From: Gemmatimonadales bacterium | Lineage (GTDB): Bacteria > Gemmatimonadota > Gemmatimonadetes > Gemmatimonadales > GWC2-71-9 | DNA: 48,821 nucleotides | Direction: 5' to 3' | Assembly (NCBI GenBank): GCA_013820855.1 | Contig: JACDHV010000002.1 | Location: forward strand, 1 to 48,821 | Shown here: positions 1 to 48,821 of the stretch, one piece after another | How positions within the stretch are numbered: position 1 is the stretch's first letter | Layout of the letters: each line of letters starts with the position of its first letter | Translations under genes and position numbers: made by a program | Notes under the pieces: model-generated | Told to the model about the DNA's origin: nothing | Seen by the model: only the letters and a program-made list of their open reading frames with translations | The model's database searches: none

Positions 1-266
1 CCATAGTACCGCGTGGTGACCTGCCCCTTGTCCGGAATGTGGACCAGCGCCCGCGCCAGGAACTCCAGCGGGTCCGCGGTCTCGGTACCGGCGGTGGGGC
101 CCTCTGGCTTGTCGGAGCGATACGTCACGGCCTTCGCGGTCCGGTCGTACGTCAGCCGCTCCAGTGCGACGGGATTCCGTGCGCAGTACCGCGCGCACAC
201 GGTAATGCCCCGCCATGGCGGGGCGTCGTGACACCGCTCACCGGCCTGCCGTGGGGTGATCCCGTT
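1..266 (-). mobile_element. IS91-family (rolling-circle Y2-type) transposase relic: internal fragment with the 5' part missing and the 3' part running off the window
   Basis: The minus-strand frame is open from 266 to 1. It translates ...ITVCARYCARNPVALERLTYDRTAKAVTYRSDKPEGPTAGTETADPLEFLARALVHIPDKGQVTTRYYG. This resembles the recalled central block of IS91/IS801 transposases (RL.yd..V.y....leF..R.l.HiP.kg..iRyYG). There is no start codon, and the frame opens directly after the hypF stop codon. Confidence 0.5.
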
Positions 267-2477
267 TCAGACCGCGAATGCCGCAAGCGCCACCTGGCCC
301 AGCGCGATGCCGCCGTCGTTCGGCGGCACGGCCCGGTTCGACCAGATACGGAGTCCGGCCGGGGCGAGGCGGGTGCGCAGCTCGCGGCTCAGCAACTCGT
401 TCTGAAATACGCCGCCCGAGAGCACGACGGTGGCGATGCCGGTGCCGTGGTGGAGCGCGAGCACCGCCGCGGCGAGACCGGCCGCGAGCCCGCCGTGAAA
501 GGCGCGGGCGACCGTGCCGCGGTCCCGGCCCGCCCGCCGGTCGGCGAGCAGGGCGGCGAGGAGCGGCCGGTAGTCCAGCACGCCGGCGGCGTAGGGCATC
601 GGGTACGGCTCGGCGGGGCCCCCGGCATGCGCGAGGTGCTCCAGCCAGACTGCCGCCTGACCTTCGTAGGTGATCTCACGCGTGAACCCGAGCAGCGCGG
701 CCGCGGTGTCGAACAGGCGCCCGGCGGAGGTCGTCGGGAAGCAGCGAACGTCCTTCGTCACCAGTTCGGCGGCACGGGCATAGCGCTCGGGCAGCTCGAA
801 CGGGGCCTCGCCGGCCGCGGGCGCCGTATCCGTCTGCGCGAGGAAGCCGGCGGCTGCCTGCACCGGCCAGCGGGCCGCGGCGTCGCCGCCGGGCAGCACC
901 GCGGGGAGGAGGTGCGCCGCCCGAACCAGCCCGCCCGCCACACTGCCGGTGAACAGCTCACAGCCCCAGATCGTCCCGTCATCGCCCCAGCCGGTGCCGT
1001 CGAGAGCGATTCCGATCACGGGCTCGTCGAGCATGCCCTGCTCGGCGAGCACGCTCGCGACGTGCGCCCGGTGGTGCTGCACCGCGTGGTGGGCCGCGGC
1101 GGGCAGGTCGAGCCCGTACGCCGACGACACGTAACCCGGGTGGGCATCATGCGCGACCATGAGCGCCGAGCGGTCCACGTCATACATCTCGAGCAGGTCG
1201 TCGATCGCGGTCGCGAAAGCTTCGCGGGCAAGCGCGTGATCGAGGTCGCCGATGTGCTGGCTCGCCACCGCTTCACCGCCGACGACCAGCACCACGGCGT
1301 TCTTCAGGTCGGCGCCGACGCCGAGCAGAGGACGCGCCGTCGGGATCCGCGCGACCACGCCGGGCGCGAGGCCGCGCGCGCGCCGCAGCACCACCGGCGG
1401 GCGCACCACCGAGTCATCCATGCGGCGGGCGATCGGCCGATCGCCTACGAGGAAGGCGTCGGCGATGCCGGTGAGACGGGCGGCGGCGTCGGAATCCTCG
1501 AATGCGATCGGCTCGCCCGACCGGTTACCACTGGTGAGTACCAGCACCGGCGGCGCGCCGGCATCGAACAGCAGGTGGTGCAGCGGGGTGGACGGGAGCA
1601 TCACGCCCAGCTCGTCGCTGTCGGGCGCCACTCCCGGCAGCTCGATGAGCGCGGGCGCGAGTACGATCGGACGGGCGACGCCGGTGAGCACCGCCTCCGC
1701 CCCGCGCTCGAGCCGCACGAGACGCTTCGCAGTGGGCAGATCGCGGGCGAGGAGCGCGAAGGGGCGCTCCTTCCGGAACTTCCGCGTCCGCAGCGCCTCG
1801 ACCGCGGCGGCGTTCGACCCATCGCAGGCGAGGTGATAGCCGCCGAGTCCCTTCACGGCGAGGATGCGGCCGCCGCGGAGCAGCGCAGCGGCGGCGGCGA
1901 CCGGATCGCCGGCATCCGATCCGGCGATCCCGCGCAGCACGTACCCCGGGCCGCAACGCGGGCACGCGACCGGCTGCGCATGGAACCGGCGGTCGGCGGG
2001 GTTGGCGTATTCGGCGGCGCACTCGGAGCACATCGGCCACTCGTGCATAGTGGTGCGCGGGCGGTCGTATGGCAGGCCGAGCATGATCGAGTACCGTGGT
2101 CCGCATTCGGTGCAGTTGATGCAGGGATAGCCGAACCGGCGGTCGGCGGGGTCGCGCAGCTCGCGCAGGCAGGCATCGCACACCGCTAGGTCGGGCGAGA
2201 TGCCGGCGGTCGGCCGTGCGGCGCCCGCGCTGTGGCGGATCTCGAACGCCGCCGGGGCGTGCGGCAGTACGGCGGAGGCATCGATCCGGTCCACCCGCGC
2301 CGCGACGGGAGCCTCGCGCTCGAGCGCCGTTGCGAAAGCGTCGAGCGTCCGCGGGTCGCCCTCCACGTGGATCTCGACGCCATCGCCGGTATTGAGCACC
2401 CAGCCGGCGATGCCATGGCTCCGGGCGAGCCGCCAGACGAACGGGCGGAACCCCACGCCCTGAACCACGCCACGCAC
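267..2477 (-). CDS. hypF: [NiFe]-hydrogenase maturation carbamoyltransferase HypF
   Basis: 736-aa ORF. It has an N-terminal acylphosphatase-like VQGVGFRP block and two Cys4 zinc-finger blocks (CDACLRE...CINCTECGPRYS and CSECAAEY...CPRCGPGY), followed by YrdC-like and Kae1-like regions. GTG start at 2477; a slightly more upstream start is possible. Confidence 0.95.
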   Translation of the reverse strand: MRGVVQGVGFRPFVWRLARSHGIAGWVLNTGDGVEIHVEGDPRTLDAFATALEREAPVAARVDRIDASAVLPHAPAAFEIRHSAGAARPTAGISPDLAVCDACLRELRDPADRRFGYPCINCTECGPRYSIMLGLPYDRPRTTMHEWPMCSECAAEYANPADRRFHAQPVACPRCGPGYVLRGIAGSDAGDPVAAAAALLRGGRILAVKGLGGYHLACDGSNAAAVEALRTRKFRKERPFALLARDLPTAKRLVRLERGAEAVLTGVARPIVLAPALIELPGVAPDSDELGVMLPSTPLHHLLFDAGAPPVLVLTSGNRSGEPIAFEDSDAAARLTGIADAFLVGDRPIARRMDDSVVRPPVVLRRARGLAPGVVARIPTARPLLGVGADLKNAVVLVVGGEAVASQHIGDLDHALAREAFATAIDDLLEMYDVDRSALMVAHDAHPGYVSSAYGLDLPAAAHHAVQHHRAHVASVLAEQGMLDEPVIGIALDGTGWGDDGTIWGCELFTGSVAGGLVRAAHLLPAVLPGGDAAARWPVQAAAGFLAQTDTAPAAGEAPFELPERYARAAELVTKDVRCFPTTSAGRLFDTAAALLGFTREITYEGQAAVWLEHLAHAGGPAEPYPMPYAAGVLDYRPLLAALLADRRAGRDRGTVARAFHGGLAAGLAAAVLALHHGTGIATVVLSGGVFQNELLSRELRTRLAPAGLRIWSNRAVPPNDGGIALGQVALAAFAV

Positions 2478-2515
2478 CCGGAGGAGCCGCGCCTCCGTCT
2501 CGACACCGCCCGGCG

Positions 2516-2803
2516 TCAGCGCTCCTCCGCGGCCGGCGGCGAAACGGTGCAGCCGCGGCCCTGCCAGCCGATGGCGACGACGCGCCCATCCTCGACCAAG
2601 ACCGGTACGGTTCGCCCGCCGCCGGTCAGCCGGTGCAGCCGCACCAGCGCCGCCGGATCGCGCTCGACGTCGTACTCCACGAACTCACGGCCCTCCCACT
2701 CGAGCCGCTCACGACACTCCGCGGTGTAGGGACAGGCCGCGCTGCCGAACAGCTCCACCCGCCGCCGTGGCTCCGGCTCGGCCGCACCGGTCCGCTCAAC
2801 CAT
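2516..2803 (-). CDS. Glutaredoxin/thioredoxin-fold small protein (monothiol CPYT motif, Cys near the C-terminus)
   Basis: Taken from the internal ATG at 2803 of ORF 2516..2953: MVERTG...VELFGSAACPYTAECRERLEWEGREFVEYDVERDPAALVRLHRLTGGGRTVPVLVEDGRVVAIGWQGRGCTV.... The ATG overlaps the upstream stop codon by 8 nt (ATGGTTGA). Confidence 0.7.
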   Translation of the reverse strand: MVERTGAAEPEPRRRVELFGSAACPYTAECRERLEWEGREFVEYDVERDPAALVRLHRLTGGGRTVPVLVEDGRVVAIGWQGRGCTVSPPAAEER

Positions 2804-3974
2804 TCGCCAGCGCCTCCAGCGCGCCCCGCAGGACATGATAGATGGACGCCTGCACCTCCTGGATCCGCGGGATGTAGTCGGACCGCACGACGAGGGCGTG
2901 ATCGGCGAGGCCGCGACGCACGATTTCGCCACCATCGTATCCGAGCAGGGCAACAGTCAGCATGCCGCGGCGCCTCGCTTCCTCGAGCGCCACGATGATG
3001 TTGGCGGAACCGCCGCTGGTGGAGATGGCGAACGCGATGTCGGCGCTGCCGCCGTGAGCGACGAGCTGGCGCAGGAAGACCAGCTCGATACCGACGTCGT
3101 TCGCGATCGCGCTCAGGCTCGCCGGCTCGAGCGACAGCGACAGCGCGGGCACCGGATGCCAGCCGGACGGCGGGGCCACGCAGTCGAGCGCGAAATCGTT
3201 CGCATCGGTGGCCGAGCCGCCGTTGCCGAAGGTGAGGACGCGGCCGCCGCGGGCCACGCGCTCGTGAATCGCCGCGGCGGCTGCCACGATCGCGCCGGCC
3301 TGCTCTGCCGCAACGGCCGCACGCAGCGCCTCATCGTCCGCCGCCTTGGCCCGGATCGAGTCGGCGACCTGCGCAGCGATCCCGCCCATCTCCTGCTTCG
3401 CCGCGCCGAGGAACGGGTAGAGAAAGCCGGCGGCGCCCACCTCATGGCCGCGCTCCCGGTGTTCGAAGAAGACGTGCACCGTCTCCCACAGGGTATGGTA
3501 GAGGATCTCGACCAGCTCCTGGTGCACGAACGGGTCGCTCGACGGTATCGGCGGAGCATAGTCACCGGCGGGGCCGCACAGCGCGAAGGTCTGTGCGCCC
3601 CGCGCGCCCGCCGCATCCAGCGCGGCATCCACCTCCGGATCGCCGGCGGGGCCGGCGAAGCCCATCACGATATCCTCGCCGGTTACCAGTGCCGGTACCC
3701 ACTCGGGAAACGCGATGGAGAGGTCGAGCGCCGGCAGCGCCCGCTTGCCGACGATCACCGGATGCACAAACTCGACGGCTACGTGCTGGGCGTCGGTGGC
3801 GCAGGCGCCGCGGCCGAACGCGAGCAACCGCCCGCCGCGCAGGAAACGCTCCGCCATTTCACGGCAGGCGGCGGCGAGCGGCTCGGCCTCGTGCGCGAAG
3901 AAGGCGGCCGACGCGGCATTGCGCGCTAGGAGCGCCTCCTCGACGATGCGCGACGGGGAGAGGAGCGACGGCAC
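2796..3974 (-). CDS. Double SIS-domain (GmhA/phosphoheptose-isomerase-like) protein of the hydrogenase cluster
   Basis: 392-aa ORF with two SIS-like halves (FGRGACATDAQHVAVEF... and FGNGGSATDANDFALD...AISTSGGSANI). GTG start 6 nt after the hypE stop. Confidence 0.8.
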   Translation of the reverse strand: MPSLLSPSRIVEEALLARNAASAAFFAHEAEPLAAACREMAERFLRGGRLLAFGRGACATDAQHVAVEFVHPVIVGKRALPALDLSIAFPEWVPALVTGEDIVMGFAGPAGDPEVDAALDAAGARGAQTFALCGPAGDYAPPIPSSDPFVHQELVEILYHTLWETVHVFFEHRERGHEVGAAGFLYPFLGAAKQEMGGIAAQVADSIRAKAADDEALRAAVAAEQAGAIVAAAAAIHERVARGGRVLTFGNGGSATDANDFALDCVAPPSGWHPVPALSLSLEPASLSAIANDVGIELVFLRQLVAHGGSADIAFAISTSGGSANIIVALEEARRRGMLTVALLGYDGGEIVRRGLADHALVVRSDYIPRIQEVQASIYHVLRGALEALANG

Positions 3975-3980
3975 GGCGGT

Positions 3981-5018
3981 TCAACAGATCCTGGGGAGGG
4001 GATCGCCGACGAGCATGTCGACGATACGGGCGCCGCCGTACGGCGCCGTCGAGAGCACCGCGCCGGCGGGCTCGGTGCGGATCTCGCCGATCAGCGCGGC
4101 CGCCTCGCCGCCGGGGGTCGCTCGCACAGCGGCCAGCGCGGCGTCGGCGACCTCCGGAGCGAGCACTGCGAGGAACTGCCCCTCGTTGGCGATGTGCAGC
4201 GGATCGAGCCCGAGCAGCTCACACGCGCCGCGGACCTGGTCGCGCAGCGGGATCATCTCCTCCAGTAGCCCCACACCGAGCCGGGTGTCGACGGCCAGCT
4301 CATTCAGTGCGCTCGCCACGCCGCCGCGGGTCGGGTCGCGCATCCAGCGGAGCCCGTCGGCTGCGACGTCGAGCAACCGCTCCACGAACGGCAGCACCGG
4401 ACGCGTGTCGGAGCAGAGGCTCGCCTCGAAGTCGAGCTCGCCGCGGGCGAGCAGGATGGTGATGCCGTGGTCGCCGATCGGCCCGGAGAGGAGCACCCGA
4501 TCGCCCGGCCGGACCGCCGCGGGCGAGAGCCGGGCCCGCGGGTCGACGATGCCGAGACCGGTCGTGGTGATGTACATCCCGTCGGCCTTGCCGTGCTCCA
4601 CCACCTTCGTGTCGCCGCCGACGACGCCGACGCCCGCCCGCTCGGCGGCCGCAGCGATCGCCCGCACCTCGGCTTCGAGCACCGACGCCGCGAGCCCCGC
4701 CTCGAGCACGAGCGTGACCACGAGCGCGGCCGGACGGGCAGCCGCCATGGCGAGATCGTTCAGGGTTCCGTTCACCGCCAGTTCGCCGATCGACCCGCCG
4801 GGAAAGCGAAGCGGCCGCACCACGAAGGCGTCGGCCGTGAGCGCGACCCGTTCGGCGCCGAGCTCGAGCACGGCGGCGTCCATCAGGGGACCGAGGAGCG
4901 GTCCTCCGAGCAGCGGCGCGATGAGCCCCTCGACGAGCCGGCGGCTCGCCTTGCCGCCCGCCCCATGCGCCATTTCGATCTGCGGGTCACGGAAGCGGAC
5001 CGCGCCGGCGCTTCTCAT
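3981..5018 (-). CDS. hypE: Hydrogenase maturation protein HypE
   Basis: Internal ATG at codon 45 of ORF 3981..5150. The N-terminus is MRSAGAVRFRDPQIEMAHGAGGKASRRL and the C-terminus is the diagnostic ...DPLPRIC. ATGA overlap with the hypD stop. Confidence 0.95.
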   Translation of the reverse strand: MRSAGAVRFRDPQIEMAHGAGGKASRRLVEGLIAPLLGGPLLGPLMDAAVLELGAERVALTADAFVVRPLRFPGGSIGELAVNGTLNDLAMAAARPAALVVTLVLEAGLAASVLEAEVRAIAAAAERAGVGVVGGDTKVVEHGKADGMYITTTGLGIVDPRARLSPAAVRPGDRVLLSGPIGDHGITILLARGELDFEASLCSDTRPVLPFVERLLDVAADGLRWMRDPTRGGVASALNELAVDTRLGVGLLEEMIPLRDQVRGACELLGLDPLHIANEGQFLAVLAPEVADAALAAVRATPGGEAAALIGEIRTEPAGAVLSTAPYGGARIVDMLVGDPLPRIC

Positions 5019-6160
5019 CCGGCCGCGGCGGCCGGCGCGGGAGCCGCGTCTTCCTCCAACCGGGCGCGCCGGTGCGCGAAGTTGTAGTAGGCGGCGCACG
5101 CGCCCTCGGAGGACACCATCAGGGCGCCGACCGGATGCTCCGGCGTGCACTCGCGTCCGAACAGCTTGCAGCGGTGCGGCTTGAGCACGCCCTTCAGCAC
5201 CTCACCGCACTGCGCCGCCTTCGGATCGGTTACCCGGACACCGGGCAGCTCGAACCGGCGCTCGGCGTCGAAGTCGGCGTAGGCCGCTGAGACACCGAGC
5301 GCCGACTGGGAGATGAAGCCGAGTCCCCGCCACTCGAAATACGGCCGCAGTTCGAATGTCTCAGCCATTGCCTGGAGCGCGGGGAGGTTTCCCTCCCACG
5401 GCACCACCCGAGCGTACTGGTTTTCCACCTCCGCCCGGCCCTCCCGGAGCTGGCGCAGGATCATGACGATTCCCTGCAGGACGTCGAGTGGCTCGAAGCC
5501 GGACACGACGATCGGCCGGCCGTAATCGCGGGCCACGAATTCGTACGGACGGCAGCCGATGACGGTCGAAACGTGCCCGGGGCCGATGAATCCGTCGATG
5601 CGCATGTCGGGCGAATCGAGGATGGCGCGGATGGCGGGAATGATCGTGACGTGGTTGCTGAAGACGGTCAGGTTCGGCACGCCGAGGCTGCGGGCGCGCC
5701 GCAGCGTCAGCGCAGTGGACGGCGCCGTGGTTTCGAAGCCGATCGCGAAGAAGACGACCTGCCGATCAGGGTTGTCGCAGGCAAGCTTGAGCGCGTCGAG
5801 CGGCGAGTAGACCATCCGGATGTCGGCGCCGCGCGCGATGTGCTCAAGCGGACTGCCGCGGCGCCCCGGCACCCGCATCATGTCGCCGAACGCGGTGACG
5901 ATCGCGCCGTGCTCGACCGCCAGGGCGAGCCCGTCGTCCACGCGGCCCATCGGCAGCACGCACACCGGGCAGCCGGGGCCGTGCACCAGCTCGATGCTGT
6001 CCGGCAGGAGATCCTCGAGCCCGAAGCGATAGATCGCATGCGTGTGGCCGCCGCACACCTCCATGAACCGATAGTGGCGGCCGGGCTCCATGAGCCGGCG
6101 GATCTCGTCGGCGGTCCGGCGGATGAGCTGCGGGTCGCGGAACTCGTCCACGTACTTCAT
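5015..6160 (-). CDS. hypD: Hydrogenase maturation protein HypD
   Basis: Internal ATG at codon 115 of ORF 5015..6502: MKYVDEFRDPQL...EVCGGHTH...GPGCPVCV...FETTAP...GPGHVS. The upstream 114 codons are Arg/Gly-rich junk. ATGA overlap with the preceding gene. Confidence 0.95.
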   Translation of the reverse strand: MKYVDEFRDPQLIRRTADEIRRLMEPGRHYRFMEVCGGHTHAIYRFGLEDLLPDSIELVHGPGCPVCVLPMGRVDDGLALAVEHGAIVTAFGDMMRVPGRRGSPLEHIARGADIRMVYSPLDALKLACDNPDRQVVFFAIGFETTAPSTALTLRRARSLGVPNLTVFSNHVTIIPAIRAILDSPDMRIDGFIGPGHVSTVIGCRPYEFVARDYGRPIVVSGFEPLDVLQGIVMILRQLREGRAEVENQYARVVPWEGNLPALQAMAETFELRPYFEWRGLGFISQSALGVSAAYADFDAERRFELPGVRVTDPKAAQCGEVLKGVLKPHRCKLFGRECTPEHPVGALMVSSEGACAAYYNFAHRRARLEEDAAPAPAAAAG

Positions 6161-6411
6161 GGGACCGCCTCCCCCGCCGCGACCAGGCCGATGGCGACAC
6201 CCATGTGCACCAGCACGACGTCGCCCGGGCGCGCGTCCGGCACGAAATCGAGCGCCACCCCGGCGCGCGCACCGGTGCGGTCCTCGACCGTGGCGATGCC
6301 GGCCGGGGCGTCCAGCGCAATCACCCGGGCGGGGACCGCGACATCGCCGCAGGTGGTGCAGCCGTCCTGTTCCAGCGTACAGGTGCCGAAGCGGGTCAGG
6401 TCGTCGGTCAT
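6157..6411 (-). CDS. HypC/HupF-family chaperone, variant copy without the N-terminal MC motif
   Basis: Internal ATG at codon 135 of ORF 6157..6813: MTDDLTRFGTCTLEQDGCTTCGDVAVPARVIAL...GDVVLVHMGVAIGLV. The C-x-T-C-G-D block and the C-terminal VLVH.G.A block resemble HupF/HypC-like proteins. ATGA overlaps at both ends. Confidence 0.7.
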   Translation of the reverse strand: MTDDLTRFGTCTLEQDGCTTCGDVAVPARVIALDAPAGIATVEDRTGARAGVALDFVPDARPGDVVLVHMGVAIGLVAAGEAVP

Positions 6412-6674
6412 TCGAATTGGTATCCCTCGACTTCCTCGGCCGCCAGCGTCGCCTCGCCGAGCATGGTGAGCAGACGGAGCTGTTCCTCGGCCTGCTCGGC
6501 ACTGATGCGGCTCATGGCGAAGCCGACGTGAATCAGCACCCAGTCGTCCACCGCCAGGCCGTCGGGACGCAGCAGATCGACGTTCACCTTGCGGCGAACG
6601 CCGGTGACGTCGACGACGGCAAAACTCGGCTCGGCCGCGAACTCGACGATGCGGCCCGGGATGGCGAGACACAC
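6408..6674 (-). CDS. hypC: Hydrogenase maturation chaperone HypC
   Basis: 88 aa beginning MCLAIPGRIVEF, the canonical HypC N-terminus, followed by ...DDWVLIHVGFAM. GTG start. Confidence 0.9.
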   Translation of the reverse strand: MCLAIPGRIVEFAAEPSFAVVDVTGVRRKVNVDLLRPDGLAVDDWVLIHVGFAMSRISAEQAEEQLRLLTMLGEATLAAEEVEGYQFE

Positions 6675-6686
6675 GGGCGCGGCCGC

Positions 6687-6788
6687 CTACATGTCCCGCA
6701 TCTTGAGGTAGCGCCGTATTTCGGGATACTGGTGCACCAGCAGCATCCCCACCCCCGCCGCCACCGCGAGCAGCACGATCCGGCCCAT
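6687..6788 (-). CDS. 33-aa single-pass membrane micro-protein, absent from the ORF track
   Basis: Read by hand: ATG at 6788, TAG at 6689-6687. It encodes MGRIVLLAVAAGVGMLLVHQYPEIRRYLKMRDM. A purine-rich GAGAGGCGGTGG sequence lies upstream. It fills the only sizeable gap between the protease gene and hypC, with a hydrophobic helix followed by a basic tail. Confidence 0.45.
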   Translation of the reverse strand: MGRIVLLAVAAGVGMLLVHQYPEIRRYLKMRDM

Positions 6789-6802
6789 GACACCACCGCC
6801 TC

Positions 6803-7645
6803 TCATCTGGCACTCTCGTTTGAGGGTGACGCCGGCCACTCGCCGGCCGTCAGGTCCTGCACCAGCTTCTCGACCAGCCGCACCGCGCCGGCGACCGCGG
6901 TCTGCACCGGCGCGCTCAGCCGAGTGATGATTGCGGTCGGGTCGTGGTCTTCCGGAAACTGCTCCGGCTCGCAGCCGACCACCAGGGTTCGGGGTGGCTC
7001 CCCGCCGAGCCCGCGCACCAGGTGCAGGACGCGCACGGGGTCCATGCCGTGCGTCTCGACCGTTGGCGGCGCCGCATCGTCGAGCTCCGGCTCGAGCACG
7101 AACAGCGTGCCGGGTGCCTCGCCGCGCGGCATGGCATCGATCAGGATTGCGGCGTCGTAACCGTTCTGGAGCGCGTAGGCGAGATCGATGCCACGGATGC
7201 CGAACTCCCGGACCGTTACCCCCGGAGGCCAGCGCCGTTCCACGAGCGCCTGCGCAACCACCACACCGAATCCGTCGTCGCCCAGGAAGACGTTGCCGAT
7301 ACCGGCGACCAGGATCCGCGGCGCGCCGCGGGCCATGTCGTCATCGAGCGGCAGCGGCTCGACCTCGTCGGGCGCGAAGAAGAAGCGATGCGCCGGGAAC
7401 CGGCCTTCGCCGAGATCGCGACCCGGATCGTCGTTCACGGTGACGGCGAGCATCAGCTCGCCGCCGATGTCCTGTTCGATCGTCTCCACACGGGCGGTGC
7501 GGCCGGCGAGCACCATGTCGAAGGCGTCGCGGCCGGACCGCGGCCGGAGCCTCACCATGCTGCCGGTTCGCAGCTCGACACCGGCCACCTCGATGTTGGT
7601 GGGGGCGGGCCGGGCCGCGTCGCTCCAGAAATCCGCGCCGCTCAT
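6803..7645 (-). CDS. Hydrogenase maturation endopeptidase (HyaD/HupD family) with an in-frame ~103-aa N-terminal domain of unknown function
   Basis: The ATG at 7645 overlaps the upstream stop (ATGA). Residues 104-280 carry RILVAGIGNVFLGDDGFG...ILIDA...VETHGMDP, typical of the protease. Residues 1-103 (MSGADFWSDAARPAPTNIEVAGVELRTGSMVRLRPRSG...FFFAPDEVEPLP) have no recognised family. No stop codon separates the two parts, and there is no SD before the internal ATG at 7336. Confidence 0.85.
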   Translation of the reverse strand: MSGADFWSDAARPAPTNIEVAGVELRTGSMVRLRPRSGRDAFDMVLAGRTARVETIEQDIGGELMLAVTVNDDPGRDLGEGRFPAHRFFFAPDEVEPLPLDDDMARGAPRILVAGIGNVFLGDDGFGVVVAQALVERRWPPGVTVREFGIRGIDLAYALQNGYDAAILIDAMPRGEAPGTLFVLEPELDDAAPPTVETHGMDPVRVLHLVRGLGGEPPRTLVVGCEPEQFPEDHDPTAIITRLSAPVQTAVAGAVRLVEKLVQDLTAGEWPASPSNESAR

Positions 7646-8667
7646 TCGGCGCCGACGACGCGCAGCTCGCGCACCGCTCCGTGCAGGCGGGACAGCTCCT
7701 CCGGACCGAGCGCCATGCAGCGGTCGAGGATCTCGCGCGCCCGGGGATCTGAGTCGCGCATCTCGGCGCGCTCCTCGTCGGTGAGCGCGAGGATGTTCAG
7801 GATGAGGAGCTGATCGATCTCGCCGCCGTCGAAGAGGTCGCCGGGGCTCTCGGGGGCGATCCGGGGATAATCTCCGAGAATGATCGGGGCGGACAGCAGC
7901 GTGTGGCGCTCGCCAAGCTCGCCCACGAGCACGGGCCAGGCGCCGATGTTGCGGCACGCGGCGGCGGCGGCGGCGAGCTCCGCGGGCGGGTCGGTGAGCG
8001 ATACGAAGGCGCCGCCATTCGCCTGGACGGTGGCATGAGTCGAGATGAGCGCCCTCCGCTGCGCCGCCTCGCGACTGCCGCCGCTCCACGGCGTCGTGTT
8101 GGCGATTTCGATTCGGAGCCGCCAGAGCCCCGGCTGCACCGCCACCGCGCGGAGCGTGACGGCGCCCTGGATCCCGTCCCACGACCGCACCACGGCGCCG
8201 ACCGGCCGCCCCTCCTCGAGGACCGGCTCCTCGGCGGTCCCGGCGGCGATGTCGAGCGGCACCAGCCGCGGCGTTTCGAGTGCCGCCGGCGCCAGATCGT
8301 CCAGGATGACCTGGCGCTCGACCGCCTCCTCCCAGGCGAGGTGGCGGCGTCCGCCGGCGACCAGCTCGTCCACGTACCGTCGATTTCCATCCGCATCGCA
8401 CGCAACCCGTCGGTCGACGACCTGAAGGAACCGCACCCGGACCCGCAGCCGTGCCGCAGCCGGGTCGGCAGCCTCGAGGAGGCACTCGGTGACGATCCGC
8501 CAGGCGTCATCACCGCCGCGGGCGTCGCTCCACGCCTGCGGGTACACGCCACCGAAGGTCCAGCGCTGGCGGTTCTTCAGCGCGGAACGGCGGTACGGCC
8601 AGAGCAGGTAGCCCTCGTAGAGCACCGCCTGCGCGATGCGCTCGAGCGCGGCATCGGAGCCGCTCAT
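7642..8667 (-). CDS. 341-aa conserved-looking protein of unknown function in the hydrogenase operon
   Basis: ATG-initiated ORF that starts 1 nt after the preceding stop, and its own stop overlaps the next start (ATGA). Globular composition; no motif recognised. Confidence 0.8.
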   Translation of the reverse strand: MSGSDAALERIAQAVLYEGYLLWPYRRSALKNRQRWTFGGVYPQAWSDARGGDDAWRIVTECLLEAADPAAARLRVRVRFLQVVDRRVACDADGNRRYVDELVAGGRRHLAWEEAVERQVILDDLAPAALETPRLVPLDIAAGTAEEPVLEEGRPVGAVVRSWDGIQGAVTLRAVAVQPGLWRLRIEIANTTPWSGGSREAAQRRALISTHATVQANGGAFVSLTDPPAELAAAAAACRNIGAWPVLVGELGERHTLLSAPIILGDYPRIAPESPGDLFDGGEIDQLLILNILALTDEERAEMRDSDPRAREILDRCMALGPEELSRLHGAVRELRVVGAE

Positions 8668-8668
8668 G

Positions 8669-8893
8669 TCAGGGGGGGGAGAGGTTGGGCATGCGTGGGT
8701 CGATCGGGTTCCGGTTCTTGGCGTTGATTCCGGTGGACCGGGCGGCGGTGGAGGTGCCGTCGGGCAGATGCCCGTCCTGGGCCTCGTAGTTGCCGGGCGA
8801 GTTGCCCTGCTTGACGCCCTTGACGTGCGTGGGCGCGCCCGGCGAGGTCTGTGGCTTGCCGACGGTCAGGTTGTTCGACTGTTTCGACTTCAT
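8669..8893 (-). CDS. 74-aa hydrophilic, low-complexity (N/Q/K/G/P/S/T-rich) protein
   Basis: Internal ATG at codon 38 of ORF 8669..9004, preceded by a strong SD (GGGGGAGGTGGCACGATG): MKSKQSNNLTVGKPQTSPGAPTHVKGVKQGNSPGNYEAQDGHLPDGTSTAARSTGINAKNRNPIDPRMPNLSPP. ATGA overlap with the upstream gene. Confidence 0.6.
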   Translation of the reverse strand: MKSKQSNNLTVGKPQTSPGAPTHVKGVKQGNSPGNYEAQDGHLPDGTSTAARSTGINAKNRNPIDPRMPNLSPP

Positions 8894-9552
8894 CGTGCCA
8901 CCTCCCCCGGTTCGGACGACGCCGGCGCCGCGCGGCGCCGCAGATCGTCGAAGAACAGATCCAGTTTCTCCCATACGGTATCGCCGCCGCTGAGACCCTT
9001 CCACTCGCCGCGCAGCAGGGCGACGAGGCGATAGCAGACATCGATCGGGACGAGCCAGCAGTCGCGCGCCCCCCGCGCCCGGTTGACGAGCACCGCCTCG
9101 ACGTCGCTCTGCAGCTCACGGATTACCGGGTGCGCGGCTTCGAGCGCGGACCACTCCGGTGGGTCGATGGTCGCGTCCGTCGGGCCCAGCGCGCCCGGGA
9201 ACACCGCCACCGGCCCGCTCTCGGAATGCCGGACGAGGAATGCGAGCGCGACCGGAATCCGGAGCGTCTCCCAGACAGCGTCGTCGTGTGCCAGCTCCGG
9301 GAGCGCCTGAAGGCGCTCGGGAACCAGCCGGTAGCGTCCGCCATGCGTCGCCGAGAGGTCGAGCACCATGGCGCAGGGCCGGCAGGCGCAGCGCAGCAGG
9401 CCGGCCGACAGTTCCACCAGATGCTGATGCTCGGGCGGAATCGGTGTGGCGCAGAGATCGCAGCGTTCGGGCGCCCCCGGATCATCCGCGGAGCGCGGCG
9501 GTGCCGCGGCAGTGGCACCGCGCCGGATCAGACCGCGCAACCGGCCGGTCAT
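8890..9552 (-). CDS. 220-aa Cys-rich protein (recalled to resemble DUF5947-type proteins of group 1h clusters)
   Basis: Internal ATG at 9552 with an ATGA overlap to the NifU-like gene. The N-terminal region carries CDLCATPIPPEHQHLVELSAGLLRCACRPC, five Cys arranged like a metal site. Confidence 0.75.
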   Translation of the reverse strand: MTGRLRGLIRRGATAAAPPRSADDPGAPERCDLCATPIPPEHQHLVELSAGLLRCACRPCAMVLDLSATHGGRYRLVPERLQALPELAHDDAVWETLRIPVALAFLVRHSESGPVAVFPGALGPTDATIDPPEWSALEAAHPVIRELQSDVEAVLVNRARGARDCWLVPIDVCYRLVALLRGEWKGLSGGDTVWEKLDLFFDDLRRRAAPASSEPGEVAR

Positions 9553-10085
9553 CGCCCGTTGCCGAGCTGCACCAGCATCGGGGCGGCGGGCGGCGCGGGT
9601 GCGGAAGCGCCGTTCTCCGCCTCGATGCCCGTGAGCTCCGGCGCGGCCCGGAGCACCGCCTCCTCGACCGAGCTGTGCAGCGTAACGGCCGACGACGGGC
9701 ACCCCTTGCAGCTGCCGGTGAGCCGCACGCGCGCGATGCCGCCGTCTACGGCGAGCAGCTCGACATCGCCGCCGTGCGAGCGGATGTAGGGCCGCACCTC
9801 GTCGAGCGCCGCCCCGACCCGCGCCTCCACCGCATCGGGATGCAGCTCGTGCAGCATCAGCAGATGACCCACGAGCGGATCGGCGGTGAAGCGGTCCAGC
9901 AGGCCGGGGCCGCCGACATCCGAGGCGGCAGCCACGATGCGGGCGAGCGCCGCGCCGTAGAGCTCGACGATTCCCTGCACCGCCGCGAGCGCGGCGTCGC
10001 GGGCGGCGGGATCCTCGATCAGTTCGACCTGCGCGAGCAGCGCCTCGACCTCGGCGGCCCGCGCATCGAGCGACGGGTCGCTCAC
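9549..10085 (-). CDS. NifU C-terminal-domain (Nfu-like) Fe-S scaffold-type protein
   Basis: GTG at 10085 overlaps the hhyL stop (GTGA). The sequence is MSDPSLDARAAEVEALL... and the C-terminal half carries LDEVRPYIRSHGGDVELLAVDGGIARVRLTGSCKGCPSSAVTL, the NifU/Nfu signature with CxxC. Confidence 0.85.
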   Translation of the reverse strand: MSDPSLDARAAEVEALLAQVELIEDPAARDAALAAVQGIVELYGAALARIVAAASDVGGPGLLDRFTADPLVGHLLMLHELHPDAVEARVGAALDEVRPYIRSHGGDVELLAVDGGIARVRLTGSCKGCPSSAVTLHSSVEEAVLRAAPELTGIEAENGASAPAPPAAPMLVQLGNGR

Positions 10086-11881
10086 CCGCCCAGCCCGTAC
10101 TGTGACGAATGCACCTGCTCGAGCACCTTGCCGTTGCCGAGATACATGTGCACGCCGCACGGGAGGCAGGGATCGAAGCTGCGCACGGCGCGCATGATGT
10201 CGATGCCCTTGAAGTCGTCGGGGCCGTTCTCCTCGAAGATCGGCATGCCCTGCACCGCATCCTCGTACGGCCCGGGAGTCCCGAGACTGTCGCGGGGGCT
10301 GCCGTTCCAGGGAGTCGGCGGGTAGGGGTGATAGTTGGCGATCTTGCCGTCGCGGATCACCATGTGATGCGAGAGCACCCCCCGCACCGCCTCGTGGAAG
10401 CCGCAGCCGATGGCGTTCTCCGGCACCTTGAAATCGGTGAACGTCTTGGTCCTTCCGGCCCGCACCTCGTCCATGGCCTTCTCGAGGAAGAAGATGGCCT
10501 GCGCGGCGGCGTACGCGATGAAGTACGCGCGCGCCCGGTCCCGCTCGATGGTGTTGGACCACTGCGGGATCTTCCACTCGAGCGTGGCCGCGGGATGCTT
10601 GAGGCTCTTCGGCAGATTGATCTGCACGCTGTGCCCGGTGGCCTTCACGTAGCCGGTGTCGACGGTCCCGGCGAGCGCGGTGGCCCAGAAGCGCGCGAGC
10701 GGACCGCCGCCGGTGTCAAGCGCGAGGTGATCACCGCTCTGGGGATGGAACCAGCGCGGGCTCATGACCCAACTGTACTTGTCGTCGAAGTTCCGCTTCT
10801 GGGGGCGCGGAATCGTCGTCTGGTTCCACGGATGCCGCCGGTCCACCGGGTTCCCGAGCGGATCGGTGGACACGAACATCTCATCGTTCTCCCAGTCGTC
10901 GTAGAACGAGCTGCCGAGCAGGATGCGGATGCCGAGATTTATGTCCACCAGATCGGTGGTGATGAGCTTGCCGTCCACGACGATGCCCGGGGTGACGTAC
11001 ATCGCGTTGCCCCACTCGTTCATCGTGCGGTACTGGTAATCGCAGACGTCCGGGTTCTGGAACGCGCCCCAGCACCCGAGCAGGATGCGCCGCTGCCCCA
11101 CCCGCTCATATCCCGGCAACGCCTCGTACCAGAAATCGAAGATGTCGTCGTTCATCGCGACCGCTTCCTTGACGAAGTCGAGGATGGAGACGAGGCGCGA
11201 CAGGTAGTCGGTGAAGACCTGGGTGGTGGCGATGGTGCCGACGCCGCCGGGATAGACGGTGGACGGATGGACGTGGCGCCCTTCCATGAGGCAGAACATT
11301 TCGCGGGTGACGCGGCTGACCCTCAGCGCCTCCCGGTACACCGCCCCGGTGAAGGGGTTGAAGGCCCGCATGATGTCGCCGATGGTGCGGTATCCGTGGA
11401 TTTCGGAGTGCGGCGCGGGGGTGCGGTTCGCCTTGTCGAGGACGCCCGGATTGGTCTGCTTGACCATCTCCTCGCACCAGTCCACGAAGACCAGGTTGTC
11501 CTGGAAGATGGTGTGGTCGAACATGTACTCGGCGGCCTCGCCGAGGTTCACGATCCACTCCGCCAGGTTGGGCGGCTGGATGCCGTACGCCATCTGCTGG
11601 GCGTAGGTGGAGCAGACGGTGTGGTTATCGCCGCAGATGCCGCAGATCCGGCTGGTGATGAAGCCGGCGTCGCGGGGGTCCTTCCCCTTCATGAAGACGC
11701 TGTAGCCGCGGAAGATGGAGGAAGTGCTGTGGCACTCCGCGACCTCCCGGTTCTCAAAATCGATCTTGGTGTAGATGCCGAGATTCCCGACGATCCGGGT
11801 GATCGGATCCCAGTGCATCTCGACCAGCTTGCCGCGCCCCGCCGTGGAGGGGGCACCGGCGGCTACGTCTCGGGTGGCCAT
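10082..11881 (-). CDS. hhyL: [NiFe]-hydrogenase large subunit, group 1h (formerly group 5) type
   Basis: Internal ATG at 11881, preceded by a GAGGAG SD. The L1 motif is TSRICGICGDNH and the L2 motif is SFDPCLPCGVH, followed by a 21-aa C-terminal extension (MYLGNGKVLEQVHSSQYGLGG) of the kind removed by the maturation protease. 599 aa. Confidence 0.95.
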   Translation of the reverse strand: MATRDVAAGAPSTAGRGKLVEMHWDPITRIVGNLGIYTKIDFENREVAECHSTSSIFRGYSVFMKGKDPRDAGFITSRICGICGDNHTVCSTYAQQMAYGIQPPNLAEWIVNLGEAAEYMFDHTIFQDNLVFVDWCEEMVKQTNPGVLDKANRTPAPHSEIHGYRTIGDIMRAFNPFTGAVYREALRVSRVTREMFCLMEGRHVHPSTVYPGGVGTIATTQVFTDYLSRLVSILDFVKEAVAMNDDIFDFWYEALPGYERVGQRRILLGCWGAFQNPDVCDYQYRTMNEWGNAMYVTPGIVVDGKLITTDLVDINLGIRILLGSSFYDDWENDEMFVSTDPLGNPVDRRHPWNQTTIPRPQKRNFDDKYSWVMSPRWFHPQSGDHLALDTGGGPLARFWATALAGTVDTGYVKATGHSVQINLPKSLKHPAATLEWKIPQWSNTIERDRARAYFIAYAAAQAIFFLEKAMDEVRAGRTKTFTDFKVPENAIGCGFHEAVRGVLSHHMVIRDGKIANYHPYPPTPWNGSPRDSLGTPGPYEDAVQGMPIFEENGPDDFKGIDIMRAVRSFDPCLPCGVHMYLGNGKVLEQVHSSQYGLGG

Positions 11882-11895
11882 GGCGGGTCTCCTCG

Positions 11896-12954
11896 TCAGC
11901 GATTCAGGTGGCGCGGCGCGTAGCCGGTCGTGAGCGCCGGGCGGTTGTGGCGCCACTTCGGCTCCTTGTTCACCGTGTCGTTGGTGATGGCGCGGAGCCG
12001 GCGGAAGAGCTTGCCGTACGCGCCGATCATCGTGGAGGACACGGTGCCGCCGGGCGGCTGGTCCATGAACGGCATGAACTTGTCGGGGAAGCCGGGCATG
12101 GTGCAGCCGATGCAGATGCCGCCGACGTTGGGGCAGCCCCCGATTCCGTTCATCCATCCGCGCTTCGGCACGTTGCAGTTAACGACCGGACCCCAGCAGC
12201 CGATCTTCACCTGGCACTTGGGGCTGTTGTAGTCGTGCGCGAAATCGCCCTGCTCGTAGTAACCCGCGCGGTCGCAGCCTTCGTGCACCGTCTTGCCGAA
12301 GAGCCAGGTGGGACGGAGCTGGTCGTCGAGCGGAATGACCGGCGCCTTGCCCGCCGCCTGGAAGAGCAGCCAGGTGAGGGTCTCCATGAAGTTGTCGGGC
12401 TGGACCGGGCAGCCGGGGACGTTCACGATGGGGAGGCCGCCGGCGGAGCGGAAATCCCAGCCGAGGTAGTCGGCGAGACCCATGCAGCCGGTGGGATTGC
12501 CGGCCATGGCGTGAATCCCGCCGTAGGTGGCACAGGTGCCGGCGGCGACGACGCCCCAGGCGCCGGGCGCCAGCCGGTCGATCCACTCGTTGACCGTGAT
12601 CGGCTCGCCGGTGGCGGGGTCGTTCCCCATCGAGGTCCAGTAGCCCTCGCCGTTGATCTGCTCGTTGGGAATGGAGCCCTCGATGACGAGCACATACGCC
12701 GCACCGAGCTCGCCGCGCGCCGCCTTGAAGAACGGCTCGAGGAAGTCGCCCTGCCCTCCGCCCATACTCGGCGAGAGCACCTTGTTGTGCAGGTGCACCT
12801 TCGGGAGCCCGGGGATCAGGCCGAGTACCACGTCCTCTATGCTCGGCTGGGTGGCCGCCGTGATGGAAATGGTGTCGCCGTCACAGCTTAGCCCTTCCGA
12901 AATCCACAGGACGTGGACCTCGTCCACCCCGCCGCCGCTGGTCGTCTCATCCAT
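11896..12954 (-). CDS. hhyS: [NiFe]-hydrogenase small subunit, group 1h type, without a Tat signal
   Basis: 352 aa: MDETTSGGGVDEVHVLWISEGLSCDGDT...GTCATYGG...PGCPVQPDN...CWGPVVNCNVPKRGW...CPNVGGICIGC. There is no RRxFxK twin-arginine leader. A strong GAGGAGGA SD precedes the ATG. Confidence 0.95.
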   Translation of the reverse strand: MDETTSGGGVDEVHVLWISEGLSCDGDTISITAATQPSIEDVVLGLIPGLPKVHLHNKVLSPSMGGGQGDFLEPFFKAARGELGAAYVLVIEGSIPNEQINGEGYWTSMGNDPATGEPITVNEWIDRLAPGAWGVVAAGTCATYGGIHAMAGNPTGCMGLADYLGWDFRSAGGLPIVNVPGCPVQPDNFMETLTWLLFQAAGKAPVIPLDDQLRPTWLFGKTVHEGCDRAGYYEQGDFAHDYNSPKCQVKIGCWGPVVNCNVPKRGWMNGIGGCPNVGGICIGCTMPGFPDKFMPFMDQPPGGTVSSTMIGAYGKLFRRLRAITNDTVNKEPKWRHNRPALTTGYAPRHLNR

Positions 12955-13125
12955 CGGATGTCCTCCTCGCCGCTGCCGTCAGGCGCTTGTCGCGCGGAAT
13001 GCCAAACGGGTCCGGGCCGCTCCTGCCGGGATCAAGCTCGCCCGGAGGAGCGGCCCGACCGGGCCGCCACTGCTGCATCGTGACCTGCATCGAACGCCAC
13101 TCCCATCGCCGCCACCCCCTTCATT

Positions 13126-13143
13126 CCATACTACCCATACTAC
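13126..13143. repeat. Perfect tandem 9-bp direct repeat CCATACTAC x2 in the hhyS/hypA divergent region
   Basis: Read directly from the sequence. It lies in the only AT-richer patch of the intergenic region, just downstream of the putative minus-strand -10 element. Confidence 0.85.
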
Positions 13144-13156
13144 ACTAGGACCACCC

Positions 13157-13170
13157 TTGACATTCGTCAA
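13157..13170. promoter_or_regulatory. Perfect palindrome TTGAC-ATTC-GTCAA (FNR/FixK-type TTGA-N6-TCAA geometry) that also supplies -35-like hexamers for both divergent promoters
   Basis: On the plus strand, TTGACA (13157-13162) is followed by 18 nt and then TATGGG (13181-13186), just before the hypA GTG. On the minus strand, TTGACG (13170-13165) is followed by 17 nt and then TAGTGT (13147-13142). The assignment is by sequence resemblance only. Confidence 0.35.
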
Positions 13171-13192
13171 CACGCGGCCGTATGGGTCAGGG

Positions 13193-13558
13193 GTGCACGA
13201 GCTGTCGATCGCGATGAGTCTGGTGGAGGCGGCCTCCGAGGAGGCGCGCCGGCACGGCGACGTGCGGGTGGAGGCGCTGCACCTGCGGATCGGGGTGCTG
13301 GCCGGCGTGGTGCGGGAGGCGCTGGCGTTTTCGTTCGAGCTGGCCGCCGAGGGCACCCCCGTTGCCGGGGCGAGACTGATCATCGAGGAGGTTCCCGTGA
13401 CCGTGGCGTGCCCTACCTGCCAGGCCGAGCGGGCGCTCGCGTCGCCGCAGGAGTTCCGCTGTCCGGTCTGCGGGACGGCGACCGGGCACGTTGTGGCCGG
13501 CCGCGAGCTCGTTCTCACCGCCCTGGAACTGGAGGATCATGACTCCGCGAATCGTTGA
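13193..13558 (+). CDS. hypA: Hydrogenase nickel-insertion protein HypA
   Basis: GTG start giving (M)HELSIAMSLVEAA..., with the Zn site CPTCQ...CPVCG. 121 aa, taken from the frame of ORF 12653..13558. Confidence 0.9.
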   Translation: MHELSIAMSLVEAASEEARRHGDVRVEALHLRIGVLAGVVREALAFSFELAAEGTPVAGARLIIEEVPVTVACPTCQAERALASPQEFRCPVCGTATGHVVAGRELVLTALELEDHDSANR

Positions 13559-14195
13559 GGTCCGGCGCGACCTCCTCCGCAAGAACGACCTGCTCGCCCA
13601 TCAGCTCCGATCGCGCTTCGCCGCCGCCGGGGTCACGGTCGTGAACCTCGTGTCGGGCCCTGGCGCCGGCAAGACCGCGCTGCTCGAAGCGACCCTCGCC
13701 GCGCTGCACCCCGGTCGCCGGGTGGCGGCGCTCGTCGGCGACCTGGCGACCGATAACGACGCGCGGCGGCTGGGACGCAGCGGGGCGCCGGTGCGCCAGA
13801 TAACCACCGGCACGGTCTGCCACCTCGACGCTGAGATGGTCGCCGCCGCGCTCGACGACTGGGACCTCGGGGCGCTCGACCTGCTGTTCATCGAAAACGT
13901 GGGGAATCTGGTCTGCCCGGCGAGCTTCGACCTGGGGGAGAGTCTGCGGGTGGTGCTGTTCTCGGTGACGGAGGGCGAGGACAAGCCGCTCAAGTACCCG
14001 ACGATCTTCAACGGCGCCGACCTGGCGGTGCTGACGAAGCTCGATCTCGCCGAGGCGGTCGAATTCGACCGGGCCGCCGCCTACCGCAACGTGCAGGCGG
14101 TGCGGCCGGGGCTCGAGATCGTCGAGGTGTCGGCCAAGCGCGGCACCGGGCTCGACGGGTGGCTCGCGCGGTTCAGCGCCCGTATTTCCGCATGA
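13539..14195 (+). CDS. hypB: Hydrogenase nickel-incorporation GTPase HypB
   Basis: Internal ATG after a GGAGGA SD, overlapping the hypA 3' end by 20 nt. It carries the P-loop SGPGAGKT, the ENVGNLVCPASFDLGE block and LTKLDL. There is no His-rich N-terminus. Confidence 0.95.
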   Translation: MTPRIVEVRRDLLRKNDLLAHQLRSRFAAAGVTVVNLVSGPGAGKTALLEATLAALHPGRRVAALVGDLATDNDARRLGRSGAPVRQITTGTVCHLDAEMVAAALDDWDLGALDLLFIENVGNLVCPASFDLGESLRVVLFSVTEGEDKPLKYPTIFNGADLAVLTKLDLAEAVEFDRAAAYRNVQAVRPGLEIVEVSAKRGTGLDGWLARFSARISA

Positions 14196-14927
14196 TCCCC
14201 CGCAACCGGTCATGCGGCAGGGCGTAGGACCGGACATCGTCGGCGCCGGTCATCGTGGTCGCCGCAACGAGCGCGTTCGTGATCGCCTCCTCAGTCGCCT
14301 GAACGGTGGCGGCGAAGAGCGGATCGATACGGCTGTTCGGCACCATCGCGAGCGGTACCGGGGCCGCCGAGTCGCGGGCCGCGCCGCGATTGGCAGTCGA
14401 AAAGGCGACGAAGATGTCGCCCGATCCGTTGCCGGCGATGCTCCCCTCCCGTCCGAGGCCGAGCGCCGCCCGCTTGACGATGCGCTCGAGCTGGTGCGGG
14501 AGCAGGGGCGCGTCGGTCGCGACGACGATGATGATCGATCCGAGCTCCCGCGCCGGCATCTCATCCGCGGCTCCATTCACCGCACCGGTGCGGCTCCCGC
14601 ACGCCGGCAGCCCCTTCAGGAATGCCTGCGACGGCTCGGCGCCGGCGGCGCAGAGCGTCGGCGCGTCGAACTCCCGCCCCACCAGCACTCCGGCGATCCG
14701 CAGCTGGCGCCGTGACCGTAGTTGCATTGCACGAGCACCCCGACGGTATAGCCGCCCTTGAAGCCGTTGCAGATCATGCCGGTGCCGCCGCCCACGGCGC
14801 CTTCGGCGACCGGCCCGCCCGTAGCGCCGTCCAGTGCGGCCGCCGCGTGTTCCGGCTTCACATGAAAGCCATCAATGTCGTTGAGGCGGTCGTCGCCATC
14901 TACGAGTATCAGTCGACCATGTATCAT
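14173..14927 (-). pseudogene. C-terminal relic of a DmpA/S58 (P1-family) aminopeptidase paralogue
   Basis: ORFs 14616..14927 and 14173..14727 together align to the C-terminal ~60% of the intact paralogue at 37840..39060 ([53 protein letters not shown]...RKYGR). The relic lacks roughly 190 N-terminal residues. It has a 14-codon deletion that removes IGTASRRLSDRAGG, the expected autoprocessing site. It also has a 1-nt frameshift near 14714. Confidence 0.8.
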
Positions 14928-15177
14928 GTTTAGGTCGTGGTGGTGGACGAGGTCTGGACCTCGGTGGGCTCCACCAATTTCGACAACCGGTCGTTCCGGC
15001 TGAACGACGAGGCCAACCTCAACATCCTCGACGCCGGGCTCGCCGCCGGCCAGGCGACGGTGTTCGAGGCCGACAAGGCGAGAGCCCGCCGGATCACATT
15101 CGATGATTGGCGCCGAGCGCCCCCGCCGGGAGCGGGCCGTCGAGTGGCTCGCGGGCCTGCTGCGGCTCCAGCTTTAG
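14889..15177 (+). pseudogene. C-terminal relic of a phospholipase D / cardiolipin synthase family gene (second HKD motif onward)
   Basis: The plus frame reads ...[12 protein letters not shown][TAG][29 protein letters not shown]. This is an H-x-K-x4-D...GS.N.D.RS motif with a stop codon (14931-14933) exactly where the catalytic Lys codon belongs. A frameshift in the C-run near 15120 separates ...ITFDDWRR from the typical tail [16 protein letters not shown] (TAG at 15175-15177). Everything upstream of ~14889 is missing. Confidence 0.75.
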
Positions 15178-15185
15178 GAGAGTCC

Positions 15186-16505
15186 ATGAGTTTTCTGCGC
15201 CGGTGGTGGGCCGGGGTCTGGTCCAGCCTGTGGTTCATCCCGGGCCTGATCGTGGTGGGGTCCGCCGGTGCGGCCGTGCTGCTGGTCGAGATGACCCTGC
15301 CCTTCGGCGACGCAGCCCTCCGGTGGCCTCGGCTCCTGGGAGCGGGGGCGGAGGGATCCCGGGGCATGCTGACGGCGGTCGCCACCTCGATGATCACCGT
15401 CGCCGGCGTGGTGTTCTCCATCACGATCGTGGTCCTGTCGCTGGCCTCCAGTCAGTACACCTCGCGGGTCCTCCGGAGCTTCATGATCGACCGGGCCAAT
15501 CAGGCGGTCCTGGGCGTGTTCGTCGGCATCTTCGCCTACTGCCTGGTCGTCCTGCGCACCATTCGGAGTGGGGACGAAGGGGTGTTCGTCCCCTCGCTCG
15601 CGGTTCTCGGCGGAGTGGTGCTGGCCTTCGTGGGCATAGGCTTCCTGGTCTACTTCATCCACCACATCGCGACCGCCATCCAGGCCTCGTCGATCCTTGC
15701 CGCGGTGGCGGAGGACACGCTCCGGGCCGTGGACCGGATGTTTGCCGAACAGGTGGGTGGGGCGGCGAATGATGAGGCGGCCTCCGCCAGGGAACAGGAC
15801 GCGCGGGTGCGGCACCGGCTGCCGGTCCCGGCGGGCCGGTCGGGCTACATCCAACTGGTGGACGACAAGGTGCTGCTCGAGGTCGCCCATCGGGGCGACA
15901 CGGTGGTACGAATGGAACGGAGCGTCGGCGAGTTCGTGATCGAGGGGGCCGTGCTGGCGGTAATCGAGGTGGAGGAAGCCGGCACTGCGCGGGAGGACAT
16001 CGGACGTCTGGCGGGCGCCTTCACCATCGACCGACAGCGCAGCGTTGACCAGGACCCGGCCTACGGGATCCGTCAGATCGTGGATGTGGCGCTGAAGGCG
16101 CTCTCGCCCGGCATCAACGACAGCACGACCGCGGTCATGTGCGTGGACTATCTGACGGCCATCCTCAGCCGGGTAGCCTGCCGCCACATCCCTTCGCCCC
16201 TGCGTACTCGGGACGGCGTTCTTCGGGTCATCGCCCGGGGGCCGTCGTTCGGCACGTTGATGGACGAAGCCTTCGATCAGATCCGGCAGCACGGCGGCGG
16301 AAACGTGGCGGTGCTGGGACGGCTGATCTGGGCCTACCGGTCGCTTTCCGAGCTTTCGATCGGGCCCGCCCAGCGCCGCCTCCTGCTCGACCATGTCGCC
16401 GCGCTGCGGGAAGCGATCCAGCGCACGGTCCCGTCACCCACCGAGCGCCGGGAGCTCGAGGCCGATCTGGATGAGCTGACCCTCCGGTTGGTCGAACCGG
16501 CCTAA
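15186..16505 (+). CDS. Multi-pass membrane protein (recalled DUF2254 family)
   Basis: Internal ATG at codon 84 of ORF 14937..16505, after an AGGAG SD: MSFLRRWWAGVWSSLWFIPGLIVVG...SMITVAGVVFSITIVVLSLASSQYTSRVLRSF. 439 aa. Confidence 0.8.
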   Translation: MSFLRRWWAGVWSSLWFIPGLIVVGSAGAAVLLVEMTLPFGDAALRWPRLLGAGAEGSRGMLTAVATSMITVAGVVFSITIVVLSLASSQYTSRVLRSFMIDRANQAVLGVFVGIFAYCLVVLRTIRSGDEGVFVPSLAVLGGVVLAFVGIGFLVYFIHHIATAIQASSILAAVAEDTLRAVDRMFAEQVGGAANDEAASAREQDARVRHRLPVPAGRSGYIQLVDDKVLLEVAHRGDTVVRMERSVGEFVIEGAVLAVIEVEEAGTAREDIGRLAGAFTIDRQRSVDQDPAYGIRQIVDVALKALSPGINDSTTAVMCVDYLTAILSRVACRHIPSPLRTRDGVLRVIARGPSFGTLMDEAFDQIRQHGGGNVAVLGRLIWAYRSLSELSIGPAQRRLLLDHVAALREAIQRTVPSPTERRELEADLDELTLRLVEPA

Positions 16506-16554
16506 GTCCCGGAATCAGTAGGGCGGTCGCAACCCGTCGCCGCATCAGTTCCGC

Positions 16555-17636
16555 TCATCGAAGAGCTCGGGCGCACGCGTCGGCGCGGCCCAACAGCACC
16601 TCGCGCTCGCGGGCGTTGCGGGTGAGCGATGCCGCGCGCTCGAACTCGGCGCGGGCCTCGTCGAAGCGGCCGAGCTTGTCGAGCAGATCGCCCCGCACGG
16701 CCGGAAGGAGGTGGTAGGACTTGAGCATCGGCTCCGCGGTCAGCGCGTCCACCCGCTCGAGGCCCGCCGCCGGCCCGAAGGCCACCGAGACCGCGACCGC
16801 CCGGTTCAGCTCCACCACGGGGGAGGGCGCGATCCGGGCCAGCTGCTCGTACAGCGCCGCGATGCGTTCCCAGTCCGTGTCGTCCGGCGTGCGAGCCCGC
16901 GCATGGCACGCGGCGATCGCGGCTTGCAATGCGTAGGAGCCGGAGGCCCCACCCAGCTCCCCGGCCCGTCGAAGCTTGGCCAGACCACGCCGGATGAGGA
17001 GTTGATCCCAGCGGCCGCGGTTCTGCTCGAGCAGGAGAATGGGCTCCCCCTCCGGCCCGATGCGCGCCTTGGATCGCGACGCCTGGATCTCCATCAGCAC
17101 GACCAGCCCATGCACCTCGGGCTCCTCGGGAGCGAGGCCGGCCAGAATCCGTCCCAACCGGAGTGCGTCCTCGCACAACGCCGGCCGCATCCAGTCGTCG
17201 CCGGCGGTGGCCGCGTAGCCCTCGTTGAACACGAGATAGAGGACCTCGAGCACCGACGACAGCCGGGCGGCGAGCTCGGGGCCCCGGGGGACCTCGAACG
17301 GTACCTTCGCCTCGGCGAGGGTCCGTTTGGCCGGACGATCCGCTGCGCGATGGTGGCGGTGGAAACCAGGAAGGCCCGGGCGATCTCCTCGGTCGTGAGA
17401 CCACCGAGCAGGCGGAGCGTGAGCGCGACCCGCGCCTCGGTCGAGAGGACCGGATGACAGGCGGTGAACATCAGGCGCAGCAGGTCGTCGCCGACGTGAT
17501 CGTCGATCGCGGCGTCGAGATCCGGCACGGCCGCCTCCTGGCGGGCCTCGAGCTCGTGCCCGAGCTGCTGCCGCGCGCTCATCGAGACGGTGGGCCTCAG
17601 GCTTTCCACCGCCACCGGCAGAGAACCTGGCGTCAA
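16555..17636 (-). pseudogene. ECF sigma factor with a long C-terminal (ECF42-like) extension, 5'-truncated and frameshifted
   Basis: Frame of ORF 17094..17636: ...DDLLRLMFTACHPVLSTEARVALTLRLLGGLTTEEIARAFLVSTATIAQRIVR. Frame of ORF 16555..17715 continues (A)KRTLAEAKVPFEVPRGPELAARLSSVLEVLYLVFNEGY... to the C-terminus. A single missing base near 17331 (CGGCCAAAC where CGGGCCAAAC is expected) splits the frames. The whole sigma-2 region is absent upstream. Confidence 0.75.
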
Positions 17637-17680
17637 CCTGGACCGTACCCCGCCGCGGCCCCGGACGTCCAGGTGGATGA

Positions 17681-17902
17681 CAGTCCCCGCCAGCCGGGAG
17701 CACCGACCTGGCCATCTCCCGGCGTGACCTCGCGATCGCGCTGAGGCGGCTGGGACGCTACGAGGAAGCGGAGAAGCTGCTGCTGGAGAGCTATCCGGTC
17801 ATGCTCGACCGCTGGGGTGATGACGGCCCGGCCGTGGCCGCCACCCGACAGGCAGTGGCGGAGCTGGGCCGGCTCACGGGAAGGCCGCCAGCGCTGCCGT
17901 GA
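17681..17902 (+). pseudogene. C-terminal TPR-repeat tail of a lost gene
   Basis: Start-less open frame not present in the ORF track: ...DLAISRRDLAIALRRLGRYEEAEKLLLESYPVMLDRWGDDGPAVAATRQAVAELGRLTGRPPALP*. This is the typical final TPR of kinase- or regulator-type proteins. Confidence 0.45.
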
Positions 17903-17904
17903 CT

Positions 17905-18597
17905 CTAGACGCGGCCCGCCTTCGCCGGGTCGCCGGCATTGGCGCGGAACGCCTCCTGCCGCTCCGGCTTTGCCTCGGCCAGCGCGCGGCGCACCGCTTC
18001 CGCGTCGGCGTCGGCCCCGTACACCGGCGTGCCGGGCTGCTGCCGCCACGACTCGTCCAGGCTTCCCGCGTCCACCCCGTCGAACCCCAGCTCGTCGAGC
18101 AGGCGGATGACCACGTCCTTGGCCCGAGGGTCGTCGCCCGCCACCGGCAAGGCGATGCGGTCGGGCGATCCCTCCGGCTTCCCTCGCTCCAGCAGGTTCC
18201 GGGCGTAGATGCTGTTGAGCGCCTTGACGACCGGCCGGCGGAGCTGGTCGGCGACCCACCGGCTCTCGGTGGTACCGTTCTCGATCGGGTCGATCCTGCC
18301 GTCACGCTGCTGCGGGTAGTAGTTGCCGGTGTCCACCACGACCACCTCGTCGGGAACGCCGTCGAACAGGCCGGCCGGCAGGCGGGCAACGTTCTTCTCC
18401 GGTATGGTCACGATCACCACCTCCCCGGCACGCGCGGCTTGCTCCACGGGCACCGGCCTGGCTCCGGACTCTTTCGCCAGCGCGGCCAGCGACTCGGGCC
18501 CCCGCGAGTTGGCGATGGACACGTCATGGCCAAGCGCCGTCAGACGGCGCGCCAACGCGCCGCCGATGTTGCCCGCGCCGATGATGCCGATTCTCAT
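17905..18597 (-). CDS. NADP-binding oxidoreductase (NpdG/F420-reductase-like, Rossmann fold)
   Basis: 230 aa beginning MRIGIIGAGNIGGALARRLTALGHDVSIANSRGPESL. The length is normal for the family. Confidence 0.85.
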   Translation of the reverse strand: MRIGIIGAGNIGGALARRLTALGHDVSIANSRGPESLAALAKESGARPVPVEQAARAGEVVIVTIPEKNVARLPAGLFDGVPDEVVVVDTGNYYPQQRDGRIDPIENGTTESRWVADQLRRPVVKALNSIYARNLLERGKPEGSPDRIALPVAGDDPRAKDVVIRLLDELGFDGVDAGSLDESWRQQPGTPVYGADADAEAVRRALAEAKPERQEAFRANAGDPAKAGRV

Positions 18598-18606
18598 GCT
18601 CCCCTC

Positions 18607-19191
18607 CTATCGATCGATGAACGTCATCATCTTCTCGTTGTACCTCGGCCCCGCCACCACCTCTGGCGGCAGCGCCCGGTCGAGCTCCGCGATCTCCCCC
18701 GGGTCGAGAGCCAGTGACGCGCCGCCGGCGTTCTCCTCCAGGTACCGCCGCCGCTTGGTGCCCGGGATGGGCACGATATCATCGCCCTTGTGCAGCAGCC
18801 AGGCGAGTGCCACCTGCGCGGGTGTGGCGCCTCTCCGCCGTGCCAGCTCGGTGACGACGGACGCCGCCCGCATGTTGGCATCGAAGTTGGCGCCCTGGAA
18901 CCGGGGATCTCCCCCCAGGCCGATGCCAAGCTCGCGGAGGACCGGGATGATGTCGCTCTCCAGGTTCCGCTCCCACAGGGAATATTCGTGCCGACGAGCT
19001 GACCGCCCTCGATGTGGAAGCCGAACTTGGTGGCGAGGACGACCTGGTCGCGCTTGCCCTTCAGTGCCCGGCCAAGCAGCTCCTCGTTGGTGAAAAGGGC
19101 CGTAGGCCTCTGCAGTGTCGAGGAAGGTGACGCCGATCTCGATGGCGGAGACCTCCAGGCCCTGACCACCGAGCTTCCGGGTCGGGAGCAT
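18607..19191 (-). pseudogene. Aldo/keto reductase relic: still an open 194-codon frame, but with three internal deletions and a frame excursion
   Basis: From the ATG at 19191 the frame reads MLPTRKLGGQGLEVSAIEIG|VTFLDTAEAYGPF, then about 35 out-of-frame codons, then EYSLWERNLESDIIPVLRELGIGL|GGDPRFQGANF...VALAWLL...DIVPIPGTKRRRYLEENAG...RY. The ancestral TNEELLGRALKGKRDQVVLATKFGF segment sits in the frame of ORF 18627..19169. Typical family members are about 330 aa. Confidence 0.8.
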
Positions 19192-19721
19192 CACAGCCCC
19201 GCGTGCCTCCGCGCGACGTCCGCCAGCGCGGCCCAGTCGCGATCTCCTTCGCCCTGGGCGACGGCCTCGAGCAGGTGGTCGCGGAGAACGCTCGCGAACG
19301 GCATCGGCGTCCTCGCGCCCTCGGCCGCCTCCAGTAGCAGCCGCAGATCCTTCAGGCCGAGCACGAGCCCGAACGCGGCCGAGACGTAACCGACGCCATG
19401 GCGCCGGTGCTCCGCCGCCAGCTCCTCGGCGAGACGCACCGAGATCGTGGCCATGTTCACGTGGATGGTGCCGGGTGGGGCTTCTTCCAGCAGGTCCGGA
19501 GCGAGGAAGATCCCGCGCACGGCCTCGTCGTCGGCGAGCATCGAGAACACGGTGCCCGTGCAGGCCATGCGGGCCTCGCTCACCGGCTCGGCACCCTTGC
19601 GGGCGAGTTCCTCCACCGGCAGGCGACTTCGATTCCAGACGCGAAGCTGGTGCCCCGCCGCGAGCAGGTTGGCGGCCATCGCGCTGCCCATGGCGCCGAG
19701 TCCGATGAATCCCGCTTCCAT
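19191..19721 (-). CDS. 3-hydroxyisobutyrate/6-phosphogluconate-dehydrogenase-like NAD(P) oxidoreductase with a large in-frame internal deletion (probably non-functional)
   Basis: 176 aa. The N-terminal Rossmann part (MEAGFIGLGAMGSAMAANLLAAGHQLRVWNRS...HGVGYVSA) is joined directly to the C-terminal FGLVLGLKDLRLLLEAA...GEGDRDWAAL block. About 110 residues that normally lie between them are absent. Its stop shares one base with the start of the downstream AKR relic (TGATG). Confidence 0.65.
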   Translation of the reverse strand: MEAGFIGLGAMGSAMAANLLAAGHQLRVWNRSRLPVEELARKGAEPVSEARMACTGTVFSMLADDEAVRGIFLAPDLLEEAPPGTIHVNMATISVRLAEELAAEHRRHGVGYVSAAFGLVLGLKDLRLLLEAAEGARTPMPFASVLRDHLLEAVAQGEGDRDWAALADVARRHAGL

Positions 19722-19775
19722 TGCCGTAACCTAGGTACGTCGATGCCGTGGGAGAACCGCGAGGAGCGGCGCGGG

Positions 19776-19910
19776 TCAGAACTCGATTTTGCCCACCACG
19801 CCTCGCACCGGGCCCAGCTTCCGCGAGACCCACTTCCCGCTGAGATGGCCCAGCAGGCCGCCGGTGAGCACGTCGGAGGTCCAGTGCCGGTCGTCGTTGA
19901 CCCTGGCCAT
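19776..19910 (-). pseudogene. C-terminal relic of a PAP2-family phosphatase
   Basis: Hand translation gives MARVNDDRHWTSDVLTGGLLGHLSGKWVSRKLGPVRGVVGKIEF*. This carries the third PAP2 motif (R-x5-H-x3-D). The rest of the protein is missing and a stop codon lies 19 codons upstream. Confidence 0.5.
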
Positions 19911-20012
19911 GGCGGTCACCCTGGAGGTGAATTGCGCTACCCGGGGGGCTCGGCGATGGGTCCGCTATCTCCTCCGGTGCGAAAGCTCGACGCGAGAAGA
20001 GAGCGGTGAAAT

Positions 20013-20627
20013 CTACGGGTGGGTCGCGGAGGCGGTTTCCCGGACGCCCACGATCACCGGCAGACCCCTCCCCACGCAGAGGGCCACGGCGAGCCAGGCG
20101 ACGGTGCGGAGCGCGGGCAGCATGAGCGCGGCGGCCGCGGAGGCGAAGGTGTGCGCCGGGAATTCCGAGAGAGCGCGCGCGAGGGCGAGGCCGCAGAACG
20201 CCGTCACCTTGGTGACCGAGTAGCCGGTCCGCATCCAGGACGAGCCGACCAGGAAGCGGGCGACGGTGCCGCGGTGCTGGTCGAATGGGGCGACTCCCCT
20301 GGCCACCCCGATGGTTCGGAGCGCATCGGTCATGGTGGTCCGCGCCACCACGATGAGCGGTATCGCCGCCGGGATCATGCCGAGGTCGGCGAAGCACACC
20401 CACAGCACCAGCTCGTAGGTCCGGTCCGCCGCGATGTCGAGGACGCTGCCGAAGAGCGTCGTGCGTCCGGTCCTCCGGGCCACGAGGCCATCCACCGTGT
20501 CGAGCATGAGGCCCAGGAAGAGCAGGGCTGCGCCGGTGAGCTGGAGGGCAGGGGATCCCCGGTACAGGATCACGACGCAGATCAGCAGGATCGGGAACCG
20601 GGACATCGTGATCCGGTTGGCCGGCAC
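20013..20627 (-). CDS. CDP-alcohol phosphatidyltransferase family protein
   Basis: 204 aa with DTVDGLVARRTGRTTLFGSVLDIAADR, which matches D-x2-DG-x2-AR-x8-G-x3-D-x3-D. Multi-pass membrane profile. Confidence 0.85.
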   Translation of the reverse strand: MPANRITMSRFPILLICVVILYRGSPALQLTGAALLFLGLMLDTVDGLVARRTGRTTLFGSVLDIAADRTYELVLWVCFADLGMIPAAIPLIVVARTTMTDALRTIGVARGVAPFDQHRGTVARFLVGSSWMRTGYSVTKVTAFCGLALARALSEFPAHTFASAAAALMLPALRTVAWLAVALCVGRGLPVIVGVRETASATHP

Positions 20628-20750
20628 GGCTCGCCTCCAGGCGTTTTACCCAGGGTGGCGGGCCGGCGTCCTCTGCGCGTGACTTGTGCGGAGCGACCAC
20701 GTACCCGCCGCGCGTCGCGCGTGTCACGGGGAGACATTACGATTGGCGGC

Positions 20751-21710
20751 ATGAACGCCCTGGTCTTGAGCGGCGGGAACATCAAGGGCGCCTACCAGGC
20801 GGGCATCGTCTCCACCCTCCTCCAGGCCGGCTATGTCCCCCAGATCGCCACCGGAGTGTCGGTCGGCGCACTCAATGCCGGCTATCTGGCAGGCCTCGCG
20901 CCGTCAGGGACGGCGCCCGACTGGCCGGCCATCGGCCGGAGACTGGAGGCCTTCTGGCGCGAGCACGTCACCGGCGCCGAGAGCTTCGTCAGGAAGCGCG
21001 GCATTCCCGCCGTGCTGTGGAGCCTGATCCGCAAGCGCTGGCAGGGTCTGTTGGATACCGGACCGCTGGGGGATGTGGTGCGGAAAGAGCTGGCCACGGC
21101 CGACCCGCGGAGGACGTCGTTACGGCTCCGCGTGGGCGCGGTGAACATTCTGACGGGCGATCTGGTCTACAAGGACAGCAGCGAGCCGAGGCTGGTGGAC
21201 TACATCCTCGCGAGCGCCGCGGAGCCGGTGGCGATGCCGCTTCAGGTAATCGGCGATCAGCCGTACTACGACGGCGGCTTGCGCGACATCGCGCCCCTCA
21301 AGCAGGCGATCGACATGGGTGCCACCCGGGTCGTCTGCGCCCTGTGCCAGACGGCGGGCGTCGGCCCGGTCGAGCGCGGCTTCGATCGCGGCGACGCCTT
21401 TCATCTCGTGTCGCGGGTCGTGGCCATCACCAGCAACGAGATCGTGCGCAACGACATCGAGACGTTCCTGGAGATCAACCAGCAGCTCCTGATCGACCGG
21501 AGCCAGCCGATGCTCGCCGACAAGCGCTACATCCCGATTCTGGTGATCCGGCCAGCCCAGCCGATCCCATTCGACCTGGAGCATTTCACCTCGGCCGACA
21601 TCGCCCGAATGATCGACCAGGGACGGGCCGACACGGTTCGAGAAGTGCGGGCGGCGCAGGCCGATCCCGGTCATTCCGGCCACGAGATCGCCAGGGATCT
21701 CCGGGTCTGA
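20751..21710 (+). CDS. Patatin-like phospholipase
   Basis: Internal ATG of ORF 20019..21710: MNALVLSGGNIKGAYQAG (oxyanion hole), GVSVG (GxSxG nucleophile) and YDGGL (catalytic Asp). 319 aa. Confidence 0.9.
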   Translation: MNALVLSGGNIKGAYQAGIVSTLLQAGYVPQIATGVSVGALNAGYLAGLAPSGTAPDWPAIGRRLEAFWREHVTGAESFVRKRGIPAVLWSLIRKRWQGLLDTGPLGDVVRKELATADPRRTSLRLRVGAVNILTGDLVYKDSSEPRLVDYILASAAEPVAMPLQVIGDQPYYDGGLRDIAPLKQAIDMGATRVVCALCQTAGVGPVERGFDRGDAFHLVSRVVAITSNEIVRNDIETFLEINQQLLIDRSQPMLADKRYIPILVIRPAQPIPFDLEHFTSADIARMIDQGRADTVREVRAAQADPGHSGHEIARDLRV

Positions 21711-21819
21711 CCCCCTCGACCCTGCGGTCTGGACCGGCCGCCAGGCGATGCACCGGCGGCGCATTGCGCCCCCCGAGCGGTGCTCCTACAGTTCAAGTGA
21801 CCCGTCGCTGGAGCACAGC

Positions 21820-22011
21820 GTGAAAGGCCGCATCTCCAAGACATTGGAAACGATCCTGCTCGACCCCGGCGCGCGGCGGCAATTGCGCGAGCACCTCATC
21901 AAGGGCCGCGACGGCTGGGTCAGGATGAACGGCAAGACGTACCGGGTACAGATCGACGTCATGACCAGGGCGAAAGGCCCGCTGACCGGGGGACTCGCGG
22001 CAGCGGGATGA
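21820..22011 (+). CDS. 63-aa hypothetical protein (start uncertain; the ORF-track start is 21748)
   Basis: GTG at 21820 after a GGAG SD: (M)KGRISKTLETILLDPGARRQLREHLIKGRDGWVRMNGKTYRVQIDVMTRAKGPLTGGLAAAG. The stop overlaps the next ATG (ATGA). Confidence 0.5.
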   Translation: MKGRISKTLETILLDPGARRQLREHLIKGRDGWVRMNGKTYRVQIDVMTRAKGPLTGGLAAAG

Positions 22012-22832
22012 ACTTCGCCTTTCCGGCCCTCCTCGTTTTCCTGTTGCTCCTTCCAGGCATCGTTCTCCGTTACAGCTACGCCCGCGGCCCCTGGGGCTGG
22101 GCGAGTCCGACGTCGCTGCGGCGTGTCTCCGAGGAGCTGGCCTACGGGGTGGCTTTCGCCCTCGTGCTGCACGTGGTGTGGCTCGCGATCGTGGGGCGGC
22201 TGGGCTACCAGCCTGACGTGGACGCGATGTTCCTGCTGCTGGTGGGGAGCTTCGGGGACGGCGGCGATCACCTGGACCGCGTGCGCTCCTCGGTCGCGGC
22301 CCACTACGGCGGCGTCGCCGGGTATCTCGTGTCGCTCTACGCGGCGGCCGGCATCGCCGGGAATCTCGGGCACCGCGCCGTGCGGCGGCTCAAGCTCGAC
22401 CATCTCACCAAGACCTTCCGCTTCGACAACTACTGGTACTACATGCTTACCGGGGAGGTGCTCGACTTCCGGGAGAACGCCGGCGAGGGCAGGGCGGTGG
22501 ACGGCGTCTACTTCTCCGCGGTGGTGGACCACGCGTCGGGCAGCTATCTCTACCGCGGGATCGTGTCCGATTTCACCTTCGACCGCGACGGCGCGCTGGA
22601 CACGATCGTGCTGACCGACGCGCACCGACGGAGGCTGGTGGACGACCGCGAGGAAGAGGAGCCCACCGCGCACGTCGGCCCCGTGGAGCCGGACGAACGC
22701 TACTACGAGATCCGGGGCGATTTCCTCATCCTCCGCTACGCGGAGATCCGGACGCTCAACCTCGACTATTTCGCCGTCACGCTCATCGAGAGCATGCCCG
22801 CCGCCCTGGAGGGAAGCGTCGCCCAGAGCTGA
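22008..22832 (+). CDS. 274-aa membrane protein of unknown function (three N-terminal TM helices plus a soluble domain)
   Basis: MNFAFPALLVFLLLLPGIVLRYSY...FRFDNYWYYMLTGEVLDF.... It is translationally coupled to the preceding small ORF and followed by a terminator. Confidence 0.75.
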   Translation: MNFAFPALLVFLLLLPGIVLRYSYARGPWGWASPTSLRRVSEELAYGVAFALVLHVVWLAIVGRLGYQPDVDAMFLLLVGSFGDGGDHLDRVRSSVAAHYGGVAGYLVSLYAAAGIAGNLGHRAVRRLKLDHLTKTFRFDNYWYYMLTGEVLDFRENAGEGRAVDGVYFSAVVDHASGSYLYRGIVSDFTFDRDGALDTIVLTDAHRRRLVDDREEEEPTAHVGPVEPDERYYEIRGDFLILRYAEIRTLNLDYFAVTLIESMPAALEGSVAQS

Positions 22833-22877
22833 GCCGAATCGCCGCGGGTGACGACGTCGGAACCATGTGCTATGCTG

Positions 22878-22917
22878 AGAGGGGGCGGCGGTCAGCCGGC
22901 CCCCTCTTTACTCTTTC
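22878..22917 (+). terminator. Rho-independent-type terminator
   Basis: AGAGGGGGCGGC-GGTCA-GCCGGCCCCCTCT forms a 12-bp stem with one bulge. It is followed by TTTACTCTTT, 46 nt after the stop at 22832. Confidence 0.55.
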
Positions 22918-22930
22918 GGTGAGGTGCTGC

Positions 22931-22978
22931 ATGCAGGAGCTCATCAACCAGGTCGCCCAGCGCACCGGCACCAAGTAG
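22931..22978 (+). other. 15-codon mini-ORF MQELINQVAQRTGTK*: either a relic of an HU/IHF-family N-terminus or a leader peptide
   Basis: A GGTGAGGTG SD lies 5 nt upstream. ELINQVA..TG..K resembles the HU N-terminus (M.K.ELI..VA...g.sK) and is cut by a TAG. A GGTCAGG...CCTGACC hairpin (22980-23017) follows. Confidence 0.3.
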
Positions 22979-23143
22979 CGGTCAGGGGGTGTTTCGGTCC
23001 CGCCTGATGGCCTGACCTGGGAGCACACGGACCGGCCTACTGCGTCATGGATCACAGCGGGAGCGGTCCTTCCAGTGGAGCGGGGCCGGTTCGCCTGCCG
23101 GGACGATTAGCTTCTGGTATCGCCCCATCCCGAGAGTCTCCAG

Positions 23144-23878
23144 GTGACGGACCGCCACACCAATCCCGATCCTCCTCCAACCCGCCTCCCCCTGATCGGC
23201 GGGGCCCTGGCGCTGCTCGTGGCGGTCATGCCGGGAGCCGCCGGGGCGCAGCGCCAGGGCGGGGTGCCGCCGGAGGAGGTGGCGAGGGCCGTAGTGCTCG
23301 CGGACTCCACGGGGGATTGGGGCGCGCTGCTGCGGCTCGCCCATCCGGACGCCCTGATCCGGTTTCGCGGCCTCCAGACCTTCCAGCTGCGGATGCTGGG
23401 CACTCCGGAGCCGGTGATCGACACGCTGGCGGCCGATTCGATCGCCGCCGACTCCAGCCTCCAGGCCCGCTGGCATCGGGCTCGCACCCGCCAGGTGCGG
23501 TTCATGCTCGACTCCGTGTTCCAGGTTCCCGACCTGGACTCGCTGGCCCACACGTCCCCCGATACGGTGTTCGCCCGGTGGTTCCGGGGATCCCGGGCGA
23601 TACATGCCGGGGATTCGGGCGCGGTCGCCGCGAAGCGACCTCCCTCCTATCGGGTGATCGGCGCCGTCCGGGCGAGCGATACGCTGGCGTACGTCGTGGT
23701 GGAGCGGCCGGTGGTGCAGCCGCTCGGGCCGATGCCGCAGATGTTCCGCGACTTCCCCCACGAGACGCACCAGACCGAGGTCATGGTCATGCGGCGCTAC
23801 GGGCGGGAGTGGAGGAGCATGCTGGACGGCGTCGGCGAGCCCTACGGCTTCGGCGCCGAACTGGAGGCCGAGGAGTGA
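23144..23878 (+). CDS. Secreted hypothetical protein (signal peptide)
   Basis: 244 aa; GTG start. The N-terminus ...[24 protein letters not shown] looks like a Sec signal. Confidence 0.7.
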
Positions 23879-24207
23879 CCCTGGCCCTCTCCCTCGCGCT
23901 CGCCCTGGTTCTTTCCGTCGTCTCCACGCCACTCGCCCAGCAACGAGCCCGCGCCCGGGAGCTCGGGATCGCTCCGGGCCTGCTTCCGGCCGGTCCGCTC
24001 AACGCCATCACCGACGTCGCGGGTGTCGCCGTGGGGCAGACCACGGTGCGCGAGGGCGACTCGGTCAGGACCGGCGTCACCGCGATCGTCCCCCACGGGG
24101 GCGACGTCTTCCGGGAGCGGGTGCCGGCGGCCATCCACGTGGGCAACGGCTACGGAGAGCTGGTCGGCGTCAGCCAGGTGGCGGTGGCGGCCGCCCTCGG
24201 GGTCTGA
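23875..24207 (+). pseudogene. N-terminal relic (~110 codons) of a DmpA/S58 (P1-family) aminopeptidase
   Basis: GTG overlapping the upstream stop (GTGA): [58 protein letters not shown]...[13 protein letters not shown]...NGYGELVG. This aligns to the first ~105 mature residues of the intact paralogue at 37840..39060. The homology then ends and a stop codon follows. Confidence 0.7.
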
Positions 24208-24290
24208 CCAGGCCGGGCCGGCAACCTTTTGGCTGCCGCTTCCGTCAGAAGGCTCGTCGCCATTCTCCAGCCCCGGCCCACGAGCGTTCA

Positions 24291-26738
24291 ATGGATACGC
24301 TGCTTCAGGATCTCCGCTACAGCCTCCGCCGGCTGGCCAAGAGCCCGGCATTCACCGCCATCGTCGTCCTCACGCTCGCCCTGGGCATCGGGGCCAACAC
24401 CGCGATCTTCAGCGCGGTGAACGCCGTGCTGCTCAGGCCACTGCCCTACCACGACCCGCACCGGCTGGTGACGATCGAGCACCTGTATCCCTCCCTCGAC
24501 GGGATGGAAGCACCGGTCTCGGTCCCGGGGTTCCTCGACTATGAGAAGAAGGGGCGATCGTTCGAGTCCATGGCCGTGCAGACCGGGTGGCAGGCCAATT
24601 TGACCGGTGTGGGCGAGCCGGTGCGGATGCAGGGGCAGCGGGTCACCGGGAGGTTCTTCGGCACGCTCGAGGTGCCTGCCCTGCTGGGCCGGACGCTCCA
24701 GCCTGGCGAGGATGCACCCGGCCGCGACAGGGTGGCGGTGATCAGCTACGAGGCGTGGCAGCGGATCTTCGGAGCCGACCCCGCCATCGTGGGCCGCAGC
24801 CTGGCGCTCAACGGCGAGAGCTACGAGGTCGTGGGAGTGATGCCGAGCGGCTTCCGCGACTTCTTCAACCGGACTGCGGAGATCTGGGCGCCGCTGGTCT
24901 TCCGACCCGAGCAGATGACCGATGAGAACCGCACCAGCGAGTTTCTCAATCTCACGGCACGCATGAAGCCGGGCGTCACGGTGGCGCAGGCCCAGGGTGA
25001 GATGCGGACCTTGGCCGAGCAGCTCAAGCGAGACTACCCCGACAGCTACCCGCCGAGCTGGAGTCTGCTGGTGACCGGATTGAGCCTCCAGGCCACCGGC
25101 GACGTCCGACCCGCGCTGCTGGTGCTGCTGGGAGCGGTCGGGTTCGTGCTCCTCATCGCCTGCGCCAACGTGGCCAACCTGCTCCTGGCCCGCGCCGCCG
25201 CCCGCTCCAAGGAGATCGCCGTCCGCACCGCGCTGGGCGCCACCTGGGAGCGGCTGCTGAAGCAACTGCTCACCGAGAGCGTGCTGGTCTCGCTCGCGGG
25301 CGGGGCGGTCGGTTTGCTGCTGGCGTACCTGGGGGTGCGCGCCATGGTGGCCATGGACGTCGGCAATTTGCCTCGGGCCGACGAGATCGGGATCGACGGC
25401 ACGGTCATGGTCTTCACGCTCGTGGTGTCGCTGGTAGCCGGGGTGCTGTTCGGCCTGGCGCCCGCGCTCCACACGGCGACACCCAATCTGCACGGCGCCC
25501 TCAAGGAGGGCGGGCGCGGCACCACCGCCGACCGTGGGAGCCACGCCCTGCGGCGGAGCCTGGTGGTCACCGAAGTGGCGCTCGCGCTCACCCTGCTCAC
25601 CGGCGCGGGACTGCTGCTCAAGAGCTTCGCGCGGCTCCAGGGCGTGGACCCGGGGTTCGAGCCGTCCAGTCTGATGACCTTGAACCTTTCGCTTCCGCCG
25701 GCCAAGTACCCGAGCGACACGGCGCAGGTCGCCTTCTTCGATCAGGCGCTCGCCGCGATCGAGCGGGTGCCGGGCGTGACCGGCGTGGGCGCCACCACGG
25801 TGATGCCGTTCGGCGGAAGCTGGTCCACCGGCAGCTTCGACATCGAAGGGTACCAGCCGCCCGAGAACCAGCCCGGGCCCTGGGGCGACATCCGGATCGT
25901 GAGCCCGCGGTTCTTCGAAACCCTGCGGATCCCCCTGCTGCGCGGCCGGTATCTCTCCGACGAGGACCGCGACGGCTCGCGGCTCGTGGCCGTGATCGAT
26001 CAGGAATTCGTGCGCCGCTACTGGCCCAAGGACGACCCGATCGGCAAGCGCTTCACCTTCGGCCCGCCGGATGGCGTGACCGACACCACCCAGAACGAAT
26101 GGATCGAGATCGTGGGTGTGGTGGGCCACACGGCCCACGAGGGACTCGACGCCGATCCGCGAATCCAGCTCTACCTGCCGTACCGCCAAGTGACGCAGCC
26201 ATTCATGGCCCTGGCGGTTCGCACCACCGGAAGCCCGGACCGGTACGTCAACCTCGTGCGCGATGCCATCCGGTCGGTCGACGCCGACCAGCCGATCTCG
26301 GGGGTGAGCAACATGGACGAGATGCTCTCGCGGGCGGTGGGCCAGCGGCGACTCTCGATGGTGCTGCTGAGCATCTTCTCGGGCATCGCCCTGGTGCTCG
26401 CCTCCATCGGCATCTACGGCGTCATGAGCTACTCCGTCACCCAGCGATCCCGCGAGCTGGGAGTGCGCATCGCGCTCGGTGCCGACCGCGGCGACGTCCT
26501 CAGGCTCGTGCTGCGCCAGGGAATGGGCCTCGCGCTGCTGGGCATCGGAATCGGGCTCGCCGCCGCCCTGGCCCTGACTCGGCTCATCGAGAGCCAGCTC
26601 TACGGCGTGGCCGCGACCGACCCGCTCACTTTTCTGCTGGTGGCCGGCGTCCTGGCCGCGACCGCGCTTCTGGCCAATCTCATCCCCGCCCTGCGGGCCA
26701 TGCGGATGGACCCCGCGGCGGTCCTGAGGGAGGAGTGA
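24291..26738 (+). CDS. ADOP-family duplicated permease (MacB/FtsX-like ABC transporter permease)
   Basis: 815 aa with the hallmark N-terminus [41 protein letters not shown]. It has two MacB-periplasmic/FtsX modules. Confidence 0.9.
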
Positions 26739-26849
26739 CCCAGGTCATCATCAACTCCGGACGGCACTTAGCCCCGGGGGGTGGACGCTGGGCGCCGACT
26801 GGCGATCTTTCGGGGTCGGAATTCACCGAACCCTTGGAGGCGTTACCCG

Positions 26850-27053
26850 ATGGCCACTCGTCTCGATAAGACGCTGAAACGCGAGCTGGAAGTCGAAGGG
26901 AAGCTCTACACCGTCACCATCTCGCCCGAGGGTGTGAAGATCGTGCCCAAGGGAGCCCGAAAGGGACCCGAGATCACCTGGCAGACGCTGCTCAGCGGTG
27001 ATGCCGAGCTTCGCCGCGATCTGAACGTCTCGGTCGACGCGTACAGCGGGTAA
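26850..27053 (+). CDS. 67-aa hypothetical protein
   Basis: Internal ATG 9 nt after a GGAGG SD: MATRLDKTLKRELEVEGKLYTVTISPEGVKIVPKGARKGPEITWQTLLSG... Confidence 0.6.
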   Translation: MATRLDKTLKRELEVEGKLYTVTISPEGVKIVPKGARKGPEITWQTLLSGDAELRRDLNVSVDAYSG

Positions 27054-27164
27054 CCTCTGCCCGGCGCCCGAAGGCTGGGCGCGCTGGTAGCGGCGGTCAC
27101 CGCCTGGCTCGCATCGTCCGCCCGGGCGCAGGAGCCTAGCGGGTTCCTGAACCGCACGGTCACG

Positions 27165-27845
27165 GTGGATGGCGTGAGCCACCGCTACCAGGTGTACGTG
27201 CCCGTCGACTATTCGCACGCCCGGCGCTGGCCGGTGATCCTCTTCCTGCACGGCTCGGGGGAGCAGGGTACCGACGGGCTCCTCCAGACCGGCGTGGGGC
27301 TCGGAGAGGCCATTCGGAGGCACGCCGAGCGCTGGCCGGCGGTCGTGGTCTTTCCGCAGGCGCCGCCTGCGCACCGCTGGCACGGCAAGGTGGCCCACCT
27401 CGCGCTGGCGACGCTCGACAAGACCCTCCAGGAATTCACCACCGACGCCGACCGGATCTACCTCGTCGGTTTCTCGGCCGGCGCGAACGGCGTCTGGAAT
27501 CTCGCCTACCGGTATCCCGAGCGATTCGCCGCGCTGGTCGCGGTCTGCGGCTGGGTGGCGCCCACGGCGGACCGCCGCGAAGCGATCGTGCCGGCGGACA
27601 GCGGCCCGCCGTATCCGACGGTCGCCCGACGGATTCATTCCCTGCCGGTGTGGATCTGGCACGGAGGAGCGGACGACGTCGTGCCCGTGGAAGAGTCCCG
27701 CCGCATGGCGCAGGCGCTCCACGCCCGCGGAGGGCAGGTCACCTATACCGAGCTTCCCGGCGTGGGCCACGATTCGTGGATTTCGGCGTTCGAGGCACTG
27801 GAGCTTCCCGCCTGGCTGCTGGCTCAGCGTCGCCGGGCCGGCTGA
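27165..27845 (+). CDS. Alpha/beta-hydrolase (carboxylesterase/phospholipase-type), probably secreted; the true start is likely upstream
   Basis: It carries the GFSAG nucleophile elbow, LFLHGSGEQG and WHGGADDVVP...GHDSW. The in-frame upstream sequence 27054-27164 encodes a signal-peptide-like RRLGALVAAVTAWLASSARAQEP with no ATG, GTG or TTG. Confidence 0.85.
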   Translation: MDGVSHRYQVYVPVDYSHARRWPVILFLHGSGEQGTDGLLQTGVGLGEAIRRHAERWPAVVVFPQAPPAHRWHGKVAHLALATLDKTLQEFTTDADRIYLVGFSAGANGVWNLAYRYPERFAALVAVCGWVAPTADRREAIVPADSGPPYPTVARRIHSLPVWIWHGGADDVVPVEESRRMAQALHARGGQVTYTELPGVGHDSWISAFEALELPAWLLAQRRRAG

Positions 27846-27852
27846 TCCCGGC

Positions 27853-28290
27853 GTGCTCGGGCCGCTGAGGGCGACGGCACTCCTGCTCGCGATCGCCGCT
27901 TGCGGAGCCGGCGCCGGGAACGACGCCGAGTCGGCCGAGTCTCGGCTGAGCCGTGCGAGGGTGGCGTTGGGGGGCGGCTTCGTCGGCGGGCCGGCGAGCG
28001 GACTCCGCGCGCGGCTCGACTCGGGCCTGATCGTCCAGCCGCCCGAGCCGGACTCGGCGCTGCGGGGCGTGGCAGCCGTCGCCTACCTCGAGCGGCTCGC
28101 CAGAGCGACCGACGTGAGCCACTCGGAGCTCCTGCCGGGCAGGATCTCCGAGGAAGGCGGGTTTCTCCTCGAGCACGGCACGTGGATCCTGGAGTCGGGA
28201 CGCCGGTACCACAGCCGCTACACGATACGCTGGCGGGACTCGCCGACCGGATGGAGAGTCGTGCTGTGGCGGTGGACGCGATTTCGTTAG
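27853..28290 (+). CDS. Hypothetical lipoprotein
   Basis: 145 aa; GTG start; lipobox LLLAIAAC. Confidence 0.65.
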   Translation: MLGPLRATALLLAIAACGAGAGNDAESAESRLSRARVALGGGFVGGPASGLRARLDSGLIVQPPEPDSALRGVAAVAYLERLARATDVSHSELLPGRISEEGGFLLEHGTWILESGRRYHSRYTIRWRDSPTGWRVVLWRWTRFR

Positions 28291-28383
28291 GACCGGTGCC
28301 CCGATCACCGCTGGCCCGGGACGCACTCCGGCCGTACATTCTCGGCGAGAAGCAACCGGCCGGCCCGGCGATCAGGAGGAAAC

Positions 28384-28782
28384 GTGACGCAGAGCATTCC
28401 CGCTCGACTGACCCCGGCGGAGGGACGCAAGTTCGCCTTCACGCTCATGGCGGCCTTCGGCGTTCTGGCCGGCGTCGGCTGGTGGCGGGGAAGTGCGCGA
28501 GGCGCCCTCGTCTTCGGCGCGATCGCCGGGGCGTTCGCGCTCGGCGGACTGCTGGTGCCCGGCAGGCTGGGGCCGGTGTATCGCGCGTGGATGGGATTCG
28601 CCCTCGCCCTCTCCAAGGTCACCACGCCGATCTTCATGGGCATCGTGTACTTTCTGGTCATCACGCCCATCGCGGTGATCCGCCGCGCGGTGGGGGGCAA
28701 TCCGCTCCGTGCCCAGCGCGGGGCCAGCGGGTGGGTGGACAGGCATCAGGCCCCCCGCGGCGATCTCACCCGGCAGTTCTAG
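28384..28782 (+). CDS. SxtJ-family-like small membrane protein (recalled family)
   Basis: 132 aa with an AGGAGGAAAC SD. Two or three TM segments; ...PIFMGIVYFLVITPIAVIRRAVGGNPL. Confidence 0.7.
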   Translation: MTQSIPARLTPAEGRKFAFTLMAAFGVLAGVGWWRGSARGALVFGAIAGAFALGGLLVPGRLGPVYRAWMGFALALSKVTTPIFMGIVYFLVITPIAVIRRAVGGNPLRAQRGASGWVDRHQAPRGDLTRQF

Positions 28783-28805
28783 CTCGGCAGAGGAGGAGAG
28801 AGAGG

Positions 28806-28964
28806 ATGGCAAAGGGCGGACTGGCCCCGGAGCTGTGGGCCTACATGCGGGTGCGGAAAAAGTGGTGGCTCGCCCCGATCCTGATCGTGCTGCTGCTGGT
28901 GGGGGCGCTGCTGGTCTTCGCGCAGGGCTCGGCGCTGGCACCGTTCATCTACACGATCTTCTAG
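28806..28964 (+). CDS. 52-aa membrane protein (recalled DUF5989 family)
   Basis: MAKGGLAPELWAYMRVRKKWWLAPILIVLLLVGALLVFAQGSALAPFIYTIF with a GGAGGAGAGAGAGG SD. The KKWWL...PFIYT.F pattern matches my recollection of the usual SxtJ partner. Confidence 0.65.
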   Translation: MAKGGLAPELWAYMRVRKKWWLAPILIVLLLVGALLVFAQGSALAPFIYTIF

Positions 28965-28966
28965 AG

Positions 28967-28990
28967 GCCTGCCCTCGCTCGAGGGCAGGC
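28967..28990 (+). terminator. Perfect 10-bp stem / 4-nt loop hairpin directly after the stop codon, with no U-tract
   Basis: GCCTGCCCTC-GCTC-GAGGGCAGGC, read directly from the sequence. Confidence 0.4.
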
Positions 28991-29050
28991 GACGCGGATC
29001 ACACCCCGCAGACCGCCGGCAGGGTGCCTTCGGAGCGGAAGGGAGGCTCC

Positions 29051-29686
29051 ATGACTACCCGTGCCGACAAGCTCACCACATACCGCCGCAAGCGGGACTT
29101 CACCCGCACCCGGGAGCCCGCGGGCGGCGGCCGCAGCAAGTCCTCCAAGCTGGCCTACGTGATCCAGAAGCACGCCGCGAGCCGGCTGCACTACGACCTC
29201 CGGCTCGAGCTCGACGGGGTGATGAAGAGCTGGGCCGTTCCCAAGGGCCCCAGTCTCGACCCCTCCGTGAAGCGTCTCGCGATCCACGTCGAGGACCACC
29301 CCATCGAGTACAACCGGTTCGAGGGCACCATCCCCGCGGGCGAGTATGGCGGCGGCACCGTCATGGTGTGGGACTACGGCACCTACACGTCCGCAAACGG
29401 GGAGGGAGATCCCGAGCAGGCGCTGCGCGAGGGATACCGCATTGGCGACTTCAAGTTCGTCCTGCGGGGCAAGCGGCTCAGAGGCTCGTGGGTGCTGGTG
29501 CGGACCAAGGGCTGGGGAGACCGGAGCCGGCAGGGGCAGTGGCTCCTGATCAAGCATCGTGACGACGATGCGGACCCCGACACCGATCCCGTGGCCGAGT
29601 ACCTGACGTCCGCCACGAGCGGCCGGACGATGGAGGAGATCGCGGAAGGCAAACCGGCCAAGCGCCCGCGCAAGCCCCGCGGCTAG
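29051..29686 (+). CDS. Stand-alone DNA ligase D 3'-phosphoesterase (LigD-PE) domain protein
   Basis: Internal ATG after a GGGAGG SD: YRRKRDFTRTREP...YVIQKHAASRLHYDLRLELDGVMKSWAVPKGPSLDP...HVEDHPIEYNRFEGTIPAGEYGGGTVMVWD. Confidence 0.85.
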   Translation: MTTRADKLTTYRRKRDFTRTREPAGGGRSKSSKLAYVIQKHAASRLHYDLRLELDGVMKSWAVPKGPSLDPSVKRLAIHVEDHPIEYNRFEGTIPAGEYGGGTVMVWDYGTYTSANGEGDPEQALREGYRIGDFKFVLRGKRLRGSWVLVRTKGWGDRSRQGQWLLIKHRDDDADPDTDPVAEYLTSATSGRTMEEIAEGKPAKRPRKPRG

Positions 29687-29718
29687 GTTACACGGATACC
29701 CAAGCGGAAGGAGTCCCG

Positions 29719-29946
29719 ATGACCGGCCGGCCGTCGGTGGGCCTGGCGGATCTGGACGAAGTCTCACGGCGCATCGCCGCGGGCCAGTTCAGCAACCGTC
29801 CCGGATGCATCCTGGAAGTCTCGACCTATGTCTGGAACCGGAACTCCTTCGAGGCCCAGCACGGCTTCGAGGACGCCTGCCAGGCGCACGGGATTCGGTT
29901 CGCCGTCATCGAGCGGATCGGCGGCATCGAGTGGTCTTGTCCCTAG
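29719..29946 (+). CDS. 75-aa hypothetical protein
   Basis: ATG after a GGAAGGAG SD. No family recognised. Confidence 0.5.
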   Translation: MTGRPSVGLADLDEVSRRIAAGQFSNRPGCILEVSTYVWNRNSFEAQHGFEDACQAHGIRFAVIERIGGIEWSCP

Positions 29947-30194
29947 GACGGCCCCGGCTTTTCGGCCTCCGGTCCGAACCGCCGCTCGAGCCGGTCGAGC
30001 AGCACCGCGAGGGTGGAGCGCATGTGACCGACCTCGTCCTCCAGCTCGTCCAGCCTCCCCTCGAGCGAACGGGCCCGGCCCTCCGCCGCCTTCGCCCGGG
30101 CCGTGGCGGTCTTGGCCTTCGACGTGGCCTCTTTGGCCTTCGACTTCGTGTTGCGGAGCTGGATCTGCTGAATCAGGTCCCAGACGAACGCCAT
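29943..30194 (-). CDS. 83-aa coiled-coil hypothetical protein
   Basis: Internal ATG after a GGGAGGGAC SD: MAFVWDLIQQIQLRNTKSKAKEATSKAKTATARAKAAEGRARSLEGRLDELEDEVGHMRSTLAVLLDRLE... Confidence 0.5.
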   Translation of the reverse strand: MAFVWDLIQQIQLRNTKSKAKEATSKAKTATARAKAAEGRARSLEGRLDELEDEVGHMRSTLAVLLDRLERRFGPEAEKPGPS

Positions 30195-30276
30195 AGTCCC
30201 TCCCGAGAATCGTTGTGGTTCCACCCAGAGTAGGAGGCCCCGCCATGCGACGCTGTGACCGGCCTCATCCGGCGCC

Positions 30277-30750
30277 GTGAGCGACCGGGCCCTGCGCGAT
30301 CACGTCGCGGCCCTGATCGGCTGGGAGGACGCGCATGCCGGACTGGAGCAGGTCGTGGACGGCGTGCCCCCGGACCAGTGGGGTGCGCCGGCTCCCGGGC
30401 TGCCCTACACGCTCTGGCAGTTGCTGGAGCATCTGCGGCTCACCCAGCACGACATCCTCGACTTCTGCCGCAATCCCGGGTACACCCAGCCGCGGTGGCC
30501 GGAGGACTACTGGCCCGCGGAGCCTGCCCCGCCCGACGACGGCGCCGCAGCCAGGAGCATCGCCGCGTTCCGGGAGGAGCGGCAGACGCTGGCCGCCCTC
30601 GCCGGGGACGAGAGCCTCGACCTCTTCGCGCGCATTCCCCACGGCACGGGCCAGACCTACCTGCGGGAGCTGCTGCTGGTCGCCGACCACACATCCTATC
30701 ACCTGGGGCAGATGGTCGTGGTACGGCGCGCGCTCGGAATCTGGGAGTAG
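30277..30750 (+). CDS. DinB-family (DinB_2) protein
   Basis: 157 aa; GTG start. ...YTLWQLLEHLRLTQHDIL...ADHTSYHLGQMVVVRR shows a His-triad-type pattern. Confidence 0.8.
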   Translation: MSDRALRDHVAALIGWEDAHAGLEQVVDGVPPDQWGAPAPGLPYTLWQLLEHLRLTQHDILDFCRNPGYTQPRWPEDYWPAEPAPPDDGAAARSIAAFREERQTLAALAGDESLDLFARIPHGTGQTYLRELLLVADHTSYHLGQMVVVRRALGIWE

Positions 30751-30767
30751 GGAAGCCGAGCCGGCCG

Positions 30768-31196
30768 GTGTCGCGCCTTCTCCTCGCCATCGCATTGGGT
30801 CTGCTCGCGCCCGCTGCCGCCGAGGCGCAGCGGGCCGCGACGCCGGCGGACTTCCTCGGCATCACGCGGTGCGAGGGCGGCGCGGCGGTCACGAGCCTGC
30901 GGCACGACGTGCGGGACTCGATGCTCGTGGCCGAGATCGAGGCGCACGAGTCGGTCCACCGGGAGCAGGCCGCGATGCACGAGAGCTGCGAGGCCTTCCT
31001 CGCCTCGCTCACCAGCGCGCGCCGCATCATCGACGCCGAGCTGCCGGCGTACTGCGCGCAGTGGAAGATCGTGGTGGCGCGTGGCGCGGATTCCGCGCTC
31101 ACCCGGCGGGAGTTCGCCTGGCGGATCGCCGCCCAGTCGGGGGCCATGGAGAACCGGCTGCAGGTCACCCAGCGCCTCGAGCAGGAGTGCCGCTAG
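30768..31196 (+). CDS. Small secreted protein with an HExxH motif
   Basis: GTG start with the signal-like sequence VSRLLLAIALGLLAPAAAEAQ. It contains AEIEAHESVHREQAAMHES (HESVH). Confidence 0.6.
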   Translation: MSRLLLAIALGLLAPAAAEAQRAATPADFLGITRCEGGAAVTSLRHDVRDSMLVAEIEAHESVHREQAAMHESCEAFLASLTSARRIIDAELPAYCAQWKIVVARGADSALTRREFAWRIAAQSGAMENRLQVTQRLEQECR

Positions 31197-31843
31197 TGGC
31201 CGAAGGAACGGAGCGCAGCGCGAGCAGGGTGGTGCCGGCCGCCGCGGCGATCGCCGCGCTGGTCGTGCTCGTCTGGCTCGGCGGGCACGCGACCAACACG
31301 GTCGGCCGGTTCCTCCCCAGCCTCGGCAGGACCACCGTAGACCACGGCGTGGTCGTCGAGCGCACTCGGGCGGTGGCTCGCCTGGTCACCAGCGAAACCG
31401 CGATGCGCGACGTGGTGGTGTACCAGAACCGGCTGCTGGGCTCGACCAAGCGAAGCCTGGTCGTGGTGACAGGCAAGGTGCTGGCGGGGTTCGATCTCGA
31501 TCTCGGCACGGAGGTGCAGGTGGATCACCAGGCCAGGGTGGTGCGCGTGCGTCTCCCGCCGGCCAAGGTCCTGGGCGTCGAAGTGACCGAGCTCCAGACC
31601 TACGACGAGCAGCACGGACTCTGGAATCCCTTACGGCCCGCGGACCGCGACACGATCTTCCGGCTGGCCCGGGAGCAGCTGGTAAAGAGCGCCGAGGATG
31701 TCGAGCTGGCCAGATACACCGAGGAGAGCGCGCGGCGTCTGCTCGAGGCGCTGGTGAGCGTGGAGGGCTACAGCACCGAGGTCGTCTTCAGCGGCTCTCC
31801 GCGCCCGACCGACCCCGCCGAAGCGGAGGGAGCCAGCCCCTGA
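31196..31843 (+). CDS. Membrane-anchored protein (recalled DUF4230 family)
   Basis: The GTG shares 1 nt with the previous TAG. N-terminal TM segment AAAIAALVVLVWLGG, then ...ARLVTSETAMRDVVVYQNRLLGSTKRSLVVVTGKVLAGFDL. Confidence 0.7.
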   Translation: MAEGTERSASRVVPAAAAIAALVVLVWLGGHATNTVGRFLPSLGRTTVDHGVVVERTRAVARLVTSETAMRDVVVYQNRLLGSTKRSLVVVTGKVLAGFDLDLGTEVQVDHQARVVRVRLPPAKVLGVEVTELQTYDEQHGLWNPLRPADRDTIFRLAREQLVKSAEDVELARYTEESARRLLEALVSVEGYSTEVVFSGSPRPTDPAEAEGASP

Positions 31844-32101
31844 AGGTGAGTGGCGGGCATTGCTTCCGATGTCTCCCGGCATTCACAGGCTGGCAGTCCG
31901 GATCGACGGCGGAGCCTGGAGGGCCCCGTCCGGTACCCGTCCCATCGCCAGCGAGTTCGGCGGCGAAGTCGCCGAAGTGATCGTCGAGTAGCCTACCGCG
32001 TCGCGAAGCCGCGGGCGGGCCCTCGTATTGGGCGGAGGAGTGAGGTCAGGTATGCTTCGGCGACCTCGGAGAGTCTTCCACCCAGTCCCAGGAGGCGACC
32101 G

Positions 32102-32698
32102 ATGGCATCGCGGAAGCGGTATCGGCTGGATCAGGTGGCGGTGGAGCCGGGTGAGGTACGGAGGGCCAAGTGGACCTTCGCGAAAGGCGGGCGCCAGGCG
32201 CCGGTGAAGGGAAGCGAGCACCTCTACACGGTTACCGACGGCAACCTCGGCGGCCGGAACAAGTGGGAGTTCCTGGTGCGGGTGCCGGACGAGTCGGACG
32301 GAAGGGTGGAGATCCGGCCGAAGGGAACCCCGCCGCTGCAGACCTGGAAGGCGCTGACCTACCGCTCGCTGCAGTTCCAGAAGGCCACCAAGGGCGACGC
32401 GCGCGGCAAGCGGTACTGCAAGGTGTCGCTCGCGGTGCCGCCGGCCGGACGGGCGAAGGACGATCCCCGCGGGAACCGCACGAAGGACGTCATCCGGGGC
32501 GATCAGCGCCGGGACCTTCCGAAGTGGTTCCAGAGCCTTCAGGGTCGGATGCGGACCAAGGAGCGGGTCCGCAGCACCCGCGGAACCGACGGCAACACCC
32601 TCGTCATCCTCGTCCAACCGGACGACTACGCGATGATGATCCGCCTCTACTTCGCCATGAAGGTGTGGATCCTCAGGGAGGGCATCGAGCTAGAGTGA
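32102..32698 (+). CDS. 198-aa very basic hypothetical protein
   Basis: Internal ATG after an AGGAGG SD. Arg/Lys-rich with a hydrophobic tail, ...TLVILVQPDDYAMMIRLYFAMKVWILREG. Its stop overlaps the next start (GTGA). Confidence 0.65.
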   Translation: MASRKRYRLDQVAVEPGEVRRAKWTFAKGGRQAPVKGSEHLYTVTDGNLGGRNKWEFLVRVPDESDGRVEIRPKGTPPLQTWKALTYRSLQFQKATKGDARGKRYCKVSLAVPPAGRAKDDPRGNRTKDVIRGDQRRDLPKWFQSLQGRMRTKERVRSTRGTDGNTLVILVQPDDYAMMIRLYFAMKVWILREGIELE

Positions 32699-33936
32699 GC
32701 GAGGAACAGCGCTACCGGTCACGCACCCCCGCGTCGGCCCGCTACTTCGAGGAGGCCCGGCGCTACCTTCCCGGCGGCGATTCCCGCAGCACGCTCTTCT
32801 ATCCGCCCTATCCCGCCGTGCTCGACCGCGGTGAGGGTTGCCGGCTGGTGGATCTGGACGGGAATCGCCTGCTGGACTTCACCGGCAACCACTCCGTGCT
32901 GGCCCATGGGTATCTCGAGCCCGCCGTGATGCTGGCGATCCGGCGGCAGCTCGAGCGGGGCTCGTGCTTTCCCGGTCCTACCGAGCCGCAGCTGCGGCTC
33001 GCGCGGCACCTGGTGGAGCGGGTCGGCTCGCTCGAGCGGGTGCGCTTCACCAACTCGGGAACCGAAGCGGTGATGATGGCGCTCCGCGCCGCACGGACGT
33101 TCACCGGCCGTCGCAAGGTCGCGAAGCTCGAGGGCGGCTATCACGGCACCTCGGAGGACGTGACGGGTACCACCCACCCTGAATTGGTCCTCCTGCCCGC
33201 GAACGATGCCGGGGGCGCGGTCGCGATCCTCGAGCGCGAGGCCCGGGAGCTCGCCGCCCTGCTGGTCGAGCCCGTCCAGGGCTCGGCCGGGATGATCCCG
33301 CTCGATGCGGGGGTGCTGCGCGCGCTGCGTGAGGCCACCCGCCGGCTAGGCATCGTGCTGGTCTTCGATGAAGTCGTGAGCCTGCGAATCGCGTACGGCG
33401 GGGCTGAGGAACACTACGGGGTCTCGCCCGACATGACCTGTCTCGGCAAGGTGGTCGGCGGCGGGCTTCCACTCGGCGCGTTCGGCGGGCGGGAGGACAT
33501 CATGTCGCTCTTCGATCCCTCGCTCGGGCCGCCGGCCGTCCCCCACCCGGGCAGCTACAACGCCAACCCGGTGAGTCTGGCGGCGGGGCTCGCAACCCTG
33601 GAGCTGCTCACCCGCGACGTGATCGAGCGACTCAACCTGCTGGGGGCTCGGTTGCGGTCGGAGCTGAAGCGGGCCTTCGACGAGGCGGGAGTTCCGGCCG
33701 CGATCACCGGACTCGGCTCGCTGTTCGGAATCCATGCGACCGACGGGCCGGTCCGTACCATCCGCGACGCCGCGCGCGGGAACGCGGAGCTGCGGCATCG
33801 AATCTTTCTGGGGCTGTACAACGAGGGGGTGCTGGTGGACCCTCGCGGCGTCGGGACGCTCTCCACGGCGATCGGGGAAGCGGAGATCGAGCGCCTGCTG
33901 GAGGCGGTCCGTACGGTGCTCTCACGAAACCGGTAG
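32695..33936 (+). CDS. Class-III (glutamate-1-semialdehyde aminomutase-like) PLP aminotransferase
   Basis: (M)SEEQRYRSRTPASARYFEEARRYLPGGDSRS...NSGTEAVMMALRAAR...FDEVVS.RIAYGGAEE...CLGKVVGGGLPLGAFGGR. 413 aa. Confidence 0.9.
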   Translation: MSEEQRYRSRTPASARYFEEARRYLPGGDSRSTLFYPPYPAVLDRGEGCRLVDLDGNRLLDFTGNHSVLAHGYLEPAVMLAIRRQLERGSCFPGPTEPQLRLARHLVERVGSLERVRFTNSGTEAVMMALRAARTFTGRRKVAKLEGGYHGTSEDVTGTTHPELVLLPANDAGGAVAILEREARELAALLVEPVQGSAGMIPLDAGVLRALREATRRLGIVLVFDEVVSLRIAYGGAEEHYGVSPDMTCLGKVVGGGLPLGAFGGREDIMSLFDPSLGPPAVPHPGSYNANPVSLAAGLATLELLTRDVIERLNLLGARLRSELKRAFDEAGVPAAITGLGSLFGIHATDGPVRTIRDAARGNAELRHRIFLGLYNEGVLVDPRGVGTLSTAIGEAEIERLLEAVRTVLSRNR

Positions 33937-33946
33937 CAGGGCGGAG

Positions 33947-35485
33947 GTGAGCGGCCTGCCCGAGCGGCCTCTCTTCGCCGCCGCCCTCGTGCTGCCTCTC
34001 GCGGCGCTCAAGCTGGCCCTGCACCTGGCGGTCAATCTGCTGACGCCGTACGGCGTCCACAGGGACGAGTTGCTGTATCTCGGCATGGGTCGCCATCTCC
34101 GGATCTGGGAGATGGACTTCCCCCCGGCCATCGCCCTCGTCGCCGAAATCTCCCGGATCCTGCTGGGAGACTCTCTCACCGCGATTCGTTTCTTTCCCGC
34201 GGTGTTCGGCTGCGCGGTGCTGGTGCTCGCGGCGCTCATCGCGCGCGAGCTGGGCGGAGGCCGGGTGGCCCAAGGGCTGGCCGCGCTCTGCGTGCTCACC
34301 AGCCCGCTGTTTCTGCGATCCGCCAACCTCCTGCAGCCGGTCGTGATGGACCAGTTGACCTGGACCGCCGCACTCTACGTTCTGGTCCGGCTCTGCCGGG
34401 GTTACGGTCCGCGCGGCTGGCTCCTGCTCGGATTGGTGCTGGGGCTGGGCCTGCTTACGAAATTCAGCGTCGCATTCATCGGCGTCGCAATCGTGGTCGG
34501 CCTTCTCCTCTCGCCGCTCAGGGGCGCTCTGCTCACGCCATGGCCCTGGACCGGACTCGCATGTGCGCTCGTCGTCGGCGCCCCCAGCCTGGTCGGCCAG
34601 CTCCGGCTCGGATTCCCGGTGCTGGCGCAGATGGCCGAGCTGCGGGAGAGCCAGCTCGAGCGCGTCACCCCCGTGGGTTTTCTGCTCGGTCAGTTGCTCT
34701 GGGGCCCGGCCGTGCTCCTCGCCCTCGCCGGGCTCTACGGCCTGCTATTCAGCCCCGCACTGCGCCCCTTCCGGGTGATCGGGGTGACCTGCGCGGCGGC
34801 GTTCCTCATTCTCCTCATCCTTCAGGGGAAGCCCTACTACGCGGGGCCGCTGTACCCGACGCTTTTCGCGGCCGGCGGCTTCCTCGTCGAGCGGGCGGCG
34901 CGGGGCCTGGCCGCGGAGCTCCTTCAGGTCGGTGCCGTGGCCGTCCTCCTCGCCTTCGCCGTCGGCACGCTGCCGCTCGGCGTGCCGATCCTGCCGCCAC
35001 CGATCATGGCGGGCTATGCCCAGGCACTCGGCGTGGAGGCGGCGGTGAGAACCAATACGGGCGAGGTAGAGTCGCTGCCCCAGGACTATGCCGACATGCT
35101 GGGCTGGGAGGAGCAGGTGGCGGCTGTCGCGCGGGTGTATCACGCACTGCCGGCCGGGCAGCGCGAGCGCGCGGTGGTCGTCGCCGGGAACTACGGCGAG
35201 GCGGGGGCACTCGACTTCTACGGGCCCAAGTACGGGCTACCCGGGGTGGTGAGTCCCGCCGGCAGCTACTGGTTCTTCGGTCCGGGTGAGCGGCCGGGCG
35301 AGGTGGTGATCACCATCGGTATTTCGCGGGAGGACCTGCAGAAATTCTTCGACTCGGTGGAGACGGCCGCCACGGTGAGCCACCCCTGGGCGGTGTCGGA
35401 GGAGCGGCGCCTCGCCATCAACATCGGCACCGCGCCGCGCACCACCCTTCAGGAGCTGTGGCCGTCGCTGGCCGGGCAGAACTGA
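33947..35485 (+). CDS. ArnT/PMT-like glycosyltransferase family 39 membrane protein (start uncertain)
   Basis: Multi-pass membrane protein: ...RDELLYLGMGRHLRIWEMDFPPAIALV...GLLTKFSVAF.... GTG at 33947 is the first candidate start after the upstream stop. Confidence 0.8.
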   Translation: MSGLPERPLFAAALVLPLAALKLALHLAVNLLTPYGVHRDELLYLGMGRHLRIWEMDFPPAIALVAEISRILLGDSLTAIRFFPAVFGCAVLVLAALIARELGGGRVAQGLAALCVLTSPLFLRSANLLQPVVMDQLTWTAALYVLVRLCRGYGPRGWLLLGLVLGLGLLTKFSVAFIGVAIVVGLLLSPLRGALLTPWPWTGLACALVVGAPSLVGQLRLGFPVLAQMAELRESQLERVTPVGFLLGQLLWGPAVLLALAGLYGLLFSPALRPFRVIGVTCAAAFLILLILQGKPYYAGPLYPTLFAAGGFLVERAARGLAAELLQVGAVAVLLAFAVGTLPLGVPILPPPIMAGYAQALGVEAAVRTNTGEVESLPQDYADMLGWEEQVAAVARVYHALPAGQRERAVVVAGNYGEAGALDFYGPKYGLPGVVSPAGSYWFFGPGERPGEVVITIGISREDLQKFFDSVETAATVSHPWAVSEERRLAINIGTAPRTTLQELWPSLAGQN

Positions 35486-35623
35486 GTCCGGCGATCGCGG
35501 ACTGACGGGCGGGGCGGGCTCTGGTGCCGGCCGAGCACCTGACGCAGATTAGTCGAACGTCACTCCCCGAGAGTGCGATGAGACTCGGCAACCGATCGAT
35601 GAGCAAATCCTCCGAATTCTGGT

Positions 35624-36151
35624 ATGACTGGCGCTTTCCGCTGGTGGGCCCCCGCTGGTGGCTCGCCAGGATCAAAGGCCGCGCGTAGCTGCCTCCTCCC
35701 ATTCGCCCTTCTGGTACTCTCCGCCTGTGGCGCGCCGGCCATCAGGGCACCCGACCGCGTGGCCCCCTGGCTCCGCGAGGATCCCCAGCGTTGCCTGCTG
35801 ACGCGCGATCTCAGTGAGAACATGGAGGCGATGGCGCGACGGTGCGCCGAGGCCTTCGTGCGCCAGAACGGCTACACCGACCTTCCGGCGACCGAGGACT
35901 CCACCCGCTGGGTCCTCGAGGCCGGGGAGAAGGCCGTCTGGCCCCGGGTGCTCGCCTCCCGCGTCGGCAGCCTCGAGCGCGACGCCGCGACCGTCCAGTG
36001 CAGCATGCGTCAATGCGTCGTGTTCTTCCGGATCCGACGCATGCCGCTGCTCTGCGCCTACCGCATCGTCACCATGACGCAGGTGTTCACCAAGCTGCAT
36101 CTGGAGCCCGGCGGCATTCACGACGTGCGCTGCGACGAGCGCCGGGCCTAG
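35624..36151 (+). CDS. Hypothetical lipoprotein
   Basis: 175 aa with lipobox LLVLSAC. No family recognised. Confidence 0.6.
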   Translation: MTGAFRWWAPAGGSPGSKAARSCLLPFALLVLSACGAPAIRAPDRVAPWLREDPQRCLLTRDLSENMEAMARRCAEAFVRQNGYTDLPATEDSTRWVLEAGEKAVWPRVLASRVGSLERDAATVQCSMRQCVVFFRIRRMPLLCAYRIVTMTQVFTKLHLEPGGIHDVRCDERRA

Positions 36152-36229
36152 CGCCGGGTCAGTTCGGCGCCCGCCGGCGTCGGGGCCCCCGCCCGGAAAC
36201 GGACATCCCGGTCGCAGGTACGGACGAAC

Positions 36230-36753
36230 TCGTTCCCGCCGATCGTGCCGTCGGGACCGCTCAGCCCGATCGTGTACTACATGGAGAATCGGCGGCAGAT
36301 GCAGGCCGGGGAGATCGTATACTATGGATTACGGTTCGGACTGGGAGTACTACACCTCGGACATCACCCGTACGTGGCCGGTCTCGCGCGGCTTCACGGC
36401 GGAGCAGGAGAAGATGGACCGCTGCGTGCTCGAGGCCAGGAACGCCATCATCGCGGCGATGAAGCCCGGTGCCACGCTCACCACCTTGAAGGACGCGGCG
36501 GAGCAGGTCTACGCCCGCCACGGCTATCGCGACGAGTTTCTCGGCACCGGGCGCTACATCGTTCAACGTGGAGCCGATACTGCAGTCTCCCGAGCGGAGG
36601 ATCCATCTCCGGCTGGAGGACACCGTGGCACTGACCGAGAAGGGACCGGAAAACCTCACCGCCGCGGTGCCGGCGGACCTGGAGCCACTGTACGCACTGA
36701 TCCGGGAGAAGGGAGTGAACTCGGGCCCCGTGCCGCGGGCGACGAGCCGATAG
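36230..36753 (+). pseudogene. Relic of an M24 (Xaa-Pro aminopeptidase/creatinase-fold) peptidase
   Basis: Three successive frames read FPPIVPSGPLSPIVYYMENRRQMQAGEIV, then DYGSDWEYYTSDITRTWPVSRGFTAEQEKMDRCVLEARNAIIAAMKPG...HGYRDEF, then FNVEPILQSPERRIHLRLEDTVALTEKGPENLTAAVP. The N-terminal domain and the HG.GH...VHE metal-ligand segment are missing. Confidence 0.7.
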
Positions 36754-36778
36754 GCACCACCCGCCCAAACGCAGGCGG

Positions 36779-36826
36779 CCCCCGGGGGTCATACTGCTGG
36801 CCGCGACCCCGGGGACCGTATACTGC
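36779..36826. repeat. Two imperfect direct repeats, each a GC palindrome followed by ATACTGC
   Basis: CCCCCGGGGG-TC-ATACTGC (36779-36797) and CCCCGGGG-ACCGT-ATACTGC (36807-36826), about 75 nt upstream of the ATG at 36902. Confidence 0.5.
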
Positions 36827-36901
36827 GGTGGTGTTGCATTCATTCGGATGCAGGCAGCCTCGAAAAGGTTGCGCCGGACCCGTGACCGCTAGATTGCAGT
36901 C

Positions 36902-37147
36902 ATGCGGGAAGCCCGCCTTCGCCCAGAATTCGCCGATCTCTATCCCGAGCTGATCCCCGGCCAGTGGGAGCCCGCGTCGCGGATCGTCGAGGTGGTGCTC
37001 GCGCGGTTCCTCCTCCTCCAGCAGATGGCGTCGGATCCCATGGAGCGCGCGCTGCAGGAGTCCCATTTCGAGTTTCGGGGCGGCGCCGAGGAGCCCCCGC
37101 GCGCCAACCCGCGACGGCGGGTCGAGGATCACGCGGACGACCCGTAG
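36902..37147 (+). CDS. 81-aa hypothetical protein
   Basis: ATG-initiated ORF with no clear SD. A TAGATT hexamer 6 nt upstream could be a -10 element of a leaderless transcript. Confidence 0.4.
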   Translation: MREARLRPEFADLYPELIPGQWEPASRIVEVVLARFLLLQQMASDPMERALQESHFEFRGGAEEPPRANPRRRVEDHADDP

Positions 37148-37235
37148 GGACGAGTGTACTCCCGGAGGTCGGCCGCGAAAGGCGCGCGCCGACCCCGCCA
37201 TCTCGGTTTACGAACCTTATCCTGGCCGGCGATTC

Positions 37236-37766
37236 ATGGACGACCCGCGTTATCCCATCGGCCCGTTCGCTTTCGACGGTCTGCGGACGCCGGAGCTGCG
37301 CCGCGACCGTATCGCGCGCATCGCCGCGGCGCCGGCCAGGCTCCGCGCGGCGGTGACCGGCTTGACGGACGCGCAGCTCGACACGCCCTATCGCGACGGT
37401 GGCTGGACGGTGCGCCAGGTGGCGCACCACGTGCCGGACAGCCATCTCAATGCGTACACCCGCTTTCGGCTCACCCTGACCGAGCCGCAGCCGACCATCA
37501 AGCCGTACCTGGAGTCCCGCTGGGCCGAGCTTCCCGACGCCCGCGGCGCGCCGGTGGAGATGTCGCTGGCCCTGCTTGAGGCGCTGCACCTCCGGTGGGT
37601 CTTGCTGCTCCGAAGCCTCGAGTCCGTGGACTGGGAGCTGACCTACGTGCATCCGGAGCATGGCCGGGAGTGGTCGCTGGACGAAGCGCTCGCGATGTAC
37701 GCCTGGCACGGCGAGCACCACACCGCGCACGTCACCCGGCTCCGCGATCGCGAGGGGTGGCGATGA
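37236..37766 (+). CDS. YfiT/DinB-family putative metal-dependent hydrolase or thiol transferase
   Basis: 176 aa: ...YRDGGWTVRQVAHHVPDSHLNAYTRFRLTLTE...YAWHGEHHTAHVTRL. Confidence 0.85.
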   Translation: MDDPRYPIGPFAFDGLRTPELRRDRIARIAAAPARLRAAVTGLTDAQLDTPYRDGGWTVRQVAHHVPDSHLNAYTRFRLTLTEPQPTIKPYLESRWAELPDARGAPVEMSLALLEALHLRWVLLLRSLESVDWELTYVHPEHGREWSLDEALAMYAWHGEHHTAHVTRLRDREGWR

Positions 37767-37839
37767 CGACCCTGGCGGATCGCCGAACGGTGGTTCGGCG
37801 CCGCCGAGCGGCAGCTCAGCCCCGGTGAGGTCGCACCCC

Positions 37840-39060
37840 GTGAAGCCCGGTCGCGCGCTACCGGTGCTGCTGGCGGCGGCCTTAGCCCTGGGCTCGGGTC
37901 CGGCCGGCGCGCAGGGAGTTCCCGCCAGGGCGCGCGATCTGGGCATACCGCTCGAGGGCACGCCCGGCCGGCTGGACGCGATCACCGACGTGCCCGGCGT
38001 GACTGTAGGGCATGTGACGATCGTTCGGGGAGCGGGGAAGCTCGCGGTGGGAAAGGGTCCCGTCCGCACCGGCATTACGGCCGTGTTTCCGCGCGGGAAG
38101 GCCGATCTGGCTCCGGTCTTCGCCGGCTGGTTCAGTCTCAACGGCAACGGCGAGATGACCGGGACGGCCTGGGTCGACGATTATGGACTGTTGGCCTATC
38201 CCATCACCATCACCAACACAAACAGCGTAGGCACCGTGCGGGATGCGGTGATCGAGTGGGGCCGCACCCGGCTCTCCGACGCGTTCAACTGCTGTCTTCC
38301 CGTCGTGACCGAGACGTGGGACGGCGACCTGAACGACATCTACGGCTTCCACGTGACCAAGGGCCACGTATTCCGCGCCCTGGAGAGCGCGGTGCCAGGC
38401 CCCGTGCCCGAGGGCAACGTCGGCGGCGGCACCGGGATGAGCTGTCTGGGGTTCAAGGGCGGCATCGGTACCGCGAGCCGGCGGCTCTCCGACCGGGCCG
38501 GCGGCTTCACCGTCGGCGTGCTGGTGCAGTGCAACTTCGGCCAGCGGCGGCTGCTTCGAATCGCCGGCGTGCCGGTGGGGCAGGAGATCACGGAGCCTCG
38601 CCCCTGCTACGAGGGGCCGGGCCTCGACTCGGCGCGTGCAGCCGAGCGCTGCCCTACGGGCGTCACCCGCCCGGAAAAGGACCAGGGCTCCATCATCGCG
38701 GTGGTGGCCACCGACGCCCCGCTGCTGCCGCATCAGCTCCGCCGCGTGGCGCGGCGTGTAGCGCTCGGCATCGGCCGGATGGGCGGAATCGCGGGGGCCG
38801 GATCGGGCGATCTGTTCATCGCCTTCTCTACCGCGAGCACCGGCACACCTGGAGAGCACGGCGTCAGGCCGGTGCGGATGCTGGGTGAGGAATGGATCGA
38901 CCCGGTGTACGAGGCGACGGTGCAGGCCACCGAGGAGGCGATCATCAACGCGATGCTGGCCGCGAAGACCATGCGTGGCGCCGACGGATACGTGGTGCCG
39001 GCACTGCCGCACGATCGGCTCAAGGAAGTACTTCGGAAATACGGCAGGCTGGCGGACTAG
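37840..39060 (+). CDS. Intact DmpA/S58 (P1-family) aminopeptidase with a signal peptide
   Basis: GTG at 37840 (alternative 37825): (M)KPGRALPVLLAAALALGSGPAGAQG...ITDVPGVTVGH...GGGTGMSCLGFKGGIGTASRRL...VVATDAPLLPHQL...ALPHDRLKEVLRKYG. Confidence 0.9.
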   Translation: MKPGRALPVLLAAALALGSGPAGAQGVPARARDLGIPLEGTPGRLDAITDVPGVTVGHVTIVRGAGKLAVGKGPVRTGITAVFPRGKADLAPVFAGWFSLNGNGEMTGTAWVDDYGLLAYPITITNTNSVGTVRDAVIEWGRTRLSDAFNCCLPVVTETWDGDLNDIYGFHVTKGHVFRALESAVPGPVPEGNVGGGTGMSCLGFKGGIGTASRRLSDRAGGFTVGVLVQCNFGQRRLLRIAGVPVGQEITEPRPCYEGPGLDSARAAERCPTGVTRPEKDQGSIIAVVATDAPLLPHQLRRVARRVALGIGRMGGIAGAGSGDLFIAFSTASTGTPGEHGVRPVRMLGEEWIDPVYEATVQATEEAIINAMLAAKTMRGADGYVVPALPHDRLKEVLRKYGRLAD

Positions 39061-39176
39061 CGACCAGCCCATATCTGGCGGCGTCCTGCACGGGGTCGGC
39101 GGAGCCGGATTGTGGCGGCCCCGGCGGTCGGGCCCCACCTCCTGTGGCGATGCCGTGCACACCGGTCCCCCAACCG

Positions 39177-40028
39177 TCACCCTATCTGCACTCCTGCCAC
39201 CGGATGGAAGTCCCGCCACACCTCGCGGTATGGCTCCACCATCAGCTCCACGAACCGCTCCAGCGCCACCGGAAACGGGAAGCGCCGGCGGAACTCCAAG
39301 GCGGTGACGCCCAGCATTGCCCGCAGGTGCCTGCCGAAGCTCTGGGGGGAGGAGTACTCGAGCCGGTAGGCGACGTCGGCGACGGACATGCCGGAGGCCT
39401 CGAACAGATAGGCGGCGTGAAGCAGGCGGATGGCGGACAGATAGTTCTTGGGTGAGGGAAGCCCCGCCCGCGAGAACCGCGACATCAGGGTGCTCGGCCG
39501 CACGTAGAGCCGCTCGGCGAGGGCGGTGACCGTCGGCGTGTCGGGCGCGAGGCGGATCATGGCCTCGACGAAGAGCCGCGCGTCGGCCGGCGCCTCGGCG
39601 ATCGCCGCGAGGATGGGCCCCTGAATCCGGGATACCGCCCGCGTGGCCGGCTGGCCCACGACCTGGCGAAGCCGGTTCCAGCCGGTCGGGGAGGTGACAT
39701 CGACCACCTGCTGGACGCCGGAGGCGCCGAGCCTGAGCAGCATCTCGGTAGAGGACGGATCGTGCTGCGAGACCAGGGCGACGGTGGGGATCCCGGGAAA
39801 CTCGTGGACCAGATGCCGCACCGCCTCGACCTGCTCGGGCGGGCAGCGATGCACCGACAGGAGCACCGCGTCCACCGCCCGCTCCCGCACCACGCGCACG
39901 GCATCCGGCACCGAATCCCGGTGAACGACCGCGAAGCACCCGCTGCCCGCGGCGTCCACCCGCAGGCGCTCTCCGGGAAGAAGCACCGCGGCAACGGTGG
40001 TGGACGGGAGATCGGCGGTGGCGGGCAC
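39177..40028 (-). CDS. AraC-family transcriptional regulator with an N-terminal receiver-like domain
   Basis: 283 aa; GTG start. The C-terminal HTH region reads ...YVRPSTLMSRFSRAGLPSPKNYLSAIRLLHAAYLFEASGMSVADVAYRLEYSSPQSFGRHLRAMLGVTALEFRRR. Confidence 0.85.
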   Translation of the reverse strand: MPATADLPSTTVAAVLLPGERLRVDAAGSGCFAVVHRDSVPDAVRVVRERAVDAVLLSVHRCPPEQVEAVRHLVHEFPGIPTVALVSQHDPSSTEMLLRLGASGVQQVVDVTSPTGWNRLRQVVGQPATRAVSRIQGPILAAIAEAPADARLFVEAMIRLAPDTPTVTALAERLYVRPSTLMSRFSRAGLPSPKNYLSAIRLLHAAYLFEASGMSVADVAYRLEYSSPQSFGRHLRAMLGVTALEFRRRFPFPVALERFVELMVEPYREVWRDFHPVAGVQIG

Positions 40029-40064
40029 GGGATCCTCGATGCGATGGGTGCAAGAGGATGTATC

Positions 40065-40105
40065 TGAAACGTCAATCCGGGTTCAACCCGAAACGTCCTG
40101 AAACA
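40065..40105. promoter_or_regulatory. Three TGAAAC/GAAACGTC direct repeats in the AraC/kinase divergent region
   Basis: TGAAACGTC (40065-40073), GAAACGTC (40090-40097) and TGAAACA (40099-40105). A TATATT hexamer lies at 40161-40166, upstream of the kinase ATG. Confidence 0.35.
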
Positions 40106-40195
40106 CCGCCCCGAGCAACGTTTTTCGGCAGACGCGCATCAAACGGTGACCCCGGCTCGGTATATTCCTGACCCGTCACTCTCGACCGGTCCCAC

Positions 40196-43100
40196 ATGAG
40201 CCACCCGACGACCGACCCGTTCGAGGCCCTCCAGGCCGCGCTCGAGCCACAGTACCGGCTGGAGCGCGAGCTGGGACGAGGAGGGATGGGCGTCGTCTTC
40301 CTCGCGACCGACACCACACTCGACCGCCGGGTGGCCATCAAGGTGGTCCATCCCGAGCTCGCGGCGCATCCCTCCATCGTTCGCCGGTTCCTCGCCGAAG
40401 CCCGCACCATCGCCCGGCTTCGCCATCCCGGCATCGTCGCCGTCCACACCGCGGGCACGGCGCGGGGGCTCCTCTACTACGTCATGGACGAGGTAAACGG
40501 CGAGAGCCTGAGGCAGCGGCTGAGCCGGGAGGGGAAGCTGCGCGTCGACGACGTGAGGCGGATCGTGGCCGATCTAGCCGCCGCGCTCGATGCCGCCGGT
40601 CGGGCCGGGGTGGTGCACCGCGACGTCAAGCCTGAAAACGTGCTGCTCGAGGCCGGAAGCGGCCGTCCACTCCTGGCCGACTTCGGCATCGCGCGCGCGA
40701 TGGTGACGGAAGGGGCCTCGAGCACGGGCCAGGGCGTCGCGGTGGGCACGCCCAGTTACATGAGCCCGGAGCAGGCCGCCGGCGAGGAGGTGGACAGCCG
40801 GAGCGATCTCTACGGGCTCGGAGTCGTCGCCTACGAGATGCTGGCCGGCCATCCCCCATTCCAGGGCACCACCCGGGTGGTGGTCTCCAAGCACATCGCC
40901 GAGCGGCCGGTGCCGATCGAGCGGGTCCGGCCCGACTGCCCGAAGCCGCTGGCGGGCGCGGTCATGAAGGCGCTGGAGAAACACCCCGCCGAGCGCTGGC
41001 AGACCGGCGAGGAGCTGCGCCAGGCGGTGGCGGGAGAGCGCGCGCTGCCCCAGCGGCGCCCCGACCGGCGCACCGCCCTCGTGGCCGCCGCGGCGATCGC
41101 GCTGGCCGCGCTCGGCGCCACCGTCGGCCTCGCGCGACGCAGCGACGGCCCTCCGGCCGGGGTGAACCCGCGGCATTCGATCCTCGTGCTTCCGTTCGAC
41201 AACCTGCGCGACGATCCGGCCGTGGACTGGATGCGCGACGGGAGCGTCAGCATGCTCGGGCTCAACCTGTCGCAGTGGAACGACCTTACGGTCGTGGACC
41301 AGGAGCGGCTGCACGACCTCCTCGGCCGCCACGAGCTCGAGCCGGGCGAGGACATCGGGCTCGACATGGCCCGCCGCCTCGCCCGCGACGCGGGGGTGTG
41401 GACCGTCGTCCTGGGCGACTTCACGCGCGCGGGCGACTCGCTCCACCTCGCGGCGCGGGTGTACGACGTCGCCTCCGGCGCCCGGGTCAGCGTCGCCCGG
41501 GTGGACGACCGCGCGGGAGAGGATGCCCGCACGCTCTTCGACCAGCTCGCGGCCAAGCTGCTCGATCTCTCGGGCGCGCCGACCGACCTGCCGGTCGGGC
41601 TCGCCCGCTCGACCAGCCAGTCGCTCGAGGCCTACCGGGCCTATCTGGCCGGCGTGGACCGGCTCAACCGCTGGGATCTCGCGGGCGCCGAGCGCGATCT
41701 GAGCCGGGCGCTGGCGATCGACTCCTCCTTCGGGCTGGCCTACTACAAGCTCGCCCTGACCCGCGGCTGGCTGGTCGGCACCGATGATTCGGTGGCCGAC
41801 CGCGCCATCGTGCGGGCGACCGCGCTGTCCGCCAGGCTGCCCGAGCACGACCGCACCGTCATCAACGCCTATCGCGCATTCATCGGTGGCGAGTTCGTGG
41901 AGGCTCGGGATCTGTACCAGCGGCTCCTCACCCGCAACGGAGGCGACGCCGATGCGTGGTACGGGCTGGGTGAGGCCTGGTTCCACGACACCGCCGGTCC
42001 CGACAAGGCGCCGGCGTTCACCCAGGCGATCCGCGCCTTCCGGCGCGCCCTCGACCTCGACCCCGAGTACGCGCTCGCCTACGACCACGTGCAGTCCATG
42101 CTCGGCATGGCCGCGGAGGCGAGGCCCGAGTACGCCCTCGTGGCGACGGATTCCTTCGCCCTCGCAGCCGCGCCCAGCGGCCGGGCCCTGCTCGACAGCC
42201 TCGCCCTCCAGGCCGCAATCCGGCGGGCCCGGTCGGCGGGGCTCACGACTGCGCGCAACTGGGTCTCCACCCAGCCGAGCACGCTGCGGGCGCATGGCGC
42301 GATGGTGGACGCGTATCTGGCCTCGGGCAACTTCGACGCCGCATTGGGCGAGGTGGACCGCTTCCGCAACACGACTCCCGTCCACCCCGAGCTGCCGTTC
42401 GTCGAGGCCCGCATCCGGTTCGCCTCGGGCGACGTGGACCGCGCGGCCGAGCAGCTCCGGACGGCGCTGGACACCGTGGCGCCCCAGGATTTCTGGCCCT
42501 ATCAGGGCACCCCGACCGTCGTCTTCGACATCGCGGCGGCGGCGAACGTCTTCGCCTATCAGGGCGACCTCGCCAACGCGGCGAAGGCGCTCGACCTGGC
42601 CGACCAGGTGCGTCGCGAAGTGGTCAAGCACCCGGCGAGTGGACCGGAGGGTCACATGAACGAGAGCTGGCGCCGGGTGGTGCTGGGCCAGCTCTATGCG
42701 GGTGTCGGCGTGCCGGCCGCCTCGCTCCGCCAGGTCTGGCAGAGCGCCGCGGAAGCCGGCCGGATGGCGAAGCCGGACGCGCGGAAGCACCTCGTCCACA
42801 GCGGTGCGTCGGCCGCGATCGGCCTCTTCACCGGGCCGAGCGCGGACAGCACGGCGCTGGTCGAGTACCGGGCGATGACCGGCGAATCGTTCTCGCCCGA
42901 GGTGCGCGCGCTGCTGGCCCTGAGCCGGGGCGACTCCAGCGGCGCCCGCCGGATGCTCGGCGAGACCGACACGGTCTCTGCGGGCATGCCCAAGTGGACC
43001 GCGGGGCTCTACAACCGGCCGCTCGCGGCGCAGGCCTACTACCTCCTGGGCGACTACGACCGGACGCTCACCACGCTGCGCGACTTCGAGCCCGCGGCGC

Positions 43101-43306
43101 TCAAGACCGGTGGCTTCGACTCCCGCTGGGGTATGCTGGGCCGGGTGCGCCTCCTCCGGGCCGCCGCCTACGAGCGGCTGGGCCGCCGCTCGGAGGCGCG
43201 CCAGGAGTATCGGGAGGTCCTCGCCCAGTGGAAGACCGCCGACGCCTCGCTGAAGCCTTTCGTCCAGCAGGCGGAGCAGGGCCTGGCCCGGCTGGGCGAG
43301 GCGTAA
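40196..43306 (+). CDS. Ser/Thr protein kinase with a TM segment and a long TPR-containing C-terminal region
   Basis: 1036 aa with GRGGMGVVFLA, AIKV, HRDVKPENVLL, DFGIAR and SPEQ. A TM segment lies near TALVAAAAIALAALGATVGLA. Confidence 0.9.
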   Translation: MSHPTTDPFEALQAALEPQYRLERELGRGGMGVVFLATDTTLDRRVAIKVVHPELAAHPSIVRRFLAEARTIARLRHPGIVAVHTAGTARGLLYYVMDEVNGESLRQRLSREGKLRVDDVRRIVADLAAALDAAGRAGVVHRDVKPENVLLEAGSGRPLLADFGIARAMVTEGASSTGQGVAVGTPSYMSPEQAAGEEVDSRSDLYGLGVVAYEMLAGHPPFQGTTRVVVSKHIAERPVPIERVRPDCPKPLAGAVMKALEKHPAERWQTGEELRQAVAGERALPQRRPDRRTALVAAAAIALAALGATVGLARRSDGPPAGVNPRHSILVLPFDNLRDDPAVDWMRDGSVSMLGLNLSQWNDLTVVDQERLHDLLGRHELEPGEDIGLDMARRLARDAGVWTVVLGDFTRAGDSLHLAARVYDVASGARVSVARVDDRAGEDARTLFDQLAAKLLDLSGAPTDLPVGLARSTSQSLEAYRAYLAGVDRLNRWDLAGAERDLSRALAIDSSFGLAYYKLALTRGWLVGTDDSVADRAIVRATALSARLPEHDRTVINAYRAFIGGEFVEARDLYQRLLTRNGGDADAWYGLGEAWFHDTAGPDKAPAFTQAIRAFRRALDLDPEYALAYDHVQSMLGMAAEARPEYALVATDSFALAAAPSGRALLDSLALQAAIRRARSAGLTTARNWVSTQPSTLRAHGAMVDAYLASGNFDAALGEVDRFRNTTPVHPELPFVEARIRFASGDVDRAAEQLRTALDTVAPQDFWPYQGTPTVVFDIAAAANVFAYQGDLANAAKALDLADQVRREVVKHPASGPEGHMNESWRRVVLGQLYAGVGVPAASLRQVWQSAAEAGRMAKPDARKHLVHSGASAAIGLFTGPSADSTALVEYRAMTGESFSPEVRALLALSRGDSSGARRMLGETDTVSAGMPKWTAGLYNRPLAAQAYYLLGDYDRTLTTLRDFEPAALKTGGFDSRWGMLGRVRLLRAAAYERLGRRSEARQEYREVLAQWKTADASLKPFVQQAEQGLARLGEA

Positions 43307-43318
43307 TCCGTTATATTT

Positions 43319-43750
43319 GAGGCGCTGGCCGAGTGCGATGGTCGCGGGGCGGTCGCAAGGCCGTCTCGAGGAAAGTCCGAGCTCCACAGGGCAGACTGCC
43401 AGGTAACGCCTGGGCGCCGAAAGGCGACGGACAGGGCAACAGAGAACAGACCGCCACGCGGACCCTCGCAAGAGGCGATGCGGGGTAAGGGTGAAACGGT
43501 GGGGTAAGAGCCCACCGCGCCGCTGGCAACAGCGGCGGCACGGCAACCCCCAGTCGGAGCAAGGCCAAATAGGCGGCGAGGTGTGGCCCACACCGTTCCC
43601 GATTCCGCGAGGATGAGGGGTCAGCCGCGGGTAGGCTGCTAGAGGTGGCCGGCGACGGCCATCCCAGACAGATGACCATCTCCCCCGCCGCCGATCGGCA
43701 CAAGGCGGCGGGAGAAACAGAACTCGGCTTACGGCTCGGCCAGCGGCGGC
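43319..43750 (+). ncRNA. rnpB: RNase P RNA, bacterial type A
   Basis: The P4 5' strand is GAGGAAAGTCCGAGCTCCACAGGGCAG (from ~43368). The P4 3' strand is ACAGAACTCGGCTTAC (~43717-43732). P1 pairs CGCTGGCCGAG (43323-43333) with CTCGGCCAGCG (43735-43745). The ends are approximate, to about 5 nt. Confidence 0.85.
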
Positions 43751-43774
43751 CCCCCGGCGAATACCCGGGGGGCC
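43748..43774 (+). terminator. Perfect 10-bp GC hairpin at the 3' end of rnpB, with no U-tract
   Basis: GGCCCCCCGG-CGAATAC-CCGGGGGGCC. Confidence 0.4.
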
Positions 43775-43842
43775 GTCTCGTGCCGCATGCCATATCCTCG
43801 GGCGACGGTTTACCTTTTCCAGCCGAACCCAGGGAGGATCGG

Positions 43843-44628
43843 ATGCCGACATACCACGTTGCGTTGGGTGCGCTGGGCACCCTGGCTCTGGCGCTGCCCG
43901 GCGGCCGGGTCGCGCCGGTGACCGCGAAGTACCGGGTGGAGCAGCGTCTCACCCAGGAGGTGGACGGCACGGCCAGCGGGGCGGGCAAGGAGGTCCTCCA
44001 GTTCACCACGACCACCTTCGTCACGGTCACCCTGAACGACAGCGCGGGCGGCCGGACCATGCGGGTGGTGATCGACTCGATGAAGGGCGACAGCGCCACG
44101 CCCATTCCGGCCGCGGTCATGGACAGCGCCCGGGGCGGGGAGTTCCGCGCCTTCCTGGACCGCTCGGGCAAGCCGTCGCCGCTCACGCCGACCGGCACCT
44201 CCGCGGCCGCCACGCAGGTGCAGGGTCTGCTCACCGACTTCTTCCCCTGGGTGCGGGCGGGCTTCAAGGTGGGCGAAGCCTGGGCGGACACCTCGGTGAA
44301 CACCACGGGGGCGGGGAGCGACACCGTCACCGTCCGTCGGGTGACGAATTACAAGGCCGCGGCGAACGAGACGCGCGACGCCGCCAGGGCAGTCAGGATC
44401 ACCGCCGCTCACACGTCCACCGTGGCCGGGAATCAGCCCACCCCGCAGGGACCGGCGAAGCTCGAGGGCACCGGCAGCGGGAGCGGCGCCTACTTCGTGA
44501 GCCCCGACGGCCGCTATCTCGGAGGCGAGTGGCAGCTCCGCTCCGCCCTCCAGCTCTCGGGCGCCTTCGCCAAGAATCCGGTTCCCATCACGATCACGCA
44601 GACGACGAAGGTCACGGCTGTCCGATGA
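43843..44628 (+). CDS. Secreted hypothetical protein
   Basis: Internal ATG after an AGGGAGGA SD: MPTYHVALGALGTLALALPGG.... 261 aa. Confidence 0.7.
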   Translation: MPTYHVALGALGTLALALPGGRVAPVTAKYRVEQRLTQEVDGTASGAGKEVLQFTTTTFVTVTLNDSAGGRTMRVVIDSMKGDSATPIPAAVMDSARGGEFRAFLDRSGKPSPLTPTGTSAAATQVQGLLTDFFPWVRAGFKVGEAWADTSVNTTGAGSDTVTVRRVTNYKAAANETRDAARAVRITAAHTSTVAGNQPTPQGPAKLEGTGSGSGAYFVSPDGRYLGGEWQLRSALQLSGAFAKNPVPITITQTTKVTAVR

Positions 44629-45527
44629 GACGGAGAACCAATCCGGCCACCCTGGTGGCCACCGCCCTCCTCCTGGCCGGCTGCGCGTCCAGCACCGCCT
44701 CCGTGGACGGCACCGAGGCTCCGGCCCCCCGACCGGTCGATCCCGACGCGCCGCCGCCGCCCGAGGGAGGGCGTGGCCGCGCCGTGAGCTACAGTCCGGT
44801 GCAGCGGAAGGCCTACCGACTGGAACACCGGGACAGCCTGGTGATGCAGTATCCGGGCGGCGCGAGCCAGACGCAGGCGCGCGATCGGGTCGCCTTTCTC
44901 CGGCTGACCCTCGCCCAGGCGCCGGTAGAAGGAACCTACCGCGTCACCGTCTCGCTCGACTCACTGGAGGCGCTGGAGAGCGGAACTCCGGTGCCCGCGG
45001 ACTCGGCCGCCGCGGCGCGGGGAACCGTCTGGAGCGGCACGCTCTCGAGCGTCGGGACGCTCTCACCGCTCACGGCGGACCGCTCGGGCACCCTGACCGA
45101 TGAGCTGGCCGGTCATCTCCGCCTGCTTTTCCCCGCGCTGCCACAGGACGGCGTGCGCGAGGGGATGCAGTGGACCGACTCGACCCAGTACCCGCTGGCG
45201 TCCGACGCGTTCACCGGCACGGAGAGCTCGGTCACGATCTATCGGGCCGCCAACAAGGAAGAGGCCGGGGGTCGCGACGCGATTCCGCTGGAGACGACCA
45301 GCAAGTACACCCGGTCCGGCAAGCGGGTGCAGGCCGAGCAGGAGCTGGAGATGACCGCCTCGGGCACCCGCACCGGTGTCCACCGGCTTGGCGTCGACGG
45401 CGTCCTGGTATCGGCGCAGGGCACCGACACCGGCGAGATGGAGATCTCGGTGCCCGCCCTCGGGCAGACGGTTCCCATCACCCGATCGAGCACCTACGCC
45501 GTCACCTCGCTCTCGCCCGGTCCGTAG
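44625..45527 (+). CDS. Hypothetical lipoprotein
   Basis: ATGA overlap with the previous gene; lipobox LLLAGC. 300 aa. Composition and layout are similar to the upstream gene. Confidence 0.7.
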   Translation: MRRRTNPATLVATALLLAGCASSTASVDGTEAPAPRPVDPDAPPPPEGGRGRAVSYSPVQRKAYRLEHRDSLVMQYPGGASQTQARDRVAFLRLTLAQAPVEGTYRVTVSLDSLEALESGTPVPADSAAAARGTVWSGTLSSVGTLSPLTADRSGTLTDELAGHLRLLFPALPQDGVREGMQWTDSTQYPLASDAFTGTESSVTIYRAANKEEAGGRDAIPLETTSKYTRSGKRVQAEQELEMTASGTRTGVHRLGVDGVLVSAQGTDTGEMEISVPALGQTVPITRSSTYAVTSLSPGP

Positions 45528-46395
45528 CCGCCTCCGGCGGCTGCTCGCCCTGGCGCTGATTCCGCTGGGGCTCTTCCTCCTCTGGCTCTTCGCCGTCTGG
45601 CCCCCGCCGGTGTGGTACCGCACGCACTGGCCGTCCCGGACCGAGTTCATGAGAGCGCAGATCGTGGCATCGCAGCGGGGCGGCGAGGCGCTCCGCTACC
45701 GGCCCATTCCCCTGGAGTCGATCTCCCCCGACATGATCACGGCGGCGGTGACGGCCGAGGACGCGCGCTTCTGGACTCACGGCGGGATCGACTGGCACGA
45801 ACTGCGGAAGGCGCTGGGGTATCGGTCGGGCAAGCTCGACTGGGGATCGGCGAGAGACCGCGGCGAGCTGTGGCGGGCGCTCGGGAGCGTGCCCGGACGC
45901 GGCGAGGCGCTCCGCGGGGCGAGCACGATCACACAGCAGGTCGCCAAGAACCTCTACCTCTCGCCGGCGCGGAATCCTCTCCGGAAGCTCAAGGAGGCGG
46001 TGACCGCCTACCGGCTCGAGCTGGCCCTGCCCAAGCGCCGTATCCTGGAGCTGTACCTGAACATCGCGGAGCTGGGCAAGGGCGTCTGGGGCGTGGAGGC
46101 GGCCAGCCGGCGGTACTACGGCAAGTCGGCGCGGGGCCTCACGCGGAGTCAGGCGGCGGCGCTCGCGGCCACGCTGCCGTTCCCGCTCAGCTCCAATCCC
46201 GCCTACCGTCCGGTGAGAATGCGGAAGCGGCAGAGCCTCATCCTGCGCCGGATGCGGGGCGAGCAGATCGAGGTGCCGGCCGTACCCGAGGAGCCGATCA
46301 CGCAGCCCGGCGACAGCATCGTCTGGACACCGGGGATGGATTCGCTGCTGGATTCACTGCGCGCGCCGGTCGAGACGCTGCCTCCCGCCTTCTAG
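45376..46395 (+). CDS. mtgA: Monofunctional peptidoglycan glycosyltransferase (GT51); the true start is probably near 45520-45545
   Basis: ...TAEDARFWTHGGIDW...GASTITQQVAKNLYL...RKLKEAVTAYRLE...KRRILELYLNIAELG. The only canonical start (GTG at 45376) would overlap the upstream lipoprotein gene by about 150 nt. The TM anchor LRRLLALALIPLGLFLLWLF begins right after that gene's stop codon. Confidence 0.85.
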   Translation: MSTGLASTASWYRRRAPTPARWRSRCPPSGRRFPSPDRAPTPSPRSRPVRSRLRRLLALALIPLGLFLLWLFAVWPPPVWYRTHWPSRTEFMRAQIVASQRGGEALRYRPIPLESISPDMITAAVTAEDARFWTHGGIDWHELRKALGYRSGKLDWGSARDRGELWRALGSVPGRGEALRGASTITQQVAKNLYLSPARNPLRKLKEAVTAYRLELALPKRRILELYLNIAELGKGVWGVEAASRRYYGKSARGLTRSQAAALAATLPFPLSSNPAYRPVRMRKRQSLILRRMRGEQIEVPAVPEEPITQPGDSIVWTPGMDSLLDSLRAPVETLPPAF

Positions 46396-47507
46396 TCCAC
46401 CAGCCTCAGCGGCATCACGAGCGTCAGGTAGCTGGCCGGGTCGTTCCAGCCGACCGGCTCGCAGGTGGCCGCCCGCTCCGGCGCCTTGAAGGTCAGCCGG
46501 ATCTCGTCGGTCGGGATGTACTTGAGGATCTCGAGGAGATACGACGCGTTGAACCCGATCTCCAGCGGGTCGCCCTCGTAGCTCACCGTCAGCTCCTCCT
46601 GCGCCTCGCCCAGGTCGGGCGTCTGCACCGAGAGCTTGCACGAGCCGTTGGCGAACGCCATCCGGATGCGGTGCGTCTGATCGCTGGCCACAATGCTCAT
46701 CCGCCGCAGCGCGGAGGTGATCGCGGCCTTGTCCGCGGTGGCGGACTTGTCGTTCTCGCGGGGGATCACCTGCTCGTAGTTCGGGTAGGGCCCCTCGATC
46801 AGGCGGGTGAACACCTGGGTGCCGGCGGAGCGGAAGCCGAGATGATTTTCGCTGCGGGCAATCTCCACGGTCTCGTCGGCATCGAAGAGGCGGCGGATCT
46901 GCTCCAGGGCCTTGGGCGGCACGATGAGATCGGCCTGGGACGCGCTGCCGGACGGCGGCGTGGGCACGTCCATCCGCGCGAGCCGGTGCCCGTTGGTGGC
47001 CACCATCCGCATCCGCTCGGGGCGGAGCTCCCAGAGCACGCCGTTGAGGATCGGGCGGCTCTCCTCGGTGCTCGCCGCGAAGGCGACGTGCGCGATGAGC
47101 TTCTGCAGGTCCTTCGCCGGCGCGCGCCACCCACCGTCGAACTTGACCGCGGGAAACGCGGGAAACTCCTCGCGCGGCAGACCGAGCAGCCGGAACTTGG
47201 AGCGTCCGCACTCGATCGTCACCCGCTGCTCGCCGGCGCCGGTGATCCGGATGGCGGCGCTGGGCAGCTCGCGCACGATCTCGACCAGCTTGCGCGCCGG
47301 CAGCGTGATCGCGCCCTCCTGCTCCACCTGCGCCGGGACCGTCGTGCTCACGGAAATGTCGAGGTCGGTACCGGACAGTCGAATGCCGTCCTTCGTGGCC
47401 TCGAGGAGGATGTTCGAGAGGATGGGCAGCGTGGTCTTGGCCGGCACGCTCGCCGCCACCGCCACGAGTCCCTCCTGCAGCTGCTCCCGCGTGATCGTGA
47501 GCTTCAT
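46392..47507 (-). CDS. dnaN: DNA polymerase III beta sliding clamp
   Basis: 371 aa: MKLTITREQLQEGLVAVAASVPAKTTLPILSNILLEA.... A GAAGGAG SD precedes the start. Confidence 0.95.
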   Translation of the reverse strand: MKLTITREQLQEGLVAVAASVPAKTTLPILSNILLEATKDGIRLSGTDLDISVSTTVPAQVEQEGAITLPARKLVEIVRELPSAAIRITGAGEQRVTIECGRSKFRLLGLPREEFPAFPAVKFDGGWRAPAKDLQKLIAHVAFAASTEESRPILNGVLWELRPERMRMVATNGHRLARMDVPTPPSGSASQADLIVPPKALEQIRRLFDADETVEIARSENHLGFRSAGTQVFTRLIEGPYPNYEQVIPRENDKSATADKAAITSALRRMSIVASDQTHRIRMAFANGSCKLSVQTPDLGEAQEELTVSYEGDPLEIGFNASYLLEILKYIPTDEIRLTFKAPERAATCEPVGWNDPASYLTLVMPLRLVD

Positions 47508-47727
47508 GCCGCTCCTTCGAGGCTATAAGCAATACTGCTTTACCATATATATTAGAACTAGCAGCAGTAGTAGAGGCTCTGGAAATGTGCGCCGCTGCCG
47601 CAACGCACCCCACGCCGTACAGTTACCTCTCTGTGACCGTGTCGATACCCTGTGCGGGTTGGGGACGGCCACCCCCTGTTCTTCACCGCGTTCAAGAGTT
47701 CCCACAGCGCCAGCCCACACGCGGGGA
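47508..47727. promoter_or_regulatory. dnaA-dnaN spacer with a ~55-nt AT-rich island: candidate dnaN promoter and/or oriC unwinding element
   Basis: CTATAAGCAATACTGCTTTACCATATATATTAGAACTAGCAGCAGTAGTAG (about 47523-47573) is the most AT-rich stretch I noticed in the window. Only weak DnaA-box-like sites are present (GTTCCCACA and several TGTG-N5 sites). Confidence 0.35.
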
Positions 47728-48821
47728 TTACTCTGCGGACAACTCCTGCCGCGCGTGCTCGACCCGCTCGCGAAAGCTGCGATCGCGCGTCATCTGACGG
47801 CTCACCTTGTCCACGCTGTGAATGACGGTGGAGTGATCGCGGCCGCCGAAGGCCTGGCCGATCTCCACCAGCTGCATCTCCAGCAGCTCGCGCGCGAGAT
47901 ACATCGCGATCTGGCGCGGCACGGTGAGCGTCTTGATCCGGGCCTTGGACCGCAATCCCTCCGGCGTCACGCCCCAGCGGCGCGCGATGACCTCCTGGAC
48001 CTTGTTGATCGACGGCCGCGCGCGGGGCGCGGGCCCGTCCTCCCCGGGCCGGATCCGGTCGGAGAGCGCCTCGCGGGCCAGCTCGATCGAGACTTCCTTG
48101 TGCTTGAGCGAGGCGTAGAGCAGCAGCTTGATGATGCAGCCCTCGAGCTCGCGGACGTTGGACCGCACGTGCTCGGCGATGAAGCGGAGCACGTCGTCCG
48201 GGATCGTCATCTCGAGGTGGTCCTGCTCCTGCTTCTTCCGCAGGATGGCGATCCGGTGCTCCAGGTCGGGCTGGCCGATGTCGGCGACCATTCCCCACTC
48301 GAACCGGCTGACCAGCCGGGCCTCCAGCCCGGGAATCTCCTTCGGGGGCCGGTCGGACGTGAGCACGATCTGCTTGTTGCCCTCGTACAGGGCGTTGAAC
48401 GTGTGGAAGAACTCCTCCTGCGTCATTTCCTTGCCCTCGAGGAAATGCACGTCGTCCACCAGGAAGAGGTCCACGTCCATGCGATAGCGGCGCCGGAACT
48501 CCGGCATCGTGCGGCTGTGGATGCTCTCGATCACTTCGTTGATGAACTGCTCGGCGCCGACGTAGAGCACCCGGGTCTCCGGCTGGCGCCGGATCACACC
48601 ATGGGCGATCGCCTGCATCAGGTGGGTCTTGCCGAGTCCCGTCGCGCCGTAGATGAAGAGCGGGTTGTAGGTCTTGCCCGGAGATTCGGCCGCCGCGTGG
48701 GCCGCCGCCGCCGCGAGCTCGTTCGACTTGCCGATGACGAACGTCTCGAAGGTGTAGCGCTCGTTGAGCGCCTGGCTGCTCGGATTGCCGGCCGGCGCGC
48801 GGCCATCGGCGACGTCGCCGG
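47728..48821 (-). CDS. dnaA: Chromosomal replication initiator DnaA, 5'-partial (N-terminus lies beyond the window)
   Basis: The frame is open to the window edge. It reads ...NERYTFETFVIGKSNELAAAAA...NPLFIYGATGLGKTHLMQAIAH (Walker A)...LLVDDVHF...RELEGC...RQIAMYLARELL...IGQAFGGRDHSTVIH. Confidence 0.95.
   Translation of the reverse strand, partial: GDVADGRAPAGNPSSQALNERYTFETFVIGKSNELAAAAAHAAAESPGKTYNPLFIYGATGLGKTHLMQAIAHGVIRRQPETRVLYVGAEQFINEVIESIHSRTMPEFRRRYRMDVDLFLVDDVHFLEGKEMTQEEFFHTFNALYEGNKQIVLTSDRPPKEIPGLEARLVSRFEWGMVADIGQPDLEHRIAILRKKQEQDHLEMTIPDDVLRFIAEHVRSNVRELEGCIIKLLLYASLKHKEVSIELAREALSDRIRPGEDGPAPRARPSINKVQEVIARRWGVTPEGLRSKARIKTLTVPRQIAMYLARELLEMQLVEIGQAFGGRDHSTVIHSVDKVSRQMTRDRSFRERVEHARQELSAE

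Follow-up and report, generated by a model that had tools for sequence, protein, structure and literature searches.

The window, i.e. the whole stretch of 48,821 nt of Gemmatimonadales DNA analysed here, carries ten relic genes between 14.2 and 24.3 kb with intact genes in between. An earlier sequence-only reading had proposed at least eight relics interleaved with intact genes, which Pfam scans and sister-strain comparison bore out. The relics are those of two different S58 peptidases, a PLD, an ECF sigma factor, a kinase-TPR protein, an aldo/keto reductase (AKR), a HIBADH-like dehydrogenase, a PAP2 phosphatase, a 69-aa gene and a Ser/Thr kinase. Coding frames were set by GC3 frame plot and Pfam scans, and each fragment of the earlier list was found at or near its stated position. 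The parts of the region are as follows:

14173..14894, minus strand: C-terminal half of an S58 (P1-family) peptidase paralogue, relic (Pfam profile 106-184 and 186-304 of 307, in two frames)
14877..15178, plus strand: PLD (HKD phospholipase / cardiolipin-synthase-like) relic (Pfam PLDc_2 profile 86-130 of 132)
15186..16505, plus strand: DUF2254 membrane protein, intact, 439 aa (Pfam profile 2-366 of 368)
16555..17570, minus strand: ECF sigma factor relic with r4, DUF6596 and TPR-like C-terminus (Pfam, tblastn)
17571..17692, no strand: junction DNA of the sigma/kinase-TPR head-to-head deletion (sister-strain comparison)
17693..17902, plus strand: C-terminal tail of a Ser/Thr-kinase-TPR protein (TPR_12 E=1e-5, 26 bits, below the Pfam cut-off)
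17905..18597, minus strand: F420_oxidored-type NADP oxidoreductase, ORF intact, 230 aa (Pfam profile 1-94 of 94)
18610..19203, minus strand: AKR relic, 328 aa in sister strains (sister-strain alignment)
19191..19721, minus strand: HIBADH-like dehydrogenase relic, 176 aa (Pfam, homologue lengths)
19731..19918, minus strand: PAP2 phosphatase tail, 245 aa in sister strains (PAP2 C3 motif visible in translation)
20013..20627, minus strand: CDP-alcohol phosphatidyltransferase, intact (Pfam; in the group with dN/dS 0.13)
20751..22832, plus strand: patatin-like phospholipase (319 aa), orf87 and orf274, all intact and under purifying selection (Pfam, sister strains, dN/dS)
22931..22986, plus strand: relic of a 69-aa DUF2267-like gene (sister-strain alignment)
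23144..23878, plus strand: orf244, ORF intact (equal length in all sister strains)
23875..24207, plus strand: in-situ S58 peptidase, N-terminal ~103 codons, 378 aa in sister strains (Pfam profile 1-60)

Outside gaps, the window showed 98-99% DNA identity to the sister strains L083 and L085, which keep PAP2 (245 aa), HIBADH (289 aa), AKR (328 aa), S58 (378 aa) and the kinase (341 aa) in the gene order of the window, the kinase being split into 227 + 93 aa in L085/L088. The sister contigs overlap, L088 being a longer stretch of that of L085 and L089 a longer stretch of that of L083. In L089 and L091 the contigs contain PAP2, the HIBADH start, and S58 and kinase both full-length; L088 is alike except for the split kinase, and L092 covers S58 and kinase only. 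At the orthologous positions, L083/L089 and L091 carry intact PAP2, HIBADH, AKR, S58, kinase and 69-aa genes, with 97.5-99% identity to the window. L090, which is more distant and gave no blastn match of at least 90% identity, has an S58 of 382 aa and a kinase of 340 aa with an extra FAD-binding gene between them. The sigma, kinase-TPR and PLD genes are intact in L096 and L086, and the ancestral layout of the kinase-TPR/sigma side was found in L096. The sister strains, members of the same species, thereby display the arrangement that preceded the decay: a kinase-TPR gene divergent from the ECF sigma gene, PLD with DUF2254 behind it, an apparent (CDP-OH)-PAP2-HIBADH-AKR-F420 oxidoreductase operon, the small 69-aa gene and an apparent orf244-S58 peptidase-Ser/Thr kinase operon.

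At the left end, the S58 paralogue relic is without its 5' end, a 42-nt in-frame deletion near 14757 takes out the conserved GGIGTSSR motif, and a frameshift lies near 14713-14715. By tblastn, P0245 and other homologues aligned to it with residues 68-141 and 142-314 in two frames, leaving out 14 aa. The closest homologues in databases reach just 72-78% identity, none of them at an orthologous position, and the junction with PLD has no sister-strain comparator. The C-half and N-half of a peptidase recognised in the earlier reading are both relics, but the pieces belong to two different genes, the S58 paralogue and the in-situ S58. The PLD relic keeps the last ~99 of at least 477 codons (residues 379-477 of the L086 PLD map there by tblastn). 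Alignment to L085 and L086 revealed that its HKD lysine codon AAG was changed to TAG at 14931-14933, and a +1 insertion at 15116 runs the tail into the DUF2254 frame. The true start of DUF2254 is the ATG at 15186, and the 521-aa PLD-DUF2254 fusion of the gene callers is false. DUF2254 of L085 has 439 aa, and the homologues in L086 and L096 have 440-441 aa. The 2.57-kb block shared with L085 is ~99.1% identical in nucleotides to the window, and its 1-nt gaps at 15116 and 17331 both fall outside DUF2254.

In the ECF sigma relic, Pfam placed Sigma70_r4_2 and DUF6596/TPR in different frames, which are parted by a 1-nt deletion (GGG to GG) at 17331/17332 that is visible as a gap against L085. No r2 region appeared in the Pfam scan, the N-terminal 88 residues including region 2 being missing. 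Full-length homologues have 425-437 aa, and residues 89-168 and 169-424 of the 437-aa L096 protein map to the two frames of the window (tblastn). Across the head-to-head junction, the kinase-TPR tail persists as a 52-aa ORF (17744-17902), the gene of L096 coding for 773 aa; L083 retains at least 99 aa of it, and homology with the window begins at GSTDLAISRRDL. The truncated sigma gene and the TPR tail are common to the window and L085, and ~79 nt of the junction (about 17575-17653) are missing from L085 and have no match in any other fetched sequence.

The lesions were mapped to the base. In the right half, the AKR relic has lost 81 nt at the junction 18912-18914, 241 nt at 18988 and another 81 nt at 19132-19146. 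The HIBADH relic has 176 aa, whereas each of the best 120 homologues has 289-305 aa; an in-frame deletion of 339 nt (junction 19378-19381, microhomology CGGC) removed exactly residues 115-227, a segment that contains the conserved VKLAGN lysine. A 673-nt deletion (junction 19918) took the upstream spacer and the first ~194 codons of PAP2, which has a further 12-nt deletion at 19802, and the neighbouring CDP-alcohol phosphatidyltransferase is one codon shorter, in frame (205 to 204 aa). The 69-aa gene is now 15 codons long following a 162-nt in-frame deletion with CGGC microhomology, and a separate 59-nt deletion took its downstream hairpin. This fragment (22931-22978) had been taken for a possible HU relic. 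It is a relic, but that identity was rejected, as the intact 69-aa orthologue matches Bac_DNA_binding (PF00216) with E=0.019 at residues 2-34 only, against ~90 aa for the HU/IHF fold; its best Pfam match is DUF2267, itself below threshold. Finally, a 1826-nt deletion (junction 24182-24184) eliminated the rest of S58 and nearly all of the 341-aa Ser/Thr kinase gene, of which the last 26 nt alone survive. The kinase was invisible from the window itself and was revealed by the sister strains.

Altogether, eight clean deletions (1826, 673, 339, 241, 162, 81, 81 and 59 nt), plus the 12-nt one, were found in 5.7 kb against the sister strains; of these nine deletions on the window branch in the right half, all but the 12-nt one are at least 59 nt long. 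Among the older lesions are two head-to-head junctions at which divergent neighbours are both without 5' ends, one nonsense codon, the 42-nt deletion and three frameshifts of 1 nt. Over the whole spectrum, deletions of 12-1826 nt prevail, accompanied by four 1-nt indels and the single nonsense codon, in agreement with the earlier description of internal deletion as the main lesion, with 1-nt indels in addition, rather than stop codons. Microhomology at the deletion junctions amounts to 3, 1, 4, 2-3, 1, 3, 4 and 1-2 nt, and a repeat search found no long direct repeats there. An apparent 16-nt filler at one junction was rejected, being authentic 3' gene sequence. Such junctions, with their short microhomologies and lack of long repeats, look like scars of end joining (NHEJ or alternative end-joining, for which 0-4 nt of microhomology would be expected), and the pattern fits illegitimate recombination, end joining or slippage. 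The frame was kept in 6/7 purely intragenic deletions (the multiples of three being 12, 42, 81, 81, 162 and 339 nt; p about 0.007, counted post hoc).

The decay is local to the 14.2-24.3 kb region. Comparison of ORF lengths with family profiles, as the sequence-only reading had proposed, gave partial coverage for the relics and full-length coverage for ~20 domain-bearing ORFs in the flanks. The next 5 kb to the right contain none of the clean deletions, and across the 11 genes of the right flank there were no deletions against the sister strains and just three indels of 1-9 nt; gene lengths equal those of L089, L091 and L092 and are 0-4 aa off in L088. The block shared with the sister strains extends over ~15.0-31.9 kb, with strain-variable DNA beyond both edges. 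The window also contains a LigD_N (LigD phosphoesterase-domain) gene at 28679-29686.

Substitutions were polarised three ways onto the window branch. The relics changed at 1.24% of sites, with 6/7/7 changes at the three codon positions and dN/dS 0.68 (20 substitutions), and their intact operon partners, orf244 (first gene of its operon; 2 synonymous, 6 nonsynonymous) and the F420 gene (last gene of the decaying PAP2-HIBADH-AKR operon; 2 synonymous, 4 nonsynonymous), gave a pooled dN/dS of 0.91 (14 substitutions), all of these counts being small. The ratio was 0.13 in the other intact genes of the region and 0.27 in the right flank. This check against orthologues, too, had been suggested beforehand, and it gave 0.13-0.27 for flanking and other intact genes against 0.68 for the relics. 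The nonsynonymous rate of the decaying units (relics plus operon partners) exceeded that of the rest with an odds ratio of 3.8 (p=3e-5), the contrast being marginal for relics alone versus other genes (p=0.067). On the L085 branch, synonymous changes in the same genes numbered 11 and nonsynonymous ones 5, for a dN/dS of about 0.17. Relics and operon partners thus evolve near-neutrally on the window branch (dN/dS 0.7-0.9), and both the F420 oxidoreductase, despite its intact ORF, and orf244 may be under relaxed selection.

Our results are best explained if the genes of the 14.2-24.3 kb region recently became pseudogenes in this one strain of a soil Gemmatimonadales, through lineage-specific loss of selection followed by deletion-biased decay (probability about 0.8). 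Intact orthologues in close relatives, disabling lesions at base resolution and relaxed selection (on small counts), by which bacterial pseudogenes are recognised, were all found. Mutational decay with a deletion bias had been proposed from the sequence, and the full-length genes of the sister strains, the clean junctions with 1-4 nt of microhomology and the dN/dS of the relics lend weight to it. Selection on several gene units would have been lost in the lineage of the window, and decay would then have proceeded at about the neutral rate, mostly by 12-1826-nt deletions joined at 1-4-nt microhomologies, with a few 1-nt indels and one nonsense codon added. Where 5' ends and upstream DNA were lost, at the kinase-TPR/sigma and S58 paralogue/PLD junctions and with the spacer and PAP2 start, the affected gene pairs or the downstream operon were probably silenced, which would explain why dN/dS is near 1 in the still-intact F420 gene and orf244 too. 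The apparent order would be operon-level inactivation, then microhomology deletions, presumably through one of the repair routes named above, and then independent further hits in sister strains. The patch is ordinary gene decay at an early stage, without the character of a functional system, and the process is already well known; the locus offers a polarised, base-resolution snapshot of a free-living soil bacterium shedding unneeded genes within about 1% neutral divergence.

Mira, Ochman and Moran reportedly described bacterial pseudogene decay under deletional bias in 2001, and the recently host-restricted Mycobacterium leprae has a pseudogene-rich genome. Deletional bias in bacteria and the decay of pseudogenes under it were also reported by Kuo and Ochman (Kuo and Ochman, 2009, PMC2817411; Kuo and Ochman, 2010, PMC2916853). 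As in those cases, deletions in the window outnumber and outsize insertions, and the relics are young, lineage-specific and neutral in substitution pattern. However, in contrast to the host-restricted bacteria among them, the host here is a free-living, large-genome, high-GC soil Gemmatimonadales, and its lesions are packed in 10 kb with clean flanks, those of 59-1826 nt dominating over 1-10-nt indels. Pseudogene deletions in bacteria, e.g. in Candidatus Burkholderia leaf symbionts and other taxa, are flanked by microhomology and biased to multiples of three (PMC6054270), and the short, alternative-end-joining-like microhomologies and frame-keeping 3n excess of the window resemble them. However, that bias was shown for small deletions (mostly up to 15 nt), whereas the six in-frame ones here, out of only seven events, measure 12-339 nt. 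Many recognisable relics among intact genes, and relics mis-annotated as coding sequences, are also found in Sodalis glossinidius (PMC7067036). Different from the genome-wide decay of S. glossinidius (PMC7067036) and M. leprae, the ~20 flanking genes tested in the window are intact, and in the sister strains purifying selection still acts on the genes that have decayed here. The strain-variable block edges and the apparently strain-specific hydrogenase cluster on one side recall strain-variable accessory regions beside genomic islands. However, searches of the window turned up no integrase, no IS element, no tRNA and no repeats at the flanks, and the relics are orthologues of core-like genes of the sister strains, not cargo.

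That cluster suggests another account, raised in similar form in the earlier reading, in which acquisition or rearrangement of the adjacent [NiFe]-hydrogenase/hyp cluster broke the locus at the S58 paralogue/PLD junction and made the neighbours dispensable; we regard it as unlikely. Synteny with L085 stops at 15002, inside the PLD tail beside the cluster, and L085 goes on with unrelated DNA. In JGI metagenomes, HypB finds its best relative at 79% identity, and exact look-up returned this strain only, whereas genes of the decayed region have 96-99% relatives. An S58 gene lies downstream in 0/80 other hypAB loci, and G+C is slightly lower at 10-13 kb. However, the junction is 4-10 kb away from most lesions, which belong to separate transcription units, and the sigma/TPR deletion is also present in L085, which has no hydrogenase cluster at this position. 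None of the sister genomes showed an empty site, and the searches found no tRNA gene or IS element in the window, no repeat at the junctions and no integrase or transposase domain in the scanned ORFs.

It is rather improbable that the deletions arose together or in a short episode, by error-prone end-joining repair of clustered double-strand breaks or by recombination with fragmented incoming DNA. Deletions of up to 15 nt dominate published pseudogene spectra (PMC6054270), and the shift of the window to mid-size deletions, with its excess of those of at least 59 nt, would allow such a special mutational episode. Eight deletions of this size occurred within 5.7 kb versus none in the next 5 kb, their junctions show 1-4 nt of microhomology, and the LigD phosphoesterase-domain gene lies in the window. 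However, the lesions differ in age, the sigma/TPR deletion being common to L085 and others not, and L085 has its own lesions in the same genes (split kinase, different PLD breakpoint, 79 nt missing from the sigma relic). Moreover, the substitution level of the relics equals the synonymous divergence of the whole branch, as prolonged neutrality predicts, and intact genes under purifying selection sit among the relics, for which filtering by selection is the simpler account. About as improbable is a localised deletion shower, in which a short end-joining episode with frame-preserving bias would have made about ten mid-size deletions, possibly triggered by desiccation or radiation breaks in soil or by recombination with fragmented DNA. 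If so, this mode of mutation would, to our knowledge, be new for free-living bacteria.

Gene callers predict the shortened ORFs as proteins and the frame was mostly kept, as would be expected if the 176-aa HIBADH, the 15-aa peptide and the S58 fragments were new selected proteins. Such remodelling is very improbable, as the HIBADH deletion takes the conserved lysine segment, AKR, sigma and the S58 paralogue are frameshifted too, dN/dS is about 0.7 with a flat codon-position spectrum, and pseudogene deletions are known to carry a 3n bias of mutational origin (PMC6054270). That the deletions and frameshifts are metagenome assembly errors is hardly credible: an extra T at 19093 and G at 13053, both in homopolymer runs, do vary among the three assemblies of the strain, which may come from the same or related samples and have reads in common (the assemblers being independent, the biology not necessarily), but all large lesions, the TAG codon and the indels at 17331 and 15116 agree across the three assemblies, made by different pipelines, 1-4 nt of junction homology is far below assembler k-mers and cannot mislead a de Bruijn assembler, and the relics carry extra substitutions as well. 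The 1-nt indels of the earlier reading accordingly hold where the three assemblies agree, but not at 19093, where the frameshifting T in AKR is present in the window assembly and absent from the two others.

In high-GC genomes, where stop codons are scarce and deletions often keep the frame, relics are easily mis-annotated, and such entries inflate protein-family diversity in metagenome catalogues. With 70% G+C in the genome and a length divisible by three in most intragenic deletions, the present relics keep long ORFs and are annotated as short proteins. As had been anticipated from the sequence, gene callers list them as normal, short proteins in two public assemblies: seven relic ORFs (169, 521, 232, 88, 176, 44 and 110 aa) have been deposited as ordinary proteins, including the false 521-aa fusion and the 176-aa 'dehydrogenase'.

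The region at 14.2-24.3 kb of the window is a case of textbook pseudogene formation and deletion-biased erosion, a known process (PMC2817411; PMC2916853; PMC6054270), seen here unusually early in its course and in unusual detail. The testable features of pseudogenes were all found, namely relaxed selection, lesions that disable the genes, and intact orthologues among close relatives, and those of a mobile-element site were not. The setting, a free-living, high-GC soil Gemmatimonadales, is unusual compared with known pseudogene cases. The main value of the locus lies in warning annotators of high-GC metagenomes and in offering a clean example in which to study the deletion spectrum.

Raw ORF lists were full of spurious frames because the window has a G+C content of ~70%. 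The coding phase along 13-25.5 kb was assigned by GC3 frame plot, and the phase-supported pieces were then scanned against Pfam. The plot displayed several phase switches within ORFs, as well as same-frame neighbours parted by one stop codon. Nearly every fragment named by the sequence-only reading was re-found, indicating that they are real:

14173-14903, minus strand: S58 peptidase C-half, Pfam profile 106-184 and 186-304 of 307, in two frames
14937-15071, plus strand: PLD tail, PLDc_2 profile 86-130 of 132, continuing into a full-length DUF2254
ECF sigma relic: Sigma70_r4_2 and DUF6596/TPR in different frames
17744-17902, plus strand: TPR tail, weak TPR_12 match
AKR relic: Pfam profile pieces 28-74 and 218-289
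HIBADH-like ORF: NAD_binding_2 ends at profile 117 of 161, NAD_binding_11 begins at 66 of 122
PAP2 tail: C3 motif visible in a stop-ridden frame
24001-24183, plus strand: S58 N-piece, Pfam profile 1-60

Region 2 of the ECF sigma relic was not found in the Pfam scan. For a possible HU relic, the HU assignment failed; the gene is DUF2267-like, of 69 aa. The comparison of ORFs with profiles that had been proposed gave partial coverage in the relics and full-length coverage in ~20 control domain-bearing ORFs elsewhere in the window (including hyp genes, hydrogenase subunits, an esterase, SxtJ, LigD_N, two DinB, PMT_2, an AraC regulator and an S58 paralogue at ~37.9-39.06 kb), indicating that the decay is local.

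When the 176-aa HIBADH ORF was used as a query, the ~120 best homologues were 276-308 aa long, nearly all 289-305 aa. One of them, on the sister-strain contig L083, was 95% identical and 289 aa long; against the full-length homologue, exactly residues 115-227 were missing in the window. Searches with a 67-aa flanking protein and with the sigma fragment brought up further sister contigs. The sister strains (L083 and its extension L089, L085 and its extension L088, L091, and L092) had 97.5-99% nucleotide identity to the window, and L090, found by the same queries, gave no blastn match at >=90% identity and is thus more distant. One gene order was common to L083/L089, L085/L088 and L091 (right to left, in window orientation):

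MacB; Ser/Thr kinase, 341 aa (227 + 93 aa in L085/L088); S58, 378 aa
orf244; 69-aa gene; orf274; orf87 (63 aa as called in L083/L089 and L091); patatin
opposite strand: CDP-OH transferase; PAP2, 245 aa; HIBADH, 289 aa
after HIBADH, in L083 and L085: AKR, 328 aa; F420 oxidoreductase, 230 aa

L092 had only the MacB-kinase-S58 end in common, and L090 carried an extra FAD-binding gene between S58 (382 aa) and kinase (340 aa). Beyond this block, the more distant relative L096 has a 773-aa kinase-TPR divergent from a 437-aa ECF sigma, then DUF2254 and PLD; in L086, PLD is at least 477 aa. Synteny in GTDB species-representative genomes covered AKR-F420 only (once sigma) at <=83% identity, and the F420-oxidoreductase gene was <=83% identical to Gemmatimonadales MAGs; the GTDB representatives are too distant for dating the lesions. 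A literature search for the accessions found nothing. At the spot corresponding to window 27054-28900, L090 (10510-12878) has a 606-aa carbamoyltransferase upstream of SxtJ-DUF5989, a place taken in the window and other strains by an esterase and a 145-aa ORF; this is another small strain-level gene replacement.

Lesions of the window lineage were defined against both sister lineages, except where marked otherwise:

24182-24184: 1826-nt deletion, 3 nt microhomology, S58 codon ~104 now abutting the final 26 nt of the kinase gene
about 22986: 59-nt deletion, 1-2 nt microhomology, hairpin downstream of the 69-aa gene lost
69-aa gene: 162-nt in-frame deletion, CGGC microhomology, leaving 15 codons
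22837 and 26821: two intergenic 1-nt indels
20049: in-frame 1-codon deletion in the CDP-OH transferase, a tolerated change
19918: 673-nt deletion, 1 nt microhomology, CDP-OH/PAP2 spacer and 194 PAP2 codons lost
19802: 12-nt deletion in the PAP2 tail
19378-19381: 339-nt in-frame deletion in HIBADH, CGGC microhomology
19132-19146, 18988, 18912-18914: AKR deletions of 81, 241 and 81 nt
kinase-TPR/sigma, head to head: ~2.9-kb deletion (size estimated from the L096 layout), common to window and L085, absent in L083
17331/17332: GGG to GG in the sigma relic, left half, window-specific
15116: +1 insertion in PLD, left half, window-specific
14931-14933: HKD lysine codon of PLD changed from AAG to TAG, left half, window-specific
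~14877-14894: junction of 5'-truncated PLD with a divergent 5'-truncated S58 paralogue, without close comparator
S58 paralogue: 42-nt deletion, in frame, taking out the conserved GGIGTSSR segment, without close comparator
near 14715: frameshift in the S58 paralogue, without close comparator

The ~2.9-kb deletion took ~720 kinase-TPR codons and, along with the promoter region, the 88 sigma codons at the 5' end, which include region 2. An apparent 16-nt filler at the 69-aa-gene junction was rejected, since finer alignment resolved two deletions (162 and 59 nt) around authentic sequence. L085 has lesions of its own (a split kinase, another PLD breakpoint and a sigma relic that lacks 79 nt), and such independent lesions in the same genes point to recurrent damage to these dispensable genes within the species. 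On that contig (1-1035, 12528-14036) the 227 + 93 aa split of the kinase apparently arose through a ~65-nt deletion, and the PLD tail is joined to an isochorismatase-like N-terminal fragment, with other fragments after it.

The same locus was present in NCBI GCA_020064125.1 and in the Logan assembly of SRR11719875; over 20.7 kb the window differed from these at three positions only, 19093 (TTTT in the window, TTT in the others), 16052 (C versus A) and 13053 (GGG versus GGGG). The extra T coincides exactly with one AKR frame switch, therefore that frameshift is assembly-specific. All other lesions recurred in the other assemblies, so that the deletions are very unlikely to be assembly artefacts, and a de Bruijn-graph artefact is ruled out because the junction microhomologies are 1-4 nt, without long repeats. 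The single-base differences, two of which (19093, adding the AKR frameshift, and 13053) concern homopolymer length, may stem from errors in sequencing or assembly, or from micro-heterogeneity. The sequence-only reading had expected several relics to be annotated as normal, if short, proteins, and the gene callers in those public records indeed list seven relics in this way (169, 521, 232, 88, 176, 44 and 110 aa). An in-frame PLD-DUF2254 fusion protein was rejected, because the fusion arises from the +1 insertion that precedes the PLD stop codon, and DUF2254 carries an RBS and a start codon (ATG, 15186) of its own.

Substitutions polarised onto the window branch using L083/L089 and L085/L088 (codons; changes at positions 1/2/3; dN/dS; changes per site)
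Relics: 537; 6/7/7; 0.68; 1.24%
orf244 and F420 (intact, same apparent operons as relics): 474; 5/4/5; 0.91; 0.98%
orf274, orf87, patatin, CDP-OH: 884; 1/2/8; 0.13; 0.41%
Right flank, 11 genes: 2257; 8/9/20; 0.27; 0.55%

The relics changed at about the synonymous divergence of the window branch (1.1-1.6%), and their dN/dS, the estimate of which had also been proposed, was above that of the other intact genes and the right flank. The nonsynonymous rate in the decaying units was 3.8-fold that of the rest (p=3e-5); for relics alone versus other genes, the nonsynonymous/synonymous ratio was marginal (p=0.067). The same genes carry, on the L085 branch, 11 synonymous changes against 5 nonsynonymous ones (dN/dS about 0.17) and so are functional in that lineage. 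Overall, the data speak for relaxed selection that is lineage-specific and affects whole transcription units. The co-directional genes are likely operons because they are tightly spaced (overlaps or gaps of 1-54 nt). A scan of the CDP-OH/PAP2 spacer found no consensus sigma-70 promoter or terminator.

That acquisition with, or disruption by, the adjacent hydrogenase island relaxed selection here, as had been suggested, is unlikely. Synteny with L085 does stop at 15002, within the PLD tail, with unrelated DNA beyond in L085, and an S58 gene lay downstream of hypAB in 0/80 other loci. The best HypB relative in JGI metagenomes was 79% identical, which suggests an accessory, strain-specific cluster, whereas decayed-region genes reached 96-99% there; the exact HypB look-up returned this strain only, and neither it nor the JGI scan found a sister strain. 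All this is consistent with strain-specific accessory DNA abutting the relics. However, most lesions are 4-10 kb off, in other transcription units, the sigma/TPR deletion is also in L085, whose DNA at that boundary differs, and no mobile-element hallmarks were found in the window. The cluster itself (267-14195) is complete and intact-looking: [NiFe]-hydrogenase large (599 aa) and small (352 aa) subunits, NifU-like, DUF5947, HycI-like, two HypC/HupF, and HypD, E, F, A and B, with slightly lower G+C (0.65-0.67) at 10-13 kb. A second strain-variable junction occurs at about 31840-31900, after the DUF4230 gene. Collinearity between window and sister strains holds as far as about 31.84 kb. Past that point the window carries a 198-aa ORF, an aminotransferase and PMT_2; in L088 an RND efflux system follows, and in L089, L091 and L092 a CarboxypepD_reg protein and a beta-lactamase-family protein. 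Thus the block at ~15.0-31.9 kb is flanked by variable DNA on both sides.

As to how deletion-biased erosion proceeded, the junctions, with 1-4 nt of microhomology and no long repeats, match what slippage, alternative end joining or illegitimate recombination would leave; similar microhomology-flanked deletions are known from pseudogenes of bacteria (PMC6054270). Of the seven deletions that lie purely within genes, six had lengths divisible by three (162, 339, 81, 81, 42 and 12 nt; exception 241; binomial p about 0.007, post hoc), a count reached only after isolating purely intragenic events and adding small ones, the first tally having given 3/7, no better than chance. Such a 3n bias has been described and ascribed at least partly to periodic microhomology spacing in coding DNA (PMC6054270). 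Since 3n-biased deletions combine with few stop codons at 70% G+C, the frames stay open, which accounts for the original observation. In the right half, 8/9 window-branch deletions were >=59 nt, unlike published pseudogene spectra with mostly deletions <=15 nt (PMC6054270). This skew could reflect lineage-specific repair biology, detection bias in published sets, or a burst, but a single localised burst is improbable, because the lesions differ in age and sister strains show independent hits.

An inversion of ~14.9-24.2 kb through one S58 gene, which would account for the orientations of the N-piece (plus strand) and the C-half (minus strand), was rejected on three grounds: the N-piece is at its ancestral place beside orf244, cut by the 1826-nt deletion, as the sister strains reveal; the C-half is another paralogue (46-47% protein identity to the in-situ S58 gene by tblastn, only two short matches of 80-85% by blastn); and no inverted repeats were found at the junctions. 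Functional redundancy could come from an intact S58 (P1-family) paralogue at 37642-39060, plus strand, which matches Pfam profile positions 1-305 of 307 and shares 57-60% identity with the homologues nearest to the dead paralogue at 14.2-14.9 kb. The closest homologue of the S58 paralogue came from a related lineage (L095 12027-12840, ENA ERZ25039541 contig_38447), in which S58 and Ser/Thr kinase domains are fused in one 987-aa protein. In this species S58 (window 23875-24207) and kinase are adjacent and translationally coupled by 4-nt overlaps; fusion and coupling suggest a functional link between the two, a pair lost together in the window.
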